Part shown: positions 1 through 64,000 of the stretch, piece by piece
Layout of the letters: the number at the start of each line of letters is the position of its first letter
Numbering within the stretch: the stretch's first letter is position 1
Assembly: GCA_963701085.1 (NCBI GenBank)
Contig: OY969561.1
Location: forward strand, 736,001 to 800,000
Direction of reading: 5' to 3'
Length of the DNA stretch: 64,000 nucleotides
Source of the DNA: an uncultured bacterium
Lineage (GTDB): Bacteria > Babelota > Babeliae > Babelales > Vermiphilaceae
Notes under the pieces: model-generated
Told to the model about the DNA's origin: nothing
Seen by the model: only the letters and a program-made list of their open reading frames with translations
Databases searched by the model: none
Translations under genes and position numbers: made by a program

Positions 1-125
1 AAGTACTTTTCAACATACATTTTGGCAAGTGTAGTTTTACCAACCTGCCGCGGTCCAAGCAATGCACAGACGGGATTTACCCGGAATTGGGCATCAATAG
101 CATCTAAAAATCTTTCTCTATTCAT
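1..125 (-). CDS. AAA+ ATPase (COG1373/AAA_14-DUF4143 type), 5' part only, runs off the window
   Basis: Manual translation MNRERFLDAIDAQFRVNPVCALLGPRQVGKTTLAKMY...; GPRQVGKTT Walker A typical of this family; AGGAG RBS upstream. Confidence 0.85.
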   Translation of the reverse strand, partial: MNRERFLDAIDAQFRVNPVCALLGPRQVGKTTLAKMYVEKY

Positions 126-127
126 AA

Positions 128-176
128 AAAACTCCTTGTAATTTTGGAATCTAATTTAGAATTTACAAGGAGTTTT
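128..176. promoter_or_regulatory. Inverted repeat overlapping the RBS of the AAA ATPase gene
   Basis: AAAACTCCTTGTAA (128-141) / TTACAAGGAGTTTT (163-176), perfect 14-bp arms. Confidence 0.6.
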
Positions 177-244
177 GGATAAAAGCAAGTATTTTTACCC
201 CAAATGAACAATTTTGACTAGTGGTCGCACAACCTGTGCAACTA

Positions 245-1168
245 TTAAAAATGCATAACTAAACGCATAATCCAACTTATTCCTTGCGGACGGTTGCGTG
301 CACCAGCTTCGAGGTACAAATATCCTAAAAAGACAAGGTCTTGTGTACAAAAATAAGCGGCACCAGGACCTATGCCAAACACACGCTCTTTACTATCAGG
401 CACCGAAACACCCAATGCATGATTATTGTGCAACTGCTGTAATGCATAGCCAACTGCTGCTATATAAAATTTAGGAAATGCTTCATATGCCAAACTATAA
501 TTGAGAGACGTTGCATCACCGGCTTGGAAATTAATTTTTTCGTTGCGTGCACTCCAAATATAATACCAACGCCACGATAAGCTCCATCTGTGAGAAAGAA
601 ACAATGTAGCAGCCCAATACAAATCACAATTAAAAAAAGTATCACTGGGGTTGATATTTTTTTCTGGCAACTTATTTTTACCGAACGGTATTGAAAAATC
701 AAATTGAAGACGATGCACAAAAAAAGGCCGTCCTTTGCGCTCAATAGGATTCCATTGATTGTAAAGACCAAACCCTAAATTACCAAAACCACCGCCACTA
801 CTTTCAAAGGCAAACTCATTTTTTCCAATGTGTGAATACATCACCAGCGGTAATCCTAGAGCAACTCCTGGCACGGCATTCCATGGAAACTGATATTCAA
901 ACTGGTACGCAAATTCAGTAATAGTCTCAAGATGCCTAAAACGAGGAGAAGGAACACCACCTAATGGCTTTCCTTCTCCATTTAAAAATCGATGCGTAGT
1001 ATAATATTGCGCATACTGCAACCAATACCATCCTGGCTTTGGCCGAATTGGACCACCATCAAGAATATTAGTAAATCCTAAATCAAGACCTGGCAATCCA
1101 TAACCAACAAGAATGTGGGTAAAAAAAAGAAGAGCACATAGTGCCGTATATTTTTTATAATGCATCAT
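245..1168 (-). CDS. SphA/COG4313 (Phenol_MetA_deg-like) outer-membrane beta-barrel protein
   Basis: Signal peptide, LGFTNILDG, GFGNL, FQAGD, GYALQQL, GIGPG motifs, C-terminal Phe. Confidence 0.75.
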   Translation of the reverse strand: MMHYKKYTALCALLFFTHILVGYGLPGLDLGFTNILDGGPIRPKPGWYWLQYAQYYTTHRFLNGEGKPLGGVPSPRFRHLETITEFAYQFEYQFPWNAVPGVALGLPLVMYSHIGKNEFAFESSGGGFGNLGFGLYNQWNPIERKGRPFFVHRLQFDFSIPFGKNKLPEKNINPSDTFFNCDLYWAATLFLSHRWSLSWRWYYIWSARNEKINFQAGDATSLNYSLAYEAFPKFYIAAVGYALQQLHNNHALGVSVPDSKERVFGIGPGAAYFCTQDLVFLGYLYLEAGARNRPQGISWIMRLVMHF

Positions 1169-1185
1169 ATGTGCTCATGTATTAA

Positions 1186-1683
1186 TTATAAAAAATTAAG
1201 CACAGGTTGCTCAACAAGTTTTTTATCTCTGAAAGTGTCGTAATATTCATCATCAAACAATGCTGCTTGCAACATTTCATCTTCAAGTTCCATTTCCTCT
1301 TCAGCATCTTCTTCATCTTCACCATCAAAAATAAATAAGGTCTCATCAAAATCAACATCACCTAGCTGATCCATTCCAAATCGCGCAAAAGCCTTTGCTT
1401 TATATTTATTGAATACTGAACGAACTGATTCATTTTGAGAGAGAACATAAAAAAGCAATCCGGTAAGCACCACCATTGTTTGACCTGGACACTTTTTAAA
1501 ACATGCTGCAACCATTGCAAACGGAAGCAAGTTAGTGAGTTTATCAATCAACGGAACATTATTAACATTTTCAATGGATTCACCAAACCCAATAAGATGA
1601 TTGCGCAATCCATCCATCGCCTTGAGATTACCACCCAAACACAACATTCCTAACAGAATAGCTAATACCATACGCTTCATCAT
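1186..1683 (-). CDS. Hypothetical exported/membrane protein with acidic tail
   Basis: Signal peptide ending A-MD, hydrophobic segment, D/E-rich C-terminus, GGAG RBS. Confidence 0.7.
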   Translation of the reverse strand: MMKRMVLAILLGMLCLGGNLKAMDGLRNHLIGFGESIENVNNVPLIDKLTNLLPFAMVAACFKKCPGQTMVVLTGLLFYVLSQNESVRSVFNKYKAKAFARFGMDQLGDVDFDETLFIFDGEDEEDAEEEMELEDEMLQAALFDDEYYDTFRDKKLVEQPVLNFL

Positions 1684-1864
1684 AGCGAGCTCCTTTTTTT
1701 TATGAGATATTATTTACGATAGCAGTAAAAAACTATCACTATTGCTGCTATTGTCAACACAGCATATAACAAATTCATAACCTTGACTTACATAACAGCA
1801 AAAGGCAAAACTATTTTAAAATTACCCTAACTTTTATAACAATAAACAAGTATCATATAACCCT

Positions 1865-2344
1865 ATGCTTTACTTCAATGACACAAAATATAACCTTTTT
1901 TTTGCCTTACTCATAACAGTACTACTGTTGATAGACGTGGGGCAGTTTTTTTTAATTGGAACAACAGTCATTCCACTTCTTTTGTGCATTTATTGCGCAT
2001 TACTCTGCTGCGCTCTGCGATACAAAACTCTTTCATTAATCGCATTATTGCAATGCCTTGAATCTTTTTGTTTTTATAATTTTTTCTCACTTGCCTTCAT
2101 ATACCTCATTCCAATAACAGCACTCGCTCTTTTTTTCAAAAAATATTTATATCCCTCACGTACCCACAGCATTGCTCTTGCACTAACGGGCATCCTTATC
2201 CAAATTTATGCGGTTGAAGGCCCTTTTTTGCATATCTGGCCAACAAATTACTATACAATTATGAGAATTAGTGGTACACTACTTATAACAATATGTTTCT
2301 CTTTGACAATAAATATTTGGGGTATGCAAGACAATCGCGCGTAA
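1865..2344 (+). CDS. Hypothetical multi-pass membrane protein
   Basis: About 5 hydrophobic segments; last codons overlap the rnpB 5' end. Confidence 0.6.
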   Translation: MLYFNDTKYNLFFALLITVLLLIDVGQFFLIGTTVIPLLLCIYCALLCCALRYKTLSLIALLQCLESFCFYNFFSLAFIYLIPITALALFFKKYLYPSRTHSIALALTGILIQIYAVEGPFLHIWPTNYYTIMRISGTLLITICFSLTINIWGMQDNRA

Positions 2345-2749
2345 ATCTTAGATTTACGGGAGGAAAGTCCGGACTTCCAATGAACATGGTACCTACGGAG
2401 AGAATGGCCTCATAACCATTTTGCAACGTAGGAGAGCGTAAGCTCATGGAAAGTGCCACAGAAAATAACCGCTACCGTCTTAAGAATAACTTCTTAAAAC
2501 GGGTACCTAATTGTAACGCTAGTGAAAATTGGGTTTTAAGTAAGGGTGAAAACGTGCGGTAAGAGCGCACGGTTATGCATAGCAATATGTATAAAGGGCA
2601 AACCCTACCAGAAGCAAGACAAAAAAGCGTGTGTCGCGGTCGTTCATTCCGTATTAACACGCGGGTACGTCGCATAGATAAATGGTTGTCAGCCTGACAA
2701 ATGCTGCACTGCATAATCAGGCCACAAAATCCGGCTTACTGCAAACCCC
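2319..2749 (+). ncRNA. rnpB: RNase P RNA (bacterial type A-like)
   Basis: GAGGAAAGTCCGG (2360), GAAAGTGCCACAGAAA, AGGGTGAAA..GTGCGGTAAGAGCGCAC, GGCAAACCC..GAAGCAAG, AGATAAATG, ACAAAATCCGGCTTA; P1 GGGGTATGCA/TGCAAACCCC. Confidence 0.97.
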
Positions 2750-2829
2750 AAAAGTGCCAATCTCATACACCCTGCTCCGCTACTGCTGCACAGGGTGGTT
2801 TAAGGCAAAAAAAAACAAGAGTTTCACCC

Positions 2830-3537
2830 GTGAACCAAAATATAAAAAATTACCTCTGGATGATTCCATTCCTCAGCTTTACGTGTGGCTACATTATAAT
2901 GCAGCATATTTTTCGCGCACCAGAAAGCATCACCCCGCATCTTGTTGGTAAACAAGTACATGAAATTCTTCCTCTTATCACACAGCACAAACTTAACATT
3001 CGCTTAATCGATCATAAAGAAGAAGCCGATCTTCCTGAAGGTGTCATTCTTAATCAAACACCAGCAGCTGGTACCGCAATTAAACCAAACCAACCGCTCT
3101 TTATCGTTACAACAAAAAAACCATTAACTGCTCGTGCTGCTGAATGTGTTGGCATACATATTAATAAACTAACACATGATCTGCTAACCTCAGGCATCCA
3201 CCCCCGCATCTATCATCTACCACACCCATATCCAGAAAACATATGCTTTGCGCAATCGCCACAGCCCAATGAACCACTTGAAAAAAATAGACTTATTTTA
3301 TACATTTCATCAGGAAACAATAAACCAATTATTTGGCCTGATTTTACCGGTATACCGTTGCAACACGTGGTTGAATTTCTCCATAATTACAACATAGAAC
3401 CACACATTATTAACGATGCTCCCCATAAACAGCATACTCATACTGAATACATCGTTACCGACCAACGGCCCTTTGCAGGAACACTATTAACACTAGATGA
3501 AGCAAAGCCATCATCAGTACAACTACGAATACACTGA
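2830..3537 (+). CDS. PASTA-domain membrane protein
   Basis: N-terminal TM then repeated PxLVG..VILNQTPAAG, AQSPQP, WPDFTG..VTDQRPFAG units; start moved to GTG 2830 because the longer ORF begins inside rnpB. Confidence 0.8.
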   Translation: MNQNIKNYLWMIPFLSFTCGYIIMQHIFRAPESITPHLVGKQVHEILPLITQHKLNIRLIDHKEEADLPEGVILNQTPAAGTAIKPNQPLFIVTTKKPLTARAAECVGIHINKLTHDLLTSGIHPRIYHLPHPYPENICFAQSPQPNEPLEKNRLILYISSGNNKPIIWPDFTGIPLQHVVEFLHNYNIEPHIINDAPHKQHTHTEYIVTDQRPFAGTLLTLDEAKPSSVQLRIH

Positions 3538-3548
3538 ATAGGATTATC

Positions 3549-4208
3549 ATGAACAAACCAAATTTTTCACCGGACACACATATATTTCTCTGGGATCTGC
3601 ATGATGTTATTCTTGAAAAAAGTCTCTGGAGCTGGTTTATGGTCTGTATGCGTTTTAAACGTAAAGAAGAACTCGTAAGCCGTCTTGATAAAAAAACTCT
3701 TTCTATCGCGTTTACGTTTTTGCTCGAACGCTTAAAATTAACAAAAAAACAGATGGTCAGTGAAGAGCTCATCAAAGCTGCGCAAGATGCTGATAACGAT
3801 GCGCTTGTGGAACTCACCATGAAAGCATGTTCTTCATACAGCCCCATCAAGAAAACCGTTGCTCTTATGCATGAACTTTCCAAACTTGGGTACACCCATC
3901 ATCTTGGTTCCAATATTGGCAAAACAGTATTTGATGATTGCACTGAAAAATTTCCAACAATTTTTGGTCTTTTTAAAGAATTCACCATCCCATTTGAATC
4001 TGAAGACTTAAATATCGTAAAAAAACCACACCCAGATTTCTTCAATGCTCACACGGAAAAATATAACTTACAACCAGAACAGATTATTTTTATCGACGAC
4101 AAGCTTGCAAATGTGACTGCCGCACAAGTAGTTGGTATGCACGCAATTCATTTTAAAAATGCGCGACAATTACGTAAAGAACTTCATACATTAAATATAT
4201 TAAAATAA
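3549..4208 (+). CDS. HAD-superfamily hydrolase
   Basis: WDLHDVI motif I, SN motif II, KP motif III, FIDDKLANV motif IV. Confidence 0.85.
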   Translation: MNKPNFSPDTHIFLWDLHDVILEKSLWSWFMVCMRFKRKEELVSRLDKKTLSIAFTFLLERLKLTKKQMVSEELIKAAQDADNDALVELTMKACSSYSPIKKTVALMHELSKLGYTHHLGSNIGKTVFDDCTEKFPTIFGLFKEFTIPFESEDLNIVKKPHPDFFNAHTEKYNLQPEQIIFIDDKLANVTAAQVVGMHAIHFKNARQLRKELHTLNILK

Positions 4209-4213
4209 ACAAA

Positions 4214-4822
4214 ATGAACATTATCAAAGTATCTTTTTATCAAAAAATCTTTTTTTTCACATCACTCAGCATAACAACACATACAACCGCAATGTTAACC
4301 TATCACAACCACCACTATCCTTACACCCAGCATGCTGCTCAAATAATACAGTACTTGAATCACCAAATTCTCGATGAAATATATTTTCGCAATGCCGCAC
4401 TGCACAATGATAACCTAACACTCATCCGCCTCATTAACAATGGTATTAATATTAATGCCCAAGATGCTGGCACGGGCAATAATGCTTTACATATAGCAAG
4501 CGAACTTGGTTATATTGAAATAGTAGAAACTCTTCTTATACACAGAGCCCGCGTTAACATAAAAAATAGATTAGGGTGCACACCACTGCATTTCGCAATA
4601 TCTTCACAACGAAGCATTGCATGTGTTAACCTATTAATTAAATATGGAGCTCATCAAAGAATAAAAAATTGCCTTAATTATTGTCCTGATAACTACCTTG
4701 CAAATGAAGTGGGCCAAACTCCCATTGAAGGAATCAACAAAAATAAAACTGCTTTTTTAGCTGCTGCTCATGCAACATTGTTATGCAAGCGCCTTGAAAT
4801 GCTTGAATTATTTGGTTATTAA
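4214..4822 (+). CDS. Exported ankyrin-repeat protein
   Basis: GNNALHIA, GCTPLHFA repeats; signal-like N-terminus. Confidence 0.9.
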   Translation: MNIIKVSFYQKIFFFTSLSITTHTTAMLTYHNHHYPYTQHAAQIIQYLNHQILDEIYFRNAALHNDNLTLIRLINNGININAQDAGTGNNALHIASELGYIEIVETLLIHRARVNIKNRLGCTPLHFAISSQRSIACVNLLIKYGAHQRIKNCLNYCPDNYLANEVGQTPIEGINKNKTAFLAAAHATLLCKRLEMLELFGY

Positions 4823-4899
4823 CTCAAACTGCTTTCCCATGCAGCAACAGCAATTTCTAGCTCTTTTTTTAAGTCAGTCAATTTTTTTTGCGAATCATT
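4818..4899. repeat. 82-bp direct-repeat copy of the ABC-F gene 3' end (other copy 5867-5948)
   Basis: 80 of 82 nt identical by manual alignment. Confidence 0.95.
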
Positions 4900-5025
4900 T
4901 TTATATAGTTTCAACAAAATATAAAATATCTTGAAAAACAATTTTATTTTTACTAGTTTAAACAAAGAATGAAACAGATATTGTTTCGATAATAACCTCA
5001 ATAATCAAAAAAAGGAGTATTGATT

Positions 5026-5772
5026 ATGAAATTGATGTATTCTGGTCTTGCAGCTGTCAGCATGATGGCTTTTATGCAAATGGATGCAAAACGTGATCCT
5101 ATTGATCGTGATAAAATTCCTGGAACTTATATAAGCGAATATTTCGAAACTACAACATCATCAGGAGATCTGGTTGATATTCGAAGTGAACTACTCGTTC
5201 TTCATGCTGATGGAACAGCAGCAAGATATATCAGCACATCAATCGGCTCTTCTCTCGCATCACAAAATAATAATGGAATTGAAATGACACCTTCCTTTGG
5301 AACATGGGAAGTAGATTCCAAGCATAATACGGTAAAAGCGGTATTTTTTGACTGGTTTAACTTTGCTCCTTGTGATACAGCTAGCACTTGCGGCGATAGT
5401 GTGCCTTGTCTTAGTACTTGTCCACCAGCAGATCAAGTAATTTCTTACGAGTATGATCGTATTACCTATACTATTAAATTTTCAGATATTGAAGATTGCA
5501 AATATCAGCGTGCTTGCGCAAATGAACTCCTCTGGGGGATTTTAATAAGCTCATGCCAAGACAATGAAAACCCTCTTGATTTTAGTGGGGCGGGTTGTAC
5601 GAATCTTGCTACCTATAACCATCCGTTTTTGGCTTTGAAATCAACAAGATATTTGGAAAAAAATGATCTTATTGATCCGACTGCAAATGCCCTTTCACGG
5701 AAGAACATTATCTTCCATCGTGTGAATACGCAGGAAGACTTTGTATATCCATCAAGTCCATCATGCAAATAA
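5026..5772 (+). CDS. Exported cysteine-rich hypothetical protein
   Basis: AAGGAG RBS, signal peptide, 9 Cys; lies between the 82-bp repeats. Confidence 0.8.
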   Translation: MKLMYSGLAAVSMMAFMQMDAKRDPIDRDKIPGTYISEYFETTTSSGDLVDIRSELLVLHADGTAARYISTSIGSSLASQNNNGIEMTPSFGTWEVDSKHNTVKAVFFDWFNFAPCDTASTCGDSVPCLSTCPPADQVISYEYDRITYTIKFSDIEDCKYQRACANELLWGILISSCQDNENPLDFSGAGCTNLATYNHPFLALKSTRYLEKNDLIDPTANALSRKNIIFHRVNTQEDFVYPSSPSCK

Positions 5773-5810
5773 GATAATTAAGCATTCGCTCGACTCACGT
5801 TTATATAAGC

Positions 5811-5849
5811 AAACGCCAATCTATGAATCATAGATTGGCGTTGTGCTTT
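5811..5849. terminator. Hairpin terminator between convergent genes
   Basis: AACGCCAATCTATGA-A-TCATAGATTGGCGTT stem. Confidence 0.75.
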
Positions 5850-5867
5850 TATAAACTAAATCAAACA

Positions 5868-7742
5868 TTAACTCAAACTGTTTTCCCATGCAGCAACAGC
5901 AATTTCTAGCTCTTTTTTTAAGTCAGTCAGTTTTTTTTGCGAATCATTAAATTTTGGCGTGCCAAATACTAAATCAGCAAAACTGTTTTCAGTTCTTTTA
6001 ATTTCATGCTCAAGCTTTTGAATGGTTCGCTCTAACACTTTGACATCTGATGATGATAATGCTGCTTTTTTTGGTGCAGCAACATCTTCTTTTTTGTTAT
6101 TTACTTTTTTAGGAGCAGATGTATCTGATGATTGGCTTTTTTGCGATTCCTGTTGTTTTTGGTACAAGTATAATTCATAATTACCTTGATACTCTTTAGC
6201 GCCATCAACACTGAGTTCAACAATATCAGTTGCTAACTTATTAACAAAATCCTGATCATGCGAAACAAATAAAATAGTACCCTGATACGCTTGCAGTGCC
6301 GTCAGCAAAATATCTTTTGATTGAATATCCAAATGGTTGGTCGGTTCATCAAGAAGCAAAAGATTAGCATTTTGGAGCAATACTTTGATCATACCAACAC
6401 GGTTTTTTTCACCACCACTGAGCACACCAACTTTTTTAAGAATAGAATCTTTGGTAAACAAAAATGAACCAGCAAAGGCTCTAATTTTTTGCTCAACCAC
6501 TTTTGGGCATGCTTCAGTAATGTTTTCTAAAATGGTTTTATCCATTGCCAATGATGCCGTCTGATCCTGATCAAAAACTGTGCTCAATACGTTGTACCCA
6601 ACAGTAACTTTACCATCCATCAACGGTAATTTTTGTGCAATTAAATTAAATAAAGTTGTTTTACCAACACCGTTAGAAGCAACCAATGCAATTTTCTGAC
6701 CTTTTTGAACTTCAAAAGAAACATCTTTAAATATTTGCTTTGGGCCAAATGCATGGCCAACATCTTCAATAGTAAGCACCACACTTCCCGATTGTTGAAT
6801 AGGAGGGAAGTTAAAGTTAATATCCGGCGCTTTAGGAGGGAGCTCAATACGCTCAACCTTATCTAACGCCTTCATCATACTCTGCGCCATGCTTGCTTTA
6901 CTTGCTTTAGCCTTAAAACGCTCGATTGTTTCAGTTTTTTGCTTAATATCGCGCTGCTGATTTTTGTACTGCATTTCTAATAATGCTTCATCATGCGCTT
7001 TTTGCTTTTCATACTGGTTGTAATCACCGACGTACAGCTTACCTTTGCCACGTTCAATTTCAAAAATTTCAGTACATAACTGATTCAAAAAATAACGATC
7101 ATGGCAAACAAGCACAAATCCAAATGGCGCACGCTTTAAAAACTGTAAAAACCAGTCTTTTGCAACAATATCCAAATGGTTAGTGGGTTCATCGAATAGA
7201 TAGAAGTCAGCTTTTTGCAATAACAACTTAGCAAGCACAATACGCATTTTCCAGCCAACACTGAGCGTTGCCACCGGTTCATCAAACTGCTCTGGCTTAA
7301 AGCCTAAGCCCATAAGAACTTTTTTAGCCTCTGCGCGCATGCCTTCTTGATCAACATGAAGTAACTTTTCACACACAATAGCATACCGCTCAAGGAGCTC
7401 ATCCAAATCATCCGGATTAGTATCGAGTTGGGCTTCTATTGCCTTTTGTTCGTCCAATAGCTTTGCTACATGAGCAAAAGAGGTATATGTTTCTTCTACA
7501 ATCGATTTATCTGATGTCAATACTACATCCTGAGATAAGTAGGCAATTGACTTGCCTTTTTGTATTGAAACAGCGCCTTTATCAAGCTGCTGCTGACCCG
7601 CAATTACTTTAAGCAAGGTTGATTTACCTGAACCATTCCTTCCGACCAATCCAATGCGTTGATCGTGGTCAAAAACAAAGGAAATATCATCAAAAATAAC
7701 CTGCTGAATCATCTCTAAACAAACATTATATCCATTAATCAT
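5868..7742 (-). CDS. ABC-F family ATP-binding protein
   Basis: Two ABC cassettes (GRNGSGKST, LSVGW, DEPTNHLD; ASNGVGKTT, LSGGE, DEPTNHLD), no TM segments. Confidence 0.95.
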   Translation of the reverse strand: MINGYNVCLEMIQQVIFDDISFVFDHDQRIGLVGRNGSGKSTLLKVIAGQQQLDKGAVSIQKGKSIAYLSQDVVLTSDKSIVEETYTSFAHVAKLLDEQKAIEAQLDTNPDDLDELLERYAIVCEKLLHVDQEGMRAEAKKVLMGLGFKPEQFDEPVATLSVGWKMRIVLAKLLLQKADFYLFDEPTNHLDIVAKDWFLQFLKRAPFGFVLVCHDRYFLNQLCTEIFEIERGKGKLYVGDYNQYEKQKAHDEALLEMQYKNQQRDIKQKTETIERFKAKASKASMAQSMMKALDKVERIELPPKAPDINFNFPPIQQSGSVVLTIEDVGHAFGPKQIFKDVSFEVQKGQKIALVASNGVGKTTLFNLIAQKLPLMDGKVTVGYNVLSTVFDQDQTASLAMDKTILENITEACPKVVEQKIRAFAGSFLFTKDSILKKVGVLSGGEKNRVGMIKVLLQNANLLLLDEPTNHLDIQSKDILLTALQAYQGTILFVSHDQDFVNKLATDIVELSVDGAKEYQGNYELYLYQKQQESQKSQSSDTSAPKKVNNKKEDVAAPKKAALSSSDVKVLERTIQKLEHEIKRTENSFADLVFGTPKFNDSQKKLTDLKKELEIAVAAWENSLS

Positions 7743-7954
7743 GCGTTAATTCCTCTAAAAAATCGGTATTTTCTATCCCCCAATAAGGATAGCATACCAT
7801 GAAAATTACTATTTGGATACCCCAAAACCCCCTTTTATCACATTATATTCATCATTAAACAAACTATTATGGCAATATTATTGACTATGAGAAAATTATT
7901 TATCTATAATTAAACATGAGAATTATAGTTTTTTAGAAAAAAAAGGATTGTTTC

Positions 7955-8968
7955 ATGAAGTTATCACAAAAAAGTAACCCTGCTGCAACAAGACACGCTT
8001 TAATCGCACTATTACTCGCTGCGATCACTTTTAACGCCTATGGCATGAAAAGATCTATAGAATCACCGCAAACAGAAAACCAACCAATAATAGGACGTGC
8101 CCAATTACCCAGCGGGGAATGGGTAGATATTGTTGGCCTAATACTCAATCAGAATGCGCCAATGAAACTATTATTAACAAACTTTAAATTCAATGAATTA
8201 TTCCCAGAATTGCGAAAACATATCATTTTTTTCCTCAGCTCATATACAAATGCTAAATCACTCAAAAAAGCTGCATTTACCATTAACTCTCTTGCTCAAG
8301 TGGATAAAGAAATAAATCAACTCATTAATGATCCCCATTTTTGCCTAAAAAATATAAAATATCTTGCGCAAAAATTCAAACAATCTGATGAAAAAGTAGC
8401 CAAGATTTTACAAACTAAAGCAGCCAAAGAACGTTCTGCTTTGCAAAATAAACTTTACTATCTAATGTTAAAAGTTGAACAGCAGTCACAGGAATTAATA
8501 GATACACTTAATCTCTTATGTGAACAAGGCATCGATTTGAATTATATCTACAATATACCTGATGACATATGGACCACAGAGGACATCCCCTGCCCAGGAA
8601 TGACAGCTCTAATGACTGCGGTAGAAAATAATAACCTTACTCACCTCAAGGCACTTCTTGCAAAAGGTGCCAATATCAATGGAACTAATCAGTGTGGAAG
8701 AACTGCATTAATGATTGCTGCGCGGATGAATGATCACAAAGATGCTGTTCAACTTCTTATCAACGACCCCAAAATCAATATCAATCAGCAAGAATTAGCG
8801 TATGGCGACACAGCTCTCTATTTTGCATGCACAAACAATAATATAGACATTGTAGAAATTCTTCTTAACGCCGGTGCTGATCCAGAATTTTACGATATAT
8901 CAGCTGTTGAAGAAAAAGTTGAGAACTTACTTCGAGATGCGATAGATAAAAAACATGGGTATAAATAA
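7955..8968 (+). CDS. Exported F-box-like + ankyrin-repeat protein
   Basis: Signal peptide; FNELFPELRKHIIFFL..SLAQVDK; GMTALM/GRTALM/GDTALY repeats. Confidence 0.9.
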   Translation: MKLSQKSNPAATRHALIALLLAAITFNAYGMKRSIESPQTENQPIIGRAQLPSGEWVDIVGLILNQNAPMKLLLTNFKFNELFPELRKHIIFFLSSYTNAKSLKKAAFTINSLAQVDKEINQLINDPHFCLKNIKYLAQKFKQSDEKVAKILQTKAAKERSALQNKLYYLMLKVEQQSQELIDTLNLLCEQGIDLNYIYNIPDDIWTTEDIPCPGMTALMTAVENNNLTHLKALLAKGANINGTNQCGRTALMIAARMNDHKDAVQLLINDPKININQQELAYGDTALYFACTNNNIDIVEILLNAGADPEFYDISAVEEKVENLLRDAIDKKHGYK

Positions 8969-8980
8969 AGGATCACAATC

Positions 8981-10132
8981 ATGACTAAAAAAATAAATAA
9001 TTCATTCATCGCCTTCCTGCTACTTGCTGCAACGTTTAACCTTCATAAAACACATGCCATGGAGCAGTCAATATCAGAAGAATCAACACAAAATGAGATA
9101 AATGATGCTTTCATAAAAGCCGCACAAAACAATGACTGTTCTACCATCAAAAAACTTCTCAGCTATGGGGCAGATATCAATACAACTAATTCAGAGGGAG
9201 TGACAGCATTAATGCTTGCTATCGGAAATAGATACACTGATGCAATCCAATGCCTTCTTAGCAACCCTGATATTGCCATAAACCAACAAGATAACACGGG
9301 AATGACTGCTCTCATGCTAGCAGCAGTAATAAATAATTGCCGTATCATCCGCATACTTCTCGCTCATGGAGCCGATATCAATAAAGCTAATTTCAAGGGA
9401 CAAACGGCATTAATACTCGCTGTCCTTCGTGGAAACACAAATGCGGTCAAACGTCTTCTGAGTAACCCTAATCTTGCCATAGACCAACAAGACAATAAAG
9501 GATATACAGCTCTCATGGTGTCACTTATCTTTTTTTCAAGAACTAAAAATAAATTAACTATAAGAAGACTTCTTAATGCTGGCGCAGATCCTGAAATTGC
9601 TGCACCTGAAATTGACAACAATGCTGCTCTCACACCACTAGAAGTAGCAGAAGGCACTGGTGATCAAGAAGTTATTGATCTTATTCAAAATGCGATAAAT
9701 GACAAACAAAATACTGCCCTTATAGAAGCAGCAAAAAACAACGACTGCCCTACCATCCAAAAATGTCTCAATAATGGAGCAAATATCAATATAGCCACTT
9801 CCAATGGATTCACGGCATTAATGATAGCTATCGACAGGGAACACACGGATGCAGTCCAATGCCTTGTGGGCAATCCTAATATTGCGATAGACCAACGAAA
9901 CAATGAAGAAGATAATGATACCGCTCTCATGCTAGCACTTTTGGGAAAAAACAAATTAATTATAAAACTACTTCTTGATGCTGGCGCAGATCCTGAGCTG
10001 GCTGATAGTAAACGCCGCACACCATTAAAAGTAGCTCAACAAATTGGTGATGCAGAAATTCTATCCTTAATAAACAAAGCAATACTAAAAAAACATGGTG
10101 TAGTGAACATTGTTACTAAGACACAAAAATAG
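8981..10132 (+). CDS. Exported ankyrin-repeat protein
   Basis: Signal ending A-ME; many G.TAL[MI] repeats in two blocks. Confidence 0.92.
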   Translation: MTKKINNSFIAFLLLAATFNLHKTHAMEQSISEESTQNEINDAFIKAAQNNDCSTIKKLLSYGADINTTNSEGVTALMLAIGNRYTDAIQCLLSNPDIAINQQDNTGMTALMLAAVINNCRIIRILLAHGADINKANFKGQTALILAVLRGNTNAVKRLLSNPNLAIDQQDNKGYTALMVSLIFFSRTKNKLTIRRLLNAGADPEIAAPEIDNNAALTPLEVAEGTGDQEVIDLIQNAINDKQNTALIEAAKNNDCPTIQKCLNNGANINIATSNGFTALMIAIDREHTDAVQCLVGNPNIAIDQRNNEEDNDTALMLALLGKNKLIIKLLLDAGADPELADSKRRTPLKVAQQIGDAEILSLINKAILKKHGVVNIVTKTQK

Positions 10133-10153
10133 GTTTATCAAAATGGAGCTCTT

Positions 10154-11272
10154 ATGAAGATAATCAAAAAAACAGGTTCATTCATCGCTCTGCTGATGCT
10201 TGCTTCAACATTTAATAACTATAGCATGGAGCCGCAACAACAACCAGAATGGGCTACTGTTGTTGGCGATATCATTCTTGGCACTGCAAGTTTGACAATA
10301 CTATCGCAACCAAATGAACCCTTTGAATTCACTGCTCTACCACCGGAAATGCAAGATAAAATTATTCAGTTACTCAGCTTAAACACAACTGCCGAATCAC
10401 TTAAAGAGGCTGCAAAAACTATTAATTCTCTTGCTCAAGTGAATCATGAATTAAATCAACAGATAAACGATCCTAAATTTTGCCTCAGCATCATCAAACA
10501 TCTTGCACAAAAATTCAACTGCTCTGATCAGGAAGCAGCTAAGACATTACAGACACACGAGGCAAAACGGCGTCTTGTGTTGCAAAATCAACTCTATGTA
10601 CATTGCAGTACTCCATTCGGTATAACCGATCCCCTAAAAAATATCCCATCCCTTGATTCTTTATTAGAACAAGGCGTCGATTTAAATTTTACCTATGACA
10701 CGTTAACACCTAAACTTTTTTTTACTCCACTGATGCTTACAATCGCCAGCAGTAACCTAATGATTGGAGATCTTTGTTCAATTGGAAGAAATATCATCAA
10801 CTTAAATCAAAGAAATACTCTCAATGGTGATACAGCCCTTATACAAAGCGTTAAAAAAAGATCGCGTTTTAGTGTCCAGTGCCTTCTTGAAGAAGGTGCT
10901 GATCCTGAACTTGCCAATTTTGCTGGGCAAACACCACTAGAATTAGCCGCACAACGATATCACCTGACGCAGCACAGAAGCTATCAAAAAATTTTTAATC
11001 TTATTCAAAGGGCGATAGATATTTATTTTATTCAAAATGCGATAGATAACAAACATGTTAACCAAAGAAATAACAAAGGGCAAACTGCTTTATCATTAGC
11101 CGCAGCAATACCATCATCTCGCTTGGTAAAAACCATTCTTGATGCCGGTGCCGATCCCGAACTTGCTGATGATGAAGGCCTCACCCCACTTGCTGCTGCC
11201 CAACAAACTGACAACCAAGCAATTATTGATCTTATTCAAGATGCGATAGATAGAAAACATGGCTATAAATAA
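10154..11272 (+). CDS. Exported F-box-like + ankyrin-repeat protein
   Basis: Signal ending S-ME; FTALPPEMQDKIIQLL..SLAQVN; TPL/TAL repeats. Confidence 0.9.
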   Translation: MKIIKKTGSFIALLMLASTFNNYSMEPQQQPEWATVVGDIILGTASLTILSQPNEPFEFTALPPEMQDKIIQLLSLNTTAESLKEAAKTINSLAQVNHELNQQINDPKFCLSIIKHLAQKFNCSDQEAAKTLQTHEAKRRLVLQNQLYVHCSTPFGITDPLKNIPSLDSLLEQGVDLNFTYDTLTPKLFFTPLMLTIASSNLMIGDLCSIGRNIINLNQRNTLNGDTALIQSVKKRSRFSVQCLLEEGADPELANFAGQTPLELAAQRYHLTQHRSYQKIFNLIQRAIDIYFIQNAIDNKHVNQRNNKGQTALSLAAAIPSSRLVKTILDAGADPELADDEGLTPLAAAQQTDNQAIIDLIQDAIDRKHGYK

Positions 11273-11306
11273 CCCTACTACGCCAAGGCTACGAAGGGCG
11301 TAAACG
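11272..11306. repeat. Short palindromic element (B type), intergenic insertion
   Basis: ACCCTACTACGCCAAGGCTACGAAGGGCG; absent from the homologous junction at 8960-8990. Confidence 0.85.
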
Positions 11307-11319
11307 AAGGACCACGATC

Positions 11320-12447
11320 ATGACTAAAAAAATTAATTCACTCATCGCTCTACTGCTACTTGCTACGACGTTTAATAGCTACAGCATGGAGCCGCAGCGA
11401 CCACCGCAATGGACAGTCTTGACGTTAGTGATTGGAGATATCATTCTTGGCAAAAGACCACCAGAAATAGGGAAATTGCGGGAGTACGTTGTTTCGTTAC
11501 CTGCCATACCAGAATATATGCAAAAGTTAATCATTCAATTAATAACTTTATACGTCGATGCTCAATCACTTAAAGGAGCAACAGGAGCCATTAATTCTCT
11601 TGCTCAGGTAGATGATCAATTCAATCGATTAATTAATATCCCTGACTTTTGTTTATACCTTATCAAGCATCTTGCAAAAAAATTCAACCGCTCTGATCAG
11701 GAAGCAGCTGAAGCATTACAGACACACGAAGCAAAACGGCGTCTTGATTTGCAAAATCAACTCTATACATTGTGTGAAAATCCTCATAACTCCATATCTC
11801 TTGAAGATTTATATCATGCAGATTTGACATTCACCTATACCTCGTGGCCTCAAACATTATTAATGCAAGCAATCACCTTCGGCAGTATGGCGATAATACG
11901 CCAGCTTCTTAATGCCGGCGCTGATCCAGAAATCGCTAATAATGATGGGCTGACGCCATTACAAGCCGCTCAACAAACTGGTAACCAAGAAATTATTGAT
12001 CTTATTCAAAATGCGATAAATAAAAAACAAAATACTGCCCTTATAAAGGCAGCACAAAAGAACAACTGCCTTATGATCAAAGAACTTCTCTCTAATGGAG
12101 CAAACATCAATACAACTGATTCCGATGGAAACACAGCATTACTATGGGCTGTCGATCAAGAACATATAGATGCAGTCCAATGCCTTGTGGGCAATCCTAA
12201 TATTGCGATAGACCAACACAACAATGAAGAAGATACCGCTCTTATGCTAGCACTTGTTAAAAAAAACAAATTAATTATACAACTACTTCTTGATGCCGGC
12301 GCAGATCCTGAGCTGGGTGATAGTAGACGTCACACACCGTTAAAAATAGCTCAAAAAACTGAGGATGCAGAAATTATATCCTTAATAAGTAAAGCAATAC
12401 TAAAAAAGCATGGTGTAGTGAATATTTTTGCTAAAACACAAAAGTAG
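11320..12447 (+). CDS. Exported F-box-like + ankyrin-repeat protein (mosaic of neighbours)
   Basis: N-half resembles the 10154 gene, C-half resembles the 8981 gene. Confidence 0.9.
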   Translation: MTKKINSLIALLLLATTFNSYSMEPQRPPQWTVLTLVIGDIILGKRPPEIGKLREYVVSLPAIPEYMQKLIIQLITLYVDAQSLKGATGAINSLAQVDDQFNRLINIPDFCLYLIKHLAKKFNRSDQEAAEALQTHEAKRRLDLQNQLYTLCENPHNSISLEDLYHADLTFTYTSWPQTLLMQAITFGSMAIIRQLLNAGADPEIANNDGLTPLQAAQQTGNQEIIDLIQNAINKKQNTALIKAAQKNNCLMIKELLSNGANINTTDSDGNTALLWAVDQEHIDAVQCLVGNPNIAIDQHNNEEDTALMLALVKKNKLIIQLLLDAGADPELGDSRRHTPLKIAQKTEDAEIISLISKAILKKHGVVNIFAKTQK

Positions 12448-12549
12448 ATTTATATCAAATGCGATAGATAAAAAACATCGGAAATAATAGCTTTTTTGGG
12501 TTGTTTACGGTATCTTTTTCAAAAAAAACACCATTTTTTAAGGAGCTTC

Positions 12550-13302
12550 ATGATAAAACAGATCAATCCCGTACGCACAAAATATTTCCTCAGTATGTCT
12601 CTCAGTTCATTACTCGTCCTGCAATGTTCTGCCGATCCTATCGCATACCAACCTCACAATTTTCCTATCGTTAAATGTTCACTACAACCAAGCACTTATG
12701 AACAAATTTTGCTGACACAATTGCGTAATAAAAATAGCTCACGCACACAGTTCCGTGATGCTGCTAATAAGTTGATAGAACTCCTTGTCAGCAAAGTATT
12801 TGATTGCCTGCAAACAAAATCAATAGAAATTGATACTCCTGTTGCTGCGTGCATGGGGATAGTATTACAAGATGAGATAGAACAAATTGTTTCTGTCATG
12901 CGCTCTGGCGATGTCCCTCTGAACATATTCAGCGCATACTTCCCTTCCGCGGCAATTAATAAAATTTTAATCCAACGTAATGAAGAAACCGCTGAACCAA
13001 TTTTTAAATATCAAAAATTTTCGCCAACAATTTCTCAAGCAAAAAAAGTTGTCATTACTGAACCAATGATTGCTACTGGCGGAACACTCAGCATGGTCAT
13101 TGATCTCCTTAAAGAACATGGTGTTAAAGAAGAAAACATTATCATTGCCGCAGTCTGTGCTGCACCTGAAGGGTTAACACGATTATCACAACAATATCCA
13201 GATATCAGTGTTGTGCTGACGGTTGTTGATGATCATCTCAATGAAAAACAATATATTTCACCAGGAATTGGCGATTTTGGCGACCGGTATTTTGGAACTT
13301 GA
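12550..13302 (+). CDS. upp: Uracil phosphoribosyltransferase
   Basis: LTQLR..FR, KILIQRNEET, EPMIATGG, YISPGIGDFGDRYFGT; AGGAG RBS before ATG 12550. Confidence 0.92.
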   Translation: MIKQINPVRTKYFLSMSLSSLLVLQCSADPIAYQPHNFPIVKCSLQPSTYEQILLTQLRNKNSSRTQFRDAANKLIELLVSKVFDCLQTKSIEIDTPVAACMGIVLQDEIEQIVSVMRSGDVPLNIFSAYFPSAAINKILIQRNEETAEPIFKYQKFSPTISQAKKVVITEPMIATGGTLSMVIDLLKEHGVKEENIIIAAVCAAPEGLTRLSQQYPDISVVLTVVDDHLNEKQYISPGIGDFGDRYFGT

Positions 13303-13413
13303 CCCTTCGATACATTTTTGCAAGCAAAAACACTCAGGGTGAGCGGAGTAGGACAGAATACATCTCTTCCCGCTCGTCCTGAGTGTTTTTGCTTGCAAAA
13401 ATGTATCGAAGGA
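13301..13413. mobile_element. Large palindromic element (A type) with 8-bp flanking duplication
   Basis: 43-bp arms 13304-13346 / 13370-13412; TGGAACTT at 13293-13300 and 13414-13421. Confidence 0.85.
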
Positions 13414-13429
13414 TGGAACTTAAATCTTG

Positions 13430-14119
13430 CTACTTACCAAAATTTTTGCGGCAATTATCATAATAGGTAATTGCCGCTTCTAAATTTTGTACCGAAATAT
13501 CTGGCCATAAACAATCAAGAAAATAAAACTCACTATACGCGCATTGAAAAAGTAAAAAATTACTTAATCTTTGCTGGCCACCCGTACGAACAATAAGATC
13601 GGGTGATGGTATACCTGATGTCCACAAAAACTTTTCAAAAACATCCGTAGTAATATCAGCAGACTGCAAATTGCCCTGCGCAACTTCACAAGCAATCCGT
13701 TGTGCCGCATCTGCTATTTCTTGTCGTCCACCATAACAGAGCAGAAAATTAACCTGTAACGCATTGCCTGATGCAGTTTCACGCTCCATTGTTTCACATA
13801 CTGGTATAACACGTGCAGGAAACAATGTACGATCACCAATAAAGCGTATACAAATATTTTTACGTTTAAATGTTTCAAGATCTTGCAACGCTTCTTGTGC
13901 AAGCACTTCAAATAGATAACGCTGCTCATCTTGTGAACGTTGTAAATTTTCTATAGAAAATGCATACAAAGAAAGATAAGAAATCTGTTTTTCAAGGCAA
14001 AAATCAATCACTCGCTGTACCGCATTCAACCCTTTTTTGTGGCCAAACCAGGAAACTAAACCCTGTTGCAAAGCCCATCTTCGATTACCATCCATAATAC
14101 ATGCAAGATGTTTTACCAT
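13430..14119 (-). CDS. uppS: Undecaprenyl diphosphate synthase
   Basis: HLACIMDGNRRWA, YAFSIEN, YGGR, PDLIVRTGG..RLSNF. Confidence 0.97.
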   Translation of the reverse strand: MVKHLACIMDGNRRWALQQGLVSWFGHKKGLNAVQRVIDFCLEKQISYLSLYAFSIENLQRSQDEQRYLFEVLAQEALQDLETFKRKNICIRFIGDRTLFPARVIPVCETMERETASGNALQVNFLLCYGGRQEIADAAQRIACEVAQGNLQSADITTDVFEKFLWTSGIPSPDLIVRTGGQQRLSNFLLFQCAYSEFYFLDCLWPDISVQNLEAAITYYDNCRKNFGK

Positions 14120-14151
14120 TGATGCTACCTACTCAATATGCAATCTAATTT

Positions 14152-14877
14152 TTATTGATGAACTACTGGCATAGCTGATTTTTTATCAACAATATTTAGT
14201 GCATCAATTGCACCAAAAATTAACGAAAGTATACGATGTGCAACAACCATACCAAGCGCAAATACTATTCTTTCACACAACACAATTGGCATAAGTCCTA
14301 TCCACATACCAGCAGTCATTGGCATTGTATATAACCAGATAACAGAACCAACAGCATGCGCTACAAAAGTACTACCAAGAGCTTGTAAAAATACAGTTCC
14401 TCCTTCACCAAAGCGGAGTTTATCCTGAGCTCCGTCGAAGGAGCGGACAGGCTTTTGTGGAATAAAATATAAAACAATGGGAATCAACCAGTAAAATGCA
14501 TACACAAATGCCTGAGCACCAACGGGATGAATAACAAAAAGCCCCATGCAGGCAATGGGCAGCAACAATCGAATTGCATAATGATTACTTGCCCAATACA
14601 ACGATGCACATAATCCGGGCACACAAAAAGCAAGAAAGCTCAAGGATATTGTTTTAAAAAAAATGATGTGCACTAATTGACGCAGAAAAAAAACAAGTCC
14701 ACTACCCATAACACCACCAAAAGCACCTGCCAATGGTAAAACACTGTTACTTGCAGAGAACCATATCATCTGAGAACCAACCAAAAAACTAACTTTTAAT
14801 AATCCTGAAATTTTTGCTATACCAGCATATGATGCTGCTTTAAGAGAATTTTTTATCATTTTCATATATCTACCCAT
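14152..14877 (-). CDS. Multi-pass membrane protein with an in-frame palindromic insertion
   Basis: Multiple TM segments; codons at 14398-14451 derive from repeat DNA. Confidence 0.75.
   Translation of the reverse strand: MGRYMKMIKNSLKAASYAGIAKISGLLKVSFLVGSQMIWFSASNSVLPLAGAFGGVMGSGLVFFLRQLVHIIFFKTISLSFLAFCVPGLCASLYWASNHYAIRLLLPIACMGLFVIHPVGAQAFVYAFYWLIPIVLYFIPQKPVRSFDGAQDKLRFGEGGTVFLQALGSTFVAHAVGSVIWLYTMPMTAGMWIGLMPIVLCERIVFALGMVVAHRILSLIFGAIDALNIVDKKSAMPVVHQ
14398..14451 (-). repeat. Nested palindromic element, in frame (PVRSFDGAQDKLRFGEGG)
   Basis: CCTGTCCGC[TCCTTCGACGGAGCTCAGGATAAACTC]CGCTTTGGTGAAGGAGGA. Confidence 0.8.
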
Positions 14878-14939
14878 GTATATTTATACCAATCTCTACT
14901 CTCACTATACCAAATCCGTGAGCTAAAAAAAGAGCCCCT

Positions 14940-15620
14940 TTACTCTATCTCACACTCTCCCCGAACAAAACAAAAAGCTTTATACACATCATCAGTCACA
15001 CTAAACAACTTAACATGCTCAGACCTCACCAAGCCACGCGGAGCGGCTTCATCAGTAATCCATTGCATAAAAGGACGCCAATAATCCTTGCCAACCAACA
15101 CTATGGGAACTTTTTTCATCTGTTTTGTTTGAATTAAGGTAAGAACCTCAGAAAGCTCATCAAGCGTTCCAAAACCACCAGGGAAAACAACAAAACCACT
15201 TGAATACTGCGTAAGCAACCATTTACGTGCAAAAAAATAGTCCAATTCAAAATATTCTTCCACGCAAACATTTTGCGGCTCATTTAATCCCCGTACCCCA
15301 ATGCCAATACTTTTCACGTTACCTTTTCTGGTCGGTTTAATTGCGCCACAATTTGCCGCCTCCATAATACCAGGTCCCCCGCCAGTAAGTATTGATATCC
15401 CCTCTTCACCCAACCAAACCGCAAGCTGGTTTGCTTCTTGTGCGTATTTATCAGTCTGCGCAACTTTTGCACTCCCAAAAATAGAAATAATAGGATGAGC
15501 CAATTTTGAAACGCGCCACACACCGTAAATTATTTGAAAAAAAACACGGAAAAATTTCCATGCTAATGAACAACACATGCGAACTCTTTGCAATCTCATA
15601 ATTATTTTTCCTTTTTTCAT
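14940..15620 (-). CDS. LOG family protein (TIGR00730-like)
   Basis: FGSA, TGGGPGIMEAAN, FFARK, PGGFGTLDEL. Confidence 0.95.
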   Translation of the reverse strand: MKKGKIIMRLQRVRMCCSLAWKFFRVFFQIIYGVWRVSKLAHPIISIFGSAKVAQTDKYAQEANQLAVWLGEEGISILTGGGPGIMEAANCGAIKPTRKGNVKSIGIGVRGLNEPQNVCVEEYFELDYFFARKWLLTQYSSGFVVFPGGFGTLDELSEVLTLIQTKQMKKVPIVLVGKDYWRPFMQWITDEAAPRGLVRSEHVKLFSVTDDVYKAFCFVRGECEIE

Positions 15621-15758
15621 TATCCATTCAACTGGTTACATTCAAAAAAAAATTCTCTCTTTCTTGTGCAAGTATAATTTTCTATGTTACGTTTGCCAAC
15701 AGTAGACAATCCTACTATGCAATGAGATCATAGATCAATTACATAACAATGGAGCGTT

Positions 15759-16637
15759 ATGCACAATAAATTAATTTTTATGAGCCTTATCATCTGTGTT
15801 TCAACAATAAATGGAATGGAATTCAATGATTTTCAAGAATATGAATTTTTACCAGTAGAAATACAATATTTAATCATTTATTTTGCTACCAATCATCTTG
15901 CAGTCAAAAAACCAAAAGAAGCTACTCAAATAATCAGAAACCTTTCCGAAACAAGTAACAGTATCAACGCTATCATTAATACACCAAAATTTAATGTTAA
16001 CCTTATAAACAATCTTGCACATACATACAAATGTTCTCATCAATCTATTGCGCAATTTCTGAACACACAACAATCAAAAAAACAATTAGCTTTGCAACAT
16101 CAACTCAAACAATTATGTCGCATTGAACAAGATATTAACCTCCTAACAAAATTGAATGAATTAGTCTCCCAAGGCATAGATCTAGAATTTACCTACAATT
16201 ATTACCCTTGTCACAAAACACCTCTCATGATAGCTATGGACTATGACAACAATATGTTTGAATACCTCATTACGCATGGTGCAAATATCAACGGTTGTAA
16301 CCTCCATGGCGCCACTGTGTTACACCTTGCCGTCAGCAAACCAGTAAACAAATATTACATCGCACGACTTGCTACAAGCCCTGCCATTGCCATAAACCAA
16401 CAAAACTGCCGTGGTGAAAACGCTTTATTGCATTGTCTCACCAGAAAAAATTTACCCACTAATCGTCTCCTTACCGCCATAGTACGGACACTTCTTAAAG
16501 CAGGCATAGACCCTGAAAACAGCAACCGTAGACAAAAAGAGCTCAATCCCCTTACCGCTGCTCAAGATTTAGGTTACCAACCGATCATTAGTATTCTTGA
16601 AAAAGCCCTTGAAGAAAAGCATTCCTTAACTCAGTGA
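15759..16637 (+). CDS. Exported F-box-like + ankyrin-repeat protein
   Basis: Signal ending G-ME; LPVEIQYLII; TPLM, TVLHLA repeats; N-module homologous to the 7955/10154 genes. Confidence 0.88.
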   Translation: MHNKLIFMSLIICVSTINGMEFNDFQEYEFLPVEIQYLIIYFATNHLAVKKPKEATQIIRNLSETSNSINAIINTPKFNVNLINNLAHTYKCSHQSIAQFLNTQQSKKQLALQHQLKQLCRIEQDINLLTKLNELVSQGIDLEFTYNYYPCHKTPLMIAMDYDNNMFEYLITHGANINGCNLHGATVLHLAVSKPVNKYYIARLATSPAIAINQQNCRGENALLHCLTRKNLPTNRLLTAIVRTLLKAGIDPENSNRRQKELNPLTAAQDLGYQPIISILEKALEEKHSLTQ

Positions 16638-16857
16638 ACCTTTAAAGATTCCCGACATCACCCCCCTAAAACAGGCATTAAAAGGCTTGTTAGCTTTTTT
16701 CTTTATAATCTATTTGAATTTTTTACAAAATTCATGATATACTATATTTGAGTAAAAGAAAAGGCAAAAAAATGATGGTTTTATAAAAAAAGCTCTAAGA
16801 TTAACCGTTTTTTTGTTATACTTAACTCCTTAAAGCACCTTTTTTATAGGATTATTA

Positions 16858-18303
16858 ATGACAAACAATAAGGGATGGGGAAAATTTCTGCTTTATCTCT
16901 ACTGCTCAGCAGCCCTCCTGGGCAACAGCTTTGCTATCAATGCTGCTCGAAGACGAAAAAAAACAAAAGATTTTTATGCTGCCTTGCATAATGATGCCAA
17001 TTTTGTTGATATAAATGCGTCAGAACCAGAGATATGGGTAACTATTTTTCTTCATGGCATTATGAGCATCCAGCCCCACTTAACCGTACAAAATGTAATG
17101 CGATTTGTTCGCGATGATGTTCATCATACTATCTACTCCAAAACTGTTGAATACATGCGTCTAGACCCCTATTTTTATCTTAACCAGGCAATGCAGGAGT
17201 TTGGCCTCAAAAAAGTTGATCTTAATGATCTACAACCAGGGTATGCAACCAATGCCATTGCACAAATCTATGATGATGTGACAAAGCTCGTCACCCCCCT
17301 GGCAAAAACTCATTATTATACTTTTGGCTGGTCAGGGCTCCTGAGCCCCACAAGCCGTTATGCCGATTCAGTTAAACTTTTCGAGCAACTCACCGCTGAA
17401 CTGCAAGAAAAATACTGGAAATACAACATTTTCCCTAAAATACGCCTTGTTGGCTACAGCCATGGAGGTAATGTATGCCTTAATCTTGCTGCAGCCCGCC
17501 AAAACACTAACCCTAAGTCTCCTATTTCCATCGATGAATTAATATTAGTTGGCGTTCCCATACAGACCGAAACTGATTATTTAGCAAACGACCCAATATT
17601 TAAAAAAATATATCATTTCTTCTCACAAAAAGACCGCATACAACGAATAGACTTTTTCTCATTTAATCGCGTATTCTCACGCCGTTACTTCAGAAACAGC
17701 AATAATTTTAAAGTCCCAAAAAAACTTATGCAAATCGATGTGAAGTTTATACGAAGCGCTCACACAAGGCACAATACCCCCGCACGCCAAGCCGCTTGTG
17801 GTAATTTTGACAACCCAGGCATTATCTCAGGCAAATCTTCCTTACTGCGTGATTGCTCACCTGGCCATCTTGAATTCTGGTTTTTTGGATGGTCGCCAAA
17901 GCATTACCGTGAAAGTTTTGTCTTTAATCCACTTCCTGCCTTCATTACCATTCCGTATGTTCTCTACTATATTAGACAAATACGGGATGAAATTATCACC
18001 CCGTATCCCGTTATTGTCGATATACGTCCAGAATTTGAAACAATGCTCATAAAACAAAGAAAATATAATAACGTCACCCATATTTTCCCATTTTTATCAC
18101 ATGAAGAAGTTAATAAACTTAACTCAATCGCAAACAAAGTTGCTGTTGATAGCTCCTTTGAAGATGAATATGAAGATCATGTGCAAGCAGCGTTTGAAAA
18201 AGCAAAAGAATATTACAAAATATATGATGATCGCAAATCACGAACTGGATCATATAAACGTAATCGCCGCATGCGTAAGCGTAATTTAACGGAAACAGAA
18301 TAA
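16858..18303 (+). CDS. Exported alpha/beta-hydrolase-fold protein
   Basis: IFLHG, FGWSG and GYSHGG nucleophile elbow. Confidence 0.75.
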   Translation: MTNNKGWGKFLLYLYCSAALLGNSFAINAARRRKKTKDFYAALHNDANFVDINASEPEIWVTIFLHGIMSIQPHLTVQNVMRFVRDDVHHTIYSKTVEYMRLDPYFYLNQAMQEFGLKKVDLNDLQPGYATNAIAQIYDDVTKLVTPLAKTHYYTFGWSGLLSPTSRYADSVKLFEQLTAELQEKYWKYNIFPKIRLVGYSHGGNVCLNLAAARQNTNPKSPISIDELILVGVPIQTETDYLANDPIFKKIYHFFSQKDRIQRIDFFSFNRVFSRRYFRNSNNFKVPKKLMQIDVKFIRSAHTRHNTPARQAACGNFDNPGIISGKSSLLRDCSPGHLEFWFFGWSPKHYRESFVFNPLPAFITIPYVLYYIRQIRDEIITPYPVIVDIRPEFETMLIKQRKYNNVTHIFPFLSHEEVNKLNSIANKVAVDSSFEDEYEDHVQAAFEKAKEYYKIYDDRKSRTGSYKRNRRMRKRNLTETE

Positions 18304-18315
18304 TAAAAGAACTTA

Positions 18316-19866
18316 CTACTTTTTTAACTCTTCCAACAATCTCTTTTTGTGCAAAACAGCATCATAAATACGTTTCAATAATTCTTTATTATTATCATGA
18401 TGATGGAGCATCTCCACAAAAGTTAATGTCTCTAACCAACGTAATTCGTTCAAGCCAACATCTAATCCTAAATGATGTAGTAATAATTCTACTTTTTCAT
18501 AATCCTGATTCCAAATTGTTGTAGACAATAAAGAATTAGAGAACATATTAATTATATTGAGATACCATGTTTGCTTAAGATCTTCTTCGGTAAAGTGCTC
18601 ATTACGTGAACGAGCAATCCTCAAAAAATAATTTATTTTTTCACTTATTAAACGATAACAGAAAAAAGATGCTGCAGCCTCATCGTTACAACCATCTTTT
18701 CTGGCAATTGTTCGAATAATCATTTGTTGATTTTTTTCTGCAGAATAATAATTATGAAAAAATTTATTAGTACAGGAAAGAGCTTTAAAAGTTTCTTTCA
18801 TATCCTGAACACGAGGGCTCAAACACAATAGTTTAGTAATATAGAATAGAATGTCACAATTATATAATACTTCTTTTTTAAGAGCATCATTCTGCTGCTC
18901 TGCATATTTAGCAAGAATCGCATTTTTAATTGGCTCAGGTAATTGATCAAAATTTTCACATAAAAAAGATTTATAAGCGTAACGTTCTTTATATAACTTA
19001 AAGTCATCGGGGATTGTTACCCCTTTAATATTATACATTTTAACTTCCTCTTTTGTCTCATATTTTTCATGCAGCGGGGACGACTTTCTATTAACAAAAG
19101 TCATTAACTTTGTATATACATGAGTTGACTGTAAAAATGCACGCACAAGCGCAGGAAATTCCAATAAATAACCAAAATCACAATACATTAAATTTTCCAA
19201 CTCTATAAAACAATGGCATTGTTTTAATGGATATTTAGAACTCAAGGAATACTCAATAATATTTTCCTCAGGTCTTTTATCACAATCATAAAAACAATTC
19301 CGAACCCCATGCAAATAAACTTCTCCCTGACGATTAAAATTAAAACGACATTTGTAATCCCATAAGTCATAAAAGGTAACAGTATCACCTGCATCACATA
19401 AATCACCATCATCCATCAAATAAAACATCCTCAGCATTAATTTATCTGGGTAAGGCTGTTTATCTCTGCCCAACAATACATACGTACTGCCATGCTTATG
19501 CCATGTAACTTCTGCATCAGTCGTTGAAATCTCTGTAAAAGAAGCACGACCACGAACCGTTACCTTCCTACCCGGTATTCCATAATTTTTTAAATAATTT
19601 TTTCTTAATTCAACAGTATTATGTATTGTTTTATTATAATGTTTTACATGTGTCCCGAAATAATTTTTTCTTGCTTCAACTGTCTCTTGTATTATTGTGT
19701 TATAATCCTTATCAACCAACGCCAACGCGCACAGTGAATCATGAGAAAGATACGTAATATTACGCACCATTATCTCTTTAACAAGGTGATGACGAAATTG
19801 TTCATCCATGCATAGTAAAGATGACGAAAAAGTAGCCAGTATAAAAAATGAATACAGCTTACGCAT
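18316..19866 (-). CDS. Exported hypothetical protein with two F-box-like modules
   Basis: Signal ending C-MD; ALALVDK and DILFYITKLL..ALSCTNK segments. Confidence 0.7.
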   Translation of the reverse strand: MRKLYSFFILATFSSSLLCMDEQFRHHLVKEIMVRNITYLSHDSLCALALVDKDYNTIIQETVEARKNYFGTHVKHYNKTIHNTVELRKNYLKNYGIPGRKVTVRGRASFTEISTTDAEVTWHKHGSTYVLLGRDKQPYPDKLMLRMFYLMDDGDLCDAGDTVTFYDLWDYKCRFNFNRQGEVYLHGVRNCFYDCDKRPEENIIEYSLSSKYPLKQCHCFIELENLMYCDFGYLLEFPALVRAFLQSTHVYTKLMTFVNRKSSPLHEKYETKEEVKMYNIKGVTIPDDFKLYKERYAYKSFLCENFDQLPEPIKNAILAKYAEQQNDALKKEVLYNCDILFYITKLLCLSPRVQDMKETFKALSCTNKFFHNYYSAEKNQQMIIRTIARKDGCNDEAAASFFCYRLISEKINYFLRIARSRNEHFTEEDLKQTWYLNIINMFSNSLLSTTIWNQDYEKVELLLHHLGLDVGLNELRWLETLTFVEMLHHHDNNKELLKRIYDAVLHKKRLLEELKK

Positions 19867-19891
19867 GATTAAAACTCTTATGTAAAAAATT

Positions 19892-20671
19892 TTATCGAAT
19901 TAATTCCCAGACAGTAAGCAGATCGGCCATTGATAATTCTTGTGCACGCAATGCCAAAGAGATTTCGGTAACCTTTTCCATTTTATAATGCGTATGCGCA
20001 AGATTATTTTTTAATGTGCGTCGCGGCTGCTTAAAGCAATGCTTAATAAAAATCCAAAATTTTTCTTCTTCGGGAATTGGCGTAATTTCAGCGTGCGGCT
20101 TAAAATATATTGTGCGCGAAAATACTTTTGGTGCAGGATGAAATGCTGTTGGTGGAACTTTATCAAGCAGCTTCCACTCAAAATAATGCTGAAAAAAGAG
20201 GGATGGATATCCATATCCACGTCCTCTTTTTTTTACTATTTTTTGAGCTACTTCTTCCTGTATCATAACAACACCTTCCTTGAGCAAATGTCTGTGCTCT
20301 TGAAAGCGATGCAAAATAGGAAAAGTAACTTGGTACGGTAAATTAGCTAAGATAGTCCATGGTTTATGCTCTTCAAGTTTTGCAAAATCTATATCGAGAA
20401 AGTTTTCTAAATTAACGGTAAGCCGGTCATCATGCTTAAATTTATCACGAACATAATCCGCCCAATCAGGATCAATTTCAAATACCTCAAGCCTTGCTGC
20501 TGGTGTTGCTAAAATATATTTGGTCAAAAATCCATCACCACAACCAATTTCAAAAATTGATGTTGTTGGCTTTATTTCAACCGCAAAAATCATATTATGC
20601 ACAATGCGCACATCACGCAAAAAATGCTGTCCGAACTGTTTTTTTAAAGGAATGCCTTGTGAATATGCCAC
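19892..20671 (-). CDS. rsmA: 16S rRNA m6,2A dimethyltransferase
   Basis: KKQFGQHFL, EIGCGDG, EID, ANLPY, F.PAPKV.S. Confidence 0.96.
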   Translation of the reverse strand: MAYSQGIPLKKQFGQHFLRDVRIVHNMIFAVEIKPTTSIFEIGCGDGFLTKYILATPAARLEVFEIDPDWADYVRDKFKHDDRLTVNLENFLDIDFAKLEEHKPWTILANLPYQVTFPILHRFQEHRHLLKEGVVMIQEEVAQKIVKKRGRGYGYPSLFFQHYFEWKLLDKVPPTAFHPAPKVFSRTIYFKPHAEITPIPEEEKFWIFIKHCFKQPRRTLKNNLAHTHYKMEKVTEISLALRAQELSMADLLTVWELIR

Positions 20672-20680
20672 GTGATTTAT

Positions 20681-21736
<1,056 letters not shown>

Positions 21737-21750
21737 TTATTCCCTCAAAT

Positions 21751-22977
21751 TTAATAAGCTAACTCCACTCCCAATGACACCTTATTTGTCTTAGGAACAT
21801 TGTGCGATACAAAAAGCATCGATGGTACATCCCATCTAAAAAACAAAATCGGATCTATAATATGTTTTGTATTTTGTTTTCCAAAATCATAAAAAATATT
21901 AATCGTAAAATAATCAGATCCCCACTTTGATGTAGCAATAACCTGTGATAAATCAACAGGGATTGTTTGATCTTCCCGACGATCACACCACTGATCTTTC
22001 CAGTGCGATGTTAACGTATAATGAACACCCACGCCAAGACCACCACGCAAGTTTTCTAAAATAAAATAAGGCGAAAATGCCAATGTTGCACCAGGACTAA
22101 TATGAGCCTTACCAACAATAGGACCAAAAATATAAGGCTCACTTGCCACCATGGGCATACGAGCCAGCGTTGTACGCGCTATACGCTTACTAATTTCCAA
22201 CAAAAAACCAACTTTAATATCTTCTTTCAGCTCAAACAATGAATCACCTTTAAGATAAAAACCACCAAACCCGTTACCACCATAGGGAATTGATGCTGCG
22301 TTAAACACATTGGTTTTTACTCCTGTTGGCACAAATCCACCAAATGTTAATCCTGCATAAATTCTACGACATTTTAATGTATAATCCCACTGCCTGCTGC
22401 CCCGAACGTACACATCAATATCACCAATGCCATGCTGTGCTGCATTATTTTCAATTAAGCCAATCTCCTCAAACGCCAATCGTTGTGACTGCTCAATTTC
22501 ATTATAATCGCCTGGTTTTAAATTTCTCACCTTCTCACGATCAAGACGAAACGTTTGACGTGAATTAGTTTTCAAAAACATCAACTCACACCCAACAGTA
22601 AAATGATCCGACAGACTTTGACAATATCGCATAAAAAAACCTTCCCCCTGAATGCGGCCATTCACAAAGAAAGGAAGTTCTCGTCCCAATAAATCAGAAC
22701 GTAACGGACTTTTACCAGTAATTTCTAACAAAGATGTTGCCAATGTATTTAAATCAAATGTGCCAAACAGTTCTGGAATACCAACTGTTTTTTCATCACG
22801 TGCAAATGCTTCACTTGCCGTTATCGCAACAAAATCAAGTTCATATGCCGAAGGCAGCCCCTCAATAAAAAATTGCTGCGGAACAAAAAGAGGAATAAAC
22901 CGATCATCATATATTGTTGCATGACTTATCTGAGACATACATAAAAAAATAGTAAAAATAAAAAACTTTTTCGACAT
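21751..22977 (-). CDS. Hypothetical exported protein, probably outer-membrane beta-barrel
   Basis: Signal peptide, GIGDI, amphipathic beta pattern, C-terminal aromatic residue. Confidence 0.65.
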   Translation of the reverse strand: MSKKFFIFTIFLCMSQISHATIYDDRFIPLFVPQQFFIEGLPSAYELDFVAITASEAFARDEKTVGIPELFGTFDLNTLATSLLEITGKSPLRSDLLGRELPFFVNGRIQGEGFFMRYCQSLSDHFTVGCELMFLKTNSRQTFRLDREKVRNLKPGDYNEIEQSQRLAFEEIGLIENNAAQHGIGDIDVYVRGSRQWDYTLKCRRIYAGLTFGGFVPTGVKTNVFNAASIPYGGNGFGGFYLKGDSLFELKEDIKVGFLLEISKRIARTTLARMPMVASEPYIFGPIVGKAHISPGATLAFSPYFILENLRGGLGVGVHYTLTSHWKDQWCDRREDQTIPVDLSQVIATSKWGSDYFTINIFYDFGKQNTKHIIDPILFFRWDVPSMLFVSHNVPKTNKVSLGVELAY

Positions 22978-23082
22978 TGAACTACCCTGCGCTATTATAT
23001 TTGTCGAATCTTAAATTATTGCCACATCAACCTCTTATACTATAATATCTCATTTTCCTTTTTTGGAAAGCATGAGACTTTT

Positions 23083-23230
23083 TACCCAGGCTCGACTTCG
23101 CTTCGCCCGGGTACCCATCTAGAAGCTAAGGATCGATATAACTGACGAGCGAGATAGAAATTTTATATCCCTTCTTCCGCTCACCCTGAGTGTTCTACGG
23201 AATGTAATGGAGTAGAATGTATCGAAGGGT
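23083..23230. repeat. Cluster of palindromic elements in the divergent intergenic region
   Basis: TACCCAGGC..GCCCGGGTA (23083-23113); CCGCTCACCCTGAGTGTT..ATGTATCGAAGGG (23177-23229) matches the right arm of the 13301 element. Confidence 0.8.
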
Positions 23231-23378
23231 CAAAAAAGCACATGAAAGTTTTACAAAAACATGATACACTCTTGCAACAACTTTAATTAAAAAAATAGCC
23301 CTGATATTAAGGAATATTATGAAGAAATATCTCCTCGCACTCAGCGTTCTTACCGTAAGTAACCAAAAAGGAAATTTT

Positions 23379-24851
23379 ATGAATAACAATCTTCAAGCAG
23401 TTATTTTAGCTGCAGGAAAATCAACACGTTTTAATACAGAAACAACAAAACTTGCCCAACCAATTTGTGGGCAAGCAATGATTCTTTTCCCCACACAACT
23501 TCTACAAGCATTAAACATTCCTACAATTATTGTTGTTGGCTACCAACAAGAACTGATCAAAAGGATCGTTTCTGCCGAACATGATACCTCAGTCGATTTT
23601 GTAGTACAAGAAAAACAGAATGGCACTGGCCATGCTCTAGCGTGCACCAAAGAATTATGGAACAAAGATCATATTATTGTCCTCAATGGTGATGTTCCCT
23701 TTGTTACTGCAGAAATAATCACCTCTCTTTATACAAAACATATCGAACATGATGCAGCAATAAGCTTTGTAACATCATCCGATCCCGATGAAACAGCAAA
23801 AGCATATGGGAGAGTCATCACAACAAATGACCACATCAGCATTGTTGAAGCAAAAGATTTTATTGGCAACATTGATGAACATCGCTGTGTTAATGCCGGC
23901 ATTTATCTCATTAATAAAAACTTTTTACAAGACTACATTGCAACGCTTAACGATGCGAATGCAAGCAAAGAATTTTATATCACTGACCTAGTTAAAATCG
24001 CAAGCGATAACAATCTTGTTGTGACAACAATAGATACACCTTTTAATACCATTCGTGGAATCAATACATTCAAAGAGTTGTGGATAGCAGAGCAAATTAA
24101 ACAGACTGAAATGATTAATTATTGGATGACACAAGGTGTACGCTTCCAATCCCCTCAACAAGTTTACCTTGACCTTAACGTCACCATTGGCAAAGGATCG
24201 TATATCGGCTCTGGAGTCCATCTACGAGGCAACACAAACATCGGAAAAAATTGTATCATCAAAGAATTTTCCTCCTTAGAAAATGCAATTCTTGAAGACA
24301 ACATAACGATTTATTCACACTGCGTTATCAACAATTCATATATTAAATCAAACGCTCACGTTGGTCCTTTTGCTCATTTGCGAACAAATGTAACTATTGG
24401 GACGCAATGCACTGTTGGCAATTTTGTTGAAGTTAAAAACAGCACTCTTGATACAGCAACAAAAGCTAAACACCTCTCTTATATCGGCGATTCAACCATT
24501 GGTTCACATGTCAATATTGGCGCAGGAACAATCACCTGCAACTACGATGGTCTGAGTAAACATAAAACCATCATCAAAGATTATGCATTTATTGGCAGCA
24601 ACAACTCTATTGTAGCACCTGTCACTATCGGCACCAATGCCTTTACCGCGGCAGGATCAACCATAACAAGTGATGTTCCTGATAATGCATTAGGGATTGC
24701 ACGAGCACCACAAACAAACAAATATGAGTACGCAAAAAAATTAAAAGGTCTCCCAACACAAGAACAAGAATGCAAAGAAAACAAACTTAATGATTTTTCA
24801 TTTATTGGCGCTCGTGTTATCCATCCTGATACACCAGCAGATGAACAATGA
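23379..24851 (+). CDS. glmU: Bifunctional UDP-GlcNAc pyrophosphorylase / GlcN-1-P acetyltransferase
   Basis: VILAAGKSTR, GTGHA, GDVP, EFYITD, GPFAHLR, GNFVEVK, HLSYIGD, NYDG. Confidence 0.97.
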   Translation: MNNNLQAVILAAGKSTRFNTETTKLAQPICGQAMILFPTQLLQALNIPTIIVVGYQQELIKRIVSAEHDTSVDFVVQEKQNGTGHALACTKELWNKDHIIVLNGDVPFVTAEIITSLYTKHIEHDAAISFVTSSDPDETAKAYGRVITTNDHISIVEAKDFIGNIDEHRCVNAGIYLINKNFLQDYIATLNDANASKEFYITDLVKIASDNNLVVTTIDTPFNTIRGINTFKELWIAEQIKQTEMINYWMTQGVRFQSPQQVYLDLNVTIGKGSYIGSGVHLRGNTNIGKNCIIKEFSSLENAILEDNITIYSHCVINNSYIKSNAHVGPFAHLRTNVTIGTQCTVGNFVEVKNSTLDTATKAKHLSYIGDSTIGSHVNIGAGTITCNYDGLSKHKTIIKDYAFIGSNNSIVAPVTIGTNAFTAAGSTITSDVPDNALGIARAPQTNKYEYAKKLKGLPTQEQECKENKLNDFSFIGARVIHPDTPADEQ

Positions 24852-26092
24852 TTCGATTTATACATACAGCAGACATTCATTTTGGTATGGAAAATTATGG
24901 CAAAATTGATGCAAAAACAGGAATCCATACGCGTTTGCTTGATTTTGAAAAAGCACTAAATGCCTGTATTGATATTGCAATACAAGAATCAGTAGATTTC
25001 TTTTTATTTGCCGGCGATGCATACAAAACACACAATCCAAGCCAAACGCAGCAGAAATTATTATTCAAATGCTTTTTGCGTCTCTACAAAGCAGGCATCC
25101 CAATCGTAATTGTTATAGGCAACCATGATCATCCCTTAAGCTTTGGTAAAGCCCATGCACTTGATATGCTTGGTGAAATACCACTTGACGGTTTTCATGT
25201 TTTTTCAAAACCAGGCAGCATAGTTCTTACCACAAAAAATGGTCCCATAACTATCGTTGGGGTCCCTTGGCCAACACGCAACACAGTAGCAATTGCAGAT
25301 AAACATCTTGATAAATCAAACTCTCAATTAACAGAATATATTTCCCGGGCAGTTGCTCACATTATCAGCGATCATGCAAAAAAAATTGATCAAACAATTC
25401 CCGCGGTACTTGCAAGCCATATCACCGTAAGCACGGGAATATTTTCTGGATCAGAAAAACGAGCAATTTATGGTAACGATCCAATGCTTATGCCATCGCA
25501 ACTCGCAATAGCACCATTCGATTATGTTGCGCTGGGGCATCTTCATAGACACCAAAATCTTAATGAATCAGGATATCCTGCAGTTGTCTACTCAGGGTCA
25601 ATTGAACGCATTGATTTTGGTGAACGTAAAGAAGAAAAAGGTTTTTGCCTCGTGAGCATTCCAGAAAAGGGAAAAGCTGTGTATGAATTTATTCCGGTGC
25701 CAACACGCCCCTTCATACAAATTGAAGTAACGCTCATTTCAGGTATTCCGCAAACAGATCAAATTATTGAAGCCATCAAAAAACACAATTTGCACAATGC
25801 CATTGTTAAAATTGTATATCATGTCCCTGCTGGTAAAAAAGATTTAGTTGATTTAAAAATTATCGAACAAGCGTGCCAAGAGGCACTTGATTTGATTGGC
25901 GTAATTCCCGTACATAGTTTTGAAACACGCGAAAAAAGAGGTTGTGCTCTTAAAGTCACCATGGATCTACCTGAGTTGCTTGGCAGTTATTTTGCAACAA
26001 AACCTGAACTCACTGACAAACGTACTGACCTCATAGAAAAAGCTCTTGTTCTTTGGCAAAACCACCTTGACCAACAGGAAGAACATAATTAA
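24848..26092 (+). CDS. sbcD: SbcD/Mre11-family nuclease subunit
   Basis: HTADIHFG, AGD, GNHD, YVALGHLH, YSGS. Confidence 0.92.
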   Translation: MIRFIHTADIHFGMENYGKIDAKTGIHTRLLDFEKALNACIDIAIQESVDFFLFAGDAYKTHNPSQTQQKLLFKCFLRLYKAGIPIVIVIGNHDHPLSFGKAHALDMLGEIPLDGFHVFSKPGSIVLTTKNGPITIVGVPWPTRNTVAIADKHLDKSNSQLTEYISRAVAHIISDHAKKIDQTIPAVLASHITVSTGIFSGSEKRAIYGNDPMLMPSQLAIAPFDYVALGHLHRHQNLNESGYPAVVYSGSIERIDFGERKEEKGFCLVSIPEKGKAVYEFIPVPTRPFIQIEVTLISGIPQTDQIIEAIKKHNLHNAIVKIVYHVPAGKKDLVDLKIIEQACQEALDLIGVIPVHSFETREKRGCALKVTMDLPELLGSYFATKPELTDKRTDLIEKALVLWQNHLDQQEEHN

Positions 26093-26112
26093 AAAAACGA
26101 GGAGGGATATGG

Positions 26113-27099
26113 ATGAAGAAATTACCAATAATAACCTTCTTTTTTTGTATATCTATCAATAATTTCAACTTACCAACTTTACATTTCCGCGCTCGCCCTG
26201 AACATGTTGAAGGGTTTTCTTCGAGCGCTCGAGGATATCCTTCAACATGTTCAGGACGAGCGCAGCGAAGATCTGAACGCGTGTTTACTACTGAGCCTGT
26301 CGAAGTATCAGGACGAGCGCAGGAAACAATTAGTTTATGGATAAGTTCTAAAAATATATATCCCAACATAAAAAAATTTGTCGGCTATCACAACATCGCA
26401 ACCCATATTCACTGTATTAAGTGCTTGTCAAAATCAACCCATTTGTTATCACGTTTATGTAAACAACACTACTATTACAAGCCTTGCAATTGCATCGAAC
26501 AAAAAGATTGTATACGGATTGACTCAACAATTTTTTCCCATCAAAAGCTGCGTGACTGCCTACAAAAAATGGTACTCACAGGATCTCTCAAACCATTACT
26601 CGTGCTACTACGAGAAGTAAAAAACTATCGCTTGCTTCAAGATAGCCTCTTTTTTCATGAATTTTTTGTACTTATTTTTACCGTTCACAAACAAATTCTT
26701 TTTCATGAATGTGAAGAAAATCCTCATGCATTAAAACACACAACATTTGAAACCATTATTGATATAAGCAACAAGATTAACCAACTGCCAATCGCAGAAG
26801 TATTAAGCGCGATAGACATGTTAGTAACAGAACTTCCCATATTTTTAGAAAAATATGAATTCCATTCAAAAATAACCTGGAAAGAATGGCTCAAAAAATA
26901 TTGGTGGGTACCGCCAGTTTTTGGTGCATGGTTTGGACTAAAAATTTTACTCCGTTTGCAACGACCACAATTTTATTATTCATCACCATACCTTGCACCA
27001 CGGCCACAAATTCCATTGGAACCAATTGTGCTCGTTGAACCAACTGAACTGACTAATCCCGTATTATTAGAAATTAGAAAAGAAGAAAATCATAGCTAA
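26113..27099 (+). CDS. Hypothetical protein containing an in-frame MITE-derived segment
   Basis: GGAGG RBS; roughly codons 13-79 derive from repeat DNA; C-terminal hydrophobic segment. Confidence 0.75.
   Translation: MKKLPIITFFFCISINNFNLPTLHFRARPEHVEGFSSSARGYPSTCSGRAQRRSERVFTTEPVEVSGRAQETISLWISSKNIYPNIKKFVGYHNIATHIHCIKCLSKSTHLLSRLCKQHYYYKPCNCIEQKDCIRIDSTIFSHQKLRDCLQKMVLTGSLKPLLVLLREVKNYRLLQDSLFFHEFFVLIFTVHKQILFHECEENPHALKHTTFETIIDISNKINQLPIAEVLSAIDMLVTELPIFLEKYEFHSKITWKEWLKKYWWVPPVFGAWFGLKILLRLQRPQFYYSSPYLAPRPQIPLEPIVLVEPTELTNPVLLEIRKEENHS
26150..26348 (-). mobile_element. MITE copy (in frame within CDS)
   Basis: Right end reverse-complements to TTA-GAACTTATCCATAAACTAATT like the 45380 and 57257 copies; same internal palindrome; left TIR degenerate so left boundary is approximate. 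Confidence 0.75.
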
Positions 27100-27555
27100 T
27101 TATTTTTTTGCAATAATGTCGTGCACTCTATCTATTATTTTCTTCATAAATTCATAATATTCTGGAACTTCATGTGCAATGGCATCTGCTATTTCTTCAC
27201 GATAAATATGAGAAGTCATATTGCGTGACTTTACCATATCCATGTATTCAGAACCTTCAGATTCAGTTAATATACGTGCTGTCACTGCTTCGCGTATAAT
27301 TACCCGCGGAGAATTAATAGGCACATCTATATTTTCAACCTCTTCCAGATACAATTTTAGAACCTTCCAAAAAAGATCTGTACAATATTCAAACCGTTGA
27401 ATCATCGAATCTCGCATACTCGCGAATAAATACTCATTTTTTTCCGTAGGCTCTATTTCAAAAACTTTTTTATATTCGTAAAAAAGTTCAACCCCTTTTT
27501 GCAAAGTCTTTAATGCATCTAAATAATCAGTTATTTTTTCACTTATTCTTTCCAT
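27100..27555 (-). CDS. HEPN-domain (HI0074-like) toxin
   Basis: IQRFEY..WK, SPR..IREA, RNMTSHIY (RX4HXY). Confidence 0.9.
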   Translation of the reverse strand: MERISEKITDYLDALKTLQKGVELFYEYKKVFEIEPTEKNEYLFASMRDSMIQRFEYCTDLFWKVLKLYLEEVENIDVPINSPRVIIREAVTARILTESEGSEYMDMVKSRNMTSHIYREEIADAIAHEVPEYYEFMKKIIDRVHDIIAKK

Positions 27556-27842
27556 ATAGCACCATCTCTTAAAATTTTTTGTTGCATTTTTTCTGATACA
27601 GCTCGAAAATCAACTATATCAAAATTAATGGGTAAATTTGACTCTTCTAAATCACCAATAATATTACTCATTATCCTATTCTCAATTTTGTGCCTCATGT
27701 CTAGCGCAACATCAATATCAGAACCTTCTCTATAATCTCCGCGAGCACGAGAACCATATAATATAATTTTTGCATCAGGTGCATATTTTTCTATTATAGG
27801 CACAATAATATTTTTATATTCTTCGGTAAAATTATATTTCAT
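27543..27842 (-). CDS. Minimal nucleotidyltransferase (MNT) antitoxin
   Basis: LYGSRARGDYREGSDIDV (GSX10DXD); overlaps the HEPN start. Confidence 0.92.
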   Translation of the reverse strand: MKYNFTEEYKNIIVPIIEKYAPDAKIILYGSRARGDYREGSDIDVALDMRHKIENRIMSNIIGDLEESNLPINFDIVDFRAVSEKMQQKILRDGAIWKE

Positions 27843-27852
27843 TAAATTCTCT

Positions 27853-28728
27853 TTAAAAATAAACAACAGATGCGCTTTTAAGCAAAGCTTCTCGATATTT
27901 TTCCATTAACTCTTCATACTTTGGTCGACGCAAAATATCAACAATTTCTCTGTACGAATCTTCTAAACTTTTTACTGTCTCTGGTGTTTTTTCTACCAGT
28001 TTAAACATTTCAAAACCACCATTAACTTCTTCCGGCGATGAAATCTGACCTAGGTCCATGGAATAAATAAAATGCTTACTTTCTGCAACATCAGAATGAT
28101 TAATAACAAACGGCTCGCCCCACACAATGCCCGCAACCCCCTTGCCAGTCTGCGCATATTTCACTAAAACATTGCGCTGTGCGTTAGATGATAATTTTTT
28201 AGACTGCGGCACAAATGCTCGTTGCAATGTATACGTTGCTTCTATTATGGTTGCATGATCTTTATAATATTCTTCAACAGCTCTGCGTGGAACGATTAAA
28301 TTAGAACGAATTTTTATATCAAGCATGGTGTTAACTGTTTGCAACATCTGTAATTGCTCGCGACCTTCTTGAATGGTATAACCTGAAGCCGTGAATATAT
28401 CCTCTAACTCTTTTTCTGATAAATTATGTTCACGCTGCATTTGCACAAGATACGCATCAATCGCTTCTTCATCTTGCGGAATATGATGTTTTTTTGCATC
28501 AAGTAAAACTTCTCGCTCAAAAACTATTTCTTCTTTTGTACGGAATCCACCACCAAGACTTGGTCGATCAATATCTGATTTAGTAATAATTTCTACATCT
28601 TCCTGGCCATACACAACAGCTTCTATTTGATCTACTAAAATAAAATTTGAGGTATCAACATCGCTGACTACATCAGCGAAAATATGTGATGACATTATTA
28701 AAAACAACATCACTATGCGCATTTTCAT
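27853..28728 (-). CDS. SurA-like periplasmic chaperone
   Basis: Signal peptide, VDQIEAVV..IITKSD SurA-N pattern, degenerate PPIase GQISSP. Confidence 0.7.
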   Translation of the reverse strand: MKMRIVMLFLIMSSHIFADVVSDVDTSNFILVDQIEAVVYGQEDVEIITKSDIDRPSLGGGFRTKEEIVFEREVLLDAKKHHIPQDEEAIDAYLVQMQREHNLSEKELEDIFTASGYTIQEGREQLQMLQTVNTMLDIKIRSNLIVPRRAVEEYYKDHATIIEATYTLQRAFVPQSKKLSSNAQRNVLVKYAQTGKGVAGIVWGEPFVINHSDVAESKHFIYSMDLGQISSPEEVNGGFEMFKLVEKTPETVKSLEDSYREIVDILRRPKYEELMEKYREALLKSASVVYF

Positions 28729-28759
28729 ACTGCTATCCTTTGTCGTTCGTATCCTATTT

Positions 28760-29671
28760 CTATTCATTATACTCTTCATAAGCCGCAAATAACTCCTCTA
28801 ACCGTTCGCATTGCATTTTTTTTGCATGCATACGTGGAGTTAAGCCATTTTCATCAGGTGCATTAATCTGTATATTCATATTATACTCTAATGCATCGTA
28901 TATCTCGTATGCCTCATCAAACCATCTGTTTTGTTCATATTGCTTAATTTTGTCAAAGAATAGCTGCTGTGCGTGACAAGCTTCTGCATCATATATTTCT
29001 TTTACAGACTTTTGCTGTAATCTTTTTTGCACTGCTTTAAGTAAATCTGGTCCACTCATTTTTAATCTGCCGTATATAGCCCTATTTCCAAAAGCTGCAG
29101 GAACATACCATATTGGATGTTCAAAAACAGCTCGAATAGGTCCCCATTTTGATTCTATACAATCATCACCGGCAACAATTCCTGTATGAGTTATTCTGTG
29201 TAATAAATCTTTTTCCCTCTCTGGTGATATATACATAATAATATCTCCAGGTCGTACAGACTTACCATCAATCACATCAAAAAATTCGATAATGCTAACA
29301 CCATATTCTTTATCTTTAAACAAACCTGCATAATAATCTTCTAGACCTGGAATATTCAAAACTTTAGAAGCTTTCCCCACAATTTCCATCAATTTAGTAA
29401 AAGCATAGTTATGACACGTGCCATACCTTTTTCCAAGAGGAATTTCTTCTTTAATAACAATTTTACCTTGTGATATATCCACAACCTCTTGCGGAGAGTC
29501 TTTTATACGCCACTTTTGCCGCATGATATCTAATTCGTCACTTTTATTGATCACATGACGTGTAAACTTTTTTTTCATACCTGCAGGTGTTTTGGTAATA
29601 TGCATACCAAAAATTGAATGAGAAACGATTAAAGATAATGAATATATAAGCAATGTATATTTTGTGTGCAT
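28760..29671 (-). CDS. Exported protein with a possible papain/NlpC-P60-like Cys-His core
   Basis: TCHNYAF, PGDII.Y, HTGIV, ESKWG, EHP. Confidence 0.6.
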   Translation of the reverse strand: MHTKYTLLIYSLSLIVSHSIFGMHITKTPAGMKKKFTRHVINKSDELDIMRQKWRIKDSPQEVVDISQGKIVIKEEIPLGKRYGTCHNYAFTKLMEIVGKASKVLNIPGLEDYYAGLFKDKEYGVSIIEFFDVIDGKSVRPGDIIMYISPEREKDLLHRITHTGIVAGDDCIESKWGPIRAVFEHPIWYVPAAFGNRAIYGRLKMSGPDLLKAVQKRLQQKSVKEIYDAEACHAQQLFFDKIKQYEQNRWFDEAYEIYDALEYNMNIQINAPDENGLTPRMHAKKMQCERLEELFAAYEEYNE

Positions 29672-29743
29672 GCAAACTTTCTATCGCTCAGGACGAACGG
29701 TCTTTATCAATTTTATAACAAGCTCAAGTATAACGTATTTATT

Positions 29744-29772
29744 AAAAAAGGGGAGCCGGAGCTCCCCTTTTT
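29744..29772. terminator. Rho-independent terminator (bidirectional form)
   Basis: AAAAAGGGGAGC-CGGA-GCTCCCCTTTTT. Confidence 0.85.
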
Positions 29773-29792
29773 ATACAATGTTCACTGCATTA

Positions 29793-30830
29793 TTATGCAA
29801 CGCGTTTTTCTGCTACTTGTTTTTTATCTGCTGCGTTAGCAATGCCACCAGTTGGTTGCTGCATTTCTTCTTGCGGCATTTCCGCACCTTTGAAGTAATC
29901 TTCATTCACTTCAACCACGTACTCTTTACGCAATTCATTGATCTCTTTTTCAAACAGTTCAACGCGTTTATTTTGTTCTAGCTCCTGTTTAAGCTTATCT
30001 TTGATTTGTTCATAAGGGATAAATTTAGGCTCTTCTTTTCCAGTAGCGTTAACAACCCAGAATTTTCCATTAACTTCAAACAGTTCGATTGATGGAACCG
30101 TTTTAATGCCAATAATTTTATCACGAAGCAATTCATCTATGCCAAGACTTTGACTATTCACTAACTTAAAATCTTTAATTTTTGCATTAAGATTATCATC
30201 TTGTGCTGTTTTTTTGAATCCACCTGGTGCTGCTTTTGCTCGTGCAACAAACGCTCGTGCTGCTGCACCATCAGCAAATTCAATACCGCTTGCCATAATA
30301 CCACCTTGTGATGTCATTACGCCACGCAATTTATCTTTATTTGTGTCATAAAAGGCTCTCACTTCAGAATCAGGCACGGAGACTGTTTTCTTTTCACTAA
30401 AATATTTTGCATTAAGCATGCGCTCCATTGATTCACATAAATCTTTTAACTCTGCTTTATACGCCGCTGTTTGATTTATTCCTTGTGAAATAACATACTC
30501 ATCAGCAATTTTTTGACCAATAAGACCTTCTAACAGATTACGATCAAATGCTTTAGGATCCATAAACCCTAATGCCTGTCTAATTTGAGGATTTGCTTTG
30601 AGAAATTTTTCTTTTTCTAAAGCTAAAGTATCAGTGGTAATTGCCGGCTTTCCTTTCATGGTAACCAGCACTTCACCCGTCATTGGAGTTGAAGTTTCAC
30701 CAGCAGCTTTACTTTCTATTGCAGTTTGGCCACCACCCTTGAACATATCGAGCAATGCGCACCCTGGCAAAAAAGAAAGTGTTGCAAAAATACCACCTGC
30801 TAATATCTTTTTATGCGTTTTTTTATTCAT
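29793..30830 (-). CDS. PrsA/PpiC-like lipoprotein foldase
   Basis: Lipobox LPGC; chaperone-type helical N- and C-domains with degenerate parvulin region. Confidence 0.7.
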   Translation of the reverse strand: MNKKTHKKILAGGIFATLSFLPGCALLDMFKGGGQTAIESKAAGETSTPMTGEVLVTMKGKPAITTDTLALEKEKFLKANPQIRQALGFMDPKAFDRNLLEGLIGQKIADEYVISQGINQTAAYKAELKDLCESMERMLNAKYFSEKKTVSVPDSEVRAFYDTNKDKLRGVMTSQGGIMASGIEFADGAAARAFVARAKAAPGGFKKTAQDDNLNAKIKDFKLVNSQSLGIDELLRDKIIGIKTVPSIELFEVNGKFWVVNATGKEEPKFIPYEQIKDKLKQELEQNKRVELFEKEINELRKEYVVEVNEDYFKGAEMPQEEMQQPTGGIANAADKKQVAEKRVA

Positions 30831-31087
30831 ATCTACCCTTTATAGTTAAAAAATGTATACAGTGATAATAATTTTCTATCCTATCACAGAATCGACATTT
30901 TACAATGCCAAAGTCGAATAAACATAAATAATAAAAAATAGCTTTTATTTATTTTAAACACGCGTTAAAATGTCCTCAATTTATCTAACAAAAAAGGAGT
31001 GAGTTACAAAAAAAATAAATAGCCCCATACCACAGTCCACTTAGAAAACATTGCGAGATATACTCATATAAATAAAAAGGAATCTCT

Positions 31088-32293
31088 GTGAAAAAAAATA
31101 CCTTAATCGTCCAATCATTACTTTTACTCCCATTACTCACCGCTGCACCTCTCTTGGGCATGGAATACAAAGAAAAACCAATATCACCTCGAAAAAGTAA
31201 AAGCCAAAAACGCCAAGCAAAACAAAACCAAAATAATACCATAAAAAAAGAACCTATCTCCTACGAAAATCTCAATAGACAACTGATGAGTGAACTTACA
31301 TCATCAACCATTTTTCAAAGCCAACGAGCACAAAACTCATCAGACTCAACTCCTACCAATGAGTACCACCCAATCGTAACTGAAACGGTCAAGACTGTAG
31401 TTGATTATAGTTCATTCCCATTCATAACAGAACTTATAGAAGAGCTTAATGCTGACCCATACGTAGCTCCAACCAACACCCTCATCCAATCTGAACATGA
31501 ATCCATAAACGTGACGCTACCAGAATGTATGCAATCAATCATAGTAAACCAAAACCTGTTGCAATCGGTGATGTTGCCAACAGAAGAAAAAGGATTAACG
31601 TTTTTAGAAAAAGTCTCTTACTATACAAGCACTAAAAGCCAAGTTGTACAAAGTATCATCAAACAACTAGAAAACAAAACCTTTGATGCCAGCAATCTTA
31701 CCTCATTCAATATTTTTACTGAAGCAATTACAACAGCAGCCAACAATAATGACGTTAACTCGCTTGCTACCATAGCGGATCTCTGCAGCAAAAACTATCC
31801 ACAAACAATTAGAATATTTGATGATGTCGTAGCACAACAGGCTTCTGGATTTTTGACCACACACTATATGACAGAGCTGACTCGTGCAAATGAAACAATG
31901 AAAAGCAGACGTCAAGAACATCTCAAAGAATGGACCGTAGAAACTGCTGCATGCGTAACAGCAATGACTGATATAATCACCAAATATAATCAATCAGTAA
32001 AAAACATTTCCGATAATTATCACAGCTCAATTGAACAAGAAGAAACACGTATCAAAACTCTCAGAACTCAGGTCAGCACATTTGGTTTACTTAATAAACC
32101 AATAAGAAACAACATAGATACATTGCTCGCTCATAACAAACTTGAACTCCCAACAAATAAGTTCGATTATACAATGCAGGCATCAGAATCAAAACTTAAT
32201 TCCTTAGCAAAAATAGCTAAAGATATGCCACAAATAATAACGTTTGACCCTAGTAAATTAGCAAAATGTCTCGAATTAGATCAAAAAAAGTAA
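31088..32293 (+). CDS. Exported coiled-coil hypothetical protein
   Basis: GTG start after AAGGA; signal ending G-ME. Confidence 0.75.
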   Translation: MKKNTLIVQSLLLLPLLTAAPLLGMEYKEKPISPRKSKSQKRQAKQNQNNTIKKEPISYENLNRQLMSELTSSTIFQSQRAQNSSDSTPTNEYHPIVTETVKTVVDYSSFPFITELIEELNADPYVAPTNTLIQSEHESINVTLPECMQSIIVNQNLLQSVMLPTEEKGLTFLEKVSYYTSTKSQVVQSIIKQLENKTFDASNLTSFNIFTEAITTAANNNDVNSLATIADLCSKNYPQTIRIFDDVVAQQASGFLTTHYMTELTRANETMKSRRQEHLKEWTVETAACVTAMTDIITKYNQSVKNISDNYHSSIEQEETRIKTLRTQVSTFGLLNKPIRNNIDTLLAHNKLELPTNKFDYTMQASESKLNSLAKIAKDMPQIITFDPSKLAKCLELDQKK

Positions 32294-32304
32294 ACACCTC
32301 ATCT

Positions 32305-32334
32305 GGGGCCAGAGCATATCTGGCCTCCTTTTTT
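32305..32334 (+). terminator. Rho-independent terminator
   Basis: GGGGCCAGA..TCTGGCCTCC followed by a T run. Confidence 0.7.
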
Positions 32335-32348
32335 ATAAGGATATGTAC

Positions 32349-33227
32349 ATGAAAAAAAATATTGCACATGCTCATTCATTGCTTCTGCTCCCATTAATTG
32401 CTTCATTTTCTTTGCTAGGCATGGAGGAGCAGGCAATAACTACAACCGATGATCAAAAAAAGAATTTTGAAGAATCTGTATTAATACCACCAATACCAAC
32501 AATCCGCGGCCTTGGTTTTGCCAGAGGACTCAAAGATTATATATGGAATGAAGAAGAGAATACTTACGCAGAACTCGTAAACAAACAAATAGATCTTACC
32601 AATTCAAGCTATCATCGCAAATTGGATACCACCGTAGAAATTTACTCTTCCACAAGAAAAAATAGTGACCGCCTTGCAAGCGTCCTTACGTTGTGCCGGC
32701 AAGAACCTTATAAAGGATTCATAAAAATTAATGATATCTCATCCTCCATGGCGCATATCTACCTTGTTCAAGAAAATAAAACCAAACAAACAAATCTTAA
32801 AAACACCATAGAGGAAAAAGATAAAGCATTCATAGAGAACTACAATGGTTTACTTGAAGGGCTACAAGACTCTGTGAAAGAAAAAGTTGATACAATGAAT
32901 ACACTGCTTAATTTGTATATCAAATCAAGAAATGATGATATTCAAGAAAAAGGTAATGAAATTAGAGTGCTTAAAAAAGCTCTCGTGAATCTTCACCACC
33001 TTAACAAAACATTCAAACTCCCCGAAGATAAAAAAACAGATGGTTACTGTTCAGATGAAGAAAAAAATCCAAACAATGTAGACACCTCTTACAATGACAA
33101 GCATCTGCTGGACAAAATAGATGCTACTTTTTCAATGAATGCAACAGAAACAAAAATTGAGCGTCTACTCAAAGCACTTCAGAATTTCAATGAAGCAATG
33201 CAAGGTATTCAAGCAGTCCGCTACTAA
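32349..33227 (+). CDS. Exported coiled-coil hypothetical protein
   Basis: Signal MKKN..SLLLLPL..LLGME nearly the same as the preceding gene. Confidence 0.75.
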   Translation: MKKNIAHAHSLLLLPLIASFSLLGMEEQAITTTDDQKKNFEESVLIPPIPTIRGLGFARGLKDYIWNEEENTYAELVNKQIDLTNSSYHRKLDTTVEIYSSTRKNSDRLASVLTLCRQEPYKGFIKINDISSSMAHIYLVQENKTKQTNLKNTIEEKDKAFIENYNGLLEGLQDSVKEKVDTMNTLLNLYIKSRNDDIQEKGNEIRVLKKALVNLHHLNKTFKLPEDKKTDGYCSDEEKNPNNVDTSYNDKHLLDKIDATFSMNATETKIERLLKALQNFNEAMQGIQAVRY

Positions 33228-33244
33228 AAAATTTCTAACTCAGT

Positions 33245-33272
33245 AGGCCAGCGTAAAACCTGGCCTTTTTTT
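33245..33272 (+). terminator. Rho-independent terminator
   Basis: AGGCCAG..CTGGCCT followed by a T run. Confidence 0.75.
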
Positions 33273-33938
33273 TTATACAACTCTACAAACAACTGCTACC
33301 GTGATTTTTCTTGGCTTTAATGCAAGCAACACTTTTGCTGCTGCACGCAACGTTGATCCTGTTGTCATTAAATCATCAATCAATAAAATATGCTTTCCCG
33401 CATATTCATGCGCCTGTACACCATTGAGCACAAACGCCTCCCTAAGATTCTCTACGCGCAGAGAGGAAACAAGCGTTGACTGGAATGCTGTTTTTTTTAC
33501 TCTTTTCAGCAGATGACACAAAGGAACATTTTTTTTCTTTTCTATAACACGCGCAATTTCATGCGCTTGATTAAATCCACGCCATGCATACCGGGTCCAA
33601 TGCAAAGGAATAGGCACGATTACATCATAATCAAGTTGTTGCAATGGCAAATGGTGCCACATCAGTTGCCCCATATTATGGCTTGCTAGTGCATCTGACC
33701 AACTTTTTGCCAAAATTAATTTTTTGAGAGGATCTTTATAATCTGAAATGGCGAGCACCGTCATAGAAAAACTGGGAGTCACATCAATGTGCTTGGATAC
33801 TATCGGAAAAATTTTATGCTTACATTCAGCACAAAAAATATCTGCTGTAGATAAAAAACATTTACAATATGCGCACAGGGATGGCATAAGAAACAAGCGC
33901 AAATTATTTTTTACAAGAGAAAAAAGAGAGTACAGCAT
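33273..33938 (-). CDS. comF: ComF family protein
   Basis: CxxC..CxxC, VPIPLH..RGFNQ, LLIDDLMTTGST. Confidence 0.93.
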   Translation of the reverse strand: MLYSLFSLVKNNLRLFLMPSLCAYCKCFLSTADIFCAECKHKIFPIVSKHIDVTPSFSMTVLAISDYKDPLKKLILAKSWSDALASHNMGQLMWHHLPLQQLDYDVIVPIPLHWTRYAWRGFNQAHEIARVIEKKKNVPLCHLLKRVKKTAFQSTLVSSLRVENLREAFVLNGVQAHEYAGKHILLIDDLMTTGSTLRAAAKVLLALKPRKITVAVVCRVV

Positions 33939-33940
33939 AT

Positions 33941-34396
33941 TTATTTTTCATATCGCAATAATAATATGCCAACACCAAGAACAATCATTGCATCTGCTAT
34001 GTTAAAAACAGGCCATGATAGCTCACCATAAGAGAGTACAATAAAATCAATCACTCCATGATAGAGCACACGGTCAACAACATTACATAATGAACCTGCG
34101 ATAATACAAACCTCTCCCCAAATAACATTACCGCGACGATAATTGTGGTATGCATACCAACACAACACTGCCGTGATCATTGTTATTATTAATGAAACAA
34201 AAATAAACAGTGCATCACTATCTCCATGAAACATGCCCCATGAAATTCCACGGTTAAACAGTACATCAAAAGATAAGAAGGCATTAACCACATACGCGTT
34301 TTCTGTACACCATGCAAGTGCTGCCAATTTGGTTATACGGTCAATAATAAAAATAAAGGCACCAAAAAAAAGGTACCCGTATATGTTTTTTTTCAT
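33941..34396 (-). CDS. lspA: Lipoprotein signal peptidase II
   Basis: DRITK, NRGISWG, NVVDR..GVIDF, VFNIAD; start overlaps the pheT stop. Confidence 0.95.
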   Translation of the reverse strand: MKKNIYGYLFFGAFIFIIDRITKLAALAWCTENAYVVNAFLSFDVLFNRGISWGMFHGDSDALFIFVSLIITMITAVLCWYAYHNYRRGNVIWGEVCIIAGSLCNVVDRVLYHGVIDFIVLSYGELSWPVFNIADAMIVLGVGILLLRYEK

Positions 34397-36759
34397 TACC
34401 TGATCACCGCTCCCTGCTGCTGCAATTGCGCAATAACACGGCTCCACATTTCTTCAACTTCATCCGCAACCAACGTTTTTTCTTTATCACACATCTCCAC
34501 ATGGAATGTCATTGCCTTTTGATCTTTCCAATCAGGTTTAGCAAAAAAATCAATAAGTGCAACCGCTTCAATGCGTGAATCAACTGCCTTTATCATTTTC
34601 GTCAGCGCATCAGCAGTCACCATAACAGGAATTAACATACTCACGTCACGGCGCACGGATGGATATTTTGGTAACGGCTCAAAGCGAACAAGTGGACGCT
34701 TATATTCAATAAGATAATCAGCATTAATTTCAAAAATAAATGCAGCGCCACCGGCAGGTGAAAGTGATTGTATTACAGAATCATCAACCATGCCCGCAAT
34801 ACCAATACGTTTATCATCGTGCATAAGTACCGCTGTTTGATGTGCTGAGCACCATGAAAAATCAACCCCATCACGAATCGACCACACAACATTCATATGC
34901 AACTCATCAAACATACGCATAAGCATTGCTTTGCCGGCATAAAAATCTATACCTCCCGATTGATCAAAAAATATACCACTTACTGATTTTTGCTCAATAA
35001 TATCTTCACCCTGCATGTGCCATACGCGTCCCCATTCAAAAAATCGCAATGCGGTGTGATGAATGCTATTTTCACCAACAGCTTTAAGAAGATGTGGCTG
35101 CAATGTAGTAACTAAACGTGTATAATTTTCAGAAATAGGATTTTTTATTGCAACAAAATCGGTTGGCTGCCATGCAAGTTCACGCAATACTGATTCATCA
35201 AAAAAAGAGTATCCATACAACTCATGCATCATGAGACCATAACTCAAGAATTTTTTTATGGCACGAGTAGTATAGGTTTTATGCAAATCAGAGGGACGTA
35301 ATCGCAATGCAGGCATCACGCGTGGCAATGTATCATAGCCAATATATCGGCCAACCTCTTCTACAATATCTTCAGGAATTTTGACATCTTTTGTTGCACG
35401 GAAAGATGGCACCGTAATAGTATATATAATTTCTTCATGCTCAATAGATTGCGCTATGCCAAACCCAATGCGCTCTAAAATTGCAATAATGCGCTCAGGT
35501 TTAATAAGTATACCAAGACGCGCTTCAATAAAGTCATGCTCTACCGTAACATATTTTGGCTGTTGTAGGCGCCCCAATGATACAATATGATCACTTGTCT
35601 GATACATTACGCCTGCAGCATCAAGCAGAAAAAGATATCGCTTTAATGCATCAACGTTTTGATGAGGATCAAGACTTTTTTCAAAACGCATAGAAGCTTC
35701 GGTTCTTTTTTTATGACGCGCTGATGTACGTCTGATTGTTGTTGCATCAAAATTGGCTGATTCCAATACTACTGATTTTGTGCGCGCGGAAATACCGCTT
35801 TGTGCTCCGCCCATAATACCGGCAAGAGAAATTGCTTTACCACCATCAGCGATCACAATATCATCTGGTGTTAATTCAACTGTTTCACCATCAAGCAACA
35901 GTAATTTTTCTGCCTGCCCTTTGGAGCCTTGGCGAAATAGGGTCTGTGCGGTAGCAATAGTTATTTTTCTTGATTGCAGCACATCAGCATCAAAGGCATG
36001 CATTGGTTGACCCAGATCAAGCATGACATAATTAGTGAGATCAACAAGTAAATCTATAGATCTGCTATCAAGACGGCTTAATCTCACCACCATGTTCAAT
36101 TGCGATGCTCGTGGCGTAATTGATGGAATATACAATGCCGCAAAACGGCTGCACAAATCTGTTTGAATAGAAATGGTAAACGGATTATGAACATCAGCTT
36201 GTGCGGTTAATTCATGCGCGATAACATCTTTTTGCGCAATACATCCATCAAGTGGCCGCAGTTGCACATCAAGAATAGCAGCAATTTCACGCGCAAGGCC
36301 ACGATGCCCCCATAAATCGGGACGACTATTAATTGATTTATTATCAACTTCTATAACATAATCATGTAATTCTACGGTTGTCTTCCATCCACCTGAGCGT
36401 AAATCTGCTTGCACATCAAGAGCTGGCAATAGCATCTCTTTTGTTCCACCCAACATAACTGATGTTGCCCATTTCTGAGCATTGCCGGCATCAGTTATCA
36501 TGAATAACGCTCCCACAATAGCATCTGCACGTATTGGTAATATATATTTTTTATTACGCTCTACTGAATGCACGGTCACGCCATCAGCTGCAATTGCAAC
36601 AACTTCTGCAAGAGTGAGCTCATCGGTGTTGAGGGTAACTTTTCTCCACCCTTCAATTTCCGCCGTTGTCTTTATAAAATTATCAACAAGCTGTGCAACA
36701 TCTATACGTGATAATTCGCCTTTAATATGATCAAAAATCCAGTTCAATGATATTTTCAT
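34396..36759 (-). CDS. pheT: Phenylalanine-tRNA ligase beta subunit
   Basis: MKISLNWI, RPDLWGHRGLARE, TNYVMLDLGQPMHAFD, ESANF, RFEK, DIVEEVGR, KYPSVRRD; OB-fold region appears degenerate. Confidence 0.97.
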   Translation of the reverse strand: MKISLNWIFDHIKGELSRIDVAQLVDNFIKTTAEIEGWRKVTLNTDELTLAEVVAIAADGVTVHSVERNKKYILPIRADAIVGALFMITDAGNAQKWATSVMLGGTKEMLLPALDVQADLRSGGWKTTVELHDYVIEVDNKSINSRPDLWGHRGLAREIAAILDVQLRPLDGCIAQKDVIAHELTAQADVHNPFTISIQTDLCSRFAALYIPSITPRASQLNMVVRLSRLDSRSIDLLVDLTNYVMLDLGQPMHAFDADVLQSRKITIATAQTLFRQGSKGQAEKLLLLDGETVELTPDDIVIADGGKAISLAGIMGGAQSGISARTKSVVLESANFDATTIRRTSARHKKRTEASMRFEKSLDPHQNVDALKRYLFLLDAAGVMYQTSDHIVSLGRLQQPKYVTVEHDFIEARLGILIKPERIIAILERIGFGIAQSIEHEEIIYTITVPSFRATKDVKIPEDIVEEVGRYIGYDTLPRVMPALRLRPSDLHKTYTTRAIKKFLSYGLMMHELYGYSFFDESVLRELAWQPTDFVAIKNPISENYTRLVTTLQPHLLKAVGENSIHHTALRFFEWGRVWHMQGEDIIEQKSVSGIFFDQSGGIDFYAGKAMLMRMFDELHMNVVWSIRDGVDFSWCSAHQTAVLMHDDKRIGIAGMVDDSVIQSLSPAGGAAFIFEINADYLIEYKRPLVRFEPLPKYPSVRRDVSMLIPVMVTADALTKMIKAVDSRIEAVALIDFFAKPDWKDQKAMTFHVEMCDKEKTLVADEVEEMWSRVIAQLQQQGAVIR
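35911..35943 (-). repeat. B-type palindromic element in frame in pheT (TLFRQGSKGQA)
   Basis: ACCCTATTTCGCCAAGGCTCCAAAGGGCAGGCA matches the 11272, 42060 and 60148 copies. Confidence 0.8.
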
Positions 36760-36842
36760 TGCGATACTCTTTTTTAGTAAAAAAATAACCAAATATATAT
36801 CTAGGATAGCTCAAATGGCAGATCTTTCAATGAAACACCATA

Positions 36843-36881
36843 AAAAAAAGAGGCTTGGAACTTATCCAAGCCTCTTTTTTT
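36843..36881. terminator. Rho-independent terminator (bidirectional form)
   Basis: AAAAAAAGAGGCTTGGA-ACTTA-TCCAAGCCTCTTTTTTT. Confidence 0.88.
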
Positions 36882-36912
36882 ATTAACGTATCGATTAATT
36901 TTCAGAACACGT

Positions 36913-37542
36913 TTACTGTCTGTTGATGTACGCTTCAGATCTGAAATAATCAAACATAAGCGATGCGCCAAATGCACCAAGCAATGGTCCAGCAATATAC
37001 ACTATCACGCTTGCCATGCCGCCCATCACTCCATCTTTTGCCATGTTGCATGCCATTGATGCAATTGCAACTGCTGGATTAAAAAGACTTCCTGCAGAAA
37101 CTATTGCCATTAAAGTCAACCCAATAACAATTCCTGCAATTGCAGTATCTTTATAACGATTACTTACATTCATGGTTAAGTACACCCAACACAATACCAA
37201 CACCAATAATGCTTCAATCGCCATAGGACCAACAAGCGGACTTCCTGGTACCATATCTAACGTAAAGCTGTTATTGGTAATCATCATAAAAAAGCATAAC
37301 GCTGCAACCGCACCAAGAGATTGTGCTGCAATATACATTCCCATATCAGCAAGCTTTAACCTCTTTTGAACGAAACATGCAAAACTAATCGCTGGATTAA
37401 AATGAGCACCAGAAACGTGCCCACCAACATAGATCATCGCCATCAACATAAGCCCAATTGCAATCGGGTTGCCAATTAAACTAATCGCTACCGTCAAAAA
37501 GAACGTACCTACAAACTCCATTGCATACCGCTTCATACTCAT
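36913..37542 (-). CDS. Aquaporin / MIP family channel
   Basis: EFVGTF, SGAHFNPA, second FNPAV. Confidence 0.93.
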   Translation of the reverse strand: MSMKRYAMEFVGTFFLTVAISLIGNPIAIGLMLMAMIYVGGHVSGAHFNPAISFACFVQKRLKLADMGMYIAAQSLGAVAALCFFMMITNNSFTLDMVPGSPLVGPMAIEALLVLVLCWVYLTMNVSNRYKDTAIAGIVIGLTLMAIVSAGSLFNPAVAIASMACNMAKDGVMGGMASVIVYIAGPLLGAFGASLMFDYFRSEAYINRQ

Positions 37543-37719
37543 CCTTCCTCATTTTTTGGACATATACAATACAACTACTAACCCTTCGATTATTAGCAGA
37601 TCATTAAAATTATGCAAGTTTTGTGTAAAAAATTACGCAAGTCTGCAATAAAAAGAAATTGCTGCCAAAAAAAAACGGTGATATAGTAAATATAACAACA
37701 GATTCATCACCTTCTTTCC

Positions 37720-38484
37720 ATGAAAAACATTACCATGAATAATGAAATTTTACGCATCAACTCACTCACAAAAACATATGATGGCAATGGTCACATTGTA
37801 CACGCACTTAATGATGTTTCATTCAGCATCAATACCGGTGAAATATTTAGCCTGCTTGGGGTAAACGGTGCGGGGAAAACAACCTTATCTTCTATTTTAG
37901 CAACCCTCCACCCACCAACATCAGGTGATGTTCTTTATAATGGATCATCAATTTATAATGATATTGATAGCTATCGCATGGATCTTGGCTTCTGCCCACA
38001 ACACCAAAACTTGGATCAATTTTTAACTGTTGAAGAAAATTTATATTTTGCTGGGCGTTATTTTTTAGTTCCAAAAAATATTCTTGCCGAACGAGTTGCC
38101 TATCTTCTTGAACATTTTGGATTACAGCAATATGCCAATTTTGAGATCAATGAACTTTCTGGCGGCAACAAACAACGTGTTCTTATTGCCCGTGCATTAA
38201 TACACAATCCAAAAATTATCATCTTTGATGAACCAACAGTTGGCCTAGACCCTGATATTCGTCGCGCATTATGGGAACAGATTAAATCATTAAAGAAAAT
38301 GGGTATCACCATTATTTTAACAACACATTACCTTGATGAAGCAGAACAACTATCTGATAGAGTCTGTTTTTTACACAGGGGAAAAGTAATTCTCATTGAT
38401 TCCGTGCAAAACTTAAAAACACAGTACAACAATAATCACCTTGAAGATATATTTATTGAACTTGTACGCGAACAAAAAGAGTAG
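37720..38484 (+). CDS. ABC-2 type exporter ATP-binding protein
   Basis: GVNGAGKTT, LSGG, DEPTVGLD, TTHYLDEAE. Confidence 0.95.
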   Translation: MKNITMNNEILRINSLTKTYDGNGHIVHALNDVSFSINTGEIFSLLGVNGAGKTTLSSILATLHPPTSGDVLYNGSSIYNDIDSYRMDLGFCPQHQNLDQFLTVEENLYFAGRYFLVPKNILAERVAYLLEHFGLQQYANFEINELSGGNKQRVLIARALIHNPKIIIFDEPTVGLDPDIRRALWEQIKSLKKMGITIILTTHYLDEAEQLSDRVCFLHRGKVILIDSVQNLKTQYNNNHLEDIFIELVREQKE

Positions 38485-38491
38485 GAGCCTA

Positions 38492-39283
38492 ATGAACACA
38501 TTTACCCATAATATCGCAATCTTTTGGGCGCTTATTACGCGAGATCTCAAAGTACTCAAACACCGCTTAAGCAACCTCATTATTGATGGATTAATTTTAG
38601 TGTGCGTAACCGTACTTACATTTGGTTATCTTTTACCATTGCTCGGCATGCCAACAACACTCATTGCACCAATTTTTCTTGGTAACTCGCTCTCATTTTT
38701 TCTTGCATCACTGGGGTACAACTTTGCAACACGCATGGTCTATGATCTTAAATTCGATCATTTTATCGATTATTTTTTAACATTACCATTACCAAGACGT
38801 TGGCTATTTGCCTATTTTATTAGCTCATTTATTATTGAAAGCAGCATTGTTACCTTACCACTCGTAACCTTTGGCATTATATTATTAGGCAAAAACTTTG
38901 GCCCCATTAATGGTAGCTTTATCACATTTTTAGCTGTTTATTTTTTGGTACTACTGTTTTGGGCACTTTTTTTCTTGGGCTCAAGTTTTACCTGCAGTTA
39001 TCAATGGTTCAAAAACAATATGTGGGCACGTCGCATTATGCCACTTTTTGTACTCAGTTCTGCATTTTTCACGTTCAAAACAGTTGCCTCTATTATGCCA
39101 ATATTTAGCACAATAATGCTCTGTAATCCATTGACCTATCTTGTTGAAGGGTTACGCACTGCACTGCTTGGTGGCACTGATTATCTACCATTAACAACCT
39201 GCGTGATGGGTATATTTGTTGCCATAATAATAATGTCTTTCAGATTACATTATGGCATCCACAAACAACTTGATCCGGTATAG
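38492..39283 (+). CDS. ABC-2 type permease
   Basis: Multiple TMs, NPLTYLVEGLR. Confidence 0.9.
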   Translation: MNTFTHNIAIFWALITRDLKVLKHRLSNLIIDGLILVCVTVLTFGYLLPLLGMPTTLIAPIFLGNSLSFFLASLGYNFATRMVYDLKFDHFIDYFLTLPLPRRWLFAYFISSFIIESSIVTLPLVTFGIILLGKNFGPINGSFITFLAVYFLVLLFWALFFLGSSFTCSYQWFKNNMWARRIMPLFVLSSAFFTFKTVASIMPIFSTIMLCNPLTYLVEGLRTALLGGTDYLPLTTCVMGIFVAIIIMSFRLHYGIHKQLDPV

Positions 39284-39294
39284 GAATAAACAAC

Positions 39295-40092
39295 ATGTTA
39301 TCAAAAAAAACAGTCCAAACAGCGTACATTTTTATGCAATTTTTACGACGTGATGCATATGTCCACACACGTCAATTGCGTGATCATATAATCAATTACT
39401 CACTCATTTATCCCACGCTTTATATGTTTTGCTTTGCATACCTACAAACAGCAATCTACTTTCATGGACAAAGCCGCATTGGCGCAATTGTATTTTCTGG
39501 CACCTGTCTTGTTCCACTCGTGGTAATGGCATTCCATATTACGTTTGATTTATTGTTTGATTTAGAAAAAAATCGCCACATCGATTATCAAATGATGGCA
39601 CTCAAACCACACTTAATAATTATTGAACAAATTCTCTTTTCTTCTATTTTTACCTTTTTTATTATGATTCCGTTTTTTCCTCTTGCACGTATTTTTGCAA
39701 GCTCTTGTATTGACCTGAGGCATATCTCATGGCCATCACTTTATCTTATACTTTATTGTGGATCTCTCTGCGTTTCTGCGTATCACAAACTTGCAGCAAC
39801 ACTACTCACCGTGGAAAAAATTAGCATGTTTTGGACACGCATAAATCACATCTTGCTTGTACTTGGCGGCTTTTGGATTCCGCTTTATACCATACGTTCA
39901 TTTTCACCAACACTTGGTTTTATGCTTCGCTTTAATCCCATTGTCTATCTGACCGAAGGATTACGACAATCTATTGTTGGCGGCAATGATTTTTTACCAA
40001 TTTCCCAATGCGTTGCAGCACTACTTATTCTCAGCGTCCTGTTTACCGCACTCGCATGCCATTTCTTTAAAAAACGCGTTGACCATATATAA
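39295..40092 (+). CDS. ABC-2 type permease
   Basis: Multiple TMs, NPIVYLTEGLR. Confidence 0.9.
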   Translation: MLSKKTVQTAYIFMQFLRRDAYVHTRQLRDHIINYSLIYPTLYMFCFAYLQTAIYFHGQSRIGAIVFSGTCLVPLVVMAFHITFDLLFDLEKNRHIDYQMMALKPHLIIIEQILFSSIFTFFIMIPFFPLARIFASSCIDLRHISWPSLYLILYCGSLCVSAYHKLAATLLTVEKISMFWTRINHILLVLGGFWIPLYTIRSFSPTLGFMLRFNPIVYLTEGLRQSIVGGNDFLPISQCVAALLILSVLFTALACHFFKKRVDHI

Positions 40093-40170
40093 ATAACGTG
40101 AGTTCGACAGCCAAACCAATAAATGCTATAAAATGCATAATATTTTTGTAGCGCTCAAAAAAGGATATTG

Positions 40171-41070
40171 ATGAAAAAAAATCTATTAATCATCCCATCC
40201 CTTTGCACCATTCTTGCTCACGCAATGGAAACAAATTCTTTCAGTATTATGCACTACGGAACAATAATTAATCTCACCAAACAATCTTTATGTACTGTTG
40301 TCAATAATGTCGATCTTGTCATTGTTGGAAGACACGAACAGCAACTGTTACAATTTTCCTCACCTGATTTTTCCTATACACCAGGAGAAATGTACTATGC
40401 AGACAACACTATTTACACAAAAAATAAAGAGTATGATAGCGCTTCTGACGATGATACGTATAAACCATTTGCCGAGGAAAATAAAAGACTGCTTCGGAAA
40501 AAAACCGAGCAAAAAATAATAAGCAACATTGTAATACAGATTGCAGAACCACGCATTCCACAAATTATCTGGTATCGAGACCCTCGCACCAATACACCAA
40601 CCCCCACCCCTCATTATGAAACTACAAGACCCAATAAAAATAGCCCCTTTTTTAGTCATCACCTCACCTTCGATGGCGCTCAAGCTATTATCGAAGCTTC
40701 AAAAGATTTATCTCTATGTTACGCAACAGCTTTAACAGACGGACTTTATCAATTATTTAAAAAAAAAGATAAAAGCATAGCTCTTGCCACACTCAGCGCT
40801 GACGTTGGTTTTCCAAGAGAAAAAGCTGCACCAATTGCTGTAAAAGAAGTTCTTACATTTGTTAGAAACAATCCAAAAGCATATGCCCGCATAGAACTGT
40901 TTGTAAAAAAACGCTCAGAATTTACCTTATACAAACAACTCTTAAATGCATACTGGGAAAGAATATGCCCTTTGTATTGCGCACATAAAGATCAAGACAG
41001 CCTCTTATCAAATGTACCACGTGATATAATAGACTATATAACATGGCTCATGGAACAGATAAAAAAATAA
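40171..41070 (+). CDS. Exported degenerate macrodomain protein with C-terminal F-box-like motif (array copy 1)
   Basis: A-ME signal; LSLCYATAL, SIALATLSADVGFPREKAAPIAV; LSNVPRDIIDYI. Confidence 0.75.
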   Translation: MKKNLLIIPSLCTILAHAMETNSFSIMHYGTIINLTKQSLCTVVNNVDLVIVGRHEQQLLQFSSPDFSYTPGEMYYADNTIYTKNKEYDSASDDDTYKPFAEENKRLLRKKTEQKIISNIVIQIAEPRIPQIIWYRDPRTNTPTPTPHYETTRPNKNSPFFSHHLTFDGAQAIIEASKDLSLCYATALTDGLYQLFKKKDKSIALATLSADVGFPREKAAPIAVKEVLTFVRNNPKAYARIELFVKKRSEFTLYKQLLNAYWERICPLYCAHKDQDSLLSNVPRDIIDYITWLMEQIKK

Positions 41071-41088
41071 TATTTTTTAAGGATCTTA

Positions 41089-42006
41089 ATGCAAAAAAAT
41101 ATTCTCATACTCGCATCTCTTGCCACCACATTTATTCACGGCATGGAAACAGTTTCTTTACATCAGGCAACAATAAATTCTTGGAGCATTTTATACTATA
41201 CAACAAAAATTCATCTCACCCAAGAATCGTTGTTTGATGTAAGTGATAAAGTTGATATTACCGTTGTTGGTAAATATCAACAAAAGATGTTAGGTGATGA
41301 CGAAACTTATGCTTACGATACCATAGGAATAACATATTTTCCTGATCCTCCTATTATTTATCAAAAAAAAAATAATAATAGCTCTTCTGTTAATGATACC
41401 TATAACCCCTATCATCCAGAAAAAAAAAATTTACCAAGTGATAGCAAAATAATAGAAAGAAACCATCTGGTAAAAGTCGTGGAACCTTGCATCATTCAAA
41501 AATATCACACAAAAAAAATCGGTGGAAAAATTATCCGTACAATTACCAAAAGAAAAACAATTTCTAAAAATGTAACCTTAAAAAACAATATCCCCATATT
41601 TTCAGAAGAGAAAAAACATGCATTAGCTCGCTGCTATGATAATGTTTTATTGTCTCCTCGATTTACGATTATCATGAGTTATGCTATAAAGAATTATAAT
41701 AAAAAAAGAAGCATCGCCCTTCCAACACTCAGCGTTGATTTTGGTTTTCCAAGACAAGAAGCAGCTTCCATTGCAGTAACAACAATTGTTAATTTTATAA
41801 GAAACAATCAAAATATGTATGACAATATATACTTTATCATAGAAAAACAATCTGATTTTAATATATATAAAAAATTACTTTTAAAGCCTTGGAAAAAAAT
41901 AATTCTTTTTTTATGTGCATCTCAAGATAAGGGAAGTACTTTATCAATACTACCACCAGATATCATATGGCACATCGTGGCTGGGGATTTATCTTTTAAT
42001 TCTTAA
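41089..42006 (+). CDS. Degenerate macrodomain + F-box-like protein (copy 2)
   Basis: G-ME signal; LARCYDNVL, SIALPTLSVDFGFPRQEAASIAV; LSILPPDIIWHI. Confidence 0.75.
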   Translation: MQKNILILASLATTFIHGMETVSLHQATINSWSILYYTTKIHLTQESLFDVSDKVDITVVGKYQQKMLGDDETYAYDTIGITYFPDPPIIYQKKNNNSSSVNDTYNPYHPEKKNLPSDSKIIERNHLVKVVEPCIIQKYHTKKIGGKIIRTITKRKTISKNVTLKNNIPIFSEEKKHALARCYDNVLLSPRFTIIMSYAIKNYNKKRSIALPTLSVDFGFPRQEAASIAVTTIVNFIRNNQNMYDNIYFIIEKQSDFNIYKKLLLKPWKKIILFLCASQDKGSTLSILPPDIIWHIVAGDLSFNS

Positions 42007-42043
42007 ATTATGTTATAATAATAAACAAACAATCTTATATTTC

Positions 42044-42103
42044 TCCTGCGCTCATCCTGCCTGCCCGACGAAGCCTTGGCAAAGTAGGGAACTTGTTGAA
42101 GGA
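42044..42103. repeat. A-type element interrupted by a 30-bp B-type element (42060-42089)
   Basis: Removing the insert restores CCTGCGCTCATCCTGAACTTGTTGAAGGA, compare 57282. Confidence 0.85.
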
Positions 42104-42129
42104 TTAAGCGCAATAAAACAGGTCTTACT

Positions 42130-43119
42130 ATGAACAAAATAATTCTCTTCGCATCTCTTGCCACCACATTTATTCACGGCATGGAAACAGTTTCTTTACT
42201 CGGAATGACAAAAACTTCTTTGAATATGGTCTATAATGGAACAAAAATTAATCTCTCAAAAAAACCTTGGGAAGATGCGGTAGATACAAAAGTTCTCATG
42301 GTTATTGGCAATCAACAACAAAATATGTTGCAAGAAAGACATAATGGTCTTAATACCATAGGACACGCTTATTTTTCATATGGTACCGTATGTTATATTC
42401 GCAAAAGAAAAATGGCAGATGAAAGCGCTTCTGATGATGATACATATATAGAAGAAGCTCTTTCATTTAAATCATATCGTCAAATCGATAAACAAACATG
42501 GAGAGAGCACTATAAAGAGAAAAAAATCTACATGAAAATTGAAGAACCGTGCATTAGTAATTCTACCAGAGAAAAAATAATCAGTTTTTGCCAACCTGAT
42601 TCAGATTCAATGCAAACAATCACCATACCCGCTCAACTCATGAATACTTTTGTATACAATGTTCACAGAGCAGTACCTGACAGAGACGATGCGTATTATG
42701 ATTTGGTTTTTCAAGGTGATGAAGCAATTCAAGAAGCTTCAAAGGATTTAATTTTATGTTATAACAACGCTTTAACTGAAGGATTAAAATACTTCCAATC
42801 TGAAGCAAAAAAAAATAGAAGCCTAACTTTTCCAACGCTTGGTGCTGATACCGGCTTTCCACGAGATAAAGCCGCACCAATTGCCATAGCAACAGTTTTT
42901 GAATTTATCCAAGAACATCCAGATGAATATGAAAGTATTACTTTTTTTGTCAAAAAACGATCTGATTTTGCGTTGTATAAAAAATTGTTAATGGAATACT
43001 ACAAGCCAATACAAACAATATGTCTTTTATATTTTGCACATAAAAATAATGAAACCATTATATCTCTTCTGCCATTCAATGTGATAAACCACATAACTTG
43101 GTTAATGCATAATTCATAA
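42130..43119 (+). CDS. Degenerate macrodomain + F-box-like protein (copy 3)
   Basis: G-ME signal; SLTFPTLGADTGFPRDKAAPIAI; ISLLPFNVINHI. Confidence 0.78.
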   Translation: MNKIILFASLATTFIHGMETVSLLGMTKTSLNMVYNGTKINLSKKPWEDAVDTKVLMVIGNQQQNMLQERHNGLNTIGHAYFSYGTVCYIRKRKMADESASDDDTYIEEALSFKSYRQIDKQTWREHYKEKKIYMKIEEPCISNSTREKIISFCQPDSDSMQTITIPAQLMNTFVYNVHRAVPDRDDAYYDLVFQGDEAIQEASKDLILCYNNALTEGLKYFQSEAKKNRSLTFPTLGADTGFPRDKAAPIAIATVFEFIQEHPDEYESITFFVKKRSDFALYKKLLMEYYKPIQTICLLYFAHKNNETIISLLPFNVINHITWLMHNS

Positions 43120-43242
43120 TATTCAACTCAAAAAAGATAAATTCCCAACTTGGACTGTTGGGGTATTTATCTTTTAATTCTTAAATAACAAAAATTATGT
43201 GCTATACTAAAATTAATAAATTTACTCAGAGGGGCACATATC

Positions 43243-44205
43243 ATGAACAAAATAATTCTCTTCGCATCTCTTGCCACCACATTTATTCACGGCATGGAAA
43301 CAGTTTCTTTACTCGGAATGACAAAAACTTCTTTGAATATGGTCTATAATGGAACAAAAATTAATCTCTCAAAAGAACCTTGGGAAGATGCGGTAGATAC
43401 AAAAGTTCTCATTGTTATCGGCAATCAACAACAAAATATGTTGCAAGAAAGACATAATGGTCTTAATACCATAGGACACGCTTATTGGTCATATGGTACC
43501 GTATGTTATATTCGCAAAAGAAAAATGGCAGATGAAAGTGCCTCTGATGATGATACATATAAACCATATCGTAAAATTGATAAACAAACATGGAGAGAGC
43601 ACTATAAAGAGAAAAAAGTCTACATAAAAATTGAAGAGCCATGCATTAGTAATTCTACCAGAGAAAAAAGCATCAGTTTTTGTTCACCTGATTCAGATTC
43701 AATGGAAACAATCACCATACCCGCTCAACTCATGAATACTTTTGTATACAATGTTCACAGAGCAGTACCTGACAGAGACGATGCGTATTATGATTTAGTT
43801 TTTCAAGGCGATGAAGCAATTCTAGAAGCTGCAAATGATTTAGTTTTATGTTATGACAACGCTTTAACTGAAGGATTAAAATACTTCCAATTTGAAACAA
43901 AAAAAAATAAAAACATAGCTTTTCCAACGCTCGGTGCTGATACCGGCTTTCCACGAGATAAAGCCGCTCCAATTGCCATAGCAACAGTTTTTGAATTTCT
44001 CCAAGCATTTCCAGATAAATATGAAAGTATTACTTTTTTCGTCAAAAAACGATCTGATTTTGCGTTGTATAAAAAATTGTTAATGGAATACTACAAGCCA
44101 ATACAAACAATATGTCTTTTATATTTTGCACATAAAAATAGTGAAGGCATTATATCTCTTCTGCCATTCGATGTGATAAACCACATAACTTGGTTAATGT
44201 TATAA
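43243..44205 (+). CDS. Degenerate macrodomain + F-box-like protein (copy 4, near-identical to copy 3)
   Basis: Long identical nucleotide stretches with 42130-43119; lacks the 21-bp IEEALSF segment. Confidence 0.78.
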   Translation: MNKIILFASLATTFIHGMETVSLLGMTKTSLNMVYNGTKINLSKEPWEDAVDTKVLIVIGNQQQNMLQERHNGLNTIGHAYWSYGTVCYIRKRKMADESASDDDTYKPYRKIDKQTWREHYKEKKVYIKIEEPCISNSTREKSISFCSPDSDSMETITIPAQLMNTFVYNVHRAVPDRDDAYYDLVFQGDEAILEAANDLVLCYDNALTEGLKYFQFETKKNKNIAFPTLGADTGFPRDKAAPIAIATVFEFLQAFPDKYESITFFVKKRSDFALYKKLLMEYYKPIQTICLLYFAHKNSEGIISLLPFDVINHITWLML

Positions 44206-44335
44206 TGCATAATATTCAACTCAAAAAAGATAAATTCCCAACTTGGACTGTTGAGGTATTTATCTTTTAATTCTTAAATAACAAAAATTATGTGCTATAC
44301 TAAAATTAATAAATTTACTCAGAGGGGCACATATC

Positions 44336-45325
44336 ATGAACAAAATAATTCTCTTCGCATCTCTTGCCACCACATTTACTCACAGCATGGAAACAGTTTC
44401 TTTACTCGGAATGACAAAAACTTCTTTAAATATGATCTATAATGGAACAAAAATTAATCTCTTAAAAGAACCTTTATCAAGCGCAGCAAACAAAGCCAAG
44501 ATCACCTTTGTTGGTGACAAACAGCAAGAATTGTTATCTGGACAATTTGACACTTCCTCTTACACTGTAGGAACAATATGGAATGCTTGTGATAATCTTC
44601 TAGACTCCAGCACACGACACTTTGGTGAGTCTATTTCCTTATATGAAAAAAATAAGGATGATGATAGCGCTTCTGATGATGATACTTACAAATCATATCC
44701 TTATAATCCTGACAATAAAAAAGAAGCACTATGGAAAAGTACATATAAAAAAACAGCAAGCTTTATAAAAAATGTTGTAGAACCATGCATCAATCAATCA
44801 GCAGAAGGCTTTATATATTATTCATGTCGACGCGATCCAAATTACCATTGGAGTAACAACAAAATCTTGCTAACATTTACAGGTGATGAAGCAATTGAAG
44901 AAGCTTCAAAAGATTTAGACTTGTGTTATAGAGAAATTTTAAGAATAGGAGCTGGATATTATATATCAAGATCAGAATCTAAAATTTGGTATACCAGACC
45001 ACAAACAAAGCAGAACACAACTATAGCAATTCCACCTCTGAGCGTTGATGTTGGTTTCCCACGAGATAAAGCTGCACCCATTGCTATAGCAGCTATTTTT
45101 AATTTTCTTTAAGATTACACTGAAGGATATGATACTATAAATCTTGTCGTCCAAAAACGATCTGACTTTGCGTTGTATAAAAAATTGTTAATGAAACACT
45201 ACAAGCCAATACAAGCAATATGTCTTTTATATTGTGCAAACAAACATAAAAACAATGAACATATCATATCTCTTCTACCATTCGATGTGATAAGCTACAT
45301 AACTTGGTTAATGTATAATGCATAA
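44336..45325 (+). pseudogene. Degenerate macrodomain + F-box-like protein (copy 5) with an internal TAA
   Basis: TAA at 45110-45112 aligns with CAA (Gln) in copies 3/4; homologous frame continues (VQKRSDFALYKK..LLPFDVISYITWLM) to 45325. Confidence 0.8.
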
Positions 45326-45379
45326 TATTCAATTCAAATAAACTTAATCCCCAACGATCCAAGTTGGGGATGTATCTTA

Positions 45380-45632
45380 GAACCTATTCCTAAACTAATT
45401 TTTATCCCCGCGCTCGTTTAACCTCATCTTCATTCTTTCGATGGGGACCCCGATTGGAACGAAGTGGAAATTGGGGGATAAAGGATATCCTCGAGCGCTC
45501 GAAGAAAACCCTTCAAGCCGTCCTTCGCCGAGGCTTCGGAGGCCAGGCGGGTGTTTACTGCTGAGCAACGTCGAAGCATCAGGGCGAGCGCGGGAAGGAA
45601 ATTTAATATTTTTCGACTTTAGAGATAGGCTC
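45380..45632. mobile_element. MITE with IS5-like TIRs and TTA target duplication
   Basis: TTA|GAACCTATTCCTAAA ... TTTAGAGATAGGCTC|TTA (12/15 TIR match); absent from paralogous spacers near 43180 and 44272. Confidence 0.85.
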
Positions 45633-45694
45633 TTAAATAACAAAAATTATGTGCTATACTAGAACTAACAAATTTACTCAGAGGGGCACATACC
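45633..45694 (+). promoter_or_regulatory. Extended -10 promoter and RBS of trhO, also copied upstream of array copies 4 and 5
   Basis: TGTGCTATACT and AGAGGGG; near-identical blocks at 43181-43242 and 44274-44335. Confidence 0.7.
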
Positions 45695-46612
45695 ATGAAC
45701 AAAATACTCCTTTTTTATAAATACGTTGCCATTGAATACCCAAAACAGATTATGAAATGGCAACAACAAATATGCCAAGAACGAGCACTCCTGGGCAGAA
45801 TTCTGATTAGCCACGAAGGTATCAATGGCACCTTGGGCGGATCGGCACAAAACCTTGATGAATACATGCGCCTCATGTTAGCCCATGAACTGTTCGGTGA
45901 AATAGATTTTAAAGAAAGCACTGGCGGCCCTGAATGCTTCCCTCGCCTTTCCGTTAAAGTACGCAATGAGGCGGTATCGCTGGGCATTCCTTATGACCAA
46001 CTCACTCCACGCACGGGCGGCCAACACCTTACTCCAGAAGAAACACACGCAACTTCTTACCGATAAACCTGAAGATCTTATAATTTTAGACGCACGTAAC
46101 AATTATGAGTGGGAAATTGGGCGTTTTGAAAATGCACTACTGCCTGATATTCAAAACTTTAGAGATTTGCCACACTATCTTGATGAAAATCTTGATCAAT
46201 TTAAAGACAAACAAGTACTCATGTATTGCACGGGTGGCATCCGTTGTGAACGCGCAACAGCATATCTTAATGAAAAAAATGTTGCCAAAAAAGTATATCA
46301 AATAAAGGGCGGCATTGTTCGTTATGCAGAACAGTATCCTGATGGCTTTTTCCGTGGCAAAAATTATGTTTTTGATGCACGCATTGCAGTAAAAATAAAC
46401 AATGACATTCTTGGTTCTTGCACCCTTTGCACACAACCATGTGATGATTACCACAACTGCCTCAATGCTTCATGCAATAAACATTTTATTGCTGCGCTGA
46501 CTGCATCAATACCTACAATAAAACCTGCAGTCAAAACTGTAAAATGTTGATTCAAGAAAATAAAACTCACCTACGACCCGAATTTAATAAAACCTGCTCA
46601 TTACCTCAGTAA
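45695..46612 (+). pseudogene. trhO: tRNA U34 hydroxylase TrhO (YceA, rhodanese-related), two frameshifts
   Basis: LLFYKY, GRILISHEGINGT, ILDARNNYEWEIGRF, MYCTGGIRCE, GKNYVFD; frame breaks near 46049 and 46492 (may be sequencing errors). Confidence 0.8.
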
Positions 46613-46618
46613 AACATT

Positions 46619-47602
46619 ATGCATAAAGAACCATCTAGCGAAACAAATACTATAAACAGTCTATTGATCCAAACAAATGTTCCGCTTGCGGACAAAAATT
46701 GGTTTGGCACGGGTGGTTCTGCACGTTTTTATTGCGAACCAACAACCGCGCAACAGTTCCAAGAAGCTATTATCTATGCCGACACCCATAAACTTGAAAT
46801 TTTTATTTTGGGACAAGGCGCCAATATTCTCATCAGTGATGATGGCTTTGATGGTCTCGTTATTCGTCCATTTTTGATGGATATAACAACAATCTCCACC
46901 CATGACGGCGTTGCACTTGTTAAAGCTGGCGCTGGCGTAACCATGCCAAATTTAATTGATTATTGCCTCAACAACACTATGATTGGTCTTGAAGAGTTTA
47001 GTGGCATACCGGGCACCGTTGGTGGTTCTGTGTATATTAATTTGCACTACTTTGAATTTTTACTCGCCAACTTCCTTGTTTCTGCGGAAATTTTACACAA
47101 AAAAAATGGCTCCCTGGAAACAGTGGATGCCGCTTGGTTTAATTTTGGTTATAACGATTCAGAGCTCCATAAAAAAGATTATTTTTTGGTGAACGCAACG
47201 TTCAAACTAAAAACCGCAACCGACGAACAAACCGCCTTTGCCAAAGGTCGCAAAACAGAAATTATTCGTCATCGTGCACATCGCTATCCGCAAGTACGCA
47301 CCTGCGGTAGTTTTTTTAGAAACTTTTTTTCTCATGAAGTTACGCTAGAAATTGAAAACAAAAAAATAATTTTTGTCGCGTATTATCTTGATAAGATTGG
47401 TATTAAAGGAACGTTACGAAAGGGCAATGCAATTGTTTCTCCGCAGCATGCTAATATGATTGTTAATATTGGCAATGCAACAAGCACTGATATCATCACC
47501 CTTGCCCATGAAATGCAAAGATTGGTACTTGATACATTTAACATTGTGCCGCAACCGGAATGTCAGCTGATTGGGTTTAAAAAATACCCACTACTACAAT
47601 AA
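46619..47602 (+). CDS. murB: UDP-N-acetylmuramate dehydrogenase
   Basis: GTGGSA, LGQGANIL, GLEEFSGIPGTVGG, CGSFFRN, HANMIVN. Confidence 0.95.
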   Translation: MHKEPSSETNTINSLLIQTNVPLADKNWFGTGGSARFYCEPTTAQQFQEAIIYADTHKLEIFILGQGANILISDDGFDGLVIRPFLMDITTISTHDGVALVKAGAGVTMPNLIDYCLNNTMIGLEEFSGIPGTVGGSVYINLHYFEFLLANFLVSAEILHKKNGSLETVDAAWFNFGYNDSELHKKDYFLVNATFKLKTATDEQTAFAKGRKTEIIRHRAHRYPQVRTCGSFFRNFFSHEVTLEIENKKIIFVAYYLDKIGIKGTLRKGNAIVSPQHANMIVNIGNATSTDIITLAHEMQRLVLDTFNIVPQPECQLIGFKKYPLLQ

Positions 47603-47609
47603 ACTTTTA

Positions 47610-48152
47610 TCAAAGCGGTAATTTTTTCTCAATCCAATAACGCGCAAAAAGTCCGATCGCAACAAAAATATCTCTATCCTCAGCAGAAACCGGCCTACCT
47701 GTCTCATTTATTTTAGCTTGCTCAAGCTGCTTACCAAATTCGTATGTTACGCGCGCAATAAAATTAAGATCGCCTGGGCGTTGGCTGCATTTTTCAAGCA
47801 GCATATTAATGCAATAAATACAGTCATCTGATGAAAGCAATTTCAACATATGTTGAATGTTTTTCACAGGACGATCAAAAAAAGAATAGGAAGATGGAAT
47901 ACATACTTTTATGACAAATTCATCATATCCAAATACTTTTGCGCCAATTTCTACTGTGTGAGTTTTTCTTCCCCACCACAATTCTGATCTATTTTTAAAA
48001 ATATACTTTTCAAAACGTTTATAATGCTGATGATAAGCCTCTGTGGTTACCCTTATCTTTTTTATATCTTCTCTTACCCAAGCGTAAGAACTCATAACCT
48101 GCAAACCAACGAGCAAACTCATTATAAATCTATTAATAGAAAACTGAGACAT
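47610..48152 (-). CDS. Exported hypothetical protein
   Basis: GGAG RBS, signal-like N-terminus MSQFSINRFIMSLLVGLQVMSSYA. Confidence 0.65.
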   Translation of the reverse strand: MSQFSINRFIMSLLVGLQVMSSYAWVREDIKKIRVTTEAYHQHYKRFEKYIFKNRSELWWGRKTHTVEIGAKVFGYDEFVIKVCIPSSYSFFDRPVKNIQHMLKLLSSDDCIYCINMLLEKCSQRPGDLNFIARVTYEFGKQLEQAKINETGRPVSAEDRDIFVAIGLFARYWIEKKLPL

Positions 48153-48180
48153 ATAAACTCCCAAAAAACAGTTCACACCA

Positions 48181-49290
48181 TTACTTAACCCTAAAATCTT
48201 CTTCCAAGTAATGCCTAAACGTAAAATTACACAGTGTGACAAACATATATTCTTCTCTTTTTATTTTTCCTTTTTTTACAAACTCATCCATTTTTATCGG
48301 CTCTTTTTTTAAAAGATCTCTATCCTCATCCGTAACATTTATTTTGTCAACTGCGTGTCCGTATAAAAATTCTGCCAACTCACTTTGGTTAATCGTTTTT
48401 GCATTGGCCAATATACTGCTTTTAAACGCTTTTTCCAACTCTTGCATATAATCAACACCATCTTCAAGACGAGCAAAAACTTCCTCTATTGCATTGTGAT
48501 CAGTAAAAAATTCAAAAGGGATGCTATCGTATGCGTACCCACTAACTCTGAACGTTGCAGCCCATTTCCCAACAGTTTTTGCTAAACCAATATCATACGC
48601 AACAGTTTCAGTAACATACTTTTTGATAACCGGTGCATCACGCCTCAATTTTTCTGCCGTAATATCTAATAAATAAGCATGATGCTTATGATGATCATCA
48701 GTACTTTTTGTGAGTTTTAGTTCTTCTTTTTCAATAGATGCATCATTGTCATGATCAAAGTATTTTGCAAGATAATAATATAAATGTTTATGGGCATGTT
48801 CAGACTTAGTCGGGCTAACAACATTATGATTATTCTGAGACGTTGTAGTAATAACATAATCATTGTTTATTGCTTGGCACACAACTCTTCTCTCACAATC
48901 AAGCGTAATAAAACTGCCATCAGTAATTTTTTTAGTCGCTTCACGTACACCAACAATTACCGGAATACGGAACTTTTGCCCCAAGGATAACGCATAGTTA
49001 TCATTAATACCTTTTTCCGTAATAATTCCCGCAGATAAATGCAATCCACAGCCCCATGATTCATGTATATAAGGCGCAACAACAATATCTCCCTCACGCA
49101 GCTTCCTTAGATGCTTATACTCCGTGACAATAGATACTCTTCCGGTGACATTATCACCATAACTAAACTTGCCAACTGCCACTATTTTTTTATATTCAGG
49201 CTCCATTGCAGACAAGAATAGTATAGACAAGCATAAAAAACAGATTACAATACCAATAAGTCGAATAGATGATATCTTTTTTATAAACAT
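48181..49290 (-). CDS. Exported protein with a PEP-utiliser swivelling-domain-like region
   Basis: A-ME signal; VTGRV..GDIVVA..GIITEKG..IPVIVG..IT.G..ITLD pattern. Confidence 0.75.
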   Translation of the reverse strand: MFIKKISSIRLIGIVICFLCLSILFLSAMEPEYKKIVAVGKFSYGDNVTGRVSIVTEYKHLRKLREGDIVVAPYIHESWGCGLHLSAGIITEKGINDNYALSLGQKFRIPVIVGVREATKKITDGSFITLDCERRVVCQAINNDYVITTTSQNNHNVVSPTKSEHAHKHLYYYLAKYFDHDNDASIEKEELKLTKSTDDHHKHHAYLLDITAEKLRRDAPVIKKYVTETVAYDIGLAKTVGKWAATFRVSGYAYDSIPFEFFTDHNAIEEVFARLEDGVDYMQELEKAFKSSILANAKTINQSELAEFLYGHAVDKINVTDEDRDLLKKEPIKMDEFVKKGKIKREEYMFVTLCNFTFRHYLEEDFRVK

Positions 49291-49419
49291 AACAATCTCC
49301 CCGTAAATCCCGAGCTTGTTAAAACGGTTTATTTTTTTTAATTTTATTAATTACGATATACTATTAATTATTTATACTATAACATAAAAATAAAAAACTA
49401 GAAAATTGTACTTTTAATT

Positions 49420-50091
49420 ATGAATGAATTAATTTTTATCTTCCACACCGTCATTATCGCAACTTTTGCCCTTGGCGCTCTCGCCTTGGGCCGCTCCGCT
49501 CTTGTTGCCTTTGTCTGCACCCAGTGCATACTCGCCAACCTTTTTGTGGTAAAACAGATCACCCTTTTTGGTCTTACCGCCACCTGCGCCGATGCTTTTA
49601 CCGTAGGAGCAACAATTGGCCTTAATCTATTGCAAGAATATTTTGGCAAAGAAATCGCCAAAAAAACGATCTGGATTAATTTCTTTTTACTTATTTTTTA
49701 CGCAATCGTATCACAAATACATCTTATTTATATCCCCCACAGTGCTGATATCATGCATCTGCACTTTATGCCACTGCTTAATCTTATGCCTCGCATTGTG
49801 ATAGCTTCATTTTCCGTCTATCTTATCTCCCAAATGGCAGATTTCTACCTTTATGGCTTTTTAAAAAAAACCTTTCAAGACCGCTATATCATCGTACGCA
49901 ACTATGCTTCTATTGCATTCTGCCAGCTACTCGATACTATATTATTTAGTTTTTTGGGCCTTTATGGCATTATCGATAACATTTGGGAAGTTATCACCAT
50001 TAGCTACCTCATCAAGTTGGCTAGCATTATCATTGCCACCCCATTTGTTGGCTTTTCCCGCCGGGTATATACAATAACAAATTCAAACTAA
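49420..50091 (+). CDS. yhhQ: Queuosine-precursor transporter (YhhQ/Vut_1 family)
   Basis: ANLFVVK, EYFGK..A, RIVIAS..YLISQ..D, RN..S...QLLDT..F; near tgt. Confidence 0.88.
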   Translation: MNELIFIFHTVIIATFALGALALGRSALVAFVCTQCILANLFVVKQITLFGLTATCADAFTVGATIGLNLLQEYFGKEIAKKTIWINFFLLIFYAIVSQIHLIYIPHSADIMHLHFMPLLNLMPRIVIASFSVYLISQMADFYLYGFLKKTFQDRYIIVRNYASIAFCQLLDTILFSFLGLYGIIDNIWEVITISYLIKLASIIIATPFVGFSRRVYTITNSN

Positions 50092-50113
50092 TTTAAAGGA
50101 AAAAACAACCGAT

Positions 50114-50761
50114 ATGAAAACAAAAAAACTCACGGCTATTTTTATGGCAATAACAGCAATCAACAACACTAATCTCTGTATGGAAACACAAGAAAAAGAT
50201 CTTAAACAGCTTATTGTCATGAGAGTAGATCATGCTTATAAAGATTTAAAAAATATTTTACAAAAAAATATTATCGACAATTATAGTGCTATTCATCCTG
50301 CTCTACAACATGAAATGCTTAAAACCTGCATAGACAACAATAATATGAAAGGCTTAGAAATATGCCTTAAGCATAATTTTAACCCAAATCGCTATCATAA
50401 AGGCCTCAGTTTATTACATTGTGCTATAGAACGGAATAACCCAGCAGCACTATGGTTTCTCGCAGATGCCAATCCTGATCTAATCCCACGTAACGATGTA
50501 GGAGAAACTCCTTTAGATTATGCAGTAAGGTTAAAATTTCATAACTGTATTGATGCAATGTCCCGTATAATCGCAATAAAACGAGATGAACTCTTCCAAC
50601 ACAGGAAACATTGCGGACTGACAAAACACATTTTACGACCAGAACAACCTTGTTCAAAGTGCATAAGTGCATTAACCAATCAATTACAATGGCATGGTAT
50701 ACAACCTTACAGCAACAGTTCCGATAGCTCAAGCCATGCCAGCCTAGGTTCTCATTCGTAA
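50114..50761 (+). CDS. Exported ankyrin-repeat protein
   Basis: C-ME signal; GLSLLHCA, GETPLDYA. Confidence 0.85.
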   Translation: MKTKKLTAIFMAITAINNTNLCMETQEKDLKQLIVMRVDHAYKDLKNILQKNIIDNYSAIHPALQHEMLKTCIDNNNMKGLEICLKHNFNPNRYHKGLSLLHCAIERNNPAALWFLADANPDLIPRNDVGETPLDYAVRLKFHNCIDAMSRIIAIKRDELFQHRKHCGLTKHILRPEQPCSKCISALTNQLQWHGIQPYSNSSDSSSHASLGSHS

Positions 50762-50834
50762 CCTTGTTTGTTTTCTGATATACTAATAAGGCAGTAAATA
50801 ATCCTTAAACGCTCCAAAGGAGCGCAAAAATCTT

Positions 50835-51965
50835 ATGTCATACTTTAGATTTGAACTTATTCACCAATCCAAAAAATCACGTGCTCGTGTTGGCCGCATT
50901 CACACACCACACGGCATTATTGATACACCAAATTTTGTTGGCGTTGGCACCAACGCGACAATGAAATCAGTCGATCCTGTCACCGTATCACACATTGGCA
51001 TGCAACTTATGTTTTGCAATACCTATCATCTTATGCTGCAACCTGGCACAGAAATCATCAAACAAGCTGGGGGCCTCCATACATTCATGAATAGAAACAT
51101 GCCCATTATTACCGATTCTGGTGGATTTCAGGTATTTAGTCTTGCATACGGCACCGTTAAGGATGAACTCAAAAGCCGCGGACAAAAAAAGGGTGATAAT
51201 TTAGTCCTTAAAACATCAGAAGATGGCGTACTATTTAGATCTTATCGTGATGGTACCAAAATATTATTAACACCAGAAACATCCATCGCTGCCCAAAAAG
51301 ATCTTGGCGCTGATATTATTATTCCTTTTGATGAGTTACCTCCCTATCACATTGACGAGCGCAAACTTATTGATTCATTACATCGCACTCATCGCTGGGA
51401 AAAAAGATCTCTTGATGCCCATTTAGCCAACAAGCAAAATCAGGCTATGTATTCAGTTATTCATGGCGGCATCAGCAAAGAATTACGCAAAGAAAGTTGT
51501 GAGGTGCTCACCAAATTACCTTTTGATGGCCATGCAATTGGTGGAAGCATGGGAAAAAACAGACAAGAAATGGTTGATATGCTCACGTTTGTCATGCCGT
51601 TATTACCAACCGATAAACCAAACCATCTGCTTGGCATCGGTGATTTAGCATCAATTGAACCATGCGTTGCACTTGGCGTTGACACCTTTGATAGTTCGCA
51701 TCCAACCCGTTGCGCACGTCATGGATTGCTCTTTACCACCAAAGGATTTGTTAAAATTGGCAATGCAGAAAACAAAATGGCATTCCGACCAATTGATGAA
51801 GCATGTAGCTGTTATACCTGCCAAAATTTTACTCGTGCATATCTGCACCATCTTTTTAAGGCAGGTGAGCTAAGTTCATACACGCTCGCAACCATTCACA
51901 ATCTCCATTTTATGGTAAAGTTAATGGCAGACTATAGAAATAGAATTTTAAATGACGAATTATAA
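50835..51965 (+). CDS. tgt: tRNA-guanine transglycosylase
   Basis: TPHG, NTYHL, TDSGGFQVFSL, HLLGIG, GVDTFD, CxCxxC..H zinc site. Confidence 0.97.
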   Translation: MSYFRFELIHQSKKSRARVGRIHTPHGIIDTPNFVGVGTNATMKSVDPVTVSHIGMQLMFCNTYHLMLQPGTEIIKQAGGLHTFMNRNMPIITDSGGFQVFSLAYGTVKDELKSRGQKKGDNLVLKTSEDGVLFRSYRDGTKILLTPETSIAAQKDLGADIIIPFDELPPYHIDERKLIDSLHRTHRWEKRSLDAHLANKQNQAMYSVIHGGISKELRKESCEVLTKLPFDGHAIGGSMGKNRQEMVDMLTFVMPLLPTDKPNHLLGIGDLASIEPCVALGVDTFDSSHPTRCARHGLLFTTKGFVKIGNAENKMAFRPIDEACSCYTCQNFTRAYLHHLFKAGELSSYTLATIHNLHFMVKLMADYRNRILNDEL

Positions 51966-51977
51966 CGAAATACTTTT

Positions 51978-52724
51978 ATGATACACAAAATAAACTCTCT
52001 CACTAATGACAATGTTAAACATGTGGTACAACTTCACGCTGCAAAATATCGTTCAAAACTTCAAGAATTTATCGCTGAAGGTTTCCGTACAATCTCTACC
52101 ATCATTGCGGCAGGACACACACCCATAGGGCTCTTTGTAATTGAAGATTTTCTCTATGATGCGCAACAATTAGTTAATGACAAACTTATTACCATTGTAA
52201 CACCAGAAGTTATGAATAAAATGAGTGCTGCACAATCACCAAGTGGATTACTTGCACTGTTTCCCATTCCAGCACAACCATCATTTGATACCCTTGGCGC
52301 GGGAATTATCCTTGCACAAGTAACTGATCCTGGCAACATGGGAACATTAATTCGCACCGCCGCAGCAATGAATAAAAAAACGGTTGTGTGCATCGAAACC
52401 GTTGATCCATGGAATCCAAAAGTAGTCCAAGCAACTGCAGGCGCTATCAGTATGGTTTCTATCTTTTGCGTTACCTGGCACGATATATTACTTGTCAAAA
52501 AAAATATACCGCTCTATGCATTGGTTCCCACAGAAGGTGTCAATCCAAGTTCAATTAAGTTACATGATGCATTGATTGTTGTTGGTAGTGAAAGCCATGG
52601 CATACCTGAGGAATGGGTTGCTCAATGTGATAAAAAAATTACACTACCAATGCCAGGAAATTTTGAAAGCTTAAATGCAGCCGTTGCGGGATCTATTGCA
52701 TTATATTTGGCGGCAACACAGTAA
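51978..52724 (+). CDS. TrmH/SpoU family RNA methyltransferase
   Basis: DPGNMGTLIRTA, GSESHGI, ESLNAAVA. Confidence 0.93.
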   Translation: MIHKINSLTNDNVKHVVQLHAAKYRSKLQEFIAEGFRTISTIIAAGHTPIGLFVIEDFLYDAQQLVNDKLITIVTPEVMNKMSAAQSPSGLLALFPIPAQPSFDTLGAGIILAQVTDPGNMGTLIRTAAAMNKKTVVCIETVDPWNPKVVQATAGAISMVSIFCVTWHDILLVKKNIPLYALVPTEGVNPSSIKLHDALIVVGSESHGIPEEWVAQCDKKITLPMPGNFESLNAAVAGSIALYLAATQ

Positions 52725-52733
52725 GGGCCTTAC

Positions 52734-54029
52734 ATGTCAACAACAAAAAACAACCAACTCTCATTATGGTCAGCCATCATAATCAACCTTAACATTATTA
52801 TTGGCTCAGGAGTTTTTATTAACACAACAGAACTTGCAAAACGCGCAGGTCTGCTTGGCGGCCTTTGTTACGTTCTTGTTGGCCTGCTGCTGTTTCCACT
52901 CATTTTATCATTTGTACGATTATTACAATTCTATCCAAGCGGTGGATTTTACTCTTTTTGCAGCACATCAATTCATCCATTAGTAGGATTTTTTAATACC
53001 TGGTGTTATTTTTTTGCAAAACTATCATCGGCAACATTAGTCATTCATATTTTTACATTATTACTACAAAAAACATTCCCCGCGCTGAATATCATCAGTC
53101 CTATGATATTTGATATGGGCATGTTAGCACTATTACTCGCGCTTAATATGCTCAATGTTAGAACAGGCAGCAGAATTCAAGGCTGGTTGATGATCTTAAA
53201 ACTGTTTCCACTTTTTTTTGTTATTGTCTCAGGCCTCTTCTTTTTACAAGATGGCAACTTAACTCCCGTGCATCAATTATGGTCAGGCATTCCAGCATCA
53301 ATTCCTTTAGTGCTGCACGCACTACTTGGTTTTGAAATTGCATGCGCAATTAGCCGTAATATAGAAAATCCAGAAGTTAACGGCCCACGATCAATATTGA
53401 TCTCGTACGGTATTGTGATCGTATTATATGTACTGTATCAAGGATTCTTTTATGGAATTTTAGGCACAGATTTGAGCAATGCAACAGATTATCGCGGCGC
53501 ATTCCCACTACTAATTAACAAGTTCGGCATCAGTGATTATGCACGTGATATTCTTGGCCATCTTATTCATCTTGCAATTGCCGTTTCCGCACTCAGCGCA
53601 GGATTTGGTATTATTTATGCAAATATGTGGAATCTGTATACCGTTGCAGAACTTAATCATACACCTGCACCAAATCTCATCACACAACGCAACCGTTTTA
53701 ATGTTCCTTTTGTTTGCGTACTTGCCCAAGGTGCAATCATGCTCATCTACATGTTCATTATTAACGGTGAACAAACTACCTTCCAACAACTCAGTGCATT
53801 TGGCGCAACAGTTACCTATATTTTAAGCATTGCCGGTTTATACGCAACATTACGCCAAAAAGGTCATTCATTATTACTGCCCATCATGGGATTTATTAAT
53901 TGCGGCATTTTAATGACTGCTTCCTTGTTTGCTCTGTGGAAAACAAGCAATCCAACCCCATTGTATATATTCTTGAGCATTGTAGGATGTGGCATTGTTG
54001 TTTACGGAATGTCAGAAAAGAAAAAGTAA
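52734..54029 (+). CDS. APC family amino-acid permease
   Basis: IIGSGVF, PSGGFY, GFE, about 12 TMs. Confidence 0.9.
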   Translation: MSTTKNNQLSLWSAIIINLNIIIGSGVFINTTELAKRAGLLGGLCYVLVGLLLFPLILSFVRLLQFYPSGGFYSFCSTSIHPLVGFFNTWCYFFAKLSSATLVIHIFTLLLQKTFPALNIISPMIFDMGMLALLLALNMLNVRTGSRIQGWLMILKLFPLFFVIVSGLFFLQDGNLTPVHQLWSGIPASIPLVLHALLGFEIACAISRNIENPEVNGPRSILISYGIVIVLYVLYQGFFYGILGTDLSNATDYRGAFPLLINKFGISDYARDILGHLIHLAIAVSALSAGFGIIYANMWNLYTVAELNHTPAPNLITQRNRFNVPFVCVLAQGAIMLIYMFIINGEQTTFQQLSAFGATVTYILSIAGLYATLRQKGHSLLLPIMGFINCGILMTASLFALWKTSNPTPLYIFLSIVGCGIVVYGMSEKKK

Positions 54030-54046
54030 AATTAACACATATCACT

Positions 54047-54844
54047 ATGAACAGCAAAACTATTATCCTAATCATAGTACTCTATCTTAATAGCACACTC
54101 ATTGGCATGGAAATTGAACCAAAACACAACCTAATTCAGTTGTTGCAACAATTTGCCCACAATGATGTTAAACAGGAAATTATTAATCACGTAAAACCAA
54201 AACAATGGTGGTACTTAGATAAAGTATTTAAACATAACGGCCGTGTTTATCCAACCTACTCTAACTCGTCTGAGAAACTCTGCGCAATAGCAAGGGATGG
54301 CACAGCACGTATATTTGATAGACAAACAAAAAAAGAAATTGCTTCTTTTGCTCATGGCGTCTGGATTTATTCAGCCTGCCTTGACCCCTCTGAAAAACTC
54401 CTCACAACAGCATCATGGGATCGTAAAGCACGTATATTTGATAGAGAAACACAAAAAGAAATTGCTTCTTTTTTACATAGCGACCGAGTTAATTCAGCCT
54501 GCCTTGACCCATCTGGAAAACTTCTTGCAACAGCATCAAATGATGGCAAAGTACATATATTTGCGCAGTATGATGACTATACATTAGAACAACTGCTGTT
54601 CAAGAAAGCACTGCTCACCTGGCTGCTTGTTGAAAAACCAAACAAAAAAATAGATACGCTCGACAATCTTATAAAAGATGTAGCTTTAAAATGTACTATT
54701 CCCTATGAAGAATTAATCAAAATTTGGTCTACATTTCCTGAGAAAATGCAAAATGCCATTTGGAGAACCATGCACTATAAAATTCAAAAATATGGTAAAG
54801 ATTATAATTATGTTTGCATCATACATGGTTGTATCATACTATGA
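54047..54844 (+). CDS. Exported WD40-repeat protein
   Basis: G-ME signal; 41-aa repeats with TASWDRKARIFD; 123-bp nucleotide period (54305 vs 54428). Confidence 0.88.
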   Translation: MNSKTIILIIVLYLNSTLIGMEIEPKHNLIQLLQQFAHNDVKQEIINHVKPKQWWYLDKVFKHNGRVYPTYSNSSEKLCAIARDGTARIFDRQTKKEIASFAHGVWIYSACLDPSEKLLTTASWDRKARIFDRETQKEIASFLHSDRVNSACLDPSGKLLATASNDGKVHIFAQYDDYTLEQLLFKKALLTWLLVEKPNKKIDTLDNLIKDVALKCTIPYEELIKIWSTFPEKMQNAIWRTMHYKIQKYGKDYNYVCIIHGCIIL

Positions 54845-54845
54845 T

Positions 54846-54889
54846 TTAATGCGCAAAATTCAACGTAATAAGCGTCAGCAGGCATAAAA
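54846..54889 (-). repeat. Relic copy of the mraY 3' end
   Basis: 54865-54889 identical to 58160-58184. Confidence 0.85.
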
Positions 54890-54926
54890 AAAGAAGCCTT
54901 GATTATTCACACATTTCAATAAATTT

Positions 54927-55967
54927 TTACTTGGCACTTTCTGTTGCGCCAGCATCTTTAAGCAATTGAACAATAATTTCATATTTTTTTTGATCATTAT
55001 CTTTATTCAGCAACCCTTCTTGCGCATAACTTAATGCAGTTTTATCAAATCCATCAAGCAACCATACTATCGCCTTAGCATCAAGAAGTTTTCTTACTAC
55101 CTCTACATATCCTCTCATTGCAGCCATTATCAGTGGAGTCCTTCCTAAAGCATCTGTAGCATTAACCCGAGCTCCTCGCTTTATCAATAAATCAACCGTA
55201 TCTTGCCTACCATACTCTGCCGCTGCATATAAAACAGTATAACTTTGAGTATAACTTGGTACCTTCTTTGTCCAACTATCAATATAATCTGTTTGATACG
55301 TTGATTTGGTTTCTTTATCAACTCCACGATCAAGCAATAATTCAACCACTTTTACTTTATTAGTCTGTGCAGCAATTATCACAAGAGGCGTTTTCCCTGA
55401 ATAACCATATCCAGCACCATTAAGCACACCAGGATCTAGCCCCATATCTAAACTAGCTTTTATTATATCCACACCTTCATCTGCAAAAATAAACCCATCA
55501 ATTCTCATTCCATCATCTTTATGTCCATATTGCACTATATTAGACAAAAATATCCGTAATTGTTCTTTTGCTTGATCATTATTGTTAATATATTCTTTTC
55601 CAAATTCAATTGCTCCTGGAGTTCCTAAAACTGCTGCTCCTAACTCTTTATAAAAACCTGCTCGATCACGGCAACCTATACCAGCATTCTCTCTCCAAAA
55701 ACCAAGACACCTACCACCAACAAGATCCAATAACTGCTCTGTCGCTTTTTTACTATTGAAAACTCTAGTAAATCTTACATCATTTTTTGCATAAGCCTTT
55801 ATTTCTGAAATCGCCCCTTCAAACATTCCATATTTATATTTAGCTGCAATAAACACACATTGCAGATGTTCAGCAAGTTCAAGTTCTGAATTTAAATCTT
55901 CCATACCAAAAACAGTAGCTCCACTCACCATCATTGTAATGAGTAAAGCATGCACTATAACCATCAT
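54927..55967 (-). CDS. Exported ankyrin-repeat protein
   Basis: G-ME signal; TVLYAAA, GRTPLIMAA; paralogue of the next gene. Confidence 0.9.
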   Translation of the reverse strand: MMVIVHALLITMMVSGATVFGMEDLNSELELAEHLQCVFIAAKYKYGMFEGAISEIKAYAKNDVRFTRVFNSKKATEQLLDLVGGRCLGFWRENAGIGCRDRAGFYKELGAAVLGTPGAIEFGKEYINNNDQAKEQLRIFLSNIVQYGHKDDGMRIDGFIFADEGVDIIKASLDMGLDPGVLNGAGYGYSGKTPLVIIAAQTNKVKVVELLLDRGVDKETKSTYQTDYIDSWTKKVPSYTQSYTVLYAAAEYGRQDTVDLLIKRGARVNATDALGRTPLIMAAMRGYVEVVRKLLDAKAIVWLLDGFDKTALSYAQEGLLNKDNDQKKYEIIVQLLKDAGATESAK

Positions 55968-55995
55968 AACTCTCCTTTTTAACGTCAGCAGACAT

Positions 55996-56029
55996 AAAAA
56001 AAGAAGCCTTGATTTTTCAGGGCTTCTTT
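55996..56029 (-). terminator. Rho-independent terminator
   Basis: AAAGAAGCCTTGA..TCAGGGCTTCTTT with an A run on the left. Confidence 0.75.
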
Positions 56030-56047
56030 ACACGTTTCCATAATTTT

Positions 56048-57202
56048 TTACTTGTCACTTTCTATTGCACCAGCATCTACCAGCAATTTAACAATAGCGT
56101 TATACTTTTGTTTATCTTCTTCCTTTTTACAATTCCATAACTTGTCCATTGCGTGGTTTAATACAGCTTTACCATCTGTATCGGTTAACGACACATCAGC
56201 CTTAGCAGCAAGAAGTTTTCTTACTATCTCTGTATATCCGCTCATTACAGCCCTCATCAACGGAGTTCTTCCAAAAGCATCAGCAGCATTAATCTGAGCT
56301 CCTCGCTTTATCAATAAATCAACCGTGTTTTGACTACCATGCTCTGCCGCTGCATATAAAGCAGTATAGCTTTGAGTATAACTTGGTACCTTTTTATAAC
56401 TATCATTATACTCTGTTGTATACGTGAATTTAATGTCTTTATCAACTCCACGATCAAGCAATAATTCAACCACTTTTACTTTATTAGCCCCTACAGCAGC
56501 TATCACAAGAGGCGTTCCCTCTGAACAGCCAAATGGATCATCATCACCACTCAGCATACAAGGGTCTAGTCCCATCTCTAAACCAGCTCTAACCACATCC
56601 ACATCTTCATCTGGCCACGCTAAATGGTTGGTACAACTATTTCCTTGATGCCCATACTGTACTACAGTAAACAGAAAATCTTTCAATCTTTTTTTTGCAG
56701 AATCTTGTTTAATGAATTCTCTTCCAAATGCAATTGCTCCCGGAGTTCCTAAAAGCACTGCTGCCAATTCCAAATAAATATACTTACCTTCATAACGTAC
56801 AGAAAGATCAAATCCATTTTTAAAACACGCGTAATTATCTAAATGGCGATTAACCATATATAACAAAGGTTCTGTATAACACGCCCTATCTACAATTTTT
56901 TTCCATCCCCTATCCTTTTGCGCCAAAGCTCTTATTTTTGGGGCAATTCCTTCAAACATACTCTGTTCTTCTTTTATAATACGTTCAAGTTCTTCGTATC
57001 TTGGCGCATAAAGTTCATGAAATGATGGATGCTCCCTTTCATAATCTCTCATTGCCTCTTCAATGGTTCTACCCTTACTTTCATAGCTTTTAGCCCACTC
57101 ATTAAAAGGTTTATTAATAAGTGATTCATTATTCTCCATACCAAAAACAGTAGCTCCACTCACCATCATTGTAATGAGTAAAGCATGCACTATAACCATC
57201 AT
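56048..57202 (-). CDS. Exported ankyrin-repeat protein
   Basis: Signal peptide identical to the 54927 gene; TALYAAA, GRTPLMRA. Confidence 0.9.
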   Translation of the reverse strand: MMVIVHALLITMMVSGATVFGMENNESLINKPFNEWAKSYESKGRTIEEAMRDYEREHPSFHELYAPRYEELERIIKEEQSMFEGIAPKIRALAQKDRGWKKIVDRACYTEPLLYMVNRHLDNYACFKNGFDLSVRYEGKYIYLELAAVLLGTPGAIAFGREFIKQDSAKKRLKDFLFTVVQYGHQGNSCTNHLAWPDEDVDVVRAGLEMGLDPCMLSGDDDPFGCSEGTPLVIAAVGANKVKVVELLLDRGVDKDIKFTYTTEYNDSYKKVPSYTQSYTALYAAAEHGSQNTVDLLIKRGAQINAADAFGRTPLMRAVMSGYTEIVRKLLAAKADVSLTDTDGKAVLNHAMDKLWNCKKEEDKQKYNAIVKLLVDAGAIESDK

Positions 57203-57256
57203 AACTCTCCTTTTTTTTGTTATTAATTTATCGCAATTTCAAATGCAAAAATGTTA

Positions 57257-57362
57257 GAGCCTATCCCTAAACTAATTTTTTCCTGCGCTCGCCCTGAACT
57301 TGTTGAAGGGTTTTCTTCGAGCGCTCGGAGATATCCTTCGACAAGCTCAGGACGAGCGCGGG
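57257..57362. mobile_element. Truncated MITE copy supplying the stop codon of the adjacent ankyrin gene
   Basis: TTA|GAGCCTATCCCTAAACTAATTTT then the A-type palindrome shared with 26187-26260. Confidence 0.8.
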
Positions 57363-58114
57363 TTTGACCACTCAAGCAATTGCAAACGATTTGGTACTAT
57401 ACTAGGTTGCATTCTCGTATATGTATTAAGATCAATCACATTGTGCATGAACTTTTTAGGATAAACTTCAGTAGTAACTGTTTGTCTGCAGCATTCAGTC
57501 TTATCATTTTTAGTTTTTTCAAGAAATGTAATCATTTCTGGAAAATTCAAATTTCTACTACCATATTTCAAATTTTTACTATCACCATTCAACTTCTTAT
57601 TACCACTCTTGGAACGTCGAGGTATTGTGCAATTATAGAAAGGCACAGAACGTAATAAAGAACTATTTGCTTCATCTAATGCAGTTTTACCATCGTTATT
57701 TTGTATACTTTTATCTGCACCAGCCTTAACCAAACTTTTTACAAGAGAAGTACGTCCAGTCCTCGCTGCCATCATTAACGCCGTATCACCAAACTCATTT
57801 GTACAATTTAATTGCGCATCATTCTCAATTAAAATCTTCATTAGTTTGGGGCGACCATAAAATGCGGATGTCATAAGCAGAGTCATTTCTTTGATTTTTT
57901 TCAAATATGGACTAGCAGGTATAGTGCCTTTCGCATTTATATTGCCGCCATTATTAATATATGATTCAATCAATTCTATATCGTTTTTTTCTACCGCCTT
58001 CAATAAGGTATTTATATCTACCTTTTGCCTACTCATATTTTCCAAATCTTCCATACCAAAAATAGCACCACCACTCACCATCATCGTAATGAGTAAAACA
58101 CGCAATATAACCAT
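57347..58114 (-). CDS. Exported ankyrin-repeat protein
   Basis: Start 58114 (MVILRVLLITMMVSGGAIFGMED) by homology with neighbours; GDTALMMAA, GKTALD. Confidence 0.85.
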   Translation of the reverse strand: MVILRVLLITMMVSGGAIFGMEDLENMSRQKVDINTLLKAVEKNDIELIESYINNGGNINAKGTIPASPYLKKIKEMTLLMTSAFYGRPKLMKILIENDAQLNCTNEFGDTALMMAARTGRTSLVKSLVKAGADKSIQNNDGKTALDEANSSLLRSVPFYNCTIPRRSKSGNKKLNGDSKNLKYGSRNLNFPEMITFLEKTKNDKTECCRQTVTTEVYPKKFMHNVIDLNTYTRMQPSIVPNRLQLLEWSNPRSS

Positions 58115-58143
58115 CGTAAACCCTCTCGTTGTTAGTATATAAT

Positions 58144-59208
58144 TTATCGCAATTTTAATGTAATAAGCGTCAGCAGGCATAAAACAAAAGAAATAATACC
58201 AAAACGCGTGGTAATACGCGATTCTGGCCACCCAAGCAGTTCGAAATGATGATGAATTGGAGCCATCTTAAACACTCGCCTGCCTAAATAGCGCACAGAA
58301 AGCACTTGCAGGATGACTGAGACTGTTTCCAAGACAAAAAGACCACCGGCAATGGGCAATAAAAGCTCCTGTTTTGCCATAATTGCCATTAAAGCAAGCC
58401 CTGCCCCCAAAGCCAATGAGCCGACATCACCCATAAAAATCTGCGCTGGATAGGTATTATACCATAAAAACCCCAGCGATGTCCCAATCAAAATAGCCCC
58501 AATTATGGCAATTTCAGCCGTTCCGGCAAAAGGAATGTGTAAATATTGAGCTGCGCCATAATGGCCGGCTAAATAGCAAATAAGAGAAAATGTGGCAAAA
58601 TTAGGTATTAATGAGCCAATAGCCAACCCATCAAGCCCATCAGTCAAATTTACGGCATTACTGCAACCTACAATGATAAAAACCGCCCAGGGTATGAAAA
58701 AGAGGCCCAAATTTGGCGTACAATGCTTAAAAAAGGGAAAAACGATCTCCATAGAGATAGAAGACCAAAAAACAAGCCCCAAAGCCACTAGGGTTGCTAA
58801 AATCAGCTGTAATTTAAACTTAGCCCCTGAAGAAATCCCCTTATTCTTATATATTTTATGCCAATCGTCCCAACAACCCAGCGCTCCAAAGCCTACAATG
58901 CAGAATAAGAAGATCCAGACGTTCGGTTGCGATAAATCACACCATAATAAGGCATTAATAAGCACTACTGCCAAAATAAAAACCCCCCCCATGGTTGGCA
59001 TACTATCCTTCTTTTTATGGGTATCTGGGGTGAATTCACGAGCTTTAGAGCGGAAAAAACGGCGGGAAATGGTCATAAAAAGCCCCCCAAACAGCAAAAA
59101 GCTGCTCAAAGAAGTGAGCAAAGAAGCGACTGCGCGCACACTTACATAGTGCAACACATTAAAAAAAGGCCAATAATGTTTCAAATAAGAGGATAAATGG
59201 TATATCAT
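58144..59208 (-). CDS. mraY: Phospho-N-acetylmuramoyl-pentapeptide transferase
   Basis: PTMGG, DD, SNAVNLTDGLDGL, PAQIFMGDVGS, MAPIHHHFE. Confidence 0.98.
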   Translation of the reverse strand: MIYHLSSYLKHYWPFFNVLHYVSVRAVASLLTSLSSFLLFGGLFMTISRRFFRSKAREFTPDTHKKKDSMPTMGGVFILAVVLINALLWCDLSQPNVWIFLFCIVGFGALGCWDDWHKIYKNKGISSGAKFKLQLILATLVALGLVFWSSISMEIVFPFFKHCTPNLGLFFIPWAVFIIVGCSNAVNLTDGLDGLAIGSLIPNFATFSLICYLAGHYGAAQYLHIPFAGTAEIAIIGAILIGTSLGFLWYNTYPAQIFMGDVGSLALGAGLALMAIMAKQELLLPIAGGLFVLETVSVILQVLSVRYLGRRVFKMAPIHHHFELLGWPESRITTRFGIISFVLCLLTLITLKLR

Positions 59209-59386
59209 ATACTTATAGGGGTAATTGATTAATTCACTATTAATATGCTTAATAATAATGAAAGTAGCGATTAATTCAAGCTTTTTGGGGGCCCTTTGAC
59301 GTAAGCCCAATACCCAGGTAAACTGTTAATGTGATCAATAAAGTAGGCATAATACATAACCTTCCTCTAATATAGAAGGATTTCTT

Positions 59387-59995
59387 ATGAAAAACATAAT
59401 AATAAAAAAGAGTATTTTGAGCAAAGTAGCGGTTATAGCGTTCATGTTAACAATGGGTTCATATACCTACGGCAACCATTGTGAGACAAACGAAAAGAAG
59501 ATAAACAACATTACCGCGGTAATTGTGTCCGGGGAAAGAATTCTTGCAGACTTTGTTAACTCAAACGTTAAAACTCCTTTTAATACGTTCCTGGCAGCGC
59601 TAGGGACTATGTTGCAAGACCTACAAAGAAAAGCTGAGGCATTAACACGTAGCCATCATGATGATTTGACAACGGCAATTGATGAACTTGAGGATTATAC
59701 GTTACAACAGTTTAATATTCTCCTTAATGTCTTCAAAAAGTACAATGGTAAGCCAAATAGTCAGGCTGCTAATTTTGCACTAGAAATTAGAAAAGAGTTT
59801 GATACTGAAAAAGTCTTTAGTGAAATGATTACAAAGTTAAAAGCAATAAAGATCAAAGCAGCTCATACGGATGATAAACACCTTGCTAAAGAAATTGATC
59901 GCCTCATCCAGATAATTCAAAAGAAAAAAGGCGAGTGGAGTGCAAAACCAGACTGGGTTCTTCTTGGTGGTTTGATCCATCGTATGAAGTGTTAA
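59387..59995 (+). CDS. Exported helical hypothetical protein
   Basis: AAGGA RBS, signal peptide. Confidence 0.7.
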   Translation: MKNIIIKKSILSKVAVIAFMLTMGSYTYGNHCETNEKKINNITAVIVSGERILADFVNSNVKTPFNTFLAALGTMLQDLQRKAEALTRSHHDDLTTAIDELEDYTLQQFNILLNVFKKYNGKPNSQAANFALEIRKEFDTEKVFSEMITKLKAIKIKAAHTDDKHLAKEIDRLIQIIQKKKGEWSAKPDWVLLGGLIHRMKC

Positions 59996-60049
59996 TAACA
60001 ATTGATCTTGCCTAAAAAAAGGCAATAGAGTACACTAGAATAGTAATAT

Positions 60050-60079
60050 AAGGTGCGTGTAAAAGCGCACCTTTTTTTT
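60050..60079 (+). terminator. Rho-independent terminator
   Basis: AAGGTGCG..CGCACCTT followed by a T run. Confidence 0.75.
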
Positions 60080-60093
60080 AATGAAACCATCTA

Positions 60094-60197
60094 ACCCTAC
60101 TTCGCTCTCCGCTCATCCTGATGCTTCGTCAGGCTCAGCAGTAAACGCTGCCTGCCCGCAGAAGCCTTGGCGAAGGCGGGTCGAAGGACGAAGGGCG
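60094..60197. repeat. Three-level nested palindromic element upstream of mnmG
   Basis: B-type ends (ACCCTACTTCGC...ACGAAGGGCG) enclose an A-type element, which encloses another B-type element. Confidence 0.75.
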
Positions 60198-60208
60198 CGC
60201 TAAATACT

Positions 60209-62020
60209 ATGAATCCAAAAAAATATGATTTTGATGTTATTGTTGTTGGCGGCGGGCATGCAGGCATAGAAGCTGCTCATGCTGCAGCAAAGCTTGGATC
60301 AAGAACCCTTCTTATAACTCTTGACCCAAACAAAATCGGTCTTATGCCATGCAACCCTGCCATCGGCGGCGTTGGTAAAGGACACATAGTCTATGAAGTG
60401 AGCGCTCTTGGCGGCCTTATGCCACGCCTTTGCACAAAAACATACTTACAAGCACGCATGCTCAACACAAAAAAAGGTTCTGCTGTGCAAGGATTACGCC
60501 TACAAATTGATAAATTTGCGTATAGCCTCTTGAGCCAAGTAGAACTGAAAAAAATGCCCAATCTCACTATTCTTGGCGGTACTGCTGAAGATATTATACT
60601 TGAGGCAGACAACAAAGTGTCTGCTATTAAGGTAATGCAAAATAATCAGGAAATAATATTTACCACCCCTACCGTTATTTTAACTACTGGCACATTCTTA
60701 AATGGTCTCTGTCACATTGGTGAAAAAAACTTTTCTGCCGGAAGACGTGATGAAAAAGCGGTTACCGGTTTATCATTATTTCTTAAAAGAACTGGACTGC
60801 AACTTGGTCGCCTGAAAACTGGCACCCCGCCACGTCTACTTAAATCAAGTCTTGATTTTACAAAAATGGAATATCAAGAACCTGATGCGCTCAACTATCT
60901 TTTTGAATTTTATCCTCATAAAGTGAACAGTTCCCATGCGTGCTACATAACGCACACCAATGAAAACACTCATGAAGTAATTAAAAATAATCTTCACCGT
61001 TCAGCAATGTATAATGGTAACATCTCTGGCATTGGCCCACGCTACTGCCCATCAATTGAAGATAAAATTAGTCGATTTGCGGGAAAAACATCACACCACG
61101 TATTTGTTGAACCAGAAGGTGCTGATTCTGATGAAATTTACCCGAACGGTATTTCCACATCACTACCGTTAGAAGTTCAAGAACAGTACATAAAAACAAT
61201 TTCAGGTTTTGAAAATGCTATCATTACCAAAGCTGGATATGCAGTTGAATATGACTTTGTTTACCCCAATCAGCTACGCACAACGCTCGAAGTTATAACC
61301 ATTCCTGGCCTCTTTCTTGCAGGACAAATTAATGGCACAACAGGCTATGAAGAAGCCGCAGGACAAGGTATTGTTGCGGGCATTAACGCGCATCAAAAAG
61401 CACACAACAAAGAACCTTTTGTTCTCGACCGCACGGAAAGTTATATCGGTGTCATGATTGATGATTTAGTCAGCATGAGCGTTGATGAACCGTACCGCAT
61501 GTTCACTTCTCGCGCTGAACGCCGATTGCTGTTACGTCAAGATAATGCGTTTATGCGCTTAACTGAAAAAGCTTATACGTTAGGCATGATTGAGCAACAA
61601 CTCTACGACGATTTTTGTGCAGAAAAAAAGGTTGTTGAAGAAACTTTAGCACAACTGCGCGCCAATAAAAACAGCACTGATTTGTTACGCCTTTTTGGAC
61701 AAGATGAATGCGATAAAAGTAAATTAGCTGAATATATTGCTACTCCTTTATCAGAACGCGCATTGCAAATTATTCACTCAGAAATACGATACGAGCCCTA
61801 TATTACGCGTGAAAAACAAGAAATTAAAAAAGCTGAGAACTTTAAAACAATGATCATCCCTGCACAATTTAATTACACAGCAATGCCAGGATTATCAAAA
61901 GAGTTACAACAAAAATTAACAAAGCATATGCCGCAGACAATTGCTCATGCCGCACTTATTCCTGGCATGACACCCGCGGCAATTTCATTATTGATATTCA
62001 GAGTAAAGCACACACACTAA
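60209..62020 (+). CDS. mnmG: tRNA uridine 5-carboxymethylaminomethyl modification enzyme
   Basis: VVGGGHAGIEAA, CNPAIGG, RLKTGTPPR, GPRYCPSIEDK, AGQINGTTGYEEAA. Confidence 0.98.
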   Translation: MNPKKYDFDVIVVGGGHAGIEAAHAAAKLGSRTLLITLDPNKIGLMPCNPAIGGVGKGHIVYEVSALGGLMPRLCTKTYLQARMLNTKKGSAVQGLRLQIDKFAYSLLSQVELKKMPNLTILGGTAEDIILEADNKVSAIKVMQNNQEIIFTTPTVILTTGTFLNGLCHIGEKNFSAGRRDEKAVTGLSLFLKRTGLQLGRLKTGTPPRLLKSSLDFTKMEYQEPDALNYLFEFYPHKVNSSHACYITHTNENTHEVIKNNLHRSAMYNGNISGIGPRYCPSIEDKISRFAGKTSHHVFVEPEGADSDEIYPNGISTSLPLEVQEQYIKTISGFENAIITKAGYAVEYDFVYPNQLRTTLEVITIPGLFLAGQINGTTGYEEAAGQGIVAGINAHQKAHNKEPFVLDRTESYIGVMIDDLVSMSVDEPYRMFTSRAERRLLLRQDNAFMRLTEKAYTLGMIEQQLYDDFCAEKKVVEETLAQLRANKNSTDLLRLFGQDECDKSKLAEYIATPLSERALQIIHSEIRYEPYITREKQEIKKAENFKTMIIPAQFNYTAMPGLSKELQQKLTKHMPQTIAHAALIPGMTPAAISLLIFRVKHTH

Positions 62021-62037
62021 AAAAAGGAATTTCTGTA

Positions 62038-62448
62038 GTGTTCATTTATTTATTTTTAATTGCGGCAGTGGCGACAACTTCGCCGGATTTACCAACAGTT
62101 GAAGCTACTACTGCTAAACCAACAAATGAAATTATCATCACCAATGCCATTGAAGCAAACATGCTTGAATACAAACATTGGACCGGCACCTATAATCCTG
62201 AAACATTCACCATCATGGTCAATGGTATAGAAGTAGCTCAAGGCGCTCAACACACACTACCAGCAGAAACAAAAAATGTTGATGTCATGCTTTCATATTC
62301 ATTCATGAATGGTATACGCAAAGGAACAAAAACGGTATCCTATGCTTTACATGAAAATAGTACGCAAGCAAAAATTACGTTTTCATGGAAAGATGATTGG
62401 CAGGTATTGGTTGATAATGGTAAGGCAATTAAGAAAGTAAGTACGTGA
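62038..62448 (+). CDS. Exported hypothetical protein
   Basis: GTG start, hydrophobic N-terminus, stop overlaps lgt start. Confidence 0.65.
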   Translation: MFIYLFLIAAVATTSPDLPTVEATTAKPTNEIIITNAIEANMLEYKHWTGTYNPETFTIMVNGIEVAQGAQHTLPAETKNVDVMLSYSFMNGIRKGTKTVSYALHENSTQAKITFSWKDDWQVLVDNGKAIKKVST

Positions 62449-63230
62449 AGCTCAATTTCTCCCCCGAATTAATTCATCTCTACGGCCCATTGGGCATCCA
62501 AAGCTACGGCCTTTTTATTGTTCTTGGCATTATCATAAGCATTATCGTCGGCCGCTACAACAAACGCTTTGCGCAGCTCAACCTTGAAAATTCATACATT
62601 GATATTATCATGATAAGCATTCTTGCAGGCTGCATTGGTGGACGATTCTTGGAAGTTATATCAGAACCTCTTTTATATCCACACTGGTACGATTGGTTTG
62701 CACTCTGGCAAGGAGGATTTTCTATTTTAGGCAGCATTATTGGCGTTATTACTATTGTCCCCTTTTATCTGAAAAAAATTAATGTGCCCATTATTCCCCT
62801 TTTTGATCTTGTTGCCATTTATGCTCCATTATGCCAATCCATTGCACGCTTAGGCTGCTTTACCGCTGGATGCTGTTATGGTGTTGCAACAAAAAGCATT
62901 TTTGCGGTTGTATATACCAATCCTCATACATTAGCAGCATATGGCATTCCTATCCATCCAACACAGCTGTATAGCTCCGCACTATTATTCGGCATCTTTC
63001 TTTTTATGTATTTTGTTGGTCAACGTATGTGCACAAAAGATGGACAACTTTTTTCTCTCTATCTTACCCTTGTAACACTTGAACGTTTCTTTGTTGATTT
63101 CTGGCGCGCCGATCGCATTATGATTGGCAATATTCTATCATTTCATCAAATTGTAGCGCTGTGCATAATTATGGCCATCATCATTTTCAACTACACTTGC
63201 ATCACAATGAACAAAAAAAAATCCCTCTAA
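62445..63230 (+). CDS. lgt: Prolipoprotein diacylglyceryl transferase
   Basis: SYG, GGR, WQGGFS..G, RLGCF.AGCCYG, HPTQLY, RF.VDFWR. Confidence 0.95.
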   Translation: MKLNFSPELIHLYGPLGIQSYGLFIVLGIIISIIVGRYNKRFAQLNLENSYIDIIMISILAGCIGGRFLEVISEPLLYPHWYDWFALWQGGFSILGSIIGVITIVPFYLKKINVPIIPLFDLVAIYAPLCQSIARLGCFTAGCCYGVATKSIFAVVYTNPHTLAAYGIPIHPTQLYSSALLFGIFLFMYFVGQRMCTKDGQLFSLYLTLVTLERFFVDFWRADRIMIGNILSFHQIVALCIIMAIIIFNYTCITMNKKKSL

Positions 63231-63305
63231 TTGTTACAATTTTGCCAATACAAAAATAAACATGTTATCCTATTTCCATTCTCAATAATAATGAAAGGAA
63301 ATAGC

Positions 63306-64000
63306 ATGACACATCGTCTTGATATCCTTATCGCTATCCATATTTCTATTGTGGCATCATGTACTGCAATGGAATTGCCATCTATAAAAAATCCCCAACA
63401 AGCTCTGTTTTTGACCAATGATCATGTTATTATAAGCCATAAACACGGATGCACCATTATTGATATAAAAACAAATAAAGAAATTATAAAGCTCAACAAA
63501 AAAAGCTTTCCACACCTTGCACTACATCCAAATAAAAAAAAAGTAGCTATCACACATGACAACTCGGTAAAAATATATACTACAAAAACAGGACAACTCG
63601 AATGGAACGTAAAAAAATCTTTAATTCATACACCCGTTGCATCGTCTATCTTTAGTCCATTATCAGATGATACAATTTTTATGAGCTATCAATGTGTTCC
63701 TATCATAATAAAATACACATACCCACAAAACAGATTCTGTATTTTAGGAAGTAGTCAGTTGCGGTTGTTTCAACAAAATCCACCAACTATTGCATTCCAT
63801 CCAACCAAGCCTCACACCTGTTCTGCATACAATCCAGGAAAAATATCTATTTTTAATGAAGAAACTTTTGAAACAAAAACAATTTTACCGATAACAGATA
63901 TGCACCCTTTTTGCGAATATAGTCCTAATGGATCGTATATCGCAGTAGGTAATCAGCACGATATTCTTATCTTGGATTCTTATACTGAAACAGAAATATC
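63306..64000 (+). CDS. Exported WD40/beta-propeller-like protein, 3' truncated by the window
   Basis: Manual translation MTHRLDILIAIHISIVASCTAMELP..LALHPNKK..VKIY..IAFHP..EYSPNGSYIAVG. Confidence 0.75.
   Translation, partial: MTHRLDILIAIHISIVASCTAMELPSIKNPQQALFLTNDHVIISHKHGCTIIDIKTNKEIIKLNKKSFPHLALHPNKKKVAITHDNSVKIYTTKTGQLEWNVKKSLIHTPVASSIFSPLSDDTIFMSYQCVPIIIKYTYPQNRFCILGSSQLRLFQQNPPTIAFHPTKPHTCSAYNPGKISIFNEETFETKTILPITDMHPFCEYSPNGSYIAVGNQHDILILDSYTETEI

Follow-up and report, generated by a model that had tools for sequence, protein, structure and literature searches.

The window (the whole stretch of 64,000 nucleotides that was analysed) carries on its + strand, at positions 40168-45325, a tandem array of five paralogous ORFs whose products have the fold of a MacroD-type macrodomain, are homologous to canonical macrodomains, have lost the ADP-ribose motifs and belong to a family whose full-length members are confined to one genus. 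On balance, we favour the view that they form an exported family of pseudo-macrodomain effectors, deprived of the ADP-ribose site and aimed at host components; the proteins are probably non-enzymatic tools directed at the host cell. Babeliales (Dependentiae) are intracellular parasites of protists. No description of this architecture was found in the literature searched, in agreement with the original prediction made for this DNA.

Organisation and growth of the array

The five tandem paralogues announced by the original prediction are present as ORFs (Table 1), copies 2-5 being 39-43% identical to copy 1, for which the ATG at 40171 was the start used earlier. The motifs L..CY..L and [ST]IA.P.L..D.GFPR..AA.IA. 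are present in the aligned copies. As predicted, SASDDD is carried by four of them (1, 3, 4 and 5); copy 2 has SSSVND in its place, a degraded acidic loop, and its tail ends in ...LPPDIIWHIVAGDLSFNS. The ending [LI]S.[LV]P.[DN][IV]I.[HY]I, which had been attributed to all five proteins, is indeed encoded in 5/5 copies, but that of copy 5 lies behind an in-frame TAA that the original prediction had overlooked, so that its product as written has 258 aa and the tail-coding part is 3' of the stop. Contigs from two runs, each belonging to a different study, have this TAA codon unchanged (X1, 44980-45417, 0 differences; X4, 44937-45125, 1 difference, at 45030).

The way in which the array grew is evident from the DNA. 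Identity between copies 3 and 4 is 89% (nucleotide identity 95%, dS 0.07, dN/dS 0.65) and, this pair excepted, every window copy has its own nearest relative elsewhere, that of copy 1 being P0016 at a tree distance of 0.05. The segment upstream of copy 4 recurs at ~44273-44356, before copy 5, and at ~45630-45712, before a trhO-like gene, and a promoter-like ATAACA-17-TAAAAT is found at 43185-43213 and 44278-44306.

Table 1. Coordinates of the array and of its features in the window
Feature	Position	Strand	Description and basis
Copy 1	40168..41070	+	300 aa; signal peptide, degenerate macrodomain, SASDDD loop, LP-helix tail; ORF and alignment
Copy 2	41089..42006	+	305 aa; most divergent of the five; ORF and alignment
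Copy 3	42130..43119	+	329 aa; recent duplicate of copy 4; ORF and alignment
Hairpin 3' of copy 3	43143..43163	+	terminator-like
Segment before copy 4	43180..43262	+	promoter, ribosome-binding site and first codons; alignment
Copy 4	43243..44205	+	320 aa; copy used for the AF2 model
Copy 4 signal peptide	43243..43293	+	Sec-type, MNKIILFASLATTFIHG then ME...; cleavage site by -3/-1 rule
Copy 4 acidic Ser-rich loop	43531..43566	+	ESASDDDTYKPY; at the site of canonical loop 1 and first helix (hhalign)
Copy 4 C-terminal tail	44089..44202	+	residues 283-320; helix, turn, LP-x-D/E helix to protein end
Hairpin after copy 4	44237-44255		terminator-like, equivalent to that of copy 3
Copy 5	44336..45325	+	full-length frame broken by a single in-frame TAA, 45110-45112
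Hairpin after copy 5	45347-45371		terminator-like, equivalent to that of copy 3

A macrodomain with a rebuilt ADP-ribose site

The macro fold is a three-layer alpha/beta/alpha arrangement with a central mixed sheet, and its predicted presence in the array proteins is corroborated by structure and sequence comparisons. The AF2 model of copy 4 (pLDDT 82.6, pTM 0.79) has as best VIA match the MacroD-type 5fud_A (Z 15.7, rmsd 2.7, 157 residues aligned, model residues 27-287), within a set of 34 chains with Z>=8, almost all of them macro folds, and Foldseek matches it to macrodomains with a probability of 1.00. A profile of 41 family members matches MACROD2 (E 1e-13), and hhalign aligns the family with 15 canonical Babeliales macrodomains over 195 columns (Prob 98.7%, E 1.7e-16). 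As single sequences, copies 1-4 (4/5) match NCBIfam models of protein-ADP-ribose hydrolase with E values from 1e-10 to 1e-7, copy 2 matching NF003163 (E 1e-10) in its C-terminal part only, and Pfam Macro (PF01661) stays below cut-off, with 13-14 bits vs 22 in 2/5 copies (copy 2, E 0.077, 13.4 bits).

The replacement of the ADP-ribose motifs, which had also been predicted, was recovered when the family was aligned with the canonical sequences by hhalign. The GDI column has become Q/E/K-S/P-L/W, with loss of the adenine-binding Asp; IVNAAN is replaced by VVG..QQ, in a register uncertain by one residue, and both Asn of NAAN are gone; the GGG of loop 1 has given way to a variable stretch with a single conserved Gly; and ISTGIYGYP of loop 2 reads LSADV-GFPR, with Asp/Glu for Gly and a one-residue deletion. 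The former loop 1 site is occupied, according to the same alignment, by a conserved acidic Ser-rich loop, SASDDDTY, which is predicted to be disordered (pLDDT <50 at residues 96-102 of the copy 4 model) and in which, over 41 sequences, S101 and D104 are invariant and S99, D102, D103 and Y106 are conserved at >=90%. We infer from these sequences that the family would neither bind nor hydrolyse ADP-ribose and would consist of non-catalytic binding modules (pseudoenzymes).

The C-terminal tail and the F-box question

The tail comprises 35-40 helical residues ending in LP-x-[DE]-[IV]-I-x-x-I-x-x-L and is encoded in ~40% of the members, including all five described here. In the copy 4 model its helices span residues 285-298, 303-306 and 309-319, only the last lying beyond LP, and the tail folded alone reaches a pLDDT of 83.3; across 32 tails, the Pro is invariant and the Ile is conserved at >=90%. 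As far as its sequence distribution indicates, the tail behaves as a module. Whether a member has it does not depend on the acidic motif (odds ratio 0.58, p 0.14), members with a tail cluster on a tree built from the remaining sequence (19 changes vs a shuffled mean of 50.8), and in P0027 the tail is duplicated in tandem. We propose that it may act as a separable protein-protein contact element, either related by descent to helix 1 of the F-boxes that the organism secretes in number or convergent with it.

Among the rival explanations, the one that survives best, and which we nevertheless regard as unlikely, holds that substrates are received by the dead macro fold while the tail, as a minimal F-box, recruits host SKP1, so that the SCF ligase ubiquitinates the bound host proteins. 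In its favour, the truncated C-terminal F-boxes (PRANC) of poxvirus ankyrin proteins reportedly bind SKP1; Sonnberg 2008 stands among the references of PMC6561590. Aligned by hhalign with 19 Babeliales F-boxes, the tail scores 20.1 (P 2.7e-4), vs 7.0 +/- 1.6 for 200 column shuffles (maximum 13.7) and 4.3 for the reversed tail, and the second-best PDB sequence match of the tail profile is the very start of the FBXW7 F-box (E 0.61). The genome of the window also encodes genuine F-box proteins with signal peptides, ankyrin proteins in which a signal peptide is followed by ME and then by an LP helix, as well as WD40 proteins with [LF]P..MQ..[IL] at their end; eleven such N-terminal modules match F-boxes (Prob 86.8%, 36 columns), and the LP-helix pattern is enriched genome-wide, with 25 matches vs 8.9 +/- 2.5 in 40 shuffles. 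However, the alignment of the tail is limited to LP and helix 1 (19 columns, Prob 41.5%), none of the 32 tails matches the Pfam F-box (PF00646), F-box-like (PF12937) or PRANC (PF09372) models at E<=10, and the full-length copies give no match to the F-box/PRANC models at E<=1. Since the protein ends 11-16 residues past LP, F-box helices 2 and 3, two of the three that pack against SKP1, cannot be present; the F-box-like end of the original prediction is only partly supported, over LP and helix 1. The L..LP.EI word fits leucine-rich repeats as well, and the tail-only model, a 40-residue hairpin that discriminates little either way, has no Foldseek match at E<=0.001 and reaches a maximum VIA Z of 4.7, with generic helical hairpins and no F-box among the 50 matches listed. 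PF01466 (SKP1) was found in 0/261 Dependentiae genomes. The tail cannot be the core mechanism of the family, because ~60% of the members (97/162 in the tree) lack it.

An elaborated form of this explanation appears less likely again: dead, "reader-less" macro scaffolds would derive from a secreted ADP-ribosylhydrolase and engage the host machinery by two linear elements of eukaryotic style. Of these, a one-helix minimal F-box at the C-terminus would dock SKP1 or a SKP1-like adaptor, and the acidic Ser cluster, of CK2 type, where the catalytic loop used to be, would be a phospho-switch or a decoy.

Possible residual chemistry in the rebuilt pocket

It is more doubtful still that the proteins remain enzymes or small-molecule binders, with a pocket rebuilt for a different substrate, such as a cationic ligand or some other nucleotide derivative, or with a non-canonical binding of ADP-ribose. 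The macro fold supports several chemistries, as in PARG, TARG1 and DarG, and the pocket-lining positions G60, Q64, E132, P133, G235, P237, R238 and S271 vary little or not at all among 41 sequences. In 154 representatives, the acidic loop and a basic KKRS patch go together (both present in 58, both absent from 68, 28 discordant, counts uncorrected for relatedness), and a new catalytic or ligand site could be made up of the strongly conserved new residues (G60, Q64, E132-P133, the D/E of loop 2, GFPR and KKRS). Against this, all residue classes used by known macrodomain hydrolases are replaced in the alignment, an acidic residue has been gained in loop 2, where backbone amides bind phosphate, dN/dS values of 0.4-0.65 are higher than is usual for an enzyme, and broken copies are common.

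Distribution and origin

The family is far beyond chance, since 42 homologues were obtained at E<=1e-3 among 1021 candidates and 168 representatives at E<=1e-30 in a library of 1.84 billion representative proteins. Full-length members were found in Babeliales genus g1 only, in 8 of its 10 other genomes; 69 genomes that represent 45 further genera of this taxonomic family had none. Within the genus there are 0-10 matches per genome, in tandem and many with internal stops, and the dN/dS of the family is 0.39-0.66. This mode of evolution resembles that of host-interaction genes. Canonical macrodomains, in turn, occur in 15/61 Babeliales genomes searched, with one or two matches per genome, and a hydrophobic start was seen in 12/12 of their ORFs with a complete N-terminus (14 examined, 2 cut); none was found in the window's own genome. 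It can be hypothesised that the family originated from such a secreted canonical macrodomain carried by other Babeliales, and that each old paralogue has a separate target.

Export

The predicted signal peptides are supported by the N-termini of all copies (for example MNK-IILFASLATTFI-HG, cleaved before ME), which are of the Sec type as judged by eye from hydropathy and the -3/-1 rule (a basic n-region, an h-region of 10-15 hydrophobic residues, and small residues at -3/-1); the copy 4 model has a low-confidence N-terminal helix at residues 2-18. In the wider family, 135/154 representatives have a hydrophobic N-terminus and 111 of the 154 add [AGSTC]-M-[EDNQK]. A Sec signal by itself leads to the periplasm, and passage to the host is assumed; the proteins might leave the cell by Sec and a secretin pathway, or in vesicles, and then act on host components. 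Two secretins are encoded in the window's genome, and, according to the available text of PMC4776705, every TM6 genome studied there has a type II system and carries gspD in two copies; in a cultured relative, 44% of the proteins carry signal peptides (PMC6561590). As for T3SS/T4SS markers, no match to FHIPEP or VirB4 was found in the genome, and because this genome is 92.6% complete by marker count, their absence and that of a canonical macrodomain are to be read as "not found" only. Least probable of all is that the proteins serve only the cell that makes them, in its periplasm or at its surface (in envelope biology or adhesion, for instance), away from host cytosolic factors: the Sec signal is the sole demonstrable export feature and no dedicated injection system was found, but a genus-restricted, copy-number-variable, tandem and decay-prone family is unlike a housekeeping envelope protein, the [AG]-M-E signal-peptide ending is common to the family and to the ankyrin, WD40 and F-box-like proteins of the genome, and the target of the parent fold is a cytosolic or nuclear modification.

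Significance

Dependentiae are widespread, almost uncultured protist parasites whose effectors are essentially unknown. As exported pseudo-macrodomain effectors, the array proteins would be a concrete, testable example of how these bacteria build host-directed proteins, by a route in which a secreted enzyme is duplicated, catalysis is lost and short eukaryote-like motifs are gained. If the tail binds SKP1, it would define a minimal F-box, and SCF ligases would have a new receptor fold; if, in addition, the phospho-switch or decoy holds, the proteins would form a new class of SCF substrate receptor with the smallest functional F-box known; if SKP1 is not bound, nature still offers in this family a clean example of a pseudo-macrodomain, useful for the study of macro-fold ligands after loss of ADP-ribose, as are macroH2A variants, coronavirus SUD domains and Toxoplasma MAF1.

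Comparison with known systems

MacroD-type proteins (human MACROD2 4iqy/6y4y, Oceanobacillus iheyensis 5fud/5l9k, S. aureus SauMacro 5kiv/8rsl) resemble the array proteins in the fold of the whole domain (Z 13.9-15.7, 152-157 residues) and in the sequence of the C-terminal half (L..CY..L, SIAFP, AA.IA, the last strand and helix). The array proteins differ in having no GDI Asp, NAAN Asn or GGG, an altered loop 2 that is one residue shorter, and in adding a ~60-residue insertion with the acidic disordered loop, a signal peptide and the C-terminal tail.

The PRANC F-box is C-terminal and truncated. F-box effectors (Legionella AnkB, LegU1 and LicA, Agrobacterium VirF, Ralstonia GALA, poxvirus PRANC) likewise place a short LP-x-E helix on a protein-binding domain in a host-associated microbe, but their F-boxes comprise >=2 of the three helices and pass the Pfam thresholds, unlike the array tails. 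None of them is joined to a macro fold in the available text of PMC13720258. The RNase-like pseudoenzyme effectors (RALPH) of powdery mildews are also a secreted family that has expanded from an enzyme fold with loss of catalysis, although fold, kingdom and host are different and the likeness is an analogy only.

MavL is a macrodomain effector of Legionella according to the available text of PMC8699189 and to the reference list of PMC13720258. Together with Lpg0081 (VIA Z 5.9), it illustrates the delivery of macro-fold proteins by an intracellular bacterium of amoebae; both, in contrast to the array proteins, have hydrolase activity, reach the host through a type IV system, exist as single copies and lack a Sec signal. 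Toxoplasma gondii MAF1 (6bxr), called macro-like in print, is matched by the copy 4 model in VIA (Z 10.2, 166 residues aligned). According to the available text of PMC7999873, it is a family of secreted effectors encoded in a tandem array of variable copy number, and its paralogues have diverged in function. MAF1 itself is a protein of a eukaryotic parasite, anchored in the vacuole membrane and binding host mitochondrial import proteins, and its likeness to the array family, as far as seen, lies in structure and gene organisation.

The secreted canonical macrodomains of other Babeliales share with the array family the order, the hydrophobic N-termini and the profile-profile match (98.7%). They keep GDI, NAAN and GGG, and none has the acidic loop or the LP tail, whereas the array family has lost the former and gained the latter; it is likely that they represent its ancestors.

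A tandem array of predicted macro-fold proteins

The window, bases 736001-800000, lies within a genome of 1.20 Mb, a single contig, and the closest named relatives of the encoded proteins are 'Candidatus Babeliales bacterium' proteins. The five tandem paralogues of the original prediction and every motif quoted for them were recovered by ORF calling and alignment; copies 2-5 share 39-43% identity with copy 1, and between copies 3 and 4 the identity reaches 89%. We favour, with some reserve, the reading of this array as an exported pseudo-macrodomain effector family. As single sequences, two of the five copies matched Pfam Macro at E 0.05-0.08 with 13-14 bits (cut-off 22), and copies 1-4 matched an NCBIfam protein-ADP-ribose hydrolase model (E 1e-10 to 1e-7), though only within the domain's final ~85 residues. 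The 41-member family profile matched human MACROD2 in the C-terminal half (E 1e-13). For copy 4, AlphaFold2 run on the 41-member alignment gave a model with a mean pLDDT of 82.6 and a pTM of 0.79, and Foldseek placed macrodomains at the top rank with a probability of 1.00. In a structural search independent of Foldseek, this model matched an Oceanobacillus MacroD-type domain (Z 15.7, rmsd 2.7 Å, 157 residues aligned) across model residues 27-287, and the 34 chains with Z of at least 8 were nearly all macro folds or related aminopeptidase N-domains. The best ESM Atlas match (0.75) was a Macro cluster, which is a lead only. The agreement of family profile, model, Foldseek and the independent search confirms the predicted macro fold.

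Copy 5 is interrupted by an in-frame TAA, absent from the original prediction, at a position that is a sense codon in the other copies; its frame is otherwise open to 45325. The codon is covered, at a depth of 2-5 and with no listed difference, by contigs of two public runs from two studies, so that an assembly error is unlikely; the read contigs of the four runs are of low depth and cover the array piecewise, none spanning the whole of it.

Coordinates of the array and of other features discussed (plain positions, window; C1, whole-genome contig)
Feature	Position	Strand	Remark
Copy 1	40168-41070	+	ORF, head-to-tail array
Copy 2	41089-42006	+	ORF, head-to-tail array
Copy 3	42130-43119	+	ORF, head-to-tail array
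Copy 4	43243-44205	+	ORF, head-to-tail array
Copy 5	44336-45325	+	ORF, head-to-tail array
In-frame TAA	45110-45112		in copy 5
Family members	C1:237773-240296		three
Family members	C1:124709-126426		two
105-codon ORF	C1:1049539-1049856	-	tail-like end
WD40-repeat protein	53900-54844
WD40-repeat protein	C1:1109402-1110295	-
WD40-repeat protein	C1:264244-265941
WD40-repeat protein	C1:643388-643828
Ankyrin-repeat paralogue	54927-55967	-	tandem
Ankyrin-repeat paralogue	56048-57202	-	tandem
Ankyrin-repeat paralogue	57347-58231	-	tandem
Ankyrin-repeat protein	10154-11272
Ankyrin-repeat protein	15759-16637		[AG]-M-E example
[AG]-M-E example	43243-43302
[AG]-M-E example	48181-49290	-	signal peptide ending ...SAME
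[AG]-M-E examples	54927-58231	-
Repeated promoter, ribosome-binding site, first codons	43180-43262		before copy 4
Repeated promoter, ribosome-binding site, first codons	44273-44356		before copy 5
Repeated promoter, ribosome-binding site, first codons	45630-45712		before trhO-like gene
Dispersed element	45363-45612		between copy 5 and trhO-like gene
trhO-like gene	45695-46550		two frames
RNase P RNA	2319-2753		bacterial class A

The C-terminal tail and the F-box question

The tail, the last 35-40 residues, is predicted as a helix-turn-helix in the models of copy 4 and of the tail alone, with the consensus ..ICLLY.AHKD....LS.LP.[DE][IV]I.YI..L, and many members stop exactly there. It had been proposed that this F-box-like end recruits host SKP1 and thereby an SCF ligase. 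In a scan of 32 tails at E<=10, neither PRANC nor any Pfam family of the F-box clan was matched. Against all PDB sequences the tail profile gave four matches at E<=10, the second being the F-box of FBXW7, at its start (E 0.61), and two being leucine-rich-repeat proteins matched through L..LP.EI. Alignment by hhalign with a profile of 19 Babeliales F-boxes (Prob 41.5%, P 2.7e-4, score 20.1) covered 19 columns, which are exactly LP plus helix 1 of the F-box; 200 column-shuffled tails scored 7.0 +/- 1.6 with a maximum of 13.7, and the reversed tail 4.3. Since 20.1 exceeds the shuffled maximum, the likeness is real for the 19-residue motif, but the tail is not an F-box domain, no sequence being left for helices 2 and 3. 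It is best described as an F-box helix-1-like motif, and the name 'F-box' overreaches. The tail-only model is a generic helical hairpin, with one Foldseek row (E 9.7) and a maximum Z of 4.7 in the independent search, where no F-box was among the 50 matches listed; this outcome weighs neither for nor against an F-box.

Circumstantial support comes from other proteins of the genome: bona fide F-box proteins with signal peptides, ankyrin proteins in which the signal peptide is followed by ME and then an LP helix, and WD40-repeat proteins with a signal peptide and a terminal [LF]P..MQ..[IL] helix. One bona fide F-box is at C1:290753-292174. In the WD40-repeat proteins the eukaryotic order, F-box and then WD40 repeats, is reversed, the LP-type helix standing at the end. 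Eleven N-terminal LP-helix modules, taken together as one mixed set, aligned with F-boxes at 86.8% over 36 columns, and 1921 ORFs yielded 25 matches to the LP-helix pattern as against 8.9 +/- 2.5 after shuffling. Signal peptides are almost the same (...MMVSGATVFGME) among the tandem ankyrin-repeat paralogues, and other ankyrin proteins have an LP-x-E-[IM]-Q helix directly after the signal peptide. A search for PF01466 (SKP1-like) in 261 Dependentiae genomes gave no match, and the controls likewise gave none. Against a central role stand the absence of the tail from about 60% of the family (65/162 members carry it by a pattern that misses a few), its independence of the acidic loop described below, its losability and the failure of the full tail HMM to find another protein family in this genome. 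We consider it unlikely that the tail recruits SKP1/SCF, and if such binding were shown the interest of the family would climb sharply.

On a tree computed with the tail left out, gain and loss of the tail require 19 changes, as against 50.8 with shuffled labels, and the tail behaves as an inherited yet losable module. In one metagenomic member the 16-residue unit LS.LP.E...YI..LI occurs twice in tandem, and this duplication suggests that the unit may be self-contained. The tail was rejected as a widespread module of the genome, its HMM finding only the six tailed family members and one 105-codon ORF (E 1e-4). This ORF has no macrodomain and may be the remnant of a family member. A sortase LPXTG signal, a tail anchor and a T9SS-type sorting domain were also rejected, the tail having no Gly and no following membrane span and being too short.

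Replacement of the ADP-ribose motifs

Fifteen canonical macrodomains from other Babeliales genomes (15/61 have one) served as the reference set; the window's own genome yielded no canonical macrodomain. The family profile aligned with the canonical profile over the full domain (hhalign, Prob 98.7%, E 1.7e-16, 195 columns), and the alignment bears out the replacement of the GDI, NAAN and GGG motifs reported in the original prediction. GDI is aligned with Q/E/K-S/P-L/W, so that the adenine-contacting Asp is gone, and IVNAAN with VVG..QQ, which removes both NAAN Asn residues (the register could be off by one residue, but Asn is retained in no register). The GGGV.GAI loop is aligned with a variable stretch holding one conserved Gly, VIHAVGP with f.Y..hR, and ISTGIYGYP of loop 2 with LSADV-GFPR, in which the first Gly becomes Asp/Glu and one residue is deleted. 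From these replacements in the profile alignment we infer, with good support, that canonical ADP-ribose binding has been lost in the family.

Between the GDI and NAAN equivalents lies an insertion whose core, DDSASDDDTYKPY, has the highest conservation in the N-terminal half of the family. In this acidic loop all of 41 sequences keep S101 and D104, and at least 90% of them keep S99, D102, D103 and Y106; residues 96-102 are predicted to be disordered (pLDDT <50, AlphaFold2, copy 4). Its Ser residues fit S-x-x-[DE], the casein kinase 2 site pattern. The acidic motif is accompanied by a basic KKRS patch of the final strand in 58 of 154 full-length representatives, while 28 have one of the two and 68 have neither, a count that ignores kinship and in part reflects overall divergence. 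That the pocket holds a rebuilt active site appears to us quite improbable.

Predicted export

At the N-terminus of each of the five copies, a basic residue precedes 12-14 hydrophobic residues and then H-[GA]-M-E. Together with the hydrophobic N-terminus of 135/154 representatives (111 of the 135 also having [AGSTC]-M-[EDNQK]), this upholds the proposed signal peptide. In several of the 19 others the sequence starts right at the M-E Met, as would be expected where a gene call is truncated or begins at the wrong codon. Two secretins were found in the genome and no match to VirB4 or FHIPEP, which agrees with the type II system with two gspD copies reported for all TM6 genomes studied in PMC4776705. 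For a cultured relative, PMC6561590 reports signal peptides in 44% of proteins and 98 ankyrin proteins, raises the possibility of outer-membrane vesicles, and describes host mitochondria clustered round the pathogen. The N-termini, the secretins and these published type II and signal-peptide data make export to the periplasm a well-supported prediction. We give very little credence to a purely bacterial envelope role; for the pseudo-macrodomain effector reading, host targeting is plausible, and it is delivery into the host that we infer.

Predicted signal peptides ending in [AG]-M-E are found genome-wide, in 55/448 ORFs with a hydrophobic N-terminus as against 2/448 in a control window and 14/760 other ORFs. 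If cleavage comes after the A/G, the mature proteins would all begin Met-Glu. The motif may serve as a sorting or cleavage signal peculiar to the lineage, or as an internal alternative start; mimicry of an ordinary eukaryotic N-terminus is speculation. One such signal peptide precedes a PEP-utilising-enzyme mobile domain (E 6e-13), which is odd for an exported protein.

Origin, distribution and growth of the array

Among 14 canonical Babeliales macrodomain ORFs, two were cut at locus ends, and the 12 with a complete N-terminus all start hydrophobic, none carrying the LP tail. The degenerate family most likely descends from a secreted canonical macrodomain enzyme of this kind. A search of Babeliae genomes, as had been suggested, found full-length members in one Babeliales genus alone: in the window's genome and 8/10 others of that genus, and in 0/69 genomes of 45 other genera of the same family. 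A 60-genome sample across the order gave only canonical macrodomains, matched in their C-terminal halves. Genomes hold 0-10 family matches, usually in tandem and many with internal stops; the window's genome has ten members, five of them in the array. The representative library comprises 168 clusters at E<=1e-30, and the family is therefore diverse in metagenomes. Of 53 pattern matches in viral contigs, none was confirmed as a giant-virus or phage relative.

The five copies, compared in pairs, give dN/dS values of 0.39-0.66. In a tree of 162 members, the nearest relatives of copies 1, 2 and 5 and of the 3/4 pair all lie outside the genome and differ from one another, and dS within the 3/4 pair is 0.07; on these grounds the array is made up of paralogues of long standing, each kept in its own right, and of a single recent duplication. 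In the spacers that precede copies 4 and 5, the terminator hairpin of the copy in front is followed by ~75 nt with promoter and ribosome-binding site and by the initial ~20 coding bases. This promoter-to-coding stretch hardly differs from the 5' region of the trhO-like gene downstream. Copies 3-5 begin MNKI[IL]LF like that gene because the spacers share its 5' region. The repeated segment is a clear scar of the tandem duplication and marks where its breakpoints lie.

Neighbouring sequence

The ~250-nt element downstream of copy 5 has 50% GC (genome, 36%), a 36-nt palindromic core and about 100 full or partial genomic copies; it has the look of a repeat dispersed through intergenic regions, or of a MITE-like element, and Rfam gave no match at E<=1 over 45300-45720. 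Within the trhO-like gene, whose domains run UPF0176_N, Rhodanese, Rhodanese_C, the reading frame shifts near 46045-46056, through either a true frameshift or a sequencing error. The RNase P RNA scores 211.9 bits.

Comparison with known systems

Our literature search found no paper on the family and none linking Babeliales or Dependentiae with a macrodomain, and a paper that treats macrodomain, F-box and SKP1 together describes no fusion of this sort. The closest precedents of the array proteins are non-binding macro folds, Toxoplasma MAF1, which PMC7999873 presents as tandem effectors and whose structure matches the copy 4 model with a Z of 10.2 in the independent structural search, Legionella macrodomain effectors and bacterial F-box effectors (PMC13720258); the whole combination found in the array is present in none of them.
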